Shown: one piece after another, positions 1-17,827 of the stretch | How the letters are laid out: each line of letters opens with the position of its first letter | How positions within the stretch are numbered: the first letter of the stretch is position 1 | Origin: a virus | Taxonomy: Duplodnaviria > Heunggongvirae > Uroviricota > Caudoviricetes | Length of the DNA stretch: 17,827 nt | IMG/VR virus record: IMGVR_UViG_2563366903_000004 | Direction: 5' to 3' (one strand) | Notes under the pieces: generated by a model | What the model was told of the DNA's origin: nothing | Database searches by the model: none | The model's input: the letters and a program-made list of their open reading frames with translations, nothing else | Position numbers and translations under genes: made by a program

Positions 1-247
1 CACGCTCAATGGCGTTAACCCGGTCGCATTTTCCCTTCGACAGCTTCATGCCAGGAATAACAGGCTTACCATCCACCCGGGTGGCTCCACGGCAGATGGT
101 CCAGATCCCCGCACCATCACGGTATGCCATGGTGTGGTTACCTTCTTTTTCGTCAAGAAACTGGTCGAGGATTTCAGGCGCAGACGCCCCTGCACCAATC
201 AGCGCCAGAACGGCAGCCGACAGGCCGTATCTGATTTTTGCGTTCAT
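1..247 (-). CDS. R: Endolysin (phage lysozyme, SAR-type), partial; 3' end lies beyond window start
   Basis: Minus-strand ATG at 245-247 with an in-frame stop 3 codons upstream; translation MNAKIRYGLSAAVLALIGAGASAPEILDQFLDEKEGNHTMAYRDGAGIWTICRGATRVDGKP... has a hydrophobic N-terminal signal-anchor-release segment followed by a lysozyme-like motif; recalled similarity to Qin-type prophage lysozyme RrrQ; sits downstream of a pinholin. Not in the ORF track because it is edge-truncated. Confidence 0.7.
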   Translation of the reverse strand, partial: MNAKIRYGLSAAVLALIGAGASAPEILDQFLDEKEGNHTMAYRDGAGIWTICRGATRVDGKPVIPGMKLSKGKCDRVNAIER

Positions 248-335
248 GGATATTTATCAGGATTTATCGGTTCCGAATCCCTGGATATGTTAAGTCTTCA
301 GCCCGCCAGTGGTGGGCACTGGCGTAAACTCAACA

Positions 336-548
336 ATGCGAGATGGCTGCCTCGCAAAGATAATCAAAGCAATGGATGCACTAAGTAAAAATAACGCTGT
401 GTCAGATTACCTGATCGCCGAAATGGAACATCTAATTAAAGAAATACCAAAGACAGTTGCTCGTGATGATAAAAGATTCCTCAAGGCTGCTGAAGATGCT
501 CTTTCAACAGTGAAGCGCAGCTTAGATGCGCCGCGCGATCAAGAATAG
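336..548 (+). CDS. Hypothetical small protein on opposite strand inside the lysis cassette (uncertain)
   Basis: ORF 309..548 (GTG at 309; first ATG at 336); helical-looking sequence MRDGCLAKIIKAMDALSKNNAVSDYLIAEMEHLIKEIPK...; no clear Shine-Dalgarno; overlaps the 3' end of the convergent 481..945 ORF. Confidence 0.2.
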   Translation: MRDGCLAKIIKAMDALSKNNAVSDYLIAEMEHLIKEIPKTVARDDKRFLKAAEDALSTVKRSLDAPRDQE

Positions 549-945
549 TTTCTTTCATTTCATCTGCTGCAAGCACCTCATTTTTTGTTGGGGTGCTTTT
601 TTTCAATTCAGCGATATAGCACTCCAGTTTTTCAATGCGTGATTCAATATCATCGTTTTCTGACCGCAATGCCGTCGGTGGCGTCTTCAGAGAACCAGTA
701 ATTATTCCCGGTAGTTTTCCTCTGTAGGTTATCAACACATCCTGCGCCTCTAAAATTATGGGGCGCTTTTCCGGCGACTGCTCATCCCCTTCACATAAAG
801 CGGCAGCAATATCCATGAAAAACTGCTTCGCCTGTTTTTTCGCCTCAGCTTCGTAAAACTCCAGCGTGGCACCTTCAGTACGGTCAAGACTAATCGCCAC
901 ATATGGCAACAACAGTGACGGATACCCACCAATTTCCAGTGCCAC
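481..945 (-). CDS. Hypothetical protein between holin and endolysin (position equivalent to ydfR in Qin-type lysis cassettes)
   Basis: 154-aa ORF with a GTG start (plus 943-945 is cac); codon usage looks coding; same strand as the flanking lysis genes; no recognisable catalytic motif. The true start may be an internal ATG (e.g. at 816). Confidence 0.45.
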   Translation of the reverse strand: MALEIGGYPSLLLPYVAISLDRTEGATLEFYEAEAKKQAKQFFMDIAAALCEGDEQSPEKRPIILEAQDVLITYRGKLPGIITGSLKTPPTALRSENDDIESRIEKLECYIAELKKSTPTKNEVLAADEMKETILDRAAHLSCASLLKEHLQQP

Positions 946-1015
946 AGTAGCAGTAATCTTATCCGGGTAATTATTTATCCCTTTAACAACCAGTTTGTAT
1001 TATTTATTCATCGCC

Positions 1016-1231
1016 TTACTCTCCCCGCGCTGCCTTACGACGGTCCTCTCTGATTTTGAAATACAGGTTAGTCAGATATGTCAGCAGCCCAAACAGCAGA
1101 CTCCCCAGCACGCCTATTGCCGCCCACTGAGACGGGGAAACCCTGTCCAGCAACTGCAGGAACCAGTAGCCCGTTCCCACCGCTGACGTGGTGTATGACA
1201 CACCTGTTGTGATTTTTTCCATCTGGTACAT
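1016..1231 (-). CDS. S: Holin, class II pinholin (S21/EssQ-like), dual-start motif
   Basis: 71-aa [74 protein letters not shown]; Met1/Met4 dual start typical of holin/antiholin pairs; two transmembrane segments; near-identical to recalled phage 21 S / E. coli EssQ. Confidence 0.85.
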
Positions 1232-1306
1232 ACCCCGTCTCCCGTACTCGGAAGCTCACAACAACAAAAGGGCCACCAGCTCTTTACTGATGACCCTGAC
1301 TCACCG

Positions 1307-1597
1307 TTACAGCATTGTGCCCGATTCTGGCTGTGTGTCTGTCATATCCGTCACCGGTGGCTCCGGCTGAATATCACCATTTTCCGTGGTGACATCTTCC
1401 GCCTGTGGTTCCGGAAGCAGTTCCGGGGATGGTTCCGGCTGTGCACCAAGCAATTCATCCAGAATGGCATCCACTTCTGCATCAAGACGCGCCTCAAGGT
1501 TCTGCCGAAGTTGCTGTTTCAGTGCGCTCCGGACTTCTTCAGAGCGCAGGACTTCCTTCACTGCCTCAGCAGTGACCAGCGATTTTATTTCTGACAT
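1307..1597 (-). CDS. Hypothetical acidic protein (96 aa)
   Basis: Internal ATG at 1597 of ORF 1307..1771 gives MSEIKSLVTAEAVKEVLRSEEVRSALKQQLRQNLEARLDAEVDAILDELL...; start chosen so that it does not overlap the upstream 64-aa gene; weak RBS. Confidence 0.4.
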   Translation of the reverse strand: MSEIKSLVTAEAVKEVLRSEEVRSALKQQLRQNLEARLDAEVDAILDELLGAQPEPSPELLPEPQAEDVTTENGDIQPEPPVTDMTDTQPESGTML

Positions 1598-1622
1598 AGG
1601 ATTTTCTCGTTGAAAGGGGTTA

Positions 1623-1817
1623 TTAAGAAGGTTGTTCCGGAATGAGTGGGGCTTCTGTTTTTGCTCCGGCTGACTGACTGGCGCTGATTTTCTCTGCGGC
1701 CCTTTTATCAATCTGCCTGCGCCAGAAATCGCGCACTGCCCTGTACCCACCCGAAAGAAGATACAGCACACAGACCGCCGTACAGAAGTACAGCATCACC
1801 TGATGAACAAATGTCAT
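1623..1817 (-). CDS. Small membrane protein (64 aa)
   Basis: ORF with ATG at 1815-1817; hydrophobic N-terminus (VMLYFCTAVCVLYLLSGG) followed by a basic tail; lies between the nanS-p-like gene and the holin on the late strand. Confidence 0.4.
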   Translation of the reverse strand: MTFVHQVMLYFCTAVCVLYLLSGGYRAVRDFWRRQIDKRAAEKISASQSAGAKTEAPLIPEQPS

Positions 1818-1914
1818 AGTTTCTTACCGTTATGGTTGACAATGAGAACTGTTTTCATTTAAAAAACCGATATACGAAAGCATCTTTTCTTTACATTCTC
1901 CATTGGGATTACCT

Positions 1915-1951
1915 CCGCCAGCTTCCGTTCCTGCCGCTGGCGGTTTTTTTT
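1915..1951 (+). terminator. Plus-strand intrinsic terminator abutting the nanS-p-like 3' end
   Basis: CCGCCAGC ... GCTGGCGG 8-bp GC stem (13-nt loop) followed by eight T on the plus strand; on the minus strand it follows the esterase stop codon but lacks a U tract. Confidence 0.5.
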
Positions 1952-1956
1952 GCCGG

Positions 1957-3939
1957 TTATGATGATGCCCGGCTTTCGTTAACTTTGACTGTGACCGTAT
2001 CAAGCAGTACCGGATACGTCGCTTTTGCCCCCGTGATATCTGTCAGCGTCAGCGTATCTGCTGTAAAGCCATCATTTGTCCACATCACCAGGTCAAACGC
2101 AGACTGCTCTGTATCATCAATCACCGGCACCACTTTTTCGCTGTTATTTCCCGCAAAGCGGAAAACAACTGTATGCCAGTTATGGTCAAATGCCCCAAAT
2201 GTGCCCAGTTGCGCATTCGACTCCCCCTTGTGGTACATCAGATTCAGATTTGATGCATCCGTCTGAAGGAAGAAGGACGCCAGCATGCTGTTTGCTGTCG
2301 CGCCTGACGCCCACTGCGACACCGGCCAGTACAGACCAAAGACAAACTGACCGTTAACCAGTTCGACACCCTCCGGGATCTTAAACCGCACGGCAATTTC
2401 ACCTCCCTTACTGAGAAGATTTTTTGCCTCCTCCACCGCAACAGTACGGAACATCTTCCAGGAGGTCAGTTTACCCGGCTGTTTTTCCAGTCGCAGCGCC
2501 TTCCTGCCACTGTCATCCGTCACAGTGCCTTTACCACCGGACGCATTCCACTGCTGCTCTGTCCATACACCACTGCCACTGTTCGCATCATATCCGGCCA
2601 CCATTCTTGTTACGGCTTCAGTATGACCGCCTGCAGAAGTACCTGCACCCTGCTGTTGCGTCGGACCCGCAGAGCCAGACTGTGCATCCCCCGTGGAGGC
2701 TGGCGTGGTCGCCAGCGGTGCAGACTGCCCGCTCAGGAACGGCAGCAAACGCCCGGCTCGCACCAGTATCTCTCCTGCCAGCCGATCTGAAACAATGCCT
2801 CTTCGCGCCCAGGAGCTGAAGTGCGTTTTACGATCGGCTGTCGTCCAGTTACCATTACTGCGTGACGCGGCACCATAGTATCCCGCCGTGATAATGTCCG
2901 GATCTTCTGACGGCTCGTTTGTCGGCACATTCGCACCATGCTCATCCGTCATCAACGGCACAAAGTGAATATTCTGCGCCGCCTTGCCTTTATAGCCTCC
3001 GTAAACCGCCTCATACTGCACTGCATACTTCGCCTTCCAGTCGTACGTGGTGTCACCGCAAATCCACGGGACGCCGGACGTTGTCCCGCCAATACACTGG
3101 TCTGCAATATCTGCCAGGTCTGCACGGTATTTATTTACCATGGCAAGAAAAAGTGCATTGTGCTCTGCATGTCTCCCCGAACTGACATCTTTTTCCCCCT
3201 GCATCCAGATCACCGACAACAGCACGTTTTTCGGATTTTTCTTCAGGGCCGCACGGGTTCTGCTGACCAGGTCATGATACAGCGGTTTATCCGCCCCCCA
3301 CAGGGACGAGCCTGCGGTCGCTCCCGACGCTTCGTTAAACGCCCCCTCGGCCCCCGCAGTAAATCCCGAATCGCCACGGCCACATGGAACAAGAAGGATA
3401 CCCGCATTCGCAGGCATAAACGGCAGCAGCTTTTTGGCAACATGCAGAGCATGCCCCACACAACCGTACTGCCCTTTATTGAGGTCTGCTTTCGGGTGAT
3501 TCAGATTACTCACGTCCTGCACATCATGCAGACAGTGGTCTGCCGGAATGATGTCGTTATATTTACAGGCGGCACCACCCGGCGTCACCGTACTGCGACG
3601 CGCCAGCTGTTTAATACGCGGGTCCGGACGGTCATATGTCTCCGGCAGCGGCAGCCCTTCACCAAAAGACATTGAGTTTGACTGCCCCGCCAGAACAACA
3701 ACAAAGTAATACTCCGGTTCGCTGGTGGTGCTGATAACTGTGCCTTCTCCATCCGACGGCTTCACCACCACAGGTGTGGTGACATCACCTTCCGCCGCAA
3801 TGGCCTGCATCAGGGTATAAGGCGTGATGGCGACAGGGCTGCCAAATGGCTGCCACCCCTCCTTCAGTTTTTGTGTCAGTCGCTCCGCAAGGTCTGACGG
3901 CGATGCCGCCCTGACAACATCATAGTGTTTAAATGCCAT
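1957..3939 (-). CDS. nanS-p: Prophage sialate O-acetylesterase, NanS-p-like (SGNH hydrolase family)
   Basis: 665-aa ORF 1957..3954; GQSNSMSFGEG matches the SGNH/GDSL active-site block; recalled similarity to the large esterase gene found downstream of stx in EHEC lambdoid prophages; the second Met (ATG at 3939, preceded by GGTGGAAAG) is the more likely start. Confidence 0.75.
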   Translation of the reverse strand: MAFKHYDVVRAASPSDLAERLTQKLKEGWQPFGSPVAITPYTLMQAIAAEGDVTTPVVVKPSDGEGTVISTTSEPEYYFVVVLAGQSNSMSFGEGLPLPETYDRPDPRIKQLARRSTVTPGGAACKYNDIIPADHCLHDVQDVSNLNHPKADLNKGQYGCVGHALHVAKKLLPFMPANAGILLVPCGRGDSGFTAGAEGAFNEASGATAGSSLWGADKPLYHDLVSRTRAALKKNPKNVLLSVIWMQGEKDVSSGRHAEHNALFLAMVNKYRADLADIADQCIGGTTSGVPWICGDTTYDWKAKYAVQYEAVYGGYKGKAAQNIHFVPLMTDEHGANVPTNEPSEDPDIITAGYYGAASRSNGNWTTADRKTHFSSWARRGIVSDRLAGEILVRAGRLLPFLSGQSAPLATTPASTGDAQSGSAGPTQQQGAGTSAGGHTEAVTRMVAGYDANSGSGVWTEQQWNASGGKGTVTDDSGRKALRLEKQPGKLTSWKMFRTVAVEEAKNLLSKGGEIAVRFKIPEGVELVNGQFVFGLYWPVSQWASGATANSMLASFFLQTDASNLNLMYHKGESNAQLGTFGAFDHNWHTVVFRFAGNNSEKVVPVIDDTEQSAFDLVMWTNDGFTADTLTLTDITGAKATYPVLLDTVTVKVNESRASS

Positions 3940-4132
3940 GGTTCTTTCCACCATCTGAAAAATAATTCTTTAAAATACCTGACATGTAATACAGAAAAAA
4001 CACAAAACCATACCTTAAATAAAAACCTCATCATCAAGCAGATATGCATGGGTAAACTACAAGACGAGATATAAACCACCCTGCATTTAAATAAACAATA
4101 AACAACATCAGAAAAATAATTCTGCTCTATGG

Positions 4133-4159
4133 TTTACATTCAAAAATATCATTTATACT
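4133..4159 (+). promoter_or_regulatory. Putative sigma70 promoter for the AT-rich moron gene
   Basis: TTTACA (4133-4138), 15-bp spacer, TATACT (4154-4159), ~40 nt upstream of the 4200 ATG; spacer length is suboptimal. Confidence 0.3.
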
Positions 4160-4199
4160 TTTCAGAACATCACCAGCAAGACATAAACAAGGAAACTAA

Positions 4200-4535
4200 A
4201 TGAAGTGGATTGTGATTGATACAGTTATCCAGCCATCATGCGGAATATCTTTTTCAGTCATATGGAGTAAAATAAAATTAATAATCTGGTATCAATCGGA
4301 TGCTTTCTTACCTCCTGAAAGTATATTTACACTGACTCACACAGGTATCATGCTCAATAACAAAGTGCTACCTGTAACCATTTACAACGTAGTACCATTC
4401 AATAAAAAATTCTGGAATTTAATCAAAAACAGCCAGGAATGCCCTACAAATACAGATAACGTATTGAATGAATGCTTTAATAACCGTTGCACTCTGCAAA
4501 TATGTCCTTATGGACTAAAACAACAAAGTCCATAA
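4200..4535 (+). CDS. Hypothetical protein (111 aa) in an AT-rich opposite-strand moron
   Basis: ATG at 4200 preceded by AAGGAAA; AT-rich composition unlike flanking phage DNA; Cys-containing, no obvious signal peptide; stop codon sits inside a perfect 12-bp inverted repeat (4505..4538). Confidence 0.4.
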
Positions 4536-4552
4536 GGAGTTTACTCACATCT

Positions 4553-4590
4553 GACAAAATCAATATAAACAGCCCCTCCGGAGAGGGGCT
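4553..4590 (-). terminator. Intrinsic terminator-like hairpin downstream of the GC-rich structured region
   Basis: Perfect 8-bp stem AGCCCCTC-cgga-GAGGGGCT (4571-4590), followed on the minus strand by a U-rich tail GUUUAUAUUGAUUUUG. Confidence 0.5.
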
Positions 4591-4830
4591 GGAGAGTGGC
4601 GCTATGTGCCATTGCATGGTGCCGGGTGCCTCCCGGTGAGTTCAGTATCAGCACCTGAACCCGCACAGAAAGGATAAGGGTCGGTGACAAAACACCAGTT
4701 GCTGATTGCCCCTCCGCACAGGGGGATTCACCATGCCAGTTTCTTTTAACAAACTCCCCGCAAACCAGACAACAGTCAACCGCCTGAATTGTGAGGCATT
4801 TAAAAATTTCAACGGGTAACTGATACCCTG

Positions 4831-4983
4831 CTAATCGCCTGATGCTTTCTTTTTCAGCAACGGGAAAGCAACAACCACCACACCCGCCACCAGCACACCG
4901 TCAGCCAGCACTGACATTATCCGGCTGCTGAAGTCCACCATCACCACCAGAAACAGCAGGAGCGCAACCACAGCCAGACGCAT
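4831..4983 (-). CDS. Small hydrophobic peptide (50 aa), possible membrane protein
   Basis: Hand-translated minus ORF MRLAVVALLLFLVVMVDFSSRIMSVLADGVLVAGVVVVAFPLLKKKASGD; starts 9 nt downstream of the TerB-like stop; below the ORF-track size cutoff; weak RBS. Confidence 0.25.
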   Translation of the reverse strand: MRLAVVALLLFLVVMVDFSSRIMSVLADGVLVAGVVVVAFPLLKKKASGD

Positions 4984-4991
4984 TTTTACCG

Positions 4992-5423
4992 TCACAGATG
5001 ATTCTCCAGACGAAGGCCCAGGACACCGGCAATCTCTTCCAGCACCTTGCGCTCTTCCGGCTCTATTTCGCCGTCTGCTTCGGCAATGGCCACCGCCACA
5101 TCCAGCACGTCTTCCGCTTCACGCGTATCGTGTTTCACATCCTCGATCTCACGTAACGCCGCTCGACGACCAATTTTAAAGTTCGTATCCAGCTGACCGA
5201 TAATGGTTGCGCTAATCGCATTAATTTCTGACGTAAACGCGGACAACGCAGGCTGGTTACGCAAGACCTGCTCGATCTTCGCTTTCTCTGAAGCCTCACA
5301 TTCACCATCTGCATAGGCCACCAGATAGGCAGCATTAATAACCGCCTGTGCCAGATCACGTTTCTCAAACTTTTTAATTTCCACTGCCGCTCGGCGGGCT
5401 TTTTTACCAAAAATACCAAACAT
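4992..5423 (-). CDS. TerB-like (tellurite-resistance family) protein
   Basis: Internal ATG at 5423 of ORF 4992..5495, with AAGGAA 7 nt upstream; MFGIFGKKARRAAVEIKKFEKRDLAQAVINAAYLVAYADGECEASEKAKIEQV... has the acidic/helical pattern of TerB-like proteins (recalled, not searched). Confidence 0.5.
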   Translation of the reverse strand: MFGIFGKKARRAAVEIKKFEKRDLAQAVINAAYLVAYADGECEASEKAKIEQVLRNQPALSAFTSEINAISATIIGQLDTNFKIGRRAALREIEDVKHDTREAEDVLDVAVAIAEADGEIEPEERKVLEEIAGVLGLRLENHL

Positions 5424-5554
5424 CGTGACGTTCCTTTGGGTGGGTGAGCCAACGCCCGGGAGCGATCTGCCCACAGAGAAAGTCACACTGACCACTCCGT
5501 AAGCTCACCCCCGAAAGGCTCTGTGGTTGATATGCGCCGGGCGTGGCGCAGATA

Positions 5555-5580
5555 CAAAAAAAGCCCGCCGAAGCGAGCCT
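5555..5580 (-). terminator. tR'-like intrinsic terminator downstream of Q
   Basis: Minus strand GGCTCGC-ttcg-GCGGGCT hairpin followed by seven T; ~150 nt downstream of the Q stop; a second GC palindrome (TGCGCC-N6-GGCGCA, 5532-5549) lies just beyond it. Confidence 0.6.
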
Positions 5581-5591
5581 GATAATAAATC

Positions 5592-5670
5592 TGGAGCGGG
5601 TAGCGGGAATCGAACCACGATAAGAAGGTTAACAGCCTTCCGTAATGACCTTTATACGACTGACCCAAAT
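5592..5670 (-). pseudogene. Degenerate tRNA-like element (tRNA relic) between Q and tR'
   Basis: Minus strand has a canonical T-arm/3' end (GGTTCGATTCCCGCTACCCGCTCCA) and a perfect anticodon stem-loop GAAGG-CTGTTAA-CCTTC (anticodon GTT) with a D-loop-like AAAGGTCA, but acceptor and T stems do not pair, so it is not an intact tRNA. Confidence 0.3.
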
Positions 5671-5729
5671 AAAAAAAGCCACCGTTGCAACTTAAGAGTC
5701 ACTAACGGCAGCTTACCCTCTAATTATGG

Positions 5730-6248
5730 CTAAATGGCTAATTGCATGTCAAGGCTTTTAACAGCAACATGCTTAACTTTCTCAACACGTTTACGCATTT
5801 TGAAAGCATTTTGCATTGGTTGGTACAAAACAAATAATGACGCTTTCAGGATATCGTCAATTTCGTTTCTACAGGTTGCCAGTGAAGGTTTTCTCCATCC
5901 CTCGCCACCGCGTCCACACATCTTGCGTGGCTTTGCAGTCGCGTGATAGTAGGATGCAATTGCTCTCTTAGATGAACCATGAGCGTAGTAGCTGAGGAGG
6001 ATGCCAAAGGCTTTCTTGTCAATGTACATGACGGAATCGACGACCTGAGAAATCAACATTCCATCATCATCATTACACATTGGTCTTGTCATAACTCTTC
6101 CCGGCTCTACGCTCTCCATGAACTTCGCTATTACGCTGCTCATGCGCTTTTCCAGACGACCTGAATAAACCCATGCGCCCCACAGTTCAAGCCAGCCATT
6201 CAGCCAATCGTGCTGTTCTTTGGTGAGGTTTAGTTCTCTTATGCCCAT
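5730..6248 (-). CDS. Q: Late-gene antitermination protein Q
   Basis: 172-aa ORF containing WGAW...C.DDD...LL.YY motifs recalled from lambdoid Q antiterminators; directly downstream of ninG and upstream of a tR'-like terminator. Confidence 0.75.
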   Translation of the reverse strand: MGIRELNLTKEQHDWLNGWLELWGAWVYSGRLEKRMSSVIAKFMESVEPGRVMTRPMCNDDDGMLISQVVDSVMYIDKKAFGILLSYYAHGSSKRAIASYYHATAKPRKMCGRGGEGWRKPSLATCRNEIDDILKASLFVLYQPMQNAFKMRKRVEKVKHVAVKSLDMQLAI

Positions 6249-6291
6249 GCGACTTCTCCCTTGTTATCTGGAATGGTTTTTACTGAGAGCG

Positions 6292-6897
6292 TCATGCGGC
6301 CTCACTTCTGCTGTTTCGCAGGTCTTTGAGTTTCTGTTGGTACTCTGCCTTGATGGCCCTGCACTCTTCGACAGTCCAGCGATGGCGGTTATGGTTTGAT
6401 TCGATTTCGTCTACTGCTTCCTGCCCGATGCGGCTAATCAGTTCGACGCGATACGGAACGAGATTTCCGCTTTTGTGCTGGTTGCACACCACGCATTGCT
6501 TGTGAATATTGCGTTCATCAAATCGGAGTTGAGGTGCCGCAGCAGTTGTCCGGTAATGTCCGGCATCCCACTGAGCAGACGTGAGCGTTCCGCACGAGAT
6601 ACATGGTAAGTCGCGGTCTCTTTCTCTGATGAAGGCGTTTACGGCTTGTTGGGCTTGTTTAATCCAGTAACTGCGGGGCTTTAAGGCGAGTTTTCGAATC
6701 TTCAGTTTATCTTTCTGTTTCTGCTCCTCTCGTCGTCGTTTCTTCTCTGCTGCTTTTTCCGCTTTTTCGCGTTCTTTACTTCGTCGTTCGAGTGCTAATT
6801 GAGTTCCGTGTTCCGGGCAGCACCACCACTGATTTGAGAATGCCGGGTGAAACCATTCTTTGCATATTTTGCATTTCCTTCGCGCTGGTTTAGCCAT
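6292..6897 (-). CDS. ninG: NinG/Rap recombination-associated endonuclease
   Basis: 201-aa [107 protein letters not shown]... is near-identical to recalled lambda NinG. Confidence 0.9.
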
Positions 6898-7625
6898 TAA
6901 GCAGCCTCCCCTGTTACTTTCAGCATTCCGTTATCGAGCAGCTTTCTGGTCAGCCACTGTTGACCACGTCCGGTGATTTTTGTGGTGAACGATATCTGTA
7001 TTCCGTGATTTGTGTTGACCGCTGTTTCTTTCACTGTGAAATAGCCGCGCTCCATATATTCCTGCATTGGCACATTTCGCCGGGAACCTGAAGCGATAAG
7101 GATTTTGTGATCGCGCATCCACGCAAACAGTTTGTTTGGACCAATTCCAACAACCTTTGCATAGTTTCCAATCAAAATTCCGCTGGCCTCGCCAACGCGA
7201 TCGGCAAACTCAACTTTAGGTGCTGCGAGAGCAAGCTGTTTCTCCAGTTCAGCCTTCTGGTCTTCAAGGTCGGCCGCAAGGCGCAATGCCTCAGAAAAGG
7301 TTTGTGGTATTTTCGCGGTTGCCCCTTCGAGTTCTCGCCAACGGTCAACAAGACGAGCGGTGAATTCCGGCGACAACTGAGCGACGACAATAATGCTGTC
7401 TCGCTTACCTTGTTCGCCTTCGAATATATACACGCTTGTGAATTTGTTAGGGCTAATTGTTTGTTTATTTTCAACTTTTTGCATTGGAGGAAGTTGAATC
7501 ACCCCACGCTTTGCCAGACGTTCTATTGATATTCTGACATTACCGTGTTGGCTTCCCACCAACTCAGCGATTTCAATGCTTGTCATTTTGATGACGTTGC
7601 TATTTATCAGCTCATTCATTGTCAT
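6897..7625 (-). CDS. Phage antirepressor-like protein (Rha-type N-terminal domain plus KilAC/Ant C-terminal domain; Roi-like)
   Basis: 242-aa ORF; N-terminal segment [22 protein letters not shown] resembles Rha; C-terminal region resembles the antirepressor KilAC domain; its stop overlaps the ninG start by 1 nt (TAATG). An alternative start at Met3 (7619) has better SD spacing. Confidence 0.65.
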
Positions 7626-7651
7626 GTCCTCTCATATTGAAAATTCAGCAA

Positions 7652-7675
7652 TAAAAAACCCAGCCGAAGCTGGGT
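7652..7675 (-). terminator. Intrinsic terminator between the ORF6N gene and the antirepressor gene
   Basis: Minus strand ACCCAGC-ttcg-GCTGGGT hairpin followed by TTTTTTATT; has A- and T-tracts on both sides, so may act bidirectionally. Confidence 0.65.
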
Positions 7676-7693
7676 TTGTTAAGTTGTCAATTG

Positions 7694-8377
7694 TCAGTAG
7701 CGATGCAGTGAAGGCGGCAACTCTTTGTTCTTAAGCCTTTCCCATGCCAGAAGGTTCGTCGGCCCGTCAGGCTCATAAATATCTATATCCCGCGTGTGAT
7801 TAATTAAAACGCCCCTCGCCCTCCCGATGATATACGAGAACTCATAGCCGTAGTCGTGGCATATGCCGGAATAGCCAGACTGAATCAGTTTTAATGCGGG
7901 ATACAACTCACGGAACAATGCCTGTGAGCGGTTGGCATAATCCCACAGCCATACAAGGCTGTCTGTTTCTTTTGCGGAAAGCCCGTTGGGCTTCTTCTCT
8001 TGTTTGCCAGTATTTTTCTCGCACTGGCTGAAATAGCAGTCTTCCAGTTTTTCGAACACTTCCCACGCCCGATCGGTTTCGAGCATTTTTGCATGACGGG
8101 CTGCGCCGCGTTCTGTCCATAGGATGAGGGAGCGAACGTTACGGGCAATTTTCACAGAGTAGTTAAAAGCTACTCTGTGCTTGAACTCACGTAAAGTTTC
8201 ACCTTCAAGTTTGAAGAAGTGTTTTTCCTCAATGAAACGACCTTTGTTTTCGTGGTGATTCTGGCGAATACGAATAGCTTCTGTGCCGTAAAGGTGCGCC
8301 AAAAGTTCGGTAGTGATAACGGGGATCTGCTTGTAAGTAATCGTGGAGAGTGTTTCAACAGAAACTTGAGTTGTCAT
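7694..8377 (-). CDS. ORF6N/KilA-N-type DNA-binding domain protein (227 aa) with an uncharacterised C-terminal half
   Basis: ATG at 8377 with GAGGG 7 nt upstream; N-terminal ~110 aa match the ORF6N pattern (recalled); the gene is bracketed by intrinsic terminators. Confidence 0.55.
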
Positions 8378-8536
8378 AATGACGCCCTCGAGTGGTTTCT
8401 AAACTATCACCACCGTCAGGTTCCTAATCATCGGGTGGCGAGACGTACAGGGTTAGGAACTACCGGGAAACCAACCGGCGAGCTTTTCAGCTCCCCTATA
8501 CGCCCCACCATAATTCAGATGTGCGTGTGCATACGA

Positions 8537-8561
8537 CAATAAAAAACACGCTCGCGGCGTG
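8537..8561 (-). terminator. Intrinsic terminator between ninE and the ORF6N cassette
   Basis: Minus strand ACACGC-cgcga-GCGTGT hairpin followed by TTTTTTATT. Confidence 0.55.
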
Positions 8562-8654
8562 TCTCTGTCGCGGTTTCTATCCGGGGTTCCTAATCCCGAC
8601 GCCAGATTTTGCTGGCGCGTGAGGAATATAGCCCCGAATAAATCATCACGTCAA

Positions 8655-8837
8655 TCACCTTGTTTTCCTCGCACGATGTCTTAGCCACCGGATATCCCAC
8701 AGGTGAGCCGTGTAATTGAAGGTTTTAACGTCAGATTCTTTTGGGATTGGCCTGGGTTTATTTCTGGAGCGTTTCGTTGGAAGGTATTTGCAGTTTTCGC
8801 AGATGATGTCGGTGATACTTCGTCGCTGTCGCCTCAT
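8655..8837 (-). CDS. ninE: NinE
   Basis: Internal Met of ORF 8655..8927 gives the 60-aa [60 protein letters not shown], near-identical to recalled lambda NinE; ATGA overlap with the upstream methyltransferase stop. In this stretch my reading of the printed sequence and the ORF-track frame disagree by 1 nt; track coordinates are used. Confidence 0.8.
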
Positions 8838-9361
8838 GCCGCCCTCCTGACGCCCTGCCCGATCGCCATCAATGCCGCTTTGGATACGGTAGTAAACATC
8901 CGTCGAGGACTGATGAACGGTCGCCAAATCAGCAGCATGGAACCTTTGCTGTTTCCCTTCTTCTCCAGCCCTGTCGATGGTTCGATAAAATTAATCCGTC
9001 CATCAGTGATGATGCGAACTTCGTCAACACTCTCCAGAGCCTTACTGAACCATCCGACAGACATATCCTCTGGCACAAGCATCACTACCGTCTGTCGTTG
9101 TTGTATGCACTGCTCAGCGGCTTTTTCCACCCACGGCCTGATATTGCTGTACGGTGGGTTATTCCAGATTGCACCGTGGCTTACCCACTCAGAATTGAGC
9201 GCGTCGTCGGCCTCAGTTAGCCAGTGAGCACACAGAGCATTTTTGTCGCTCGCTGCCGAATCCAGCCAGAATCCAAACTCAATATCCAGTGCATCAAAAA
9301 GCCAAAGCGGCGTTTGCCAGCAGTCCTTGTCGTGTGCTGGCGTATTTGATTTGATAGTCAT
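8834..9361 (-). CDS. Phage DNA N6-adenine methyltransferase (Dam-like)
   Basis: Start taken at the internal ATG 9361, which overlaps the ninB stop as ATGA; [59 protein letters not shown]...[11 protein letters not shown] has the NPPY catalytic motif of N6-adenine methyltransferases. Confidence 0.8.
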
Positions 9362-9804
9362 GCAGCCTTCCCTTTTCGTTGTGACCATTCATACTCTCGC
9401 CAGGAGTCATCACTCCACCGCACGTTGCGCTCTGAGCCGAACCAGAACATGATTTCGATAAGCTCAGTCATGCTGGCCTTCCGCATTTTGCTGGTGCGCA
9501 CACCAAGCATGACAACGCCACCGCCGATACCAGGCGCACTTCGTTGCTCCAGTTTTTTGGTCTTAAGCCACAGGGCAGTGAACAGGTCTTTCCAGTCTTC
9601 CGGCGCCAGCCGTTGACCATGCCATAGCACCTGACGCGAAACATCGTTCAGCATCGGCCACATACGGTCATTCTGCGCTTTGCTACGCTTGGGTTCTTTA
9701 ACGTGGACTTCGTGGGGTGACTTGTCGTCGATGGGTAGTGAGAGAATGGCGTCTATGGCGTTATTTCTGATTGCTTCGTTGCGAAGCAGAAAGGTTTGCT
9801 TCAT
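9358..9804 (-). CDS. ninB: NinB (Orf) recombination mediator
   Basis: Internal ATG at 9804 of ORF 9358..9906; MKQTFLLRNEAIRNNAIDAILSLP...DVSRQVLWHGQRL...WSDDSWREYEW aligns along its length with recalled lambda NinB. Confidence 0.85.
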   Translation of the reverse strand: MKQTFLLRNEAIRNNAIDAILSLPIDDKSPHEVHVKEPKRSKAQNDRMWPMLNDVSRQVLWHGQRLAPEDWKDLFTALWLKTKKLEQRSAPGIGGGVVMLGVRTSKMRKASMTELIEIMFWFGSERNVRWSDDSWREYEWSQRKGKAA

Positions 9805-9997
9805 CTCCTGCTCTCCGGTTCCATTTTTCAGCCGCCGCAGCAACTGATGGTGCCCACGCCCCCCTGGCTTCACAGAGGTCACATTCTGCATAGCCCCACA
9901 CATCAATATTTATTCCGGCCTCAACCCACAGACGAGCATTACCGCCGCAAAACGGACATTCTTTTAGCTTTGGCTGGGTTAATGATAGGTCGCTCAT
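9761..9997 (-). CDS. Lar-family restriction-alleviation-like protein (zinc-finger)
   Basis: ATG at 9997 with a strong GAAGGAG RBS; KECPFCGG...ECDLCEARGAW...WNRR matches the Cys motif pattern recalled for Lar family proteins; C-terminus overlaps the ninB start by 44 nt. Confidence 0.45.
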   Translation of the reverse strand: MSDLSLTQPKLKECPFCGGNARLWVEAGINIDVWGYAECDLCEARGAWAPSVAAAAEKWNRRAGDEANLSASQRSNQK

Positions 9998-10007
9998 GCT
10001 CACTCCT

Positions 10008-10223
10008 TCACTTTAAATCCAGACTCCGGATAATTCTGTTGCGCTGAAACTCATTGTTGAGTTTGAACAACCGTCGAAGAACACGGTCACGCGGATAGCG
10101 TCGTGCGGCAGGTGAATGCTCATACAACTCATCAAGCGGCAAACTGGACGATGAACGATACCGATACCAACGCACCAACTCTTCACGAAAATTAGCCCTG
10201 ACAAGCTCAGCTATCGTACTCAT
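10008..10223 (-). CDS. Hypothetical basic protein (71 aa)
   Basis: ATG at 10223 with GGAGG 9 nt upstream; occupies the position where lambda has ninB, immediately after the tR2-like terminator. Confidence 0.45.
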   Translation of the reverse strand: MSTIAELVRANFREELVRWYRYRSSSSLPLDELYEHSPAARRYPRDRVLRRLFKLNNEFQRNRIIRSLDLK

Positions 10224-10251
10224 TTCTTAAAGCCTCCAATTACTCTTCCCC

Positions 10252-10282
10252 AAATAAAAAGGCCTGCGATTACCAGCAGGCC
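10252..10282 (-). terminator. tR2-like intrinsic terminator downstream of ren
   Basis: Minus strand GGCCTGC-tggtaatc-GCAGGCC followed by TTTTTATTT; matches the lambda tR2 sequence as I recall it. Confidence 0.75.
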
Positions 10283-10308
10283 TGTTACAAGCTCAGTGAT
10301 GTAGATGG

Positions 10309-10599
10309 TCATCTTTTAACTCCATATACCGCCAATACCCGTTTCATCACTGCACTCTGGCGACACTCCTTAAAAATCAGGTTCGTGCTCACCTTTCCTT
10401 CCCGTTCTTCCCTGGTAGCAAACCGGTAATACACCGTTCGCCAGACCTTACCATCAATGACAAGGATTCCTGCCCGCGCCATTTTAGCCGCAGCCTGATT
10501 TATACTGGTTACGGTTGCGCCTGTTACCGCGGAAACGTCCTGTGCACAGAAGTTCTTATGCGCCCCGAGGTAATGAATAATTGCCTCTTTGCCCGTCAT
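10309..10599 (-). CDS. ren: Ren
   Basis: 96-aa ORF MTGKEAIIHYLGAHKNFCAQDVSAVTGATVTSINQAAAKMARAGILVIDGKVWRTVYYRFATREEREGK... is near-identical to recalled lambda Ren; ATGA overlap with the P stop. Confidence 0.85.
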   Translation of the reverse strand: MTGKEAIIHYLGAHKNFCAQDVSAVTGATVTSINQAAAKMARAGILVIDGKVWRTVYYRFATREEREGKVSTNLIFKECRQSAVMKRVLAVYGVKR

Positions 10600-11297
10600 A
10601 CACTTGCTCCTTTCAGTCCGAACTTAGCTTTAATTTCTGCGATCTTCGCCAGAGCCTGTGCTCGATTTAGAGGTCTGCCGCCCATGACAGGAAGTTGTTT
10701 TACTGGTTCAGGTATCGTCTCACCACGGTTAATTCGTGCTGTCATACAGGTCAGTTCATCGGCAGCCTTGCGCCGTAATTCCGCGTCAGTCAGCGCATTG
10801 GCCCGCATGTTCTGGTACAGGTTGGTAACCAGCCAGTAGTGCGCGTTTGATTTCCACGGATAAGACTCTGCATCCGGATACAGGCCACGCTTCCGGCAAT
10901 ACTCGTAAACCATATCAACCAGCTCGCTGACGTTTGGCAGTCCGGCGATAACGGATGCTTCTTCCCGGCACCATGCAACAAACTGCCCGGGTGATGGAAG
11001 AAATGGTCGATTCTGCCGACGGGCTACGCGCATTCCTGCGTTAACCTGTTCCATCGAGGTGATCCCGTTTTCCCGGAAAGCCAGAACCCACTGGCGGCGG
11101 ATTTCATTCAGTTCGTTCTGGCCCCGGTTAGCCAGACTCGCCGGGAAAGTTGCCAGTAACTGGCTGAACACACCGTTGATGATCTGCGCTACCTGTTGTA
11201 CCTGCGGCTTTTCGTCGTACTGTTCCGGCATGTTGTTGGCGATCCGACGCATCTGCTCACGGTCAAAGTTAACCATCTGTGCGGCGATGTTTTTCAT
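10596..11297 (-). CDS. P: Replication protein P (DnaB helicase loader)
   Basis: 233-aa ORF MKNIAAQMVNFDREQMRRIANNMPEQYDEKPQVQQVAQIINGVFSQLLATFPASLANRGQNE... is near-identical along its length to recalled lambda P. Confidence 0.95.
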   Translation of the reverse strand: MKNIAAQMVNFDREQMRRIANNMPEQYDEKPQVQQVAQIINGVFSQLLATFPASLANRGQNELNEIRRQWVLAFRENGITSMEQVNAGMRVARRQNRPFLPSPGQFVAWCREEASVIAGLPNVSELVDMVYEYCRKRGLYPDAESYPWKSNAHYWLVTNLYQNMRANALTDAELRRKAADELTCMTARINRGETIPEPVKQLPVMGGRPLNRAQALAKIAEIKAKFGLKGASV

Positions 11298-11965
11298 AAA
11301 TCCACCCCGTAAATCCAGTCAGTGTTTGTCAGGTCGAGTTTTGGTTTGCTGGCTGTCACGCCTGCCTGTTGCTTGTTACGGTTGATTTCGAGCTGGGTCC
11401 ACTTGTCGCGGAGTTTGGCCGGACTCAGCACGTTACCGGACCAGAAGTTGTCCTGGCAGGCCCAGCGGAAAAGCACACACATATCGCGGTGGTTACGTCC
11501 GTCACGTTCACGCATCAGGCGGATATCGTTAGCCCACCCTGCAAAATTCGGTTTTCTGGCTGATGGTGCGATGGTCTTCACCATGTCAAACATCCACTCT
11601 GCGGCGGTCAGGTCTTCTGCTGTTCCCCACTTGCTGCCGCTCTGAATTGCAGCATCCGGTTTAACCACAGAAAGATCGTTTTCTGGCTGGTCAGAGGATT
11701 CGCCAGAATTCTCGGACGAATAATCTTTTCTTTTTTCTTTTGTAATAGTGTCTTTTGTGTCCCCCTGTTTTGAGGGATAGCAATCCCCTAATTTGAGGGA
11801 TGTTTTATCCCTCGTTTTAGGGGGGGTTCCCTCGTTTTGAGGGATGTCCCTCATTTTAGGGGAACCTCCCTCGTTTTGAGGGATGCACCATTCTGAGATG
11901 TTTTTATTTGGTCCAAACATGCCGCCTTGCTGCTTGATAATATTCATTCTGACGAGTTCTAACTT
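11294..11965 (-). pseudogene. O: Replication initiator O, C-terminal portion (gene split by IS insertion)
   Basis: Frame continues from the IS junction (AAG TTA GAA CTC GTC AGA ATG AAT ...) into MNIIKQQGGMFGPNKNISEW...TNTDWIYGVDL, matching recalled lambda O residues ~91-299; contains the ori iterons. Confidence 0.85.
11761..11882 (-). repeat. Lambda-type origin of replication: six iteron-like repeats (TCCCTCAAAACGAGGGA on the coding strand), with an adjacent AT-rich unwinding region at ~11700-11760
   Basis: Six copies of ccctc(g/a)ttt(t/a)gaggga-like 16-18-mers at ~19-23-bp spacing inside the O coding remnant, followed by an A/T-rich tract (cttttcttttttcttttgtaatagtgtcttttgtg). Confidence 0.75.
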
Positions 11966-12007
11966 TGAACCGCCCCGGGTTTCCTGGAGAGTGTTTTATC
12001 TGTGAAC

Positions 12008-12898
12008 TCAGGCTGCCAGATCATCGTTTCCGATGGAAGCATAATAAGCTTTTTCTGCTTCTGCCGGAGGAGTATGGCCCAGCCTTTCCAGCAATCGTCG
12101 ATTGTTATACCAGTCCACCCACGTGAGTGTGGCCAGTTCCACTTCTGCACGGTTTTTCCAGCTCTTACGGTGTATTACCTCCGCTTTGTAAAGACCATTG
12201 ATGCTCTCCGCCATCGCGTTGTCATACGAATCGCCTGTACTTCCTGTTGATGCCAGTAATCCGGCTTCCTTAAGCCGCTGTGTGTAGGCCAGCGATACAT
12301 ACTGAGAACCTTTATCACTGTGATGGACCGTGCCGGACGGTCGACGGGCCCATAACGCCTGCTCCAGTGCATCCAGCACGAATGTCGTCTCCATGGACGA
12401 TGAGACCCGCCACCCCACAATGTATCCGGCAAACACATCAATGATGAACGCCACATAGACGAAGCCCTGCCATGTGCTGACGTAAGTAAAATCAGCCACC
12501 CACAGCTGGTCAGGTCGTTCTGCCACGAACTGACGGTTTACGCGGTCGCCTGCGGCAACGGCTTTCCGGCTGATGGTCGTACGGACCTTTTTACCCCGGA
12601 GAACACCGGCAAGTCCCATAACCGCCATGAGACGTGCCACAGTGCATCTGGCCACTCTGATACCTTCCCGTAACAACTGACGCCAGACTTTACGCACACC
12701 GTATACCTTGTGATTTTCATCGTATACGCGCTGTATCTCTTTCTTCAGCCAGTCATCGCGCTGCGCACGGGCACTGCGTTTATCCGGATGATATCGCTGT
12801 TGCTGACAGTGGTAATACGTTGACGGGGCAATATGCAGTTCGCTGCATAGCGGTCCGACCCCGTACTGCTCACGCAGCTTATCCAGCAGTGGCATCAT
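12008..12898 (-). CDS. IS3-family transposase OrfB (DDE catalytic domain)
   Basis: 296-aa ORF; recalled as the IS629 OrfB sequence; normally expressed as an OrfAB fusion by -1 frameshift. Confidence 0.9.
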
Positions 12899-13221
12899 TT
12901 TTTCCAGAGGCGGTCGAACTCCGCCTTCGCAAAATAAGCGGAAGCCTGGCGAAGGATATCGTTACTGCGGCGCAGTTCACGATTTTCACGCTCCAGCTCT
13001 TTCAGACGCTGACGTTCAGCGGTGGTGAGCCCTCCATCACCGCCCCCGGTATCCCGCTCATGCTGGCGAACCCAGACACGCAGAGTCTCCGGCGTACAGC
13101 CAATCTTTGGAGCAATGGAACAAATTGTCGCCCATTGTGAGTCATATTCGCCCTGACTTTCCAGAACCATACGGACTGCCCGTTGACGGACTTCAGGGGA
13201 AAAACGAGTATTTTTAGTCAT
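12895..13221 (-). CDS. IS3-family transposase OrfA (HTH domain)
   Basis: 108-aa [60 protein letters not shown]...; ends in an A-rich run (TGG AAA AAA TGA) overlapping the OrfB start, consistent with a programmed -1 frameshift site. Confidence 0.9.
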
Positions 13222-13272
13222 CCTGTTTACCTCTTTCTCAGGAAGTTTAGTCTCCAGGATTCCCGGGGCGGT

Positions 13273-13545
13273 TCACTTGGCTTCATTGCACCGTTTGACA
13301 GGTAACTTTGTAATCTCGCTAAGTTGAGAATCGGTGATTCTGTCCATTGGTTTATTCCACCCATAGGTTTTACGCAGAATGGCAAGCAGCACTTTAAACT
13401 GTCGCTTGGTCAGATCTGCGCCTGAATAAGCCTCAATCAGCATATTTGATAGTCTGGCGTAACCATCATCGAGATCTGCCACATTACGCTCCTGTCCGGC
13501 AAAGTTACTTCTGCCGAAGTTGAGTATTTTTGCTGTATTTGTCAT
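13273..13545 (-). pseudogene. O: Replication initiator O, N-terminal 90 codons (truncated by the IS629-like insertion)
   Basis: MTNTAKILNFGRSNFAGQERNVADLDDGYARLSNMLIEAYSGADLTKRQFKVLLAILRKTYGWNKPMDRITDSQLSEITKLPVKRCNEAK matches recalled lambda O 1-90; the stop codon is supplied by the IS end (TGAACC). Confidence 0.85.
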
Positions 13546-13577
13546 AATGACTCCTGTTGATAGATCCAGTAATGACC

Positions 13578-13877
13578 TCAGAATTCCATCTGGATTTGTT
13601 CAGAACGCTCGGTCTTGCACACCGGGCGTTTTTTATTGGTGAGTTCATCAAGCGCATACTTAAAAGCCCTGCTAATCGGACTGATGTCTGATGCCATTCC
13701 GAAAGCACACAAGACCGAAGCAATAAATCTCCAGTCCGTTCTGCTTATCTTCGATTCATGACAGCCAATCATCTTTGCCAGACCGCGCTGGGTAAGCGTT
13801 GACAGGTTGATGAGTAAATCCGTTTCTGCGCGATCAACGTCGCGCTGGGATAGTTTGCTGTAACTTGTTTGTGTCAT
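13578..13877 (-). CDS. cII: CII-like transcriptional activator
   Basis: 99-aa ORF whose C-terminus LTNKKRPVCKTERSEQIQMEF matches the recalled lambda CII C-terminus; the N-terminal DNA-binding part is divergent; positioned between cro and O. Confidence 0.7.
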   Translation of the reverse strand: MTQTSYSKLSQRDVDRAETDLLINLSTLTQRGLAKMIGCHESKISRTDWRFIASVLCAFGMASDISPISRAFKYALDELTNKKRPVCKTERSEQIQMEF

Positions 13878-13887
13878 TTCTTAATAT
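13855..13887 (+). promoter_or_regulatory. Candidate PRE-like CII-dependent promoter overlapping the cII start
   Basis: TTGC-N6-TTGT (13855-13868) resembles the lambda CII box TTGC-N6-TTGC and overlaps the first cII codons as in lambda; TAATAT -10 candidate at 13882-13887, oriented toward cI. Confidence 0.3.
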
Positions 13888-13962
13888 TTCCAATAGTGAA
13901 TAGTTAGTTGAAAGGTATGCGTGGAAACGCATATGGCCTTAGTTGGTCAGATATCTTGGGGC

Positions 13963-13977
13963 TCGCTTTGTCAGCGA
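13963..13977 (-). promoter_or_regulatory. Candidate nutR boxB hairpin
   Basis: Minus-strand CTACG-TCGCT-GACAA-AGCGA between cro and cII; same core (CTACGnCGCTGACAAAGCG) as the hairpin upstream of N. Confidence 0.45.
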
Positions 13978-14015
13978 CGTAGGACGAATGTCCATTGTGA
14001 AAATAGCGGTGTTAC

Positions 14016-14243
14016 TTATGCAGCCAGAAGGTTCTTTTTGCTTATTTCAAGCATTTCGCTTGCTTGATATTTGCCACCAGAAATCTCTTCGATTTTTGAT
14101 GCGTATTTCGTTTTCCCAAAAAACTCAGTCTTAGGGAGGAAGCCGTTTTTGAGCCACTTATAGACAGCCCTTTCGCTAACTCCACAAGCCTTCGCAACTT
14201 CAGGGATGCCGACACCTTTAATCGGCTCATCAAGATTTTGCAT
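14016..14243 (-). CDS. cro: Cro-like repressor (HTH)
   Basis: Internal ATG at 14243 with AAGGA 7 nt upstream; 75 aa with an HTH segment (GIPEVAKACGVSERAVYKWLKNG); divergent from cI across the operator region. Confidence 0.7.
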   Translation of the reverse strand: MQNLDEPIKGVGIPEVAKACGVSERAVYKWLKNGFLPKTEFFGKTKYASKIEEISGGKYQASEMLEISKKNLLAA

Positions 14244-14321
14244 AGGGATATCCTTTTTCGTACTTTCAGTACGCATTATGATTGAACTGAAAGTTTTTGC
14301 AAGTGCTTTAGTATCGTACTC
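14244..14321. promoter_or_regulatory. cI-cro intergenic operator/promoter region (OR-like) with three palindromic sites and divergent PR/PRM candidates
   Basis: Palindromes CGTACTttcAGTACG (14259-14273), AACTgaaAGTT (14285-14295), AGTAtcgTACT (14310-14320); PR candidate on minus strand: -35 TTGCAA (14297-14302), 16-bp spacer, -10 CATAAT (rc of 14275-14280); PRM candidate on plus strand: -10 TAGTAT (14309-14314) ending 7 nt before the cI ATG. Confidence 0.6.
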
Positions 14322-15029
14322 ATGGTTCAGAATGAAAAAGTGCGCAAAGAATTCGCCCAGCGGCTAGCGCAAGCCTGTAAAGAAGCTGGTCTTGATGAAC
14401 ATGGTAGGGGAATGGCTATAGCCCGTGCCCTTTCTCTTTCGTCCAAAGGCGTTAGCAAATGGTTTAATGCTGAGTCTTTACCGCGTCAGGAAAAAATGAA
14501 TGCGCTTGCGAAATTTCTAAACGTTGATGTTGTTTGGCTTCAGCACGGCACTTCGTTAAATGGAGCGAATGATGAAGATACTCTTTCATTTGTTGGCAAA
14601 TTAAAAAAAGGGTTAGTGCGCGTGGTTGGTGAGGCAATTCTTGGTGTTGATGGTGCCATCGAGATGACCGAAGAGCGCGATGGGTGGCTCAAAATTTATA
14701 GCGATGATCCAGATGCCTTTGGTCTTCGTGTGAAAGGAGACAGCATGTGGCCCAGAATAAAATCAGGAGAATATGTACTCATTGAGCCTAACACCAAAGT
14801 ATTTCCGGGGGATGAGGTGTTTGTCAGAACTGTTGAAGGACACAACATGATCAAAGTTCTTGGCTATGACAGAGACGGAGAATACCAATTTACAAGCATC
14901 AACCAGGACCACAGGCCAATAACGTTGCCTTATCATCAAGTAGCAAAGGTGGAGTATGTGGCTGGTATTCTGAAGCAATCTCGCCATCTGGATGACATCG
15001 AGGCAAGGGAGTGGCTGAAAAGTTCGTGA
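14322..15029 (+). CDS. cI: CI prophage repressor (HTH N-domain plus S24 LexA-like autopeptidase C-domain)
   Basis: 235-aa ORF; C-domain has the GDSM serine-nucleophile motif (RVKGDSMWPRI) and a downstream Lys (MIKVLG); no SD before the ATG and a -10-like TAGTAT ends 7 nt upstream, suggesting a leaderless PRM-type transcript as in lambda. Confidence 0.85.
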   Translation: MVQNEKVRKEFAQRLAQACKEAGLDEHGRGMAIARALSLSSKGVSKWFNAESLPRQEKMNALAKFLNVDVVWLQHGTSLNGANDEDTLSFVGKLKKGLVRVVGEAILGVDGAIEMTEERDGWLKIYSDDPDAFGLRVKGDSMWPRIKSGEYVLIEPNTKVFPGDEVFVRTVEGHNMIKVLGYDRDGEYQFTSINQDHRPITLPYHQVAKVEYVAGILKQSRHLDDIEAREWLKSS

Positions 15030-15111
15030 CTTCATCGTCACATAGCTGGTAACCAGTGGCCTGAAGAGACGTTTGGGTGATGTACATAGCATTTCTGGAT
15101 AAAAATACAGA

Positions 15112-15153
15112 TTCCCTTTATGGGAAATGAATCTATAATTCCCAAAGAGGGAA
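15112..15153 (+). promoter_or_regulatory. Promoter/operator region of the HigB-like operon: two TTCCC-N5-GGGAA palindromes flanking a TATAAT -10 element
   Basis: TTCCCtttatGGGAA (15112-15126), TATAAT (15134-15139), TTCCCaaagaGGGAA (15139-15153); no good -35 hexamer found. Confidence 0.5.
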
Positions 15154-15165
15154 CAAAATCGGATT

Positions 15166-15453
15166 ATGAAGGTCTTAAACGTAGAGAGGCTTCACAGTTT
15201 TAGCCGGAAGCACAATCAGGCCAAGGGGGCTTTAGACTCTTGGTATGATGAAGTGATAAGAGAAAACTGGAAAACGACTCAAGACATACGGAATAGATTT
15301 AATTCTGCCGACTTCCTTCCTAACAACAGGGTAATTTTTAATATAAAAGGCAATAACTATCGGCTCGTTGTCCAAGTTGTTTACCAGGCAGGAATGGTCA
15401 TAGTTGAAAGAGTTGGAACTCATGCAGAGTACGACAAGTGGAGGCTTAAATGA
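15166..15453 (+). CDS. HigB/RelE-superfamily toxin-like protein (95 aa)
   Basis: C-terminal half FNIKGNNYRLVVQVVYQAGMVIVERVGTHAEYDKW matches the HigB pattern (recalled E. coli HigB ...FNVGGNELRVVAMVFF...IREVMTHKEYD); toxin-first order as in higBA; stop overlaps the next start (ATGA). Confidence 0.65.
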   Translation: MKVLNVERLHSFSRKHNQAKGALDSWYDEVIRENWKTTQDIRNRFNSADFLPNNRVIFNIKGNNYRLVVQVVYQAGMVIVERVGTHAEYDKWRLK

Positions 15454-16106
15454 ATCGAACTAGCTGGCGCATCATTAAAAATAGTGAAGAGCATGCTGCA
15501 GCTATGGAAAGGCTCATTGAACTTGCGTCTAGTGATTTACAACCTGGAACTGAAGATTTTGATGAGTTTGAACTACTAGGCTTGCTTATCGAGCACTATG
15601 AGTCACGCGAGTTCCCTATGGACAAGCCAGATCCCATAGAAGCAATCAAGTTCCGTATGGATCAACAAGGCCTCTCTTATGCCGATATGAAACAATACAT
15701 TGGCTCAGCATCTAAAGTATCTGAGGTCTTAAATCGTAAGCGTCCATTAAGTCTTTCAATGATCCGTAGACTACATGACGGACTTGGAATTCCTGCAGAT
15801 ATCTTAATTCAAGATATGAGCGCAATTGAATGGAGCCTAGTTGACGCAGAGGAAGAAGAAACAGCCATGACTAGCGTCATTGCTCGGTGTGAGTCAGCCG
15901 TCACATCACCTTCTGCTTATTTCGCTGAAAAGGCTACAGAATCTTACTTTTCAAAAATGTTGTTCAGCGCAGTAAGGGGTAATGGCAAATGCAAAGAAAA
16001 ACGGAATGTTTTTTCTTTGATAAGTAACTTGTCATCAAGTTTCACAGCGGCTAGCAACCTGAATGACGAAATGACTTCTGACGGAAATTACTTATTATTA
16101 CCATGA
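15450..16106 (+). CDS. HigA-like XRE-HTH antitoxin with ~90-aa C-terminal extension (candidate chaperone-addiction domain)
   Basis: 218 aa; residues ~60-130 (SKVSEVLNRKRPLSLSMIRRLHDGLGIPADILI) resemble the HigA HTH region (recalled ...VSRVLSGKRKLTLEHAKKLATRFGISPALFI); extra C-terminal tail absent from canonical ~100-140-aa HigA; ATGA overlaps at both ends. Confidence 0.6.
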   Translation: MNRTSWRIIKNSEEHAAAMERLIELASSDLQPGTEDFDEFELLGLLIEHYESREFPMDKPDPIEAIKFRMDQQGLSYADMKQYIGSASKVSEVLNRKRPLSLSMIRRLHDGLGIPADILIQDMSAIEWSLVDAEEEETAMTSVIARCESAVTSPSAYFAEKATESYFSKMLFSAVRGNGKCKEKRNVFSLISNLSSSFTAASNLNDEMTSDGNYLLLP

Positions 16107-16507
16107 AAATTGAACTCATTAGCAAAAAAGTTGAACGCTTGGTTATGACACGGCTAGAAGGCGATTCAACAGCAAAAAAAGCCATAAAAACAACCGTTAA
16201 TCTAAATAATGAACTTTACACTAATGTGAAGGATTCAAAGCTATTTAGAGTGAGATATTTTGCCTCCGTAACTATTGAAGGCAGGCTTGAGATGGACATC
16301 ACATACGACTTTGACTTCCGGTCAGAAGATGATTTTTCTCATGAAATGGCAAAATCATATGAGGTAAGGTCCATTGCTCCCAATATGGCATATCCCTATA
16401 TAAAAACATATGCCGAGCAAATTATCCTCATGTCAAACCTTGGTAGGTTCACTCTGCCTTATTTTGATTTCTTGGCCAATCCCATGGAAACGAACAGTAA
16501 TAAGTGA
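16103..16507 (+). CDS. SecB-like chaperone candidate (134 aa), third gene of the module
   Basis: C-terminal block APNMAYPYIKTYAEQIILMSNLGRFTLPYFDF resembles the E. coli SecB block [33 protein letters not shown] (recalled); ATGA coupling to the antitoxin gene; intrinsic terminator immediately downstream. Confidence 0.5.
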   Translation: MKIELISKKVERLVMTRLEGDSTAKKAIKTTVNLNNELYTNVKDSKLFRVRYFASVTIEGRLEMDITYDFDFRSEDDFSHEMAKSYEVRSIAPNMAYPYIKTYAEQIILMSNLGRFTLPYFDFLANPMETNSNK

Positions 16508-16516
16508 AATTCCCCA

Positions 16517-16542
16517 CCCGGCCTCAGCGCCGGGTTTTCTTT
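16517..16542 (+). terminator. Intrinsic terminator after the SecB-like gene (tImm-like)
   Basis: CCCGGC-ctcagc-GCCGGG hairpin followed by TTTTCTTT, starting 10 nt after the stop codon. Confidence 0.7.
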
Positions 16543-16825
16543 GCCTCACGATCCCCCACCTAAAAAAACATAACCATTTGTATTTATAGATGTAACTCGC
16601 TAAACCATGCAGTTCTGATCCCTGCCGCATAACCTTCATCAGCCACATTTTCAAAAATAAATTTCCTTATATATCAGAATCATACTTCGTAGAGTTAATA
16701 AATCACCAAAATTCGTACCAATAGTTCTTGATAATGTCGAACTATTGGTTCATCATTATCGTCATCAGCAGGACGCATTACTCACCAGGGCGGTGAATAT
16801 ACAACGATTCGAATATGAATCTACG

Positions 16826-16840
16826 GCGCTGACAAAGCGC
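16826..16840 (+). promoter_or_regulatory. Candidate nutL boxB hairpin
   Basis: GCGCT-GACAA-AGCGC stem-loop preceded by CTACG, ~170 nt upstream of the N start codon. Confidence 0.5.
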
Positions 16841-17005
16841 AATAACCAAAGTGAACTTTGGGGTGTGGTGAAGGGTTCATGGACGGGAATATGTCGCACG
16901 TAAAGCGGCGAGGCCTGCGGGACTATTGCCGAATTGAAGTAGGCCGAAACAGGTCGAAATGGGTCTCCCACCTACCACACCACCAAAGTTCATCAGGAGG
17001 TCTAT

Positions 17006-17389
17006 ATGACACGCAGAACTCAGTTCAAAGGCAATTCACGTTCTCGTCGTCGTGAGCGTTTAAAGGCAAAGGCATTAGCTAACTGCGTACTGGCCCGCGA
17101 AGAAGCAATAAGTTCAGAAGTATTACACCGCCCTACTCTAAGCAGAGCGCAGATTCAGGCTAAAGGTACTCACGAAACGCCTGAGCGCATAGAAGACGCT
17201 AAGCCAATTAAGTTCATTGCACAGGACGTGATCTGGCAACAGAAAGAATACAGACGCAATCTGGAGCGAGCAGCCATTGTGTACGCGAATGAGTTTGGAC
17301 ATAAGCAACCAGAAACTGGTGTATGTCTTCCAAACGTAGCCATTTACGCGGCAGGCTACCGGAAATCAAAACAACTGACGGCAAGATGA
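17006..17389 (+). CDS. N: Antitermination protein N
   Basis: 127-aa ORF with an N-terminal arginine-rich motif (MTRRTQFKGNSRSRRRERLKAK); GGAGG RBS 7 nt upstream; candidate nutL boxB hairpin ~170 nt upstream. Confidence 0.85.
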   Translation: MTRRTQFKGNSRSRRRERLKAKALANCVLAREEAISSEVLHRPTLSRAQIQAKGTHETPERIEDAKPIKFIAQDVIWQQKEYRRNLERAAIVYANEFGHKQPETGVCLPNVAIYAAGYRKSKQLTAR

Positions 17390-17827
17390 CTTGTGTTGGT
17401 CGCCAGAAAATGAAATTAGGCAGCAAACCACTTATTTGAGGACTGATACATGAGAGTAAAAACATGGGCACAAGCCCATTAAGTGGTCGTATTTTTCAAG
17501 GAACATTAAACACTGAAAAAGGAATGTGGGTAGGAAAAAAAAGAAGATGACACCGAACAGGCAGTTAAGGCAGTAGCCGAACACCTGATGATAAAAGACC
17601 AGAAATATGCATACGAAACGAAGGATGGCAAATGGCTGATAATAAGCCATCAACTGGTTGATAAATTACCAGAAGAGTTTATTGCTGGTTAAATTCACTT
17701 TGGAACAAATAACAGAATAAACACTGCACTGTGTATTCATTCCAACGAGTGAATACACGGAGCAATGTCGCTCGTAACTAAACAGGAGCCGACTTGTTCT
17801 GATTATTGGAAATCTTCTTTGCCCTCC

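Follow-up and report, generated by a model that had tools for sequence, protein, structure and literature searches.

An iraL cassette between the STnc100 terminator and nanS-p of a lambdoid prophage

Gene order and composition around the cassette

The window, by which we mean the whole stretch of DNA that was analysed (17,827 nucleotides of IMG/VR virus record IMGVR_UViG_2563366903_000004, Caudoviricetes), covers a lambdoid prophage whose phage-forward direction is the minus strand. Near its right-hand side, a cI-like repressor gene (14322-15029, plus strand) stands divergent from a Cro-like gene (14276->14016, minus strand). These are followed on the minus strand by an IS3-family insertion (12008-13221) with an HTH_Tnp_1 ORF, an rve ORF and an ALIL frameshift pseudoknot (12824-12940; Rfam RF01497, 120 bits), a Dam methylase gene (9388->8834), the C4 antisense RNA with its a1/b1 targets and isrK (8631-8431, by Rfam), two antirepressor-type genes (8377->7694 and 7625->6897), NinG (6897->6292) and the antiterminator Q (5730-6248; Pfam Phage_antitermQ, 1e-25). 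The prophage may be defective, since the IS3-family insertion interrupts the early region. The C4/isrK RNAs upstream of the two antirepressor-type genes amount to a P1/P7-like immunity-I module in a lambdoid prophage.

At the 3' end of Q, the promoter scan detected a pR'-like promoter (TTGACA-18-CATAAT, 5752-5723, minus strand). On the same strand there follow a degenerate tRNA remnant (5666-5597; Rfam tRNA, 32.6 bits), which corresponds by homology to the argO end of the tRNA cluster in Stx phages, a terminator-like hairpin (5580-5561, terminator scan), which is homologous to the terminator upstream of stxA in phage 933W, a 167-aa TerB-domain ORF (4992-5495; Pfam TerB, 1e-15), and a full-length STnc100-family prophage sRNA (4561-4765; Rfam RF02076, 137.6 bits against a gathering score of 47), whose intrinsic terminator hairpin, followed by a T-rich tail, was located by the terminator scan at 4591-4570. 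ARAGORN reported zero tRNAs in the window. The first-pass annotation had named, between Q and nanS-p, only the AT-rich segment described below in place of stx-sized ORFs, and to this have to be added the TerB-domain ORF, the STnc100 sRNA and the degenerate tRNA. The TerB-domain ORF also shows a weak DjlA-like C-terminal match, and may, we presume, be the 'Fels-1 prophage chaperone' gene. A gene of that name is listed as a common STnc100 neighbour in a 2026 preprint.

On the far side of the AT-rich segment lies a nanS-p-like esterase gene (1957-3954, minus strand) with DUF1737, SASA and DUF6645 domains according to Pfam. To judge from the alignment with L0105 of 933W, its true start is probably the second ATG at 3941-3939, as in L0105, and not the one at 3954; with that start, the cassette would thereby supply the ribosome-binding region of nanS-p. 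The minus-strand ORFs to the left of nanS-p were considered as lysis genes and ruled out: they encode DUF1378 (1817->1623), DUF826 (1771->1307) and DUF1327 (945->481), and the holin lies beyond the window.

The AT-rich segment itself, which had been placed at 3955-4560 with a length of about 600 bp, is indeed real. Its G+C content is 0.320, compared with 0.483 for the window, 0.55 on the nanS-p side and 0.50 on the Q side. Its ends were set by alignment with CFT073, phage 640R1, phi296 and 933W, and the cassette defined by homology in this way turned out to be slightly wider, with 626 bp at 3942-4567 (G+C 0.319). The left junction is the nanS-p start codon, where Stx-phage homology stops, and the right junction is the STnc100 terminator hairpin, where that homology restarts; in these alignments both junctions are sharp. 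The cassette is missing from 933W and phi296, although both flanks are common to them. The only sizeable ORF within 3955-4560 is a plus-strand frame for 111 aa (4200-4535, with an ATG start and a TAA stop at 4533-4535), which is assigned to iraL in the following section. It runs antisense to the late operon, in which Q, NinG, the TerB-like ORF and nanS-p are all on the minus strand, and its GC3 is 0.33 against 0.47-0.57 in the neighbouring genes. Thus composition and strand are both unlike those of the surrounding late operon, as had been claimed, and the proposal of horizontally acquired, opposite-strand cargo is supported, in that the segment is an AT-rich mobile gene in the moron region of the late operon in a lambdoid prophage.

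Assignment of the 111-residue protein to IraL

The protein, which had not been recognised in the first-pass annotation, is identical at 110 of 111 residues (K70 versus T70) to IraL of uropathogenic E. coli CFT073 (c1429, locus C_RS06710; WP_000871291), the RssB anti-adaptor described by Hryckowian et al. (mBio 2014, PMC4045071), and the two coding sequences agree at 334 of 336 nucleotides. This near-identity holds for the whole 626-bp cassette (98.4%) and for the promoter fragment from -100 to +33 (130 of 133 positions, 97.7%), a fragment which, when inserted with the iraL gene, complemented the CFT073 deletion (PMC4045071). In that study the limits for IraL were an identity of at least 95% over 100% of the CFT073 coding region and of at least 96% over the promoter or upstream region; the window sequence lies above both, in its coding region as well as in its promoter with the mapped start. 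On these sequence grounds, we identify the 111-aa ORF as iraL, which is paralogous to K-12 iraM and has been known since 2014, and the window copy is essentially the same allele as CFT073 iraL, with the same promoter.

The likeness between the two copies goes further. They share the length of the protein, its QQSP C-terminal extension, the promoter with its mapped start and a 12-bp inverted repeat, and the neighbours are alike, with STnc100 on one side and the DUF1737/nanS-p start on the other. In CFT073 the order is Q, tRNAs, STnc100, iraL (on the opposite strand), a DUF1737 remnant and the holin. Apart from residue 70, the differences lie in the surroundings, since the window prophage has a full-length nanS-p, with the TerB-domain ORF and the tRNA remnant upstream, whereas CFT073 has three intact tRNAs, an IS200 after Q and a truncated nanS-p.

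Homology search and structure prediction, both of which the first-pass annotation had suggested as checks, have been run and agree on the IraM/IraL family and fold. NCBIfam NF007393 ('anti-adapter protein IraM'; PRK09919) matched residues 1-110 of the 111 with 162.3 bits against a cutoff of 121, and phmmer matched the IraM chain of PDB entry 8twd with an E value of 9e-32. The AlphaFold2 model of residues 1-79 (pLDDT 70-83) consists of a beta-barrel plus a helix, and its best Foldseek match is 8twd_A (TM 0.86, rmsd 1.5 Å over residues 1-79); the predicted structure has the antiparallel beta-barrel, the beta-hairpin and the C-terminal helix that make up the IraM fold in residues 1-78.

IraM of K-12 (YcgW/ElbA) belongs to the same NF007393 family, with the same beta-barrel-plus-helix fold and the same four C-terminal Cys residues, and its sequence aligns to the window protein without gaps at 62% amino acid identity. 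Moreover, PGAP routinely annotates the gene under the family name IraM, as NCBIfam does, and a single GGTTTA PhoP-like half-site overlaps the -35 region of iraL. The 62% identity, the database name and the half-site would suit an ortholog of K-12 IraM, a protein that would bind the two domains of RssB and be induced by Mg2+ starvation via PhoPQ. Such an orthology is nevertheless very unlikely, because the identity is 99% to IraL and only 62% to IraM, and the K-12 iraM coding sequence is only 71% identical at the nucleotide level. BLASTN found no similarity to the K-12 iraM locus beyond the coding region, so the promoters of the two genes are unrelated; in IraM proper one would expect near-identity with the K-12 gene and a common regulatory region, and neither is seen. 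The K-12 gene adjoins the e14 element, responds to Mg2+ starvation, has unrelated flanks, and encodes 107 aa without the QQSP extension. The 3' ends also differ, as iraM has its own terminator composed of a GC hairpin plus T, and the IraL paper reports zero overlap of the iraL and iraM sequence groups (PMC4045071). A PhoP box at the iraL promoter was considered separately and set aside, as there is one half-site only.

The second structural match of the model is E. coli PmrD (4hn7, TM 0.73), a likeness also noted in the IraM structure paper (PMC10844676), and the precomputed Pfam labels of protein databases give PF11183 (PmrD) for all family members. One could hence conceive of a PmrD-like connector that protects another response regulator, for example PmrA, instead of RssB. 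We regard this as scarcely credible, since the identity to PmrD is only 15% and a direct Pfam scan of the protein gave no match even at E ≤ 10, PmrD PF11183 included, and since IraL has been shown to bind RssB. The clusters in contact with RssB are also largely conserved. In IraM, 15 residues contact RssB, in clusters I-III and at Pro66 (PMC10844676), and 11 of these are identical in the window protein, the substitutions being T13S, L75I, H63N and I64V. All five positions of cluster I, the cluster facing the receiver domain of RssB, are conserved, and the four substitutions fall in clusters II and III. In two-hybrid assays IraM interacts with the two RssB domains, IraL with the N-terminal domain alone, and the substitutions in the contact clusters may underlie this reported N-terminal-domain-only binding.

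Outside the modelled core, the protein carries a Cys-rich tail. The first count of four Cys residues in the protein was one too low, for there are five, at positions 14, 81, 92, 97 and 102. In an alignment of 14 IraM/IraL family sequences, C81, C92, C97 and C102 are invariant and C14 is variable, the former making up the motif CP-x9/10-C-x4-C-x4-CP (residues 81-102, window 4440-4505). It is possible that these four invariant residues provide the anti-adaptor with a switch that senses metal or redox state. The idea of a zinc knuckle is without structural support, because AlphaFold2, when run with the 14-sequence alignment, leaves the Cys-rich tail unfolded at a pLDDT below 50; the structural paper likewise treats the C-terminal tail as poorly conserved and flexible (PMC10844676).

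Expression signals and proposed function

The signals read from the plus strand around the ORF stand as first annotated: a -35-like hexamer TTTACA (4133-4138) separated by a spacer of 15 nt from a -10 hexamer TATACT (4154-4159), and a ribosome-binding site AAGGAAA (4189-4195) located 4 nt before the ATG. [quoted passage not shown] The RACE sequence aligns to 4167-4198 at 30 of 32 positions, with two mismatches, and from 4167, which is 7 nt past TATACT, the window reads ACATCACCAGCAAGACATAAACAAGGAAACTA; by homology, the transcription start of the window copy would be at 4167. The promoter went unlisted in our consensus promoter scan because only spacers of 16-18 nt were accepted there, compared with 15 nt here, and the promoter call relies on the published RACE data and not on the scanner. 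Phage 640R1 carries a C->T change at 4137, within the -35-like hexamer.

At the other end of the gene, the perfect 12-bp inverted repeat over the stop codon was confirmed by the repeat search at 4505-4538 (plus strand), with arms TCCTTATGGACT (4505-4516) and AGTCCATAAGGA (4527-4538) and a loop of 10 nt. Across the entire window, just one other perfect repeat reaches 11 bp within 40 nt, and the RNA from 4490 to 4610 folds far better than shuffled controls (z = -6.7). In the iraL mRNA the repeat may fold into a hairpin at the 3' end, with a putative role. This hairpin is stable, with a poor U-tract that does not contain a U-run. The repeat was considered as a conserved terminator, but is perfect only in near-identical copies; we do not claim it as a terminator because it is degraded in a 76%-identical variant, with three mismatches of which none is compensated, and absent from K-12 iraM, where the terminator is canonical. 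The GC hairpin downstream of iraL has its T-run on the opposite strand, and the terminator scan detected no plus-strand terminator near iraL. Since the terminator hairpin of STnc100 coincides with the right cassette junction, any read-through from iraL would be antisense to this sRNA.

A G+C content of 32% is typical of xenogeneically silenced DNA and the promoter spacer is suboptimal, and from these two features one might suspect a silent or decaying ORF in H-NS-silenced DNA, without current function. This is extremely improbable in view of a dN/dS of 0.17 against K-12 iraM, and of the transcription and phenotypic activity of the gene in other hosts, namely for the copies of CFT073 and Shigella sonnei (PMC4045071). 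The first-pass annotation had allowed for a frame disrupted in close relatives; an intact CDS annotation was found in all 40 of the 40 rows sampled across the ranking of matches.

Like the moron that Juhala and colleagues reportedly had in mind in 2000, the cassette adds a gene of deviant composition to a conserved run of phage genes, and close relatives lack it. Homology to the mapped CFT073 promoter further indicates a promoter of its own, which would allow expression from the repressed prophage. Judged by this homology, iraL is a real, self-transcribed prophage moron.

The stress sigma factor RpoS is passed to the ClpXP protease by the adaptor RssB; IraL binds to the N-terminal receiver domain of this adaptor and prevents the transfer, so that RpoS rises. 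[quoted passage not shown] A temperature upshift and the loss of Fur both elicit a response of the iraL mRNA in CFT073. Given its near-identity, the window IraL is expected to bind RssB and to stabilise RpoS in the same manner as in CFT073. In the mechanism that we propose, iraL would be a lysogenic-conversion gene that the repressed prophage expresses, and would raise the basal RpoS level of the lysogen and, with it, its general resistance to stress, while Q-dependent late transcription, convergent through iraL, would oppose its expression during lytic growth. Taken as a whole, an iraL cassette on a lambdoid prophage that encodes an RssB anti-adaptor and would act as a conversion gene raising RpoS in the lysogen is the explanation to which we give a probability of roughly 0.93, by homology to the CFT073 system.

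Position, spread and relatives of the cassette

The first-pass annotation had placed the segment where Shiga-toxin phages carry stxAB, and the alignment with 933W does not agree with this. The 933W terminator just upstream of stxA, together with the argO end, aligns to window 5545-5617 (82.7%), and the 933W STnc100, which lies 75 nt after stxB, corresponds to window 4765-4561. Because these two flanks enclose it, the TerB-domain ORF (5495->4992) occupies the slot equivalent to stxAB. By alignment, iraL sits one slot past this position, between the STnc100 terminator and the nanS-p ATG. Both stxAB and iraL are cargo between pR'/Q and nanS-p in related phages. However, the toxin genes lie between the tRNA/terminator downstream of pR' and STnc100, are read with the late operon and depend on Q, whereas iraL is found past STnc100, on the other strand.

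The two slots can be occupied side by side, as is clear from a Stx2-type phage with an IraL variant (locus L006, positions 3206-5105; GCA_039832115.1, two copies in that genome). There the order is stxA, stxB, STnc100, the IraL variant (P0004, 76% identical, on the opposite strand) and nanS-p, and the stxA product is 94% identical to StxA2 of 933W. Because both co-occur in this phage, the iraL and stxAB slots are distinct. By analogy with the characterized proteins, this phage would join Shiga toxin to a variant of an RpoS-stabilising anti-adaptor.

In 933W, the slot from the STnc100 terminator to nanS-p is filled by the antisense RNA AsxR (RF02703, 88 bits). AsxR and AgvB have the same slot and orientation as iraL: they are flanked by the moron CDS and nanS-p, run antisense to the late operon and converge with an STnc100/EcOnc27-type sRNA, and they are likewise prophage cargo aimed at a host regulator. 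They differ from it in being Hfq-binding RNAs of 51-60 nt that sponge host sRNAs, whereas iraL is a 626-bp protein-coding cassette whose target is a proteolytic adaptor. AsxR and AgvB have primary transcription starts of their own, which have been mapped (Tree et al., Mol Cell 2014, PMC4104026). Within the cassette, neither a remnant of AsxR/AgvB nor any similarity to them came up in a permissive Rfam search of 3850-4850. From this parallel we would tentatively suggest, while regarding it as possible and still doubtful, that the space between the STnc100 terminator and nanS-p is a swap slot for antisense, lysogen-expressed anti-regulators, either AsxR/AgvB or members of the IraM/IraL family, the latter in one or more phages of the Stx2 type as well; beside this the invariant Cys residues are a side question. 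If the suggestion is true, phages would spread alternative rewirings of the host, of sRNA networks or of RpoS proteolysis, via one recombination site.

Of 5426 complete E. coli genomes, 1440 contain the segment with promoter plus gene, in at most three copies each. Among deposited phage records, four carry the cassette, and about 250 others, mostly Stx phages, share the flanks only. Both junctions are kept in 1427 of the 1440 carrier genomes. A phage slot as fixed as this raises the question of whether iraL is chiefly a gene for the benefit of the phage, which would tune prophage induction or late-gene and nanS-p expression, and not the stress resistance of the host, via RssB/RpoS or via transcription convergent with STnc100 and the late operon. 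In keeping with this, iraL is convergent with STnc100 and ends only 25 nt from the end of the sRNA match, the cassette gives the sequence directly upstream of the nanS-p start codon, and relatives are found in the same region of the Stx2-type phage and of an E. albertii prophage. In the CFT073 prophage, however, which has decayed (with the IS200 after Q and the truncated nanS-p), iraL has been kept and is functional for RpoS, which fits a host benefit. We hold a role chiefly for the phage to be unlikely, and prefer the reading of iraL as a conversion gene that would raise RpoS in the lysogen.

The function of iraL was established in 2014, and the present finding adds no new biology to it. What it adds is a name for the gene, a slot (the anti-sRNA slot and not that of stxAB), and the spread of the family on phages, one of them of the Stx2 type. 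Anti-adaptors of the iraL type travel as a fixed cassette on lambdoid prophages and occur in about a quarter of the complete E. coli genomes, which has a modest bearing on RpoS differences between E. coli lineages and on the spread of this trait by prophages. In our search of the literature for iraL or iraM as a phage moron, we found nothing beyond the 'potB genomic island' of the 2014 paper.

More distant relatives occur in other settings. One from E. albertii (67% identity) is again flanked by Q and nanS-p and read from the opposite strand, but is placed on the Q side of STnc100, and another (71%) lies within an IS21/PerC island that is not phage-like. Phage vB_EcoS-640R1 (locus L003) has two STnc100-family copies in tandem upstream of iraL, at 4657-4845 and 5121-5314.

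Follow-up and report, generated by a model that had tools for sequence, protein, structure and literature searches.

A probable P1 immI-type antisense RNA module for antirepressor control in the nin region of a lambdoid prophage

The window, by which we mean the whole stretch of 17,827 nucleotides (17.8 kb) analysed here, comes from a lambdoid prophage, and the gap between its ninE and ant genes, together with ant itself, very probably constitutes a P1 immI-type antisense-RNA control module that steers the translation of the antirepressor. The kind of circuit, a C4 antisense RNA of the phage P1 type with two target sites, is already known; at the present locus it is unannotated, and the RNAs of the module are absent from the RefSeq annotation. 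In the NinE-ant gap, which is 278 bp long, three Rfam families (isrK, c4-a1b1 and C4) score above their gathering scores on the coding (minus) strand and together span all three copies of a short motif to which the first-pass annotation of the sequence had drawn attention. The parts follow each other in the order of a promoter-like site, an IsrK RNA (a putative decoy) with its own terminator, a C4 antisense RNA, the antirepressor gene and a further terminator, and the module is therefore self-contained and mobile. All its genes lie on the minus strand, in the gene order ninE - ant - roi - ninG - Q, and the marks of a moron-type cassette are present, namely a promoter-like site upstream, a terminator downstream (terminator 2) and an insertion site that varies among related phages. 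The 227-aa open reading frame, both terminator hairpins and the three motif copies of the first-pass annotation were all recovered. Its view of a self-contained cassette for an antirepressor-type protein, with the motif as a regulatory determinant and with hairpins that look like genuine intrinsic terminators, is retained here; its proposal that the motif is an operator of the ORF6N protein is not.

Parts of the module between ninE and roi

Directly 3′ of the ninE stop codon lies a promoter-like site, P_isrK (8625-8654, minus strand), with TTGACG as the -35 element (8654-8649), an 18-nt spacer and TATATT as the -10 element (8630-8625). This predicted promoter matched 10 of the 12 consensus positions in a consensus scan and is the homolog of P51b of P1: the alignment places it on the sigma-70 promoter annotated in that phage as P1c4/P51b, and also on TTGACA-N17-TATATT upstream of Gifsy-1 isrK. 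The start of the Rfam isrK model, at 8618, falls 7 nt past the -10 element. With regard to LexA-controlled antirepressors of the Gifsy/Fels type, no SOS box (CTGT-N8-ACAG, at most 1 mismatch) was found between 8378 and 8660.

The IsrK/a1b1 RNA of about 78 nt (8541-8618, minus strand) matches the full Rfam isrK model (RF01394, model positions 1-77) with 70.1 bits against a gathering score of 50, and c4-a1b1 (RF03163) matches at 8578-8631 on the same strand with 47.8 bits against 46.7. Hairpin 1 (8618-8599), in which 4 pairs show double compensatory changes over 11 loci, is followed by hairpin 2 (8598-8582) carrying the a1 site in its loop, then by the b1 site, and finally by the hairpin and U-run of terminator 1 (8541-8562, minus strand; predicted dG -11.0), whose stem ACACGC/GCGTGT and loop CGCGA occupy 8562-8546 and whose U-run occupies 8545-8541. 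Terminator 1, which is the 3′ hairpin of the isrK model match, was not listed on the minus strand by the consensus terminator scan and was therefore confirmed by folding and by the Rfam model instead; its stem sequence varies among the loci, with self-complementarity kept. In Gifsy-1, this terminator ends the short IsrK with partial read-through (PMC4825925). The two hairpins had been taken for terminators that make transcription of the nin region N-dependent. Terminator 1 is foremost the terminator of IsrK, although it would still halt unmodified pR transcription.

The C4 antisense RNA (8431-8515, minus strand) matches the full Rfam C4 model (RF01695) with 66 bits (gathering score 45), and the region scores 88 bits with a model built for the present analysis. 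In its predicted fold (-43.8 kcal/mol), a long stem closes the RNA around two internal hairpins, and 11 of the 27 pairs show double compensatory changes over 12 loci including P1. By analogy with P1, whose C4 boundaries are annotated at 3344-3420 of locus L085, the mature RNA is predicted to extend from about 8509 to 8434, starting with GGU at the RNase P site and ending with CCACC. A conserved AUGG is found at the 5′ end of C4 (8511-8508). When C4 was paired in whole length with IsrK or with the leader, the RNAduplex energies were equalled by 73 and 60 of 1,000 shuffles, respectively; these energies are uninformative because the method ignores intramolecular structure, and site-specific complementarity tests were used in their place. 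For the read-through RNA of the window, the cis-paired and the independently folded forms have predicted energies that differ by no more than 1 kcal/mol, and this predicted balance differs from that in Gifsy-1.

The ant gene (7694-8377, minus strand, ATG at 8377) encodes a product of 227 aa, of which residues 12-98 form an ORF6N domain (E=1.2e-19). The C-terminal half, which had been described as uncharacterised, matches P22_AR_C (PF10548) at residues 127-199 in the Pfam profile search (E=3.5e-24). This domain and the RefSeq product name, ‘phage antirepressor Ant’, indicate that the product is probably an antirepressor-type protein. It is 81% identical to Ant of the Stx phage PA11 and 67% identical to Gifsy-1 AnrP over residues 1-126, and a search of the PDB returned no sequence homolog. 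The neighbours of ant are ninE and roi, and no arc- or mnt-like gene flanks it. Between ant and roi lies terminator 2 (7649-7677, minus strand; dG -14.2), in which a 9-bp stem, AAACCCAGC/GCTGGGTTT (7677-7656), encloses a UUCG loop and is followed by a U-run. It is identical in PA11, Nil2 and NCTC9112, so that there is no covariation to test, and the search for RNA families around it (IsrJ-like or others) gave chance-level matches only.

Two trios of complementary sites and their co-variation

Read on the coding strand, the window has two exact copies of the 11-mer GATTAGGAACC, at 8429-8419 and at 8595-8585, and the inverted 8-mer core GTTCCTAA at 8460-8453; there is no further occurrence of TTAGGAAC in the window. 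The first-pass annotation had also raised the possibility that the motif occurs at background frequency genome-wide. With one mismatch allowed, GGTTCCTAA was found 5 times over the whole window against 3.2 expected, which is no enrichment and gives no significance for the count alone, but the clustered arrangement is unusual, since, when the 291-nt region was dinucleotide-shuffled 20,000 times, any 8-mer at all was seen twice direct and once inverted in only 102 of the products.

The motif copies coincide exactly with three sites known from the immI system of phage P1, namely a1, a′ and a2. Although they had been proposed as candidate operators, the middle copy lies in an unpaired segment of the C4 RNA, and the outer copies are RNA targets, a1 in IsrK and a2 in the ant leader. 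The a1 site (TTAGGAAC, 8586-8593, minus strand), the core of the copy first described at 8585-8596, is fully complementary to a′, co-varies with a′ and a2 over 22 loci and is homologous to the Gifsy-1 IsrK segment U26-U32, which includes G28 and G31, both paired by experiment (PMC4825925). The a′ segment (GUUCCUAA, 8453-8460, minus strand), which corresponds to the inverted copy described at 8450-8460, belongs to the unpaired 3′ stretch of C4. The a2 site (TTAGGAAC, 8420-8427, minus strand), the core of the copy at 8418-8429, starts 4 nt past the Rfam C4 match, and its placement with respect to C4 matches that of the a2 site annotated in P1.

A second complementary trio, b1/b′/b2, had been missed. 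It consists of the b1 site GAAACC(G) (8572-8577, minus strand, with GAAACC at 8577-8572), the equivalent of which is annotated in P1, the b′ segment UGGUUUC (8467-8473, minus strand) in the loop of C4 hairpin 2, which is complementary to both b1 and b2, and the b2 site GAAACCA (8393-8399, minus strand). The b2 site ends 3 nt 5′ of the Shine-Dalgarno sequence of ant (GAGGG, 8389-8385), and the start of ant lies 15 nt past it (b2 end 8393, ATG 8377); in the remaining C4-type loci compared, b2 abuts or overlaps the Shine-Dalgarno sequence. All 8 positions of a′:a2 and all 7 positions of b′:b2 form Watson-Crick pairs. Between a2 and b2 there is a conserved GGTGGTGA (8407-8414, minus strand), complementary to the 3′ strand of the C4 closing stem. 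This element is present in all C4-type loci compared and co-varies in L008 (GCGGTGG with CCACCGC), and it may form an alternative pairing within the unprocessed precursor.

In 22 related loci, a′ and b′ are complementary to a1/a2 and b1/b2, respectively, apart from three exceptions at ‘a’ sites and a small number of weak matches at b1; complementary runs were defined with G.U pairs allowed. At least 15 different a′ alleles exist among these 22 loci, and the C4 segments co-vary with their targets, so that each C4 pairs best with its own (diagonal mean 15.6 vs 11.2 off-diagonal). Where an imperfect position is embedded in a complementary run, it is a G.U pair, and the listed duplexes contain 19 such pairs. 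In P1/P7, target specificity is set by a′ (PMC5320573). Compared with the window, the near-identical copy in PA2, with GUUCGAA as the C4 ‘a’ allele, has 6 differences in the 24 a-site positions vs 4 in the 207 positions elsewhere (Fisher p=1e-4), and its changes at the three ‘a’ sites are coordinated with complementarity retained. This coordinated triple change indicates that pairing is under selection. Furthermore, in 17 of the 20 relatives covered by the Rfam scan, a C4-type or Xcc1-type RNA ends at a distance of 35-50 nt from the ORF6N gene that follows it, and the model built for the present analysis recognised C4-type RNAs in 18 of 80 loci.

Relation to P1, Gifsy-1, Stx phages and P22

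The immI modules of P1 and P7 (c4 - icd - ant1/ant2; RF01695, RF03163) have the same order and spacing as the window module, with all parts co-directional. As in the window, a constitutive promoter (P51b) is followed in P1 by a hairpin, a1, b1, a hairpin with U-run, C4, a2 directly after C4, b2 at the ribosome-binding site and the antirepressor gene or operon. The fold of C4 is also the same, with a′ in the 3′ single strand and b′ in the loop of hairpin 2, and the a and b specificities are allelic, as between P1 and P7. One difference is that P1 has an icd ORF, the Shine-Dalgarno sequence of which is overlapped by b2, whereas no icd-like ORF exists between b2 and ant in the window, and consequently b2 abuts the ant Shine-Dalgarno sequence directly; this is an architectural difference from P1 and not from the Rfam RNA family. 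Moreover, neither the C1 operator nor the second promoter P51a of P1 was recognised in the window. The terminator between b1 and C4 is strong in the window, whereas P1 has a weak, sub-threshold isrK-like hairpin with U-run (35 bits), and the antirepressor domains are ORF6N and P22_AR_C in the window, in contrast to KilAC without ORF6N in P1 Ant1. Unlike that of P1, the window module is situated in the nin region of a lambdoid prophage, where it is reached by pR/N transcription too.

The Gifsy-1 locus isrK - orf45(STnc1160) - anrP (RF01394; Hershko-Shalev et al. 2016, PMC4825925) was missed by megablast with the L009 query, and its sequence was taken by accession; when numbered from the IsrK 5′ end, it reproduces all diagnostic positions of that paper. 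Its layout of promoter, IsrK, terminator, C4-type RNA and a2/b2 is the same as in the window, and in each of the two loci b2 abuts the Shine-Dalgarno sequence of the antirepressor gene. Two base pairs proven by compensatory mutation, G28:C162 and G31:C159 (PMC4825925), fall inside Gifsy-1 a1:a′, and the homologous duplex of the window is perfect. To judge from the sequences, the a1:a′ pairing proven in Gifsy-1 is the a1:a′ interaction of P1. Differences are found in the a and b alleles and in the antirepressor, as window Ant and AnrP have the ORF6N N-terminal domain in common (67% identity) and differ in the C-terminal half. The position of the module also differs, downstream of Q in Gifsy-1 and between ninE and roi in the window, where there is no isrJ match downstream. 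In addition, orf45 comprises 45 codons with an ATGA overlap with anrP in Gifsy-1, whereas the frame from the AUG at 8511 of the window stops after 27 codons (8430-8428). The lack of an icd-like ORF, unlike P1, and this shortened frame, unlike Gifsy-1, are two features of the window that speak against the explanation preferred here.

As for the Stx phages phi24B and VT2-Sakai (Fogg et al. 2011, PMC3064807; Smith et al. 2012, PMC3430580), the order of the genes from ninE to Q and the Ant family are the same as in the window. In PA11, a Stx phage of the VT2-Sakai genus, the RNA region is 84% identical to that of the window and has the same architecture, the a allele being ACGCCAA in PA11 vs GUUCCUAA in the window. 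These two papers make no mention of antisense RNA control of ant (PMC3064807, PMC3430580), and we found no published link of C4 antisense RNA to the Stx phage ant; isrK and C4 are named together in two papers, as annotation only. A weak ant transcript is reported from phi24B lysogens, and the ant knockout of phi24B brings the pR′ output down to 27-56% of wild type (PMC3064807).

The C-terminal domain of the P22 antirepressor is common to window Ant, and the antirepressor of P22 immI is silenced partly by RNA, as that of the window would be. P22 ant is under the control of Mnt, Arc and the sar antisense RNA; Arc and Mnt are protein repressors, and sar, being read from the opposite strand, is cis-antisense in the strict sense. 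In contrast to sar, the regulator in the window is co-directional with its target and, by analogy, would be processed from the same transcript.

Proposed circuit, alternative readings and distribution

In the circuit we propose, the sigma-70-type promoter directly 3′ of ninE would start a transcript, the first 78 nt of which would be the IsrK/a1b1 RNA. Terminator 1 would stop most transcripts and thereby give free IsrK, and the read-through transcripts would carry C4, the a2 and b2 targets and the ant mRNA before ending at terminator 2. C4 would be excised, with an RNase P cut at GGU (about 8509), after which its unpaired a′ would bind a2 and its b′ loop would bind b2 beside the Shine-Dalgarno sequence, so that ribosome loading on ant would be blocked. 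IsrK, bearing a1 and b1, would compete for a′ and b′ as an anti-antisense decoy, whereby repression would be relieved; the a and b sequences would be the specificity code of the module, and Ant, once made, would antagonise the prophage repressor and reinforce induction. At the locus itself, membership in the RNA families by sequence and structure, complementarity and co-variation are observed. C4 processing and occlusion of the ribosome-binding site are established for P1/P7 (P1 mechanism summary: PMC5320573), IsrK termination, read-through, trans-activation and a1:a′ pairing for Gifsy-1 (PMC4825925), and Ant as an induction enhancer for phi24B (PMC3064807); we infer by analogy that these properties carry over to the present locus.

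The authors of the Gifsy-1 study concluded that IsrK acts via refolding of the long mRNA and translation of orf45, and not via titration of a processed C4-like RNA, and constitutive STnc1160 failed to counteract IsrK in their hands (PMC4825925). Taken literally, their model would make the C4 region of the window a coding region for orf45, which would be translated after IsrK had refolded the long mRNA, with ant coupled to it and no processed antisense RNA involved. The isrK-orf45-anrP experiments, stop-codon mutants included (PMC4825925), favour it, and so does the AUGG that the window also has at the 5′ end of C4. Nevertheless, the frame in the window ends 50 nt 5′ of the ant ATG, which makes translational coupling impossible there, no Shine-Dalgarno sequence precedes the AUG, and the frame is unconserved, ranging from 0 to 100 codons over the 22 loci with a stop inside C4 in nine. 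Moreover, the region scores as a C4 RNA with structural covariation, and a stable processed RNA, STnc1160, arises from it in Gifsy-1 itself (PMC4825925). We thus regard this model as improbable for the window. It is more improbable still that the hairpins are ordinary N-dependence terminators of the nin region and the repeats inert recombination remnants at a module boundary, or that the module is a decayed one in a defective prophage. The prophage encodes N, and terminators 1 and 2, which lie in its nin region, have the canonical form of a hairpin with a U-run; they would stop non-antiterminated pR transcription in any case. The module sits at mosaic junctions and in several genomic contexts (after ninE in the window, before ninB in O104:H4, at the ea end of PA2, after Q in Gifsy-1 and in P1 immI), and the prophage of the window carries an IS3-family insertion near its replication genes and may be defective. 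However, decay or inertness is at odds with RNA elements that are all intact and above curated thresholds, with the coordinated triple change relative to PA2, and with an RNA module that is kept 100% identical in unrelated strains such as O104:H4.

Least probable of all, and in our opinion scarcely credible, is that the three copies are DNA operators of the adjacent ORF6N protein, so that the cassette would act as an autoregulated DNA-binding switch or a defence factor. The ant product does contain an ORF6N match, and ORF6N belongs to the KilA-N/Bro-N-like superfamily of DNA-binding domains. Operators, too, would change in concert on a specificity switch, and when we checked for identical domains beside different alleles, the ORF6N domains differed among loci with different motif alleles. 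What speaks against operators is that the middle copy lies in an unpaired segment of a structured RNA supported by covariation, that the embedded imperfect positions are G.U pairs, which are sensible for RNA only, and that the b1/b′/b2 trio has an unrelated sequence and is located at the ribosome-binding site. P1 shares the architecture of a and b sites, yet its Ant1 is without ORF6N, and the compensatory mutations of Gifsy-1 prove RNA-RNA pairing at the homologous sites (PMC4825925). Nothing was found in support of the defence-related role that had also been suggested.

If the P1-type module is accepted, the ‘empty’ 278-bp gap beside ant in many E. coli prophages becomes two RNA genes and four target sites, which probably decide whether the antirepressor is made. 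A wider joint reading is possible, although we hold it with somewhat less than even confidence. IsrK may be the long-unexplained a1/b1 element of the C4 system, acting as a terminator-gated decoy, and P1 immI, Gifsy-1 isrK-anrP and Stx ant may be one three-RNA circuit, with antirepressor translation set by the amount of terminated IsrK relative to that of read-through C4. The a and b alleles, which are hypervariable and reassort, would then serve as a specificity code at the RNA level, by which antirepressor control is either insulated or coupled among the co-resident lambdoid prophages of one E. coli cell, Stx phages included. If this is true, coordinated triple changes such as that between the window and PA2 would be switches of specificity, favoured by selection because they let a prophage evade cross-repression by another one in the same cell. 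The analysis also joins two literatures, that on P1 C4 and that on Gifsy-1 IsrK, which do not cite each other on this point. The Ant of phi24B enhances induction and late (Stx-region) transcription (PMC3064807), and it is therefore plausible that the RNA circuit modulates the induction of Stx phages as well as cross-talk among prophages that share a cell. Among 5,426 complete E. coli genomes, 764 carry the RNA region; the ant region was found in 367 phage records, mostly of Stx phages.

RNA elements between ninE and ant

The antirepressor-type gene ant (227 aa; 7694-8377, on the minus strand like the whole locus) has its ATG at 8377 and a Shine-Dalgarno sequence, GAGGG, at 8389-8385(-). The N-terminal domain of its product is ORF6N, and the C-terminal half, which the first-pass annotation had called uncharacterised while proposing a domain search, matches the C-terminal domain of the P22 antirepressor (P22_AR_C, PF10548, E=3.5e-24 in Pfam). 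The 278-bp gap between NinE and Ant has no RefSeq annotation in the record of E. coli NCTC9112, which is 100% identical over the region. On its coding strand, three RNA families all exceed the curated Rfam thresholds, namely isrK (RF01394, 8541-8618(-), 70.1 bits, gathering 50), the C4 target sites c4-a1b1 (RF03163, 8578-8631(-), 47.8 bits, gathering 46.7) and C4 antisense RNA (RF01695, 8431-8515(-), 66 bits, gathering 45). The RNA elements therefore belong to known families; their genes are unannotated in RefSeq, and no literature link between the ant of Stx phages and C4 was found. In the window, C4 carries GGU at 8509-8507, and CCACC closes the 3' end of its stem.

Both terminator hairpins that had been proposed to flank the ORF6N gene were found. 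Terminator 1 (GC-rich 6-bp stem at 8562-8546(-), UUUUU at 8545-8541, predicted dG -11.0) is the 3' hairpin and U-run of the isrK match, and its stem sequence varies among loci with self-complementarity kept. Terminator 2 (7677-7656(-)) has a 9-bp stem, a UUCG loop and then a U-run (predicted dG -14.2). Beyond it lies roi (6897-7625(-); Rha and KilAC domains in Pfam), also named 'antirepressor KilAC' in database records, whose product joins a Rha-like N-terminus to the KilAC/ANT domain of P1 Ant1. Two different antirepressor-type proteins are thus encoded in tandem, with the predicted C4 control region only ahead of the first, ant. Directly 3' of the ninE stop codon, consensus and homology point to a promoter-like site, P_isrK (TTGACG-18-TATATT, 8654-8625(-)), and the isrK model starts 7 nt after the end of its -10 element; no SOS box was found within the leader. 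The spacer of this promoter (8631-8648(-)) carries a motif, T(C/T)CGGGGCTATA, common to the window, the comparison loci L002, L006, L009 and L022, and Gifsy-1. It may be a regulator-binding site, since such conservation exceeds the usual need of a spacer.

Complementary sites and their co-variation

The three motif copies reported upstream of the ORF6N gene are present: the 11-mer GATTAGGAACC stands on the coding strand at 8595-8585 and 8429-8419, and the inverted core GTTCCTAA at 8460-8453. When the 291-nt region was put through 20,000 dinucleotide shuffles, just 102 of them showed such a cluster of two direct and one inverted copies; TTAGGAAC is absent elsewhere in the 17.8 kb of the window, and counting the motif loosely across the whole window gave no significant result. 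The copies are a1 (8593-8586(-)), a' (8460-8453(-)) and a2 (8427-8420(-)) of the C4 system, in which a' is a segment of C4 complementary to its targets a1 and a2. A second set had been overlooked, consisting of b1 (GAAACC, 8577-8572(-)), b' (UGGUUUC, 8473-8467(-)) and b2 (GAAACCA, 8399-8393(-)), the last 3 nt upstream of the ant Shine-Dalgarno sequence. Between a2 and b2 lies GGTGGTGA (8407-8414(-)), a sequence complementary to the closing stem of C4 on its 3' strand and conserved at the homologous position in L002, L005, L006, L008, L018, L022 and P1; in L008 the intervening segment co-varies with the closing stem (GCGGTGG with CCACCGC). Before the precursor is processed, this segment could instead form another hairpin, whose loop would contain a2.

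We collected 80 loci encoding ORF6N relatives, of which 20 were scanned with Rfam. A C4 or C4-like (sRNA-Xcc1) RNA ends 35-50 nt ahead of the ORF6N gene in 17 of the 20, and in seven loci isrK precedes that RNA; a purpose-built C4 model detected C4-type RNAs in 18 of the 80, some from Chromatium. The sites were compared in 22 loci, among them P1, Gifsy-1 and two Stx phages. At least 15 different a' sequences and comparably many b' sequences occur in these loci, and a1, a2 and b2 are complementary to a' or b', except a2 in L026 and a1 in L033 and L080. The weakest site is b1, for which the script gave no clear match in L083, L018 and L033, and which is directly readable in L083 and L018. The non-Watson-Crick positions embedded in the duplexes are G.U (19 in the listed duplexes, with runs defined allowing G.U). 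Pairing is best between each C4 and the targets downstream of it (mean 15.6 on the diagonal versus 11.2 off it), with exceptions where alleles are shared, and a and b alleles reassort between phages. The clearest example is a second copy of the module, in phage PA2: compared with the window from IsrK hairpin 2 onwards, it shows differences at 6 of the 24 a-site positions and at just 4 of the other 207 (Fisher p=1e-4), and these a-site changes are coordinated with complementarity kept (TTAGGAAC/GTTCCTAA/TTAGGAAC in the window, TTCGAAC/GTTCGAA/TTCGAAC in PA2). In the C4 fold, 11 of 27 pairs are compensatory, as are 4 pairs in IsrK hairpin 1. These comparisons are evidence that the repeats pair with one another as RNA and that selection acts on the pairing.

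In Mixta mediterraneensis (L006 1264-3168), two IsrK-C4-ant modules stand in tandem, some 1 kb from each other. They have a common b allele, CCUUUUCAG, and distinct a alleles, GUUCCAA and GUGCAAA, as if one module had been duplicated and divergence had then been confined to the specificity site. In L007, L010-L014, L016, L017, L019 and L020, from Pectobacterium, Serratia, Brenneria, Arsenophonus and related genomes, sRNA-Xcc1 (RF02221, 68-78 bits, at about 1370-1465) stands upstream of the ORF6N gene instead of C4. It is a second structural class at the C4 position, and the two families share no clan in Rfam.

Relation to P1 and Gifsy-1 and a proposed mechanism

The P1 record gives the order P51b promoter, a1, b1, C4 RNA, a2, b2, icd and ant1/ant2, with a2 3 nt past the annotated C4 3' end, a' in the unpaired 3' C4 segment, b' in the hairpin 2 loop and b2 overlapping the Shine-Dalgarno sequence of icd, the ORF between b2 and ant1. 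P1 also has an isrK-like match below threshold (35 bits), whose hairpin and U-run separate b1 from C4; homology between the two architectures thus extends over their full length. They differ in that the window has no icd-like ORF, its ant following b2 directly, and in that P1 Ant1 has only a KilAC domain, whereas the Ant of the window combines ORF6N and P22_AR_C. In the P1 system, RNase P cleaves at a GGW motif where the closing stem begins on its 5' side, which yields a C4 of some 77 nt; b' covers part of the ribosome-binding site, and a' sets specificity, a difference of about 4 nt between P1 and P7 preventing cross-reaction (PMC5320573). The motif copies had first been read as a candidate protein operator for the ORF6N product; this is very unlikely, because the same sites occur in P1, where no ORF6N protein accompanies them, and the pairing and co-variation at the repeats speak for RNA. 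Ordinary nin-region terminators beside inert repeats do not explain the locus either, since RNA models above threshold and coordinated allele changes would be left unaccounted for.

A third model comes from Gifsy-1, where, according to Hershko-Shalev et al. (PMC4825925), P_isrK yields a short IsrK RNA stopping at its own terminator, the read-through isrK-orf45-anrP mRNA is translationally silent, short IsrK activates translation of anrP (the antirepressor AnrP) in trans, and STnc1160 is a stable processed RNA from the orf45 region. Their discussion likens IsrK to P4 seqA/CI, and P1 C4 is not raised in the sections consulted. When the Gifsy-1 Q-anrP gap was numbered from the IsrK 5' end, all diagnostic positions of that paper were reproduced (C18, G28, G31, AUG107, AUG119-121, C159, C162, G173 and C175), with a1 at U26-U32 and a' at A158-A164. 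The pairs G28:C162 and G31:C159, proven by compensatory mutation, therefore belong to the a1:a' duplex, the Gifsy-1 counterpart of motif copies a1 and a' of the window. Gifsy-1 'orf45' is the frame opening at the AUGG that is conserved where the C4 homolog has its 5' end. In the window this frame has 27 codons and stops 50 nt ahead of the ant ATG, which makes translational coupling impossible, so that the orf45-coupling model taken literally fails here. Among the 22 loci the length of the frame varies between 0 and 100 codons, nine of the frames end within C4, and the orf45 region is generally non-coding. Furthermore, AnrP shares an ORF6N domain 67% identical to that of the window Ant, but its C-terminus is unrelated. 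Folding predictions reproduced the cis-paired minimum-energy structure of Gifsy-1; for the window, the predicted cis-paired (-78.5 kcal/mol) and independent (-79.5 kcal/mol) folds lie within 1 kcal/mol.

While the anatomy, family membership, complementarity and co-variation of the module were observed directly, for the steps beyond them we infer the following by homology as the most likely mechanism. In the lysogen, P_isrK would be the sole active promoter, and most transcripts would stop at terminator 1 as IsrK, read-through giving C4 and ant mRNA. C4 would pair with a2 and b2, block ribosome loading and keep Ant off. IsrK, bearing the same sites, would compete for a' and b', and therefore the IsrK:C4 ratio, hence the efficiency of terminator 1, would set the threshold. 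Upon induction, pR transcription modified by N (encoded at 17006-17389) would pass ninE and both terminators and flood the cell with target and decoy; Ant would then be produced and reinforce derepression, which fits the phi24B ant knockout, whose pR' output is 27-56% of wild type (PMC3064807). We put forward, as a possibility somewhat short of even, that IsrK is the decoy arm of a three-RNA circuit in which the a and b alleles serve as a specificity code between prophages resident in the same cell.

Distribution of the module and other features of the prophage

Of 5,426 complete E. coli genomes, 764 contain the RNA region, in up to four places per genome, and the 1.1-kb stretch is 100% identical only in NCTC9112 among the matches listed. 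The RNA region of E. coli O104:H4 is also 100% identical to that of the window, at yet another nin-region position; there (L088 9001-9912), in a non-Stx prophage, the module and ant lie upstream of ninB, beside RelE/Doc toxin-antitoxin genes. In PA2 (L087 2501-3399), an Oslovirus, they lie at the ea/int end, beside HigA-like genes. Judged by its genomic contexts, the module appears to behave as a mobile cassette moving between them.

An IS3-family insertion sequence (11950-13250(-)), with orfA (12895-13221(-)), orfB (12008-12898(-), rve domains) and an ALIL frameshift pseudoknot (RF01497, 12824-12940(-), 120 bits), separates the cII side from the replication genes; the NCTC9112 prophage, which matches exactly at the ant region, is not colinear at this site. 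The adjoining 217-aa ORF (11294-11947), without a Pfam match, may be a truncated O gene, and therefore the prophage may be replication-defective. About 1 kb downstream of the antiterminator gene Q (5730-6248) there is a strong match to the sRNA STnc100 (RF02076, 137.6 bits, 4561-4765(-)), which in turn precedes a SASA-family esterase gene (1957-3954). Just downstream of Q there is also a borderline tRNA match (Rfam 32.6 bits, gathering 29, 5597-5666(-)); ARAGORN found no tRNA across the whole window, and the match probably marks a degenerate tRNA, left over as in other cases known downstream of Q in Stx-type phages.

Follow-up and report, generated by a model that had tools for sequence, protein, structure and literature searches.

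The early-right region of this phage raises the question of why a short reading frame should run straight through a transcription terminator and be tied by stop/start overlaps to the genes on both sides. The window, which is the entire 17,827-nucleotide stretch of Caudoviricetes DNA analyzed here (IMG/VR record IMGVR_UViG_2563366903_000004), has the gene order O-P-ren-ninA-DUF7301-Lar-NinB-methylase, and the same order occurs in an identical E. coli prophage region. Stop/start overlaps of 4 nt link O to P, P to ren, ren to ninA, and ninA to the DUF7301 gene. The initial annotation described a 30-codon frame whose ATG overlaps the ren stop, which crosses a hairpin and U-tract, and whose own stop overlaps the start of a 71-aa gene. 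Each part of this description holds, with an ATGA at both junctions and with the hairpin and U-tract inside the frame (Table 1). RefSeq labels the identical ren stretch 'protein ren' and the downstream gene 'DUF7301 family protein'. The O gene upstream in the window's prophage is split by an IS3-family element, and given this split the early-right operon of the prophage may no longer be normally expressed.

Table 1. Features at the ren-ninA-DUF7301 junction, numbered by position in the window.
Feature	Position	Strand	Basis and remarks
ren, 96 aa	10599..10309	minus	ORF list; phrog_142 (Ren-like exclusion protein), E=1.5e-40
ninA Shine-Dalgarno core GGAG	10320..10323	minus	Inside last ren codons; 7-nt spacer to ATG; sequence read
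ren TGA	10311..10309	minus	Overlaps ninA ATG (10312..10310); ATGA = 10312..10309
ninA, 30 codons, MTIYITELVTGLLVIAGLFIWGRVIGGFKK	10312..10220	minus	ATGA overlap at each end; phrog_5907 match
tR2 hairpin AGGCCTGC-TGGTAATC-GCAGGCCT (stem/loop/stem)	10283..10260	minus	ninA codons 10-18; terminator scan
tR2 U-tract TTTTATTT	10252..10259	minus	After closing T at 10260; last base is the first of the Trp21 codon
GGGGAAGAG	10243..10251	minus	Final bases of the conserved ninA/tR2 module; mosaic junction directly 3'
GGAGG Shine-Dalgarno of DUF7301 gene	10233..10237	minus	Within ninA tail codons; 9-nt spacer to ATG; sequence read
ninA TGA	10222..10220	minus	Overlaps ATG (10223..10221) of the 71-aa ORF; ATGA = 10223..10220
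DUF7301 gene, 71 aa	10223..10008	minus	Pfam DUF7301 (PF23975), E=3.8e-26; phrog_1785, E=2.1e-33

To judge from its sequence, the 30-codon ORF is almost certainly ninA, the lambda 'Orf26' and the small gene that opens the lambdoid ninR region. Residues 1-26 of the peptide match phrog_5907 (E=4.4e-17), and tblastn finds 100% identity to the NinA of P22 and HK620 over residues 1-23/24. An identical ORF is labelled 'NinA protein' in phage PhiR12_2, the name that UniRef also gives to the 26-aa lambda form, and ninA is annotated in P22, epsilon34, and SE1Spa as well. The HK620 record places a 'terminator tR2' feature inside ninA, and the phage 21 record likens a lambda-type ORF to lambda 'Orf26' and marks an RBS for it and terminator tR2 inside it. 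The position agrees too: the ORF directly follows ren, which it overlaps at the stop and start codons, and it precedes the nin genes.

More than 400 phage records contain the same ORF with its hairpin, as do 2953 of 5426 complete E. coli genomes. The exact 30-aa peptide appears on 490 contigs as a hypothetical protein, and the DUF7301-linked variant is already in the databases. Its family exists in PHROGs only, since the peptide has neither a Pfam nor an NCBIfam family. Both the lambda reference NC_001416 and the RefSeq PGAP pipeline leave ninA uncalled, which is probably why it looked new at first reading. The literature, with reference to Kroger & Hobom (1982) and to Cheng et al. (1995), treats ATGA overlaps as general in nin regions; in the 'chain of interlinked genes' that Kroger & Hobom named in ninR, ninA is the first link. 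All main elements thus have a published description: the gene itself, the ATGA chain, tR2 within the ORF, and the response of tR2 to NinA translation.

The hairpin, first described as tR2-like, is indeed present; rather than a lookalike or a curiosity, it is tR2 itself, inside a named gene. Hairpin and U-tract agree letter for letter with lambda tR2, both in lambda copies and in the tR2 oligonucleotides of Li et al., and the first 70 nt of the window's ninA ORF differ from lambda at four positions. The terminator scan reports an 8-bp stem with six G-C pairs, an 8-nt loop, and a TTTTTATTT tail, and the predicted fold reaches -15.7 kcal/mol. A GC-rich stem-loop directly before a U-tract is the arrangement of an intrinsic (Rho-independent) terminator, and the window's tR2 would be expected to terminate transcription in vivo. 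In reporters, lambda tR2 has a termination efficiency (TE) of about 0.9 (Li et al. 2015, PMC4824070). A transcript with its 3' end within the U-tract would be released without a ninA stop codon. Generic statistics do not single the element out: a terminator/promoter scan of positions 9000-12500 found 3 terminator-like sites against 3.7 expected, and the 131-nt regional fold is no more stable than its shuffles (z=-0.5). The case for the element therefore comes from homology and conservation. An Rfam scan of the full window gave no match at ninA/tR2; its hits lay elsewhere.

How far translation of ninA affects tR2 can be read from lambda, where Li et al. (2015, PMC4824070) measured in vivo how TE changes when the RNA ahead of tR2 is translated. 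In the natural sequence context, TE is 0.25 when the stop codon lies 8 nt before the hairpin and 0.92 when it lies 28 nt before it. The ren stop lies 26 nt from the hairpin in the native arrangement, and from our reading of these distances, a terminating ren ribosome would by itself barely interfere. Ribosomes that start on ninA do have an effect. The W48 construct, which carries the natural lambda sequence with the NinA RBS and AUG upstream of tR2, has a TE of 0.721; silencing initiation raises it to 0.862 when the RBS is changed from GG to CC (W48-up1) and to 0.870 when the AUG becomes AAG (W48-up2) (PMC4824070). Read-through accordingly rises from about 13% to about 28% when NinA is translated, and most transcripts still stop. 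The authors judge the NinA initiation site 'not weak' and explain the small change by distance: a ribosome that starts 30 nt ahead of the hairpin seldom catches up with RNA polymerase (PMC4824070). When tR2 is placed deep inside a translated ORF (W38p), TE falls to 0.40 (PMC4824070), so native re-initiation from ren to ninA could have a larger effect than that seen in W48. Additionally, the upstream reporter is halved in W48, a loss that the authors attribute to trans-translation of stop-less ninA on terminated transcripts (PMC4824070).

The proposal that ribosomes passing through the terminator couple termination to translation is thus correct in kind. In lambda reporters the lowering of tR2 termination by NinA translation is real, modest, and already published, and the predicted consequence of mutating the start codon, a change in termination, is what the AUG mutant displays. 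The 30-codon, DUF7301-linked variant would presumably behave in the same way.

A stronger claim would be that ninA/tR2 is a true regulatory attenuator of the pyrBI or trp kind, in which ribosome position is the main switch into the nin genes. The geometry resembles pyrBI, whose leader ORF crosses the terminator (Table S9 of Li et al., PMC4824070), and the drop in TE from 0.87 to 0.72, or to 0.40 under tightly coupled translation, goes in the required direction. Yet the contribution of the NinA start is small, and the RNA lacks the parts that such a switch uses. The centroid fold of the 131-nt region (z=-0.5) contains the terminator hairpin and a small 5' stem, with no alternative antiterminator. 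The peptide MTIYITELVTGLLVIAGLFIWGRVIGGFKK has no tandem runs of a single residue beyond LL, GG, and KK, and hence no regulatory codon runs. In the 26 nt from the ATGA to the hairpin (CCATCTACATCACTGAGCTTGTAACA), no more than two U's stand in a row, so a U-rich pause tract is missing. A trp-type attenuator was rejected on the first two of these points, and attenuation in any form is highly improbable here. In lambda, it is N antitermination that governs whether polymerase passes tR2.

Comparison across loci shows which parts of the arrangement are kept. About 280 ninA sites were gathered through the Ren protein, through the hairpin alone, and through the ninA N-terminus with a non-lambda continuation, together with 12 annotated phages; anchoring on the hairpin alone leaves the flanks unbiased. 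These sites fall into eight distinct upstream contexts, set apart by the sequence before the ninA ATG. In six of them the upstream gene has a name (ren, a ren-like gene, P22 gp12, an HK620-type helicase, the Si3 primase/helicase, and epsilon34 gp53), and the remaining two are distinguished by the sequence before the ATG only. In all eight contexts the upstream stop lies 0-4 nt from the ninA ATG, and in all eight a Shine-Dalgarno core 4-mer stands 6-11 nt upstream, as against 11% of arbitrary ATGs from the same loci (binomial p=2.4e-8). Conservation begins exactly at the ninA ATG in each of the eight. At the level of sequence, this comparison shows a genuine, conserved, and coupled initiation site at the start of ninA in eight upstream contexts. 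Together with the lambda data, the Shine-Dalgarno core in every context suggests that the window's ninA variant is translated. No NinA peptide is listed in the supplements of a small-gene Ribo-seq paper on O157:H7 Sakai.

The frame beyond the start is also maintained. Among hairpin-anchored sites, codons 2-10 of ninA carry 7 synonymous and 5 non-synonymous distinct changes where 21 and 60 are possible (Fisher p=0.011), an excess of synonymous changes that is based on only 12 distinct changes. Leu8 alone is written as CTA, CTT, CTG, TTA, or TTG. Three different hairpin alleles preserve one open frame and the same N-terminus. The lambda type folds at -15.7 kcal/mol; the HK544/HK97-gp56 type, GGGGCTATT...AGTAGCCC followed by T6, folds at -12.6 kcal/mol; and a third allele, which is the second changed on both sides of the stem (GGGGCCAC...GTGGCC), folds at -14.1 kcal/mol. 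The alleles were compared by separate folds because an ungapped alignment cannot hold one structure: the lambda-type and HK544-type stems pair one base out of register, and a covariation count on a single shared structure was dropped for this reason. Disrupted alleles occur as well, among them a 1-nt deletion at codon 2-3 in five loci, variants in U-tract length, and a few frameshifts. The expectation that the frame and its 5' overlap would be conserved in related phages is largely borne out. Taken together, the start, the Shine-Dalgarno core, the openness of the frame, and its end near the next start favor selection for translation of the frame. The same evidence does not favor selection for a particular protein product.

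This distinction bears on whether NinA itself works as a small membrane protein, with a single membrane-spanning helix of about 20 residues and a basic tail; the peptide sequence would then be under selection, and the terminator would simply share its DNA. The peptide is strongly hydrophobic (best 19-residue window 2.0 on the Kyte-Doolittle scale) and continues into the basic residues GR..KK. At codons 2-10, most substitutions are either silent or conservative (I/V, T/A, L/I), and the HK544/HK97-type allele keeps Trp21 and the hydrophobic character despite its different hairpin sequence. However, the hydrophobic residues are what a GC-rich stem and a U-tract encode in the ninA frame (GGC CUG CUG ... 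CUU UUU AUU), the C-terminal tail changes with every downstream partner, and truncated and frameshifted alleles are in circulation. No Pfam or NCBIfam family covers the peptide, no phenotype for it was found in the literature searched, and the genes lost in the nin5 deletion, ninA among them, are described as non-essential. A PA28-type ORF without the hairpin initially seemed to support a function of the peptide; it proved to be a chimera that arose when an HNH endonuclease gene entered at the 5' stem, and beyond the insert that locus has the hairpin intact. The chimeric ORF is likewise hydrophobic, a property expected from composition alone when AT-rich inserted DNA is read through. Overall, a membrane protein as the reason for the frame is quite unlikely.

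On the 3' side, conservation of the module ends about 9 nt past the U-tract. Loci of the lambda type (class 1) share TTTATTTGGGGRAGRG and then split into at least eight different downstream sequences. The ninA tail is correspondingly variable, with 2-9 codons that differ with each downstream partner. With the eight class-1 partners, the downstream gene starts 0-8 nt from the ninA stop. Five of them overlap the stop by 4 nt, namely NinB, DUF7301, a 92-aa gene annotated with a GTG start, and genes that begin MNLD... and MMRK...; two more overlap by 8 nt, and in the last case stop and start stand side by side (TAAATG). If a 4-nt overlap arises by chance at a rough rate of about 0.1 for each junction, five among eight partners would be unlikely.

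The window's own junction is weaker evidence for the link. Its ATG-AGT is the start of the DUF7301 gene itself, and the same ATGA is found in PA28/06-3462, where no ORF overlaps it. There the leader GGAGGTTTTAAGAAATGAGT precedes the DUF7301 gene, which follows a different gene, and the would-be overlapping frame has a TGA 18 nt upstream. Because the 3' ATGA is intrinsic to the DUF7301 gene, roughly one chance in three would yield the ninA-DUF7301 link of the window. With this ATGA and a GGAGG of its own, the DUF7301 gene would need no coupling, and its dependence on ninA may be weak. Additionally, a W21* allele, in which codon 21 changes from TGG to TGA, ends ninA 27 nt before the DUF7301 ATG. 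It accounts for at most 16 of the 178 copies of the ninA-DUF7301 junction in complete E. coli genome records, or up to about 9%; its high share in a ren-anchored sample of viral contigs was set aside as unrepresentative in view of this count. The idea of a conserved 3' overlap therefore stands as a link within 0-8 nt to eight different partners, and it is qualified at the window's junction by an ATGA that belongs to the DUF7301 gene, by that gene's own GGAGG, and by the W21* allele, which breaks the link.

These features leave room for a simpler account, in which the ORF is incidental, selection acts only on the terminator and on a role as recombination linker between the replication and nin modules, and the overlaps follow from tight packing. 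A block more than 95% identical over hundreds of phages with unrelated flanks is what a recombination-homogenized junction would look like, and the near-identity of the module could reflect frequent recombination there, not selection on translation. The DUF7301-derived ATGA, the omission of ninA by PGAP, and the disrupted alleles agree with this account. It is contradicted by conservation that starts exactly at the ATG in eight contexts, each with a Shine-Dalgarno core at the right distance (p=2.4e-8); by the five synonymous codons at Leu8; and by the 4-nt overlaps with five of eight class-1 partners against a rough chance of about 0.1 each. It is contradicted equally by the activity of the ninA initiation site in lambda in vivo (PMC4824070). 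We regard a purely incidental ORF as rather improbable.

The best explanation as a whole, to which we assign a probability of roughly 0.72, is that ninA enclosing tR2 is a dual-coded module that bridges upstream and downstream genes. The conserved stretch of about 70 nt would carry two overlaid signals, a terminator RNA and a translated short ORF. The hairpin and U-tract would stop early-right transcription by complexes that the N antiterminator has not modified. The ninA ATG would sit on the stop of whichever replication or ren gene precedes it, and the variable tail would end at the start of the next gene. On antiterminated transcripts, ninA would most likely hand ribosomes without a gap from ren over the terminator to the next gene, a bridging role that would keep the 'chain of interlinked genes' whole. 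On RNA made by unmodified complexes, ninA translation would weaken tR2 modestly, as in the lambda reporters (0.87 to 0.72), and terminated transcripts with a stop-less ninA would be targets of ribosome rescue and decay. The codons of the hairpin and U-tract would largely determine the hydrophobic peptide. Identity, anatomy, start-context conservation, and frame conservation come from the present analysis; active ninA initiation, the size of the termination effect, and the upstream reporter loss come from the lambda literature.

The fate of terminated transcripts suggests a further possibility beyond bridging. The stop-less ninA could be a selected device that destabilizes message made without antitermination, or the peptide could have a function of its own; taken jointly, the two are unlikely. 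If the device were real, ribosomes that start at the ninA AUG would become stuck where the terminated RNA ends and draw in tmRNA and exonucleases. The O-P-ren message made without antitermination would then be shorter-lived, and the output of replication protein would respond to the action of N. The sole experimental hint in this direction is the halving of the upstream reporter in W48 (PMC4824070).

For phage biology the consequences are small, as ninA and tR2 are a known pair whose interplay with translation has already been measured. The locus is nevertheless a clean natural case of DNA that encodes a terminator and a peptide together. It also draws attention to a gene that the RefSeq pipeline misses in thousands of E. 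coli prophages, though several phage records annotate it.

Among known systems, lambda ninA/tR2 is the closest. The first 23 codons are equal except for I/V at codon 9, and no letter differs in the hairpin or the U-tract. Both also have the ATGA overlap with ren, the GGAG Shine-Dalgarno core inside ren, and the position between the replication/ren and nin genes. The two differ at the 3' end: lambda NinA closes with the tail GKS (26 aa) and is followed by ninB, whereas the window's peptide closes with VIGGFKK (30 aa) and is followed by the DUF7301 gene, whose ATG-AGT supplies the 3' ATGA. The HK97 gp56/HK544-type ninA shares the N-terminus MTIYITEL[IV]TG, a start coupled to the upstream gene (there a helicase), a terminator-like hairpin with a U-tract inside the ORF, Trp at codon 21, and a tail that overlaps the next gene. 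It has its own hairpin sequence and pairing register, however, a peptide core that reads GAIYTVALFYW, and other downstream partners, reached by a 14-nt overlap or a short gap.

The pyrBI attenuator of E. coli resembles the window in having a short ORF translated through an intrinsic terminator, and there a closely trailing ribosome can block hairpin formation (Table S9 of Li et al., PMC4824070). Unlike the window, which has no U-rich tract before tR2, pyrBI synchronizes ribosome and polymerase by UTP-sensitive pausing; moreover, no more than 30 nt separate the ninA start from the hairpin, and the effect measured for that start is small. Compared with the ATGA-linked nin chains of lambdoid phages, the link in the window is the same in kind, and it is special only by the terminator that it encloses.

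Comparison loci gathered for ninA, the 30-codon ORF that encloses terminator tR2, show several natural changes within its frame. A homing-endonuclease gene of the HNH type, about 0.7 kb long, sits within ninA in phage 06-3462 (PA28; locus L002), and about 21 loci on viral contigs, L307 and L278 among them, carry the same insertion. The insert begins directly behind ...GCAGG, precisely at the tR2 5' stem, and leaves a chimeric 34-codon ORF, MTIYITELIAGLSLLMVLTVYIIKYILYANKKTN. An intact tR2 hairpin lies 1 nt beyond the HNH stop codon (TAA). With the stop codon so close, translation of the HNH gene should largely suppress tR2, judging from the work of Li et al. 2015 (PMC4824070) on lambda tR2 and upstream translation in vivo.

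Two further alleles alter the reading frame itself. In L253 and four similar viral-contig loci, a 1-nt deletion at codons 2-3 (ATGACCATC to ATGACATC) shuts the frame after 7 codons and leaves the HK544-type hairpin intact. These five loci look like natural ninA-null alleles, and such deletions could act as ready-made controls. Locus L242 (IMGVR_UViG_2778261297_000006) carries a third terminator hairpin allele at the ninA site, GGGGCCAC...GTGGCC. Its ninA frame lacks a stop codon and stays in register with the gene that follows (MPKKYDMYD...), so that the two are predicted to form one fused ORF of more than 100 aa. This allele is represented by a single sequence, which may contain a sequencing error.

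In E. coli RefSeq genomes, PGAP annotates 'protein ren' and 'DUF7301 family protein' but nothing in the 85-nt gap that separates them, the site of ninA. Part of a ren-ninA-DUF7301 query matches 2953 of 5426 complete E. coli genomes; among the E. coli records listed, none of 12 has a ninA annotation under the match.

Features at comparison loci and in the window
Feature	Sequence	Position	Strand	Remark
HNH gene within ninA	L002	1339-2080		
PGAP gap at ninA (example)	NZ_CP053284.1	3318919-3319005		L357 9073-9157
O N-terminal fragment	window	13545..13273		Phage_rep_O
IS3-family insertion sequence	window	12008-13221	(-)	
Transposase orfA, then orfB	window	within 12008-13221	(-)	HTH_Tnp_1; rve
ALIL frameshift pseudoknot	window	12824-12940		with orfA/orfB
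O C-terminal part	window	11947..11294		
isrK Hfq-binding RNA	window	8541-8618	(-)	Rfam
a1/b1 target of C4 antisense RNA	window	8578-8631	(-)	Rfam
C4 antisense RNA	window	8431-8515	(-)	Rfam
tRNA	window	5597-5666	(-)	weak, 32.6 bits
STnc100 sRNA	window	4561-4765	(-)	strong, 137.6 bits

In the window, the IS3-family element splits the phage replication gene O, with the transposase genes following the N-terminal fragment and preceding the C-terminal part. The early-right operon of this prophage is broken upstream of ren-ninA, and the prophage is probably defective in replication.

Several RNA families also match elsewhere in the window. The STnc100 and tRNA matches both fall within the late-regulatory part of the prophage. 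The C4, a1/b1 and isrK group (8431-8631, minus strand) adjoins the region of the Dam-like methylase and NinE on the downstream side, and its composition suggests an antirepressor immunity RNA cassette of the P1/P7 or Gifsy type.

Follow-up and report, generated by a model that had tools for sequence, protein, structure and literature searches.

Prophage context and the interrupted O gene

The window, by which we mean the whole 17,827-nucleotide stretch of DNA analysed, comes from the E. coli assembly GCA_000408105.1. It carries part of a prophage that adjoins mlrA/yehV and is an mlrA-linked, stx-negative relative of the Stx1a phages. The left edge of the window directly follows a 300-N gap in the scaffold, which cuts the endolysin gene, and the late region is found on a different scaffold. 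The prophage retains int, exo/bet/gam, N, cI, P, and Q. Full-length products with complete Pfam matches are encoded by cI, N, Q, and the holin gene, in agreement with an earlier note on this DNA, which had described cI, N, and Q as intact. The note had also described the lysis genes as intact; with the endolysin gene cut by the gap, this is supported for the holin gene only. In the module that the note called TAC-like, a label best taken as putative, one gene encodes a HigB toxin and another an HTH protein, whereas the third had no Pfam match. The sole lesion in the 17.8-kb window is an insertion sequence (IS) that divides the replication gene O. The features at the locus are as follows.

10596-11297, minus strand: gene P, 233 amino acids (Phage_lambda_P, Pfam E=8e-61), its start overlapping the O stop (ATGA)
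11294-11965, minus strand: O 3' fragment, codons 90 (duplicated)/91-312, Phage_rep_O profile positions 71-95
11761-11884: six origin iterons of ~18 bp (TCCCTCNTTTTGAGGGA type) within the O 3' fragment, evident as palindromes and as the repeat families D1 and D2
11963-11965: target-site duplication, left copy, CTT by direct reading (minus-strand AAG, codon 90 of O)
11966-13275, minus strand (transposase genes): IS629 isoform, exactly 1310 bp, its direction shared with O and pR transcription
11966-11990: IRR, the terminal inverted repeat at the orfB end, which starts TGAACCGCCCCGGG and matches the reverse complement of 13251-13275 at 23/25 positions
12008-12898, minus strand: orfB, 296 amino acids, rve integrase core (Pfam E=5e-28)
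12824-12940, minus strand: ALIL frameshift pseudoknot RF01497 (Rfam 120.2 bits, E=5e-32; gathering score 50)
12895-13221, minus strand: orfA, 108 amino acids, HTH_Tnp_1 (Pfam E=6e-13)
13251-13275: IRL, the terminal inverted repeat at the orfA end, which supplies with its three outermost bases the TGA at which truncated O ends
13273-13545, minus strand: O 5' fragment, codons 1-90 and a stop contributed by the IS end, with a match to positions 2-70 of the 95 in the Phage_rep_O profile (E=8e-25)
13276-13278: target-site duplication, right copy, CTT by direct reading

The insertion described in the earlier note, a clean one after codon 90 with a 3-bp AAG/CTT duplication, is correct to the base. 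The upstream O fragment (MTNTAK...KRCNEAK) is exactly 90 amino acids in length before it meets the stop in the IS, and the downstream fragment resumes as LELVRMNIIKQQ. The downstream fragment lacks its own start codon; internal ATGs occur at codon 96 (11947) and codon 127 (11854). A look-up of a 217-amino acid internal-start product of this fragment found no recorded match. That of a 186-amino acid internal product returned chiefly metagenome contigs beginning within the iteron region rather than at the IS junction, along with one IS66-family insertion. O is thus disrupted, as had been claimed: the 90-amino acid stub and the start-less 3' fragment together amount in effect to a null allele.

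The IS629-type element and its relatives

The element begins TGAACCGCCCCGGG... and ends ...CCCGGGGCGGTTCA, and its imperfect inverted repeats match at 14/14 of the first 14 bases. Its termini (TGAACC...GGTTCA) have the TG...CA form of the IS3 family, and its length falls within the 1.2-1.55 kb of that family. OrfB contains the triad D136, D195, and E231, that is, a DD(35)E arrangement, with a lysine at E+7 as in IS3-family transposases. Relative to orfA, orfB is in the -1 phase, a frame that stays open from position 12961 onward; the gene call of the source record gives an OrfAB fusion of 404 amino acids. A slippery T4G motif (12934-12930) lies inside the ALIL pseudoknot, and an A6T run (12903-12897) provides a second candidate site. 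Chen and Hu (2006) are said to have found both T4G and A4T functional in IS629 frameshifting. In length and ends, in overlapping orfA and orfB with a -1 signal, in the DD(35)E motif with its lysine, and in the 3-bp duplication, the element therefore has every feature examined of an IS3-family member. The 1310-bp length, imperfect repeats, and A-rich frameshift site (the A6T run) that the earlier note had read from the DNA all held, and the T4G motif and pseudoknot were found in addition.

The full-length element is 99.8% identical to copies in E. coli O145:H28 (two mismatches in 1310), where a single genome can hold as many as 40 such copies. It is 99.4% identical over 1310 bp to a copy on the Shigella sonnei plasmid CP104427.1. 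The name IS629, which calls for >90-95% full-length identity, is applied by proxy through this S. sonnei plasmid copy, rather than through the ISfinder/X51586 type sequence; on this basis, the earlier assignment to an IS629-type element is upheld. The element shares with the IS629/IS1203/IS3411 isoform group its 1310-bp length, TG...CA ends, imperfect repeats of ~25 bp, 0/-1 phases, ALIL pseudoknot, T4G motif and A-run, DD(35)E triad, and 3-bp duplication. By contrast, it stands ~4% apart from the IS1203-type copies (named IS1203-family by PGAP) that dominate in O157:H7, with ~96% identity and 53-54 of 1310 bases differing. This distance places it in a Shigella/O26/O145-like subtype, and not in the O157 subtype I of Rump et al. 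(PMC3271280). With both ORFs and both ends intact, and as a member of the multi-copy O145:H28 family, it is predicted to be an active isoform.

Among 5,426 complete E. coli genomes, 3,043 (56%) carry IS629-type elements, as do 3,392 plasmids. At this frequency the element is no marker of an EHEC or Shigella background, and the suggestion that it points to an EHEC O157/Shigella-like origin falls. IS629 does favour prophages, in which 62% of its copies in O157 are located (PMC3271280).

The restored O protein and its origin

In silico deletion of the IS and one CTT copy yielded an O reading frame of 939 bp and 312 amino acids, which has 99% amino acid identity to phage lambda O plus a 13-amino acid insertion. 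The restored gene aligns from 1 to 939 in a single piece (99.5% DNA identity) to intact O in 1,313 E. coli genomes, and is 99.1% identical at the DNA level in phages BP-4795 and P27 and in Stx phages. Alignment of the flanks to an intact lambda-type O had been put forward as a check on the insertion, and the single-piece match over 939 bp confirms that it is clean. The joined fragments complete the Phage_rep_O domain, the iterons lie mid-gene, P overlaps the end of O, and the protein is close to lambda O in sequence; all of these are characteristics of a lambda-type O. A PDB sequence search with restored O gave no match at E<=1.

The six-iteron origin and gene P are left untouched by the IS. 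The iterons lie 81 bp from the IS end and adjoin an A/T-rich tract (~11700-11757). The O genes of P27 and 933W have 13 extra residues and six iterons (PMC7466680), and by alignment restored O carries the equivalent 13-residue, two-iteron extension.

Within the coding sequence, the IS cuts Phage_rep_O (PF04492) at profile position 70/71 of 95, and this domain is complete only when the two fragments are joined. Comparison with the O of a second prophage in GCA_000408105.1, which has an identical immunity region and an intact O, puts the module boundary at the iterons, at residues ~120-156: the two O proteins are ~45% identical before the iterons and nearly identical after them, with one substitution. 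The earlier note had the IS separating an iteron-binding N-terminal domain from a P-interacting C-terminal domain, and this is refuted by the positions of the cut and the boundary. On the evidence of Pfam, the mosaic comparison, and older literature, the insertion is inside the N-terminal origin-binding domain. The domain specificity of lambdoid O proteins was reportedly established by Furth and Yates, by Zahn and Blattner, and by Wickner and Zahn. Both the N-terminal domain of the second prophage's O and its iterons differ from those of the window prophage, so trans-complementation of the window origin by this O is predicted to be unlikely. Copies of O with lambda specificity number up to five per E. 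coli genome, and a third prophage encoding one could complement in trans.

Recurrence and interpretation of the insertion

The identical O::IS629 junction was absent from the 5,426 complete E. coli genomes, in which all full-coverage junction matches were in two pieces, with the IS at a different position. Nor was it found in GTDB species representatives, IMG/VR, or JGI metagenomes. The allele was seen in two assemblies only, GCA_000408105.1 and, as a contig end, GCA_039691735.1. Other IS629-type insertions into lambda-type O, in the same gene and orientation as the window IS, were found in O157:H7 F6294, in O145:H28 RM12761 and RM13516, in strain 124, and in MS 119-7. They lie 29-46 bp from the window site or at the gene start. 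The 3-bp duplications differ: TAG (O nucleotides 224-226), GTT (240-242), and TTA just before the ATG in these others, and AAG (268-270) in the window. In RM12761, unlike in the window, most of O and the origin have also been lost through an adjacent deletion. RefSeq labels the O pieces as partial replication-protein pseudogenes, the one exception being the upstream O piece of strain 124, given as a normal CDS. Four independent sites, spread over no more than 46 bp or located at the gene start, thus occur in several lineages. A speculative reading is that IS629 favours codons 76-90 of lambda-type O and that prophages are repeatedly immobilised in this way.

Disruption of prophage genes by these elements has been documented through experimental phenotypes in two instances, IS629 in the phiPA2 methyltransferase gene (PMC10810198) and stx2::IS1203v, for which precise excision has also been documented (bioRxiv 10.1101/2023.06.07.543989); in contrast, the O::IS629 allele here is known from sequence alone.

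The explanation we favour, at a probability of roughly 0.88, is that a predicted-active IS629 isoform transposed into O of a lambda/Stx-type prophage and created an O null allele, as a recent event without sign of selection. The element would have moved by copy-out-paste-in through a circular intermediate, as in the IS3 family generally, and generated the 3-bp duplication. The insertion signature cannot be a product of chance. The IS is two bases from the O145:H28 copies, the split O reading frame has no visible decay, and the allele is missing from all 5,426 complete genomes; together these mark the event as recent, in which case intact neighbouring genes are expected.

Loss of O abolishes initiation at ori-lambda. 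The most likely consequence of the insertion, as the earlier note had soundly concluded, is thus loss of self-replication by the prophage. Upon induction, the prophage would be de-repressed and its own origin would fail to fire, while excision and N/Q-dependent expression may still take place. Replication could be regained only through an O of lambda specificity supplied in trans, through precise excision of the IS, or through exchange of the O/ori module by recombination. The anatomy of the locus, the clean insertion, the intact IS, and the place of the cut in the domain are shown directly; the replication defect, polarity effects, and these rescue routes are inferred. The lesion differs from the point mutations of lambda O amber and other O-defective prophages in being an insertion, in principle both polar and reversible. 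In O157, other prophages are known to bring about the amplification, packaging, or rescue of defective ones (PMC2669165). The prophage may also have carried further defects beforehand, in which case the O lesion would have no consequence.

The earlier note had proposed instead a domesticated prophage, immobilised by the knock-out of O and retained by the host for its cargo. Candidates for such cargo are the HigB module, TerB, a NanS-p esterase, and a ParDE-like pair. A replication-dead prophage would be less lethal when induced and could benefit the host, and a lone lesion among full-length regulatory and accessory genes fits such a history. However, near-identity of the IS to its O145:H28 relatives and the undecayed reading frame point to recency rather than purifying selection. 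An allele confined to two assemblies is also not an old lesion fixed by vertical descent, and a prophage that retains int, exo/bet/gam, N, and Q does not have the accumulated lesions, within the window, of a worn-down cryptic prophage. We therefore regard domestication as distinctly unlikely, and the proposal is not supported by these observations.

Another alternative builds on the shared orientation of O and the IS and supposes a reversible switch: on induction, read-through from pR into orfA/orfAB would raise transposase levels, and precise excision with the IS-excision enhancer IEE, if the genome encodes it, would restore O in a subpopulation. The 3-bp duplication is intact and the flanks are undamaged, so exact restoration of O is possible. 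Precise excision of IS629/IS1203v scales with the level of OrfAB, is ~10^5-fold higher in an O157:H7 than in a K-12 host, and has reactivated both stx2 and, in other work, lacZ (bioRxiv 10.1101/2023.06.07.543989; PMC9397093). Even with over-produced OrfAB, however, excision reaches only ~10^-3 (bioRxiv 10.1101/2023.06.07.543989), and the window insertion is indistinguishable from any random IS629 hit. The switch is accordingly highly improbable. The related notion of an induction-coupled lock, in which most cells are replication-dead and a few are recoverable through IEE-assisted excision, is very unlikely.

A misassembly, in which the scaffolder misplaced an IS copy into O of this gapped short-read assembly, scarcely merits belief and is rejected: the perfect duplication and the in-frame restoration of 312 amino acids are a signature of transposition and not of a misjoin, GCA_039691735.1 independently has a contig end at the identical base after 270 identical nucleotides of O, similar insertions stand 29-46 bp away in RefSeq complete genomes, and two stretches of the window that jointly span it, 1-10945 and 3273-17827, match the source scaffold at 100% identity.

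A recent transposition into O is a known kind of event, a real but ordinary IS629 hit that raises no new question. For annotation, the two O fragments are best treated as one pseudogene. The mlrA-linked, stx-negative prophage should be scored as replication-defective in cis despite its complete regulatory genes. The insertion adds a further example of IS629-type elements repeatedly striking the lambda-type replication module.

Anatomy of the insertion in gene O

The element is 1310 bp in length and occupies positions 11966–13275, as determined by reading of the window and by scripted dissection. Its termini are TGAACCGCCCCGGG... and ...CCCGGGGCGGTTCA, and its inverted repeats match at 14 of the 14 outermost bases and at 23 of 25 in total. 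The insertion after codon 90 with a 3-bp duplication described in the earlier note proved exact: CTT is found at 11963–11965 and again at 13276–13278, and the 5' O frame on the minus strand (MTNTAK...KRCNEAK) terminates past codon 90 at a TGA supplied by the outermost IS bases. The O frame picks up beyond the IS as LELVRMNIIKQQ. Removal of the IS and one CTT yields an uninterrupted ORF of 939 bp (312 amino acids). This restored O aligns with intact annotated replication-protein genes from position 1 to 939 as a single piece with a 939-bp span, which confirms a clean insertion. Its identity is 99.5% in complete E. coli genomes (1,313 of which contain at least 80% of restored O), and the O genes of phages BP-4795, P27, and several Stx phages match it at 99.1%. 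The insertion is real and cleanly resolved, and the case, a known IS in a known gene, is already known in kind.

The target is an O gene of the lambda/Stx type: apart from a 13-residue insertion, its restored product shares 99% identity with phage lambda O, and six iterons lie within the gene (11761–11884). In both respects it agrees with O of the Stx phages P27 and 933W, which has 13 extra residues and six iterons (PMC7466680). The Pfam domain Phage_rep_O (95 positions) is divided between the 90-amino acid stub (2–70) and the start of the downstream fragment (71–95), and the break therefore lies inside the N-terminal DNA-binding domain. A second lambdoid prophage in the source assembly has an O protein that is ~45% identical to restored O from residue 1 to ~125 and nearly identical, with one substitution, from ~residue 157 on; its iterons are of a different type (GGTGACA...TGTCACC). 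This jump in identity, along with the differing iterons, places the domain junction at the iterons rather than at codon 90. The earlier proposal that the IS parts the N-terminal iteron-binding domain from the P-interacting domain was thus wrong in detail, as Phage_rep_O itself is cut at 70/71. The conclusion that no functional O remains stands, and is if anything stronger.

The element carries two overlapping reading frames.

13221–12895, minus strand: orfA, 108 amino acids, HTH_Tnp_1 match
12898–12008, minus strand: orfB, 296 amino acids, rve, HTH_21, and rve_3 matches

Relative to orfA, orfB is in phase -1, in a frame that stays open from 12961. The catalytic residues of OrfB are D136, D195, and E231, with 35 residues from the second D to E and a K at seven past E. 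An ALIL frameshift pseudoknot (Rfam) is found at 12824–12940 (120 bits vs a gathering score of 50), with a T4G motif (12934–12930) under the 5' end of the model. The A-rich site of the earlier note, an A6T run (12903–12897) at the orfA stop, is a second candidate frameshift site. Chen and Hu reportedly found in 2006 that both motifs are functional in IS629. The gene call in the source record fuses both frames into a 404-amino acid product. These features mark the element as an intact IS629 isoform.

Relationship and age of the insertion

The IS is 99.8% identical to copies in O145:H28 strains (2 bases different), which hold such copies at up to 40 places per chromosome, and 99.4% identical to a Shigella sonnei plasmid copy; identity to O157:H7 IS1203-type copies is ~96% (53–54 mismatches). 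IS629 subtypes diverge by 4–5%, with the O157 majority IS1203-like and others nearer Shigella or O26 elements (Rump et al., PMC3271280). The window copy is a member of the non-O157 IS629 group. Among 5,426 complete E. coli genomes, 3,043 carry an IS629-type element (at least 80% coverage), as do 3,392 plasmids from several genera. Such an element is therefore no marker of EHEC or Shigella, and the EHEC/Shigella-like host earlier deduced from it is unsupported. Prophages are the preferred location of IS629, accounting for 62% of O157 copies (PMC3271280), and its disruption of phage genes changes phage behavior (PMC10810198).

The identical O::IS junction was absent from 5,426 complete E. coli genomes, GTDB representatives, IMG/VR, and JGI metagenomes. 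The 90-amino acid O stub is recorded in two assemblies. Contig ABSGOX010000143.1 of the unrelated assembly GCA_039691735.1 stops exactly at the base where the IS joins O; over 270 nt of O (5105–5374) it is identical to the window, but its cI/immunity region differs from the window's. This suggests either that recombination carried the same O::IS allele into another prophage background or that the site was hit twice. The two-base difference from the O145:H28 copies and the absence of decay in the split O ORF point to a recent insertion. Intact neighboring genes are the expectation of a recent event and are no evidence of domestication, leaving the idea of a prophage retained for its cargo unsupported.

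Other O genes have been hit by related elements, with examples already present in RefSeq, as seen in a survey that could detect one orientation only. The duplication in the window is AAG at O nt 268–270, compared with TAG at nt 224–226 in O157:H7 F6294, GTT at nt 240–242 in strain 124, and TTA directly before the O ATG in MS 119-7. In O145:H28 RM12761 and RM13516, the IS is flanked by partial O pseudogenes; the junctions of RM12761 show an upstream junction as in F6294, an IS of the IS629 subtype, and an adjacent deletion. The TAG junction is common to two different IS subtypes. Independent IS629/IS1203-type insertions near O codons 76–90 (window 13230–13300), found in other E. coli lineages, may reflect a local target preference. 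An IS66-family element (tnpA/tnpB/tnpC) lies directly upstream of the same 186-amino acid O 3' fragment as in the window, in a contig from another sample (Logan SRR31216190, 84–2669), and other IS families therefore also break the gene.

The prophage and its surroundings

The window is 100% identical to scaffold KE136876.1 of GCA_000408105.1 (4631–22457) over two compared stretches that jointly span it. A 300-N scaffold gap (10946–11245 of the source-scaffold stretch, L009) directly precedes window position 1 and cuts the endolysin gene to 82 codons. Past the gap on the late-gene side are an antirepressor, Rz, a ParD/ParE-like pair, and a KilA-N gene, after which the scaffold stops. Due to this gap and the scaffold end, this assembly does not show whether the lysis and late regions are intact. 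The other side of the prophage has cIII, kil, gam, bet, and exo, followed by an integrase adjoining mlrA/yehV.

Full-length genes in the window include cII, a cro-like gene, cI (HTH and S24 peptidase), N, Q, holin, a NanS-p-type esterase, and TerB. No stx or tRNA gene was found across the window. The prophage is most similar to Stx1a phages and stx-negative prophages (65–73% coverage), and is a stx-negative relative of yehV-integrated Stx1a phages.

4200–4535, opposite strand: PmrD-like gene
4992–5495: TerB, in the stx1-equivalent region
15166–16507, plus strand: three-gene module between cI and N (HigB-family toxin, 95 amino acids; HTH protein, 218 amino acids; 134-amino acid protein)

The stx1 site of the relatives, between Q and the NanS-p esterase (window 3955–5700), holds only TerB, a DUF3927 gene, and the PmrD-like gene. 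The 134-amino acid protein has no Pfam match and matches only a PHROG of unknown function, leaving the TAC-like (toxin-antitoxin-chaperone) label of the earlier note unverified. A promoter-like site (TTGAGT-17-CATAAT) occurs within the O start region, with a strong terminator-like hairpin (13602–13632) 3' of it and antisense to the cII end; the two (together 13520–13632, plus strand) sit where lambda has pO-oop-tO. Small differences between the two prophages concentrate at 13537–13712.

Expected consequences and routes of rescue

Lambda replication needs O on its own iterons, recruiting P-DnaB. With O absent, the origin should stay unfired even though the origin and P are intact. The stub retains the O N-terminus without the last quarter of Phage_rep_O. 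The 3' fragment is without its own start; it has internal ATGs at codons 96 and 127, the latter called as the start of a 186-amino acid gene, and products from either would be without the binding domain. The IS is oriented in the direction of pR. N-modified transcription can probably traverse it to reach P, the nin region, and Q, such that late genes may still be expressed at the level of a single copy. P-to-O translational coupling would be lost. The effect of the insertion is predictable, and we infer it on these grounds.

The second prophage adjoins yecE-like, MAPEG, and cmoA/B-like genes, and differs in recombination genes, the O N-terminal domain, and iterons. Its cII-cro-cI-HigB module-N segment (scaffold KE136894.1, about 6710–10822 of stretch L016) has no differences over window 13713–17827 (4.1 kb), and the cI protein is identical. 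The alternatives are a homoimmune double lysogen whose prophages recombined with each other very recently, or an assembler-resolved repeat. Because this segment is 100% identical, the second prophage would be co-induced; complementation by its O is unlikely due to the other specificity. Precise excision of IS629/IS1203v depends on the level of OrfAB and is greatly raised by IEE (PMC9397093; bioRxiv 10.1101/2023.06.07.543989). In O157 Sakai, defective prophages are rescued via other prophages (PMC2669165). A double crossover across the flanks common to both prophages (4.1 kb identical on one side, 1.5 kb 98.8% identical on the other) could bring in a working O/ori module.

Follow-up and report, generated by a model that had tools for sequence, protein, structure and literature searches.

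The 136-bp gap between a cI-type repressor gene and a HigB-like toxin gene in the viral DNA analysed here (17,827 nucleotides, hereafter the window) contains two copies of the palindrome TTCCC-N5-GGGAA, and the question that this locus raises is what these two sites do. According to a preliminary description, they bracket a promoter of the toxin–antitoxin (TA) type that is autoregulated by the antitoxin. Alternatively, they might bind some other regulator, act in the form of RNA, stop transcription of the opposite strand, or be there by coincidence. We assign a probability of about 0.85 to the reading that the palindromes are operators for the HigA antitoxin, situated in a sigma-70 promoter that the downstream module has of its own; this reading is built on comparison of sequences.

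Direct reading of the window confirms the positions of the two palindromes that the preliminary description had given. Site 1 (O1; 15112–15126) reads TTCCCTTTATGGGAA, i.e. TTCCC-TTTAT-GGGAA, and site 2 (O2; 15139–15153) reads TTCCCAAAGAGGGAA, i.e. TTCCC-AAAGA-GGGAA, with no strand being assigned to either. As also claimed, they bracket a perfect TATAAT hexamer (15134–15139, plus strand), which proves to be the single copy of this hexamer on both strands of the whole window. The centres of the sites are 27 bp apart, the half-site centres within a site are 10 bp apart (one helical turn), and the higB ATG starts 13 nt past the end of O2. Because the O1 and O2 15-mers are inverted copies of each other at 13 of 15 positions, the 42-bp block can also be viewed as one larger imperfect dyad. 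The exact pattern occurs nowhere else on either strand of the window, and no third site turns up there with up to one mismatch allowed. The half-sites are short, only 5 bp each, which leaves some room for coincidence, and with one mismatch tolerated 19 of 200 shuffles give two or more matches somewhere in the window; the exact pattern, however, was found in none of 200 dinucleotide-preserving shuffles.

The TATAAT is our candidate −10 element of the module's promoter, PhigBAC. Its last T is the first T of O2, and transcription would be expected to start at about 15145–15148, under O2. The notion that the operators overlap the −10 element and the start site is thus borne out for O2, whereas O1 lies 7 bp away from the −10 hexamer and covers the presumptive −35 element instead. 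The latter is TTCCCT (15112–15117), the left half of O1, placed 16 nt from the −10 hexamer; it is weak, agreeing with TTGACA at three of six positions, and a better approximation to TTGACA was not found at a distance of 16–18 nt. Since the consensus promoter scan that we used requires at least four of six matches at −35, PhigBAC is missing from its output, and its status as a promoter therefore rests on conservation: the −10 hexamer is perfect, unique in the window and kept in relatives. Directly upstream of O1 lies a conserved A-rich block, ctGGATAAAAatACAGA (15095–15111, plus strand), which might serve this promoter in the manner of a proximal UP element; we take it to resemble the proximal UP subsite AAAAAARNR.

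The genes downstream of this promoter are more than the two-gene HigBA module assumed in the preliminary description. The order on the plus strand is cI (14322–15029; Peptidase_S24 and helix-turn-helix (HTH) domains), the 136-bp gap, higB, higA, higC, a terminator and, further downstream, N. The first gene of the module, higB (15166–15453, plus strand), codes for a RelE-fold mRNA interferase toxin of 95 amino acids (Pfam HigB_toxin, 4.6e-30; PADLOC PD-Lambda-2_A, 5e-42), for which HigB of E. coli/Shigella is the nearest PDB entry. The second, higA (15450–16106, plus strand), encodes the antitoxin and putative repressor, a protein of 218 amino acids that we characterized by a PDB search, AlphaFold2 and Foldseek. 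Its residues 1–124 are modelled with pLDDT above 90 as a folded core of the K-12 type, with a recognition helix of the HTH at residues 87–94, and residues 125–218 (pLDDT below 50) form a disordered chaperone-addiction (ChAD) tail. The best Foldseek matches are the K-12 HigA structures 6kmq, 6kml and 6jq4, K-12 HigA is hit in the PDB search at 5e-5, residues 5–127 match PADLOC PD-Lambda-2_B at 3.8e-50, and the Pfam HTH_3 score is 20.9 bits, under the cut-off of 23. The third gene, higC (16103–16507, plus strand), specifies a protein of 134 amino acids that matches PADLOC PD-T4-9_C (CmdC, the chaperone of CmdTAC) at 3.2e-11 and is named SecB in one source, with no match among Pfam families (SecB included) or NCBIfam models; NCBIfam likewise gives no match for HigB or HigA. 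Judging from these similarities, the third ORF is a SecB-like chaperone, HigC, and the module is a toxin–antitoxin–chaperone (TAC) system, HigBAC. Both stop–start overlaps, higB/higA (15450–15453) and higA/higC (16103–16106), read ATGA, which suggests translational coupling.

The transcription unit formed by cI and higBAC is closed, ahead of the PL/N region, by a strong intrinsic terminator at 16516–16545 (plus strand; a 7-bp stem with six G-C pairs followed by TTTCTTT). A terminator directly after higC corresponds in position to the one that follows rexB in lambda, where rexAB are transcribed by read-through from PRM. The terminator scan lists no plus-strand intrinsic terminator between cI and higB (15029–15166), so that read-through from PRM into higBAC is likely to occur beside transcription from the module's own promoter. 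The preliminary description had argued that the module is regulated on its own rather than being only a passenger of the PRM transcript; this is supported by the sequence comparisons described below, with PRM read-through as a probable addition.

The window module apparently represents the same system as HigBAC of E. coli NT1F31, an antiphage system characterised recently, as judged by protein lengths and published key residues. In that strain HigBAC sits in a lambdoid prophage, at a variable locus downstream of cI, and provides defence against lambda when the phage tail protein gpV and the ChAD tail of the antitoxin compete for HigC, the SecB-like chaperone (Mets et al., bioRxiv 10.1101/2024.02.24.581848). 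As in NT1F31, HigA of the window has 218 residues, with the ChAD at 122–218 and W128, F158, F188 and Y214 all in place, and HigC likewise has the pocket residues Y39, N41, R49 and D71. The work on NT1F31 relied on constructs driven by PBAD or Ptet to study toxicity, chaperone addiction and the gpV trigger, and it makes no mention of operators or autoregulation (bioRxiv 10.1101/2024.02.24.581848). Our literature search on HigBAC did not find a promoter or operator study, and for the motif in combination with HigA nothing relevant came up.

The closest model for the promoter layout comes from a system that lacks the chaperone. The promoter of the E. coli K-12 higBA locus (ygjNM) has been mapped, and HigA represses it (PMC2814082). 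With the upstream sequence GTTGCCAATCTGGCAAC-ggatgt-TATCAT-ATTGCCAATTTGTCAAC, this locus shares with the window the gene order with the toxin first, the HigB and HigA folds (both being the nearest PDB matches), two inverted repeats around the −10 element with the second repeat starting at the −10 end, and a −35 element (TTGCCA in K-12) inside the left half of the first repeat, 16 nt from the −10 element. The two loci differ in the half-sites (GTTGCCA-N3-TGGCAAC in K-12 versus TTCCC-N5-GGGAA in the window) and in the centre-to-centre spacing (29 versus 27 bp), and K-12 HigA, about 30% identical to the window protein, has neither a ChAD tail nor a chaperone. By analogy with this HigA-repressed promoter of the same plan, the suggestion that the window has the layout of an autoregulated TA promoter gains support. 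Two further systems are comparable in principle. The M. tuberculosis TAC system (HigB1-HigA1-Rv1957) is autorepressed by HigA1 at a palindrome lying over the −35 element (PMC3968373); unlike the window module, it has another motif, a much shorter ChAD and two promoters, one of them inducible by DNA damage, and it is chromosomal rather than prophage cargo. In HigBA of P. vulgaris Rts1, a single TA promoter contains operators O1 and O2, to which HigA dimers bind (PMC12266136; HigA–DNA structures 6chv and 9chl), but that HigA belongs to a different subfamily (the Foldseek match is confined to the HTH, with E of about 0.04–0.1 and 20% identity) and the operator sequences differ from those in the window.

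If the palindromes are operators for HigA, they should accompany higA genes elsewhere. We therefore collected loci with HigA relatives from three sources: at least 80 loci from many phyla, with one representative genome per species and HigA 39–61% identical to that of the window; 80 loci from IMG/VR; and assemblies with closer TAC relatives. Across the 67 distant loci listed, namely those whose higB start could be identified, 26 exact copies of TTCCC-N5-GGGAA fall between −120 and −15 relative to higB, versus 0 in 322,772 other positions, and with up to one mismatch the numbers are 43 and 8, respectively. With the outermost base pair left free (xTCCC-N5-GGGAx), 103 of 120 non-redundant loci from many phyla carry one or more exact sites upstream of higB (two sites in 23, a single site in 80), and most of the 17 loci without an exact site carry a version with one mismatch. 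Among the two-site loci the spacing is that of the window, 27 bp, in 20 of 23 cases. The N5 spacer is 89% A/T over the 120 non-redundant upstream regions. Its conservation in the loci compared here extends from Bacteroidota to Gammaproteobacteria. Such recurrence at the same place in more than 100 independent loci speaks against coincidence, and with none of the 200 shuffles yielding the exact pattern, an enrichment of 26 versus 0 and sites in 103 of 120 loci, we reject the idea that two short palindromes came to lie beside an AT-rich hexamer by chance; what credence it retains is negligible.

The motif always adjoins core promoter elements in the loci examined, in arrangements that vary with the taxon. 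In betaproteobacterial loci it takes up the spacer that separates a TTGCxx −35 from a TAnnnT −10 element (for example in locus L029, TTGCGCaaGTCCCaatttGGGACTATCAT), in Bacteroidota it precedes a TAnnTTTG element, and in gammaproteobacterial loci it ends 6–8 bp before TATAAT. Most one-site loci have their single site at the O1 position, 6–8 bp ahead of a −10-like hexamer. For the two-site loci we compared 20 distinct sequences, with HigA down to 49% identity. Conserved in this set are only the four half-sites, the TATAAT (TATACT in a few) at a constant distance from site 1, the C after site 2 and the upstream block ctGGATAAAAnnACAGA; variation is free in the 7 bp that separate site 1 from the −10 hexamer and in the leader that follows site 2. 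The O1 half-sites are invariant in all close and distant two-site relatives, and the upstream A-block is moderately conserved, with varying flanks.

These comparisons also bear on the possibility that the palindromes work as RNA. In a transcript reading through from cI, they could form two small hairpins or a single one of 14 bp that would affect processing, stability or higB translation. Indeed, the minimum free energy fold of 15030–15185 pairs O1 with O2 (z-score −2.9), the isolated 48-nt segment folds at −17.7 kcal/mol, and positions of one N5 can pair with those of the other in 39 of 50 cells over 10 distinct site pairs. The leader of higB adds a point in the same direction: the 12 nt between O2 and the higB ATG (15154–15165) hold no convincing Shine-Dalgarno sequence, and the sole purine-rich, Shine-Dalgarno-like run upstream of higB is GAGGG, 15 nt upstream and inside the right half of O2. 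The lack of such a sequence near higB suggests that translation of the toxin is deliberately weak. The 80 non-redundant single-site loci, however, can form only a 5-bp stem of −6 kcal/mol, and many loci have the site placed between their −35 and −10 elements, i.e. upstream of the module's own transcript. What is conserved is the TCCC/GGGA sequence and not the pairing, which in the N5 falls to 2/5 and 4/5 in the two most distant two-site loci. There is no U-tract either, so that the structure is not a terminator. We thus consider a role of the palindromes as RNA quite improbable in comparison with HigA operators.

Termination could in principle concern the opposite strand, with the O1 palindrome serving as an intrinsic terminator of minus-strand transcription. 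The terminator scan does list TTCCCATAAAGGGAA followed by TCTGTATTTT on the minus strand, and the corresponding A-block of the plus strand is conserved. Yet the stem has only 5 bp with three G-C pairs, cI, higBAC and N are all on the plus strand with no minus-strand gene or promoter known to read into the site, and such a function would leave unexplained both O2 and the single sites of loci without a T-run. Antisense termination is accordingly highly unlikely in our opinion, more so than a function in RNA.

The genomic surroundings of the module call for attention to the prophage regulators. Situated about 85–125 bp past cI, within an immunity region where repressor sites abound, the two palindromes might bind CI, Cro or a host factor instead of HigA. 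The sequence between cro and cI contains a perfect palindrome of its own, CGTACTTTCAGTACG (14259–14273), which is likely an OR operator unrelated to the HigA motif; the terminator scan flags it as well. From 14602 onward the window is 99.6% identical to the Stx phages BP-4795, ST2-8624 and Stx2a_WGPS9, in whose records the higBAC ORFs are annotated only as hypothetical proteins or as a transcriptional regulator. The identity to BP-4795, ST2-8624 and other Stx phages begins only at this position, inside cI, and because the N-terminal, DNA-binding half of CI, the OR region and cro differ in immunity type from those phages, cI is mosaic. Elsewhere in the window, two overlapping minus-strand ORFs (108 and 296 amino acids; 12008–13221) look like orfA and orfB of an insertion sequence of the IS3 family, presumably an IS629-like one. 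Adjoining this element is an ORF of 90 amino acids (13273–13545) that looks like a truncated N-terminus of a lambda-type O replication protein, and the prophage may thus be replication-defective.

What follows cI is exchangeable. Other cargo stands behind this cI allele (WP_000250473.1) in about 300 further complete E. coli genomes: of the 5,426 complete genomes, about 300 have only the first ~50 nt after cI in common with the window, and 88 carry the higBAC promoter together with higB. Homology to the window in prophages with the same cI ends 49–54 nt past the cI stop codon, at about 15078–15084, and the alternative cargo consists of genes for a DUF3024 protein, a hypothetical protein and a Ser/Thr kinase, or of small hypothetical genes (loci L170 and L171). 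This boundary coincides with a remnant of another cI gene. In frame after the cI stop, positions 15030–15080 translate to LHRHIAGNQWPEETFG followed by a stop, and the end of this translation, QWPEETFG-stop (15054–15080, plus strand), where the cassette alignment starts, is what we take to be the C-terminus of lambda CI. The relic of this lambda-type cI 3′ end is, to judge from the alignment, the left edge of the mobile cargo and the recombination joint for cargo exchange behind cI. Conversely, HigBAC with invariant palindromes and TATAAT is found behind unrelated cI genes in prophages of Klebsiella, Salmonella and Serratia. With the cargo boundary lying upstream of it and the module occurring behind unrelated cI genes, the promoter–operator block (15095–15153) belongs to the mobile cargo. 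That it travels with the module supports the idea, already raised in the preliminary description, that HigBAC has regulation of its own.

This mobility, and the occurrence of the motif with HigA homologues in chromosomal, non-phage loci without cI in many phyla, are hard to reconcile with binding by a prophage repressor. The motif stays invariant behind unrelated cI genes, the cro–cI palindrome is different, and the window lacks further sites resembling TTCCC-N5-GGGAA. Given that the motif follows HigA into phage-free loci and that the cro–cI palindrome has another sequence, binding by CI or Cro is unlikely, and we give little credence to any regulator other than HigA, no more than to a role in RNA.

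A more direct link to HigA is provided by variation of the motif itself. Members of the HigA family hardly differ in the HTH segment GSASKVSEVLNRKRPLSL, and the outermost base pair of the half-sites falls into three classes, T/A, G/C and C/G. In a set of 88 non-redundant proteins, these classes are matched by residue 88 of HigA, the second residue of the predicted recognition helix 87–94 (codon at 15711–15713, plus strand, in the window): Ser88 goes with a T...A outer pair in 55 of 55 cases, Asn88 with G...C in 22 of 24 and Gly88 with C...G in 9 of 9. No alignment column has higher mutual information with the operator class than that of residue 88 (1.26 of the possible 1.27 bits), and at residue 91 (codon at 15720–15722, plus strand) the G...C class has Tyr instead. 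With the HTH columns excluded from tree building, the covariation requires only two or three independent changes, the operator classes being nearly monophyletic, and for this reason it is no more than suggestive. The tracking of the outer base pair by a protein residue is a further point against the palindromes acting as RNA. Together with the co-occurrence of motif and HigA family, it strengthens the proposal that the palindromes are the putative DNA target of HigA, and the correlation suggests a simple way of trying to swap operator specificity.

The family within which the motif is shared extends beyond HigBA and HigBAC. In PD-lambda-2, HigA is fused to a Peptidase_M78 (ImmA/IrrE) domain instead of carrying a ChAD tail, and there is no SecB-like gene. 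The window module is not a PD-lambda-2 system: its HigA covers only positions 3–125 of the 402-position PD-Lambda-2_B model, its C-terminus being a ChAD. HTH–Peptidase_M78 fusions of 400 amino acids are encoded in loci L019, L007, L023 and about 26 others, with a full-length match to PD-Lambda-2_B at 2.6e-160 in L019 (2174–3688). Two exact sites 27 bp apart around TATAAT are present in the PD-lambda-2-type loci L019 and L023, L007 shares this arrangement apart from a single mismatch in site 1, and 19 of the 29 loci with the long HigA have at least one exact site. As the long fusions carry the same sites, one core of HigB, HigA HTH and operator appears to serve HigBA, HigBAC and PD-lambda-2 alike.

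The regulation that we propose on these grounds is as follows. A dimer of HigA would bind, through its HTH, to each of the TTCCC-N5-GGGAA sites, so that O1 would mask the −35 element and O2 the end of the −10 element together with the start site. Occupied operators would exclude RNA polymerase, and higB-higA-higC would thereby be under negative autoregulation. Once derepressed, the promoter would be strong by virtue of its perfect −10 hexamer and A-rich upstream block, despite the weak −35 element within O1. PRM read-through would also transcribe the module, and the operators could act as a partial roadblock to it. Given this read-through, the share of the module's own promoter in a lysogen might be small. 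The solubility of HigA is known to depend on HigC (Mets et al., bioRxiv 10.1101/2024.02.24.581848), and since HigA needs HigC in this way, a phage trigger that titrates HigC should relieve repression of the promoter as well as liberating HigB.

This leads to a broader picture, comprising three propositions that we put forward jointly and tentatively, as a conjunction that is conceivable and rather less probable than its negation: that the operators report the folding state of HigA, that the loci share a chassis with at least three interchangeable input modules, and that residue 88 sets operator specificity. Under the first, a phage tail protein would titrate HigC, HigA would misfold and leave O1 and O2, and the strong promoter would be released; if so, the resulting burst of toxin transcription would amplify abortive infection. 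Under the second, the HigB toxin, the HigA HTH and the TCCC-N5-GGGA operator would constitute the conserved core, and the input module would be absent in plain HigBA, a ChAD tail plus a SecB-like chaperone in HigBAC and a fused M78 peptidase in PD-lambda-2.

In kind, the element described here is ordinary, a TA operator pair within an already known system, and it leaves the general understanding of TA autoregulation unchanged. Apparently new are the motif as such, the fact that it is conserved across phyla and common to plain HigBA, HigBAC and PD-lambda-2-type loci, and a candidate specificity residue. The promoter and its operators offer a handle on the relative shares that PRM read-through and the module's own promoter have in its expression, and on the possible coupling of chaperone-based phage sensing to derepression. 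Being conserved from Bacteroidota to Gammaproteobacteria and common to HigBA, HigBAC and PD-lambda-2, the motif can help to annotate this toxin family and its promoters.

Follow-up and report, generated by a model that had tools for sequence, protein, structure and literature searches.

The C-terminal tail of a prophage-encoded HigA antitoxin as a probable chaperone-addiction element of a HigBAC operon

Why does the HigA antitoxin encoded in this prophage DNA carry a long C-terminal tail, and what does that tail do? The window, by which we mean the whole 17,827-nucleotide stretch of Caudoviricetes DNA that was analysed, contains on its + strand a higA open reading frame of 218 aa (15450..16106, end including the stop codon), residues 53-120 of which align to E. 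coli HigA (PDB 5ycl and 5ifg; E = 5e-5). The alignment runs to residue 133-135 of the 138 residues of the solved proteins, i.e. it reaches their C-termini, and approximately 97 residues of the window HigA are therefore extra. The body of the protein, residues 1-121 (15450..15812), comprises the helical HigB-neutralising and helix-turn-helix DNA-binding domain, with a match to Pfam HTH_3 over residues 67-118. The tail comprises the 97 residues 122-218 (15813-16103 without the stop codon, 15813..16106 with it) and has no counterpart in two-gene HigA relatives.

The preliminary description of this locus had drawn attention to the unusual length of HigA, an observation which stands (the peptide that it quoted is present exactly), and had proposed that the tail is a chaperone-addiction segment (ChAD). 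It had placed the start of this segment at position 15840, which is the codon of V131. Both the quoted peptide and the published ChAD discussed below begin with D122 at 15813, 27 nucleotides earlier; a start at 15840 thus leaves out W128, the only invariant anchor residue of the tail. With the boundary so corrected, we conclude, at a probability of about 0.93, that nucleotides 15813-16103 encode the ChAD element of HigA in a prophage-borne toxin-antitoxin-chaperone (TAC) system, HigBAC. The proposal is supported by the presence of HigB upstream, by the predicted disorder of the tail, by the SecB-like predicted fold of HigC and by the agreement of the locus with the HigBAC system of E. coli NT1F31.

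Architecture of the prophage operon

In the window, higA is the second of three co-directional, tightly linked genes that follow the order of a TAC operon: toxin, antitoxin, chaperone. The first, higB (15166..15453, + strand), encodes a 95-aa RelE-type ribosome-dependent mRNA interferase toxin, as judged from its matches to Pfam HigB_toxin (E = 4.6e-30, with profile positions 2-74 of 74 covered) and to PADLOC PD-Lambda-2_A (E = 5e-42). It differs from the copy in the O26:H11 prophage at a single residue, R8 here and K8 there. The third, higC (16103..16507, + strand), encodes a 134-aa protein assigned as a SecB-like TAC chaperone from its predicted fold and a PADLOC profile. The stop codon of higB overlaps the start codon of higA, and that of higA the start codon of higC, in both cases as ATGA; through these overlaps the three genes are translationally coupled. 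They are preceded by a cI-type prophage repressor gene (14322..15029, + strand; Pfam Peptidase_S24, E = 4.4e-16, plus HTH_3) and followed by a gene for an N-type antiterminator identified with Pfam (17006..17389, + strand). The order on the + strand is thus cI, higB, higA, higC and then N, which places higBAC in the slot that rexAB occupies in lambda.

Upstream of higB, two TTCCC-N5-GGGAA palindromes at 15112-15126 and 15139-15153 flank a perfect TATAAT at 15134-15139. No further match to this palindrome occurs anywhere in the 17.8-kb window. The pair and its spacing are kept upstream of higB in Serratia and Citrobacter loci where the flanking DNA diverges, and the palindromes are partly kept upstream of tail-less two-gene HigBA loci (L004-L006). 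A consensus promoter scan did not report the TATAAT site, because its -35 element is weak. We infer that this region (15112..15153, + strand) is probably the higBAC promoter and the operator through which HigA controls it. At the other end of the operon, 9 nucleotides past the higC stop codon, a 7-bp stem that includes 6 G-C pairs and, after it, TTTCTTTGCC form a hairpin and T-run resembling an intrinsic terminator (16516..16545, + strand), an assignment made by consensus match only.

We then asked of the tail whether it is translated at all. The 218-aa frame could in principle be an artefact, a frameshift or a lost stop codon having fused a higA of about 125 aa to non-coding DNA, and shorter forms of 144, 164 and 143 aa do exist in the databases (P0048, P0041 and P0087, respectively). 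Against this, the tail frame is stop-free across 97 codons while frames +1 and +2 hold 8 and 10 stops; when the mononucleotides are shuffled, the frame remains open in 0.13% of cases, and the probability calculated from composition is P = 0.0014. Because an open frame of this kind is so improbable by chance (P ~0.001), the tail is genuine coding sequence. Many homologs from several genera, at 45-94% identity, also have a tail of comparable length in which the first and last anchors are kept, the exact HigA protein (identical to WP_001082382.1) is present on at least 1000 contigs, and the higA stop codon overlaps the higC start codon as expected of coupled genes. Finally, both the function of the tail and a full-length His6-HigA on immunoblot have been shown for the NT1F31 copy (Mets et al., bioRxiv 10.1101/2024.02.24.581848). 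We give the artefact practically no weight.

Predicted disorder and conserved aromatic residues of the tail

AlphaFold2, run on the single HigA chain with a 24-sequence alignment, yielded seven helices at a pLDDT of approximately 90 for residues 1-123, and a pLDDT below 50 without any secondary structure for residues 124-218. A search of residues 122-218 against Pfam and NCBIfam found no domain match. Both results go the way that the preliminary description had anticipated for a ChAD, and the tail is predicted by this model to be intrinsically disordered. The same description had called the tail low-complexity, which its sequence does not bear out: Shannon entropy is 3.88 bits in the tail versus 4.00 bits in the body, and none of the 12-mers of the tail falls below 2.2 bits. 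Its composition is biased to S, A and E.

Conservation in this region is uneven. Mean pairwise identity among homologs is 75% in the body and 24.5% in the tail, where four aromatic residues serve as anchors: W128 (15831-15833), F158 (15921-15923), F188 (16011-16013) and Y214 (16089-16091). Among 24 sequences, W128 is conserved in all 24, F158 and F188 in 17 each, and position 214 is Y or F in 23; a glutamate precedes W128 in 23 of the 24. The three hydrophobic patches singled out in the preliminary description only partly coincide with these anchors: YFAEKA (F158) and VFSLI (F188) hold residues that matter experimentally, YFSKMLF holds none, and W128 and Y214 had been missed.

A wider set of homologs gives the same picture. 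A tail of 50 residues or more is present in at least 78 of the 120 best homologs, spread over several enterobacterial genera by their source names, while 30 of the 120 end approximately 5-34 residues past the HTH; relatives of 127-132 aa end 5-14 residues past it. An EW motif, with its W at position +9 after the end of the HTH, is found in 71 of the 78 long-tail homologs versus 2 of the 30 short-tail ones, and both of the latter resemble truncated long forms. The long tails fall in several length classes, of about 75, 90, 100 and 110 residues. Fast divergence with isolated, retained aromatic residues and an EW motif is what marks a disordered region acting via short linear motifs.

These data also bear on the possibility that the tail is a second domain which folds independently, a DNA-binding or enzymatic one for example, as in the HigA-peptidase fusions of PD-lambda-2. 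The idea has some basis in the match of the HigA body to PD-Lambda-2_B, a PADLOC profile of 402 residues, and in the make-up of the PD-lambda-2B protein, in which a peptidase domain is fused C-terminally to an Xre-HTH (PMC9519451). However, the match is restricted to profile positions 3-125 of 402, the segment beyond it has neither a recognised domain nor predicted secondary structure, conservation in the tail is limited to isolated aromatic residues, and the product of the third gene is predicted to adopt a SecB fold and is not P4-antitoxin-like. A folded second domain is in our view extremely improbable, and we retain the reading of the tail as a disordered ChAD.

HigC and the experimentally characterised NT1F31 system

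Sequence searches were of little help with the 134-aa HigC: its best Pfam match had E = 0.13 and was to an unrelated family, no NCBIfam match was found, and searches against the PDB by sequence (phmmer and a 20-sequence profile) returned nothing useful. HigC was therefore assigned from its predicted fold together with the CmdC profile of PADLOC. The AlphaFold2 model (pLDDT 86.9) contains four strands and a long helix. Its best Foldseek match is 5mtw, i.e. M. tuberculosis Rv1957 with a ChAD peptide (E = 5e-7, TM 0.73-0.75), and the next are the SecB proteins of E. coli and H. influenzae (TM to 0.77); overall, the matches to 5mtw, 1qyn and 1fx3 have a probability of 1.00, TM of 0.65-0.77 and E = 5e-7 to 1e-4. 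HigC also matches PADLOC PD-T4-9_C, the CmdC chaperone profile, at E = 3e-11. By fold and profile, HigC is thus modelled as a SecB-like TAC chaperone, in line with the suggestion of the preliminary description that a tail of this kind is bound by a SecB-like chaperone, and some database sources already name members of its cluster SecB. With housekeeping SecB it shares the four-stranded sheet and long helix (TM ~0.7 to 1qyn and 1fx3), but it is shorter at 134 aa, lacks a Pfam or NCBIfam SecB match and is encoded in a prophage toxin-antitoxin operon instead of the yibN-grxC-secB-gpsA context. By analogy, its dedicated client would be the HigA tail.

A closely similar HigBAC system was described by Mets et al., in work that reportedly appeared later in Cell Host & Microbe (2024). 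This system, from E. coli NT1F31, was worked out experimentally and is located in a lambdoid prophage, at the variable locus downstream of cI which is the place of RexAB in lambda (bioRxiv 10.1101/2024.02.24.581848). Its HigA has a ChAD at residues 122-218, with W128, F158, F188 and Y214 as anchors and a Leu-Pro C-terminus, and the pocket residues of its HigC are Y39, N41, R49 and D71 (bioRxiv 10.1101/2024.02.24.581848). The window operon agrees with it in its three genes, in their order and in its place in the rexAB slot downstream of cI, its HigA is likewise 218 aa long with the same ChAD boundaries and the same Leu-Pro end, and all eight named residues, four HigA anchors and four HigC pocket residues, are found at identical positions. 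The pocket residues are invariant or nearly so in HigC homologs. Residues 121-146 of the window HigA are identical, at 26 of 26 positions, to the published synthetic ITC peptide QDMSAIEWSLVDAEEEETAMTSVIAR.

The two loci are apparently not the same allele. The NT1F31 proteins have accessions WP_112844288, WP_112844289 and WP_112844290, while WP_001082382.1 and WP_000687675.1 match the window HigA and HigC, respectively, in full. As identical proteins share one WP accession in RefSeq, the window HigA and HigC each differ from their NT1F31 counterparts by at least one residue, outside the positions checked. The prophages differ as well, the window prophage belonging to the Stx-converting group, with a cI that differs in its N-terminal part and an O gene interrupted by an IS. 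On the comparison of protein lengths, named residues and the 26-residue peptide, the locus is a near-identical copy of the HigBAC system of Mets et al. Gene anatomy, tail disorder, the SecB fold of HigC, the anchors, the co-occurrence of tail and chaperone gene and the near-identity to NT1F31 were computed on the window, and the results given below on why HigA depends on HigC, on what deletion of the tail does, on how the peptide binds and on gpV as the trigger come from experiments on the NT1F31 copy.

In these experiments, HigBA was toxic without HigC and rescued by HigC, whereas HigA lacking residues 122-218 neutralised HigB without HigC (bioRxiv 10.1101/2024.02.24.581848). HigA was undetectable in the absence of HigC, and immunoblotting showed His6-HigA in its presence (same source). 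Triple substitution of W128, F158 and Y214 abolished rescue, and quadruple substitution of the anchors removed both the instability and the HigC dependence (bioRxiv 10.1101/2024.02.24.581848). By ITC, a HigA peptide spanning residues 121-146/148 bound HigC with a KD of 1.3 uM, the W128A substitution abolished this binding, and rescue failed with HigC R49A (bioRxiv 10.1101/2024.02.24.581848). HigBA toxicity persisted in clpPX, lon and hslVU mutants, so that none of ClpXP, Lon and HslUV is the protease involved (bioRxiv 10.1101/2024.02.24.581848). Both the truncation of the tail and the binding of the tail, the experiments suggested in the preliminary description, are therefore already published for the NT1F31 HigBAC (bioRxiv 10.1101/2024.02.24.581848). 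That the tail is a ChAD was thus known from the experimental dissection, in 2024, of a near-identical copy from E. coli, and the finding is not new; the chaperone-addiction tail had nevertheless been predicted here from raw sequence alone, and predicted correctly.

The trigger is a different matter. The preliminary description had suggested that the tail not only makes HigA dependent on the chaperone, which the NT1F31 data bear out, but may also serve as the trigger surface. In its strongest form this would make the tail itself the phage sensor, bound or modified by a phage protein, with HigC as a passive stabiliser, and the tail is hypervariable between its anchors, as diversifying selection would be expected to make such a surface. 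The experiments on the NT1F31 system point elsewhere. Lambda escape mutants map to gpV S54P, gpV co-purifies with HigC, and a gpV 48-78 peptide, which competes with the ChAD peptide, binds HigC with a KD of 250 nM (bioRxiv 10.1101/2024.02.24.581848). HDX places the gpV interface in the peptide groove of HigC (bioRxiv 10.1101/2024.02.24.581848). A hybrid of HigC with the CmdTA toxin-antitoxin pair is reported to have a wider defence spectrum (bioRxiv 10.1101/2024.02.24.581848). Since gpV binds HigC and competes with the tail, the chaperone is the sensor and the tail the displaced ligand; a sensing tail is accordingly very improbable, and the proposal of a trigger surface is to be modified in this sense.

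With the tail read as a ChAD, the following mechanism can be proposed for the window locus. The HigA body would neutralise the HigB RNase and would probably also repress the operon at the two upstream palindromes. The disordered 97-residue tail would, by analogy with NT1F31, make lone HigA unstable. A HigC tetramer of SecB-like subunits would hold the tail, with W128, F158, F188 and Y214, which lie approximately 30 residues apart, docking in equivalent pockets, and HigA would stay functional as long as its tail is so bound. Upon infection by a lambda-like siphovirus, the nascent major tail protein gpV would present a similar aromatic and acidic pattern and out-compete the tail for HigC, whereupon HigA would be lost. 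HigB would then be freed, translation would be shut down and the phage would be restricted.

Related systems, distribution and annotation

The TAC system of M. tuberculosis is encoded on the chromosome and is seen as a system that responds to stress rather than as a prophage defence. It consists of Rv1955-Rv1956-Rv1957, i.e. HigB1-HigA1-SecB(TA) (Bordes et al. 2016, PMC5105189; Guillet et al. 2019, PMC6377645), and resembles the window locus in combining a HigB-type toxin, a HigA-type antitoxin with a C-terminal ChAD and a SecB-like chaperone. In both, aromatic residues of the ChAD matter (PMC5105189, PMC6377645). The sequence identity between Rv1957 and HigC is, however, just 16-17%, and the mycobacterial ChAD has approximately 42 residues (the deltaC42 mutant) with a single stretch, 108-116, as its main site, whereas the window tail has 97 residues and four anchors. 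Furthermore, the M. tuberculosis ChAD ends in a Val-Ala ClpXP degron while the window tail ends in Leu-Pro, and the toxicity of E. coli HigBA is independent of ClpXP, Lon and HslUV (bioRxiv 10.1101/2024.02.24.581848).

CmdTAC, or PD-T4-9 (PMC9519451; PMC11618068), shares with the window locus its TAC architecture, prophage location and anti-phage role, together with a SecB-like chaperone related in sequence to HigC, as the PD-T4-9_C match indicates. It differs in its toxin, which is an mRNA ADP-ribosyltransferase and not HigB, in its unrelated antitoxin, which ends in an Ala-Ala ClpXP degron, and in its targets, which are T-even and not lambda-like phages. PD-lambda-2 (Vassallo et al. 2022, PMC9519451) has a homologous HigB-like toxin and HigA HTH body (E = 5e-42 and 4e-50, respectively) and also defends against lambda (PMC9519451). 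Its B protein carries a C-terminal peptidase domain where the window HigA has a tail predicted to be disordered, and its third gene resembles the P4 antitoxin and not SecB (PMC9519451). Membership of the window locus in PD-lambda-2 was considered and rejected, with a profile match that ends at 125 of 402, no peptidase domain found with Pfam and a third gene that is SecB-like.

The operon DNA is 99.7% identical to that of the Stx-converting group, comprising BP-4795, ST2-8624, Stx1a phages and the O26:H11 11368 prophage, and among 5426 complete E. coli genomes 88 carry the full locus, as do 30 phage records, the phages just named among them. The cI-higBAC-N layout is common to the O26:H11 prophage, BP-4795 and the window, and the window prophage groups with the Stx-converting phages. 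A characterised anti-phage module sits in the rexAB slot of a prophage that is closely related, at this locus, to Stx-converting phages.

Outside E. coli, the order repressor, HigB, long HigA and third gene recurs in Serratia grimesii and Citrobacter freundii, and HigB, long HigA and third gene occur in this order in an unclassified enterobacterium; the locus of the latter was the only one that turned up when species-representative genomes were scanned for relatives of HigC. In Citrobacter, the product of the third gene is a HigC homolog by hhalign (probability 99.9%, 43% identity). Conversely, a 131-aa tail-less relative belongs to a plain two-gene HigBA, with no chaperone gene and with unrelated genes next to it. 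Checked through the contigs that encode individual homologs, tail and chaperone gene thus co-occur in three enterobacterial genomes. A 128-aa HigA of Serratia symbiotica was excluded as evidence: it adjoins ORFs of 62 aa and 86 aa, and its locus looks like a decayed copy.

Each length class of tail is apparently paired with its own HigC variant, as with the Citrobacter HigC. It is conceivable, though we hold it rather doubtful, that tail and chaperone co-diversify and thereby tune which phage structural proteins out-compete the tail. If this were true, each allele found in Stx-phage-like prophages would act against its own range of superinfecting phages, and the tail-tube protein of the carrier itself, which is not gpV, would be spared.

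The major tail subunit of BP-4795 has no meaningful similarity to lambda gpV, their best local match covering 25 residues (E = 0.003) outside the 48-78 trigger loop, which suggests that a carrier phage may not trigger its own system.

The practical value of the analysis is in annotation. RefSeq labels the three proteins 'HigB family toxin', 'helix-turn-helix domain-containing protein' (HigA) and 'hypothetical protein' (HigC), of which the latter two can be named as a ChAD-bearing HigA and, on the predicted fold, a SecB-like TAC chaperone HigC.

Tails of HigA and modules joined to HigBA

Among the HigA homologs retrieved by protein search (P0052-P0111), the C-terminal tails can be sorted by length into discrete classes of ~75, 90, 100 and 110 residues, which also differ in their C-terminal ending (...NYxLVS, ...DFQRA, ...PVxCY and ...DFSLIS). 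The EW anchor, i.e. the tryptophan with its preceding glutamate (W128 in the window HigA), is present in every class. In the shortest class, of about 75 residues, the tail may bind to fewer subunits of HigC. The PADLOC PD-lambda-2 profiles also match HigB and the HTH body of HigA in the window (15166-16106) but, in PD-lambda-2, a peptidase domain is fused to the HigA body where the window HigA carries its chaperone-addiction tail. This match therefore suggests that the HigBA pair is coupled to various C-terminal sensor modules.

Probable promoter, immunity junction and triggering of higBAC

Directly upstream of higB, two TTCCC-N5-GGGAA palindromes surround a perfect TATAAT (15112-15153). The position of this pattern is kept in the HigBAC loci of Serratia (L002) and Citrobacter (L003), and the same pattern is kept in part upstream of the tail-less two-gene HigBA loci (L004-L006). 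Judged from sequence, 15112-15153 is probably the HigA operator and promoter, in which case higBAC would have its own promoter in addition to read-through from cI.

A junction of mosaic type was located within cI (14025-14602). The part of the window from 14602 onwards, covering the C-terminal half of cI and on to the end of higBAC, shares 99.6% identity with the O26:H11 11368 prophage. At this level, neither the N-terminal part of cI nor the cro region can be aligned to that prophage. Thus, one HigBAC cassette travels with differing immunity specificity.

HigBAC is also carried by phage BP-4795, and we compared the major tail subunit of this phage (L011, 36187-37032) with lambda gpV (L012). 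No meaningful similarity was found between the two proteins, nor any similarity in the BP-4795 subunit to the 48-78 trigger loop of gpV. This comparison is consistent with a HigBAC that would not be set off by its own carrier phage on induction.

Other prophage modules

In BP-4795, the stx genes lie at the position corresponding to the window interval between the Q antiterminator (5730-6248, minus strand) and the NanS-p-like esterase (1957-3954, minus strand; DUF1737, SASA and DUF6645). Neither an stxA-sized ORF nor tRNA genes were found in this part of the window (1957-6248), where a TerB-domain ORF (4992-5495, minus strand) stands in place of stx. The nin region (6897-9388, minus strand) holds two antirepressor-type genes, of Rha/ANT (6897-7625) and ORF6N/P22_AR_C (7694-8377) type, and one gene for a Dam-type N6-adenine methyltransferase (8834-9388), all on the minus strand.

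Replication gene O (11297-13545, minus strand) is interrupted by an IS3-family insertion of ~1.3 kb, which splits it into parts encoding residues 1-90 (13545-13276) and 89-312 (11968-11297), both on the minus strand. Between them, the transposase gene orfB, whose product has an rve domain, occupies 12008-12898, and the ORF at 12895-13221 is probably orfA; in BP-4795, IS629 is found at another place. The window prophage is probably replication-defective.
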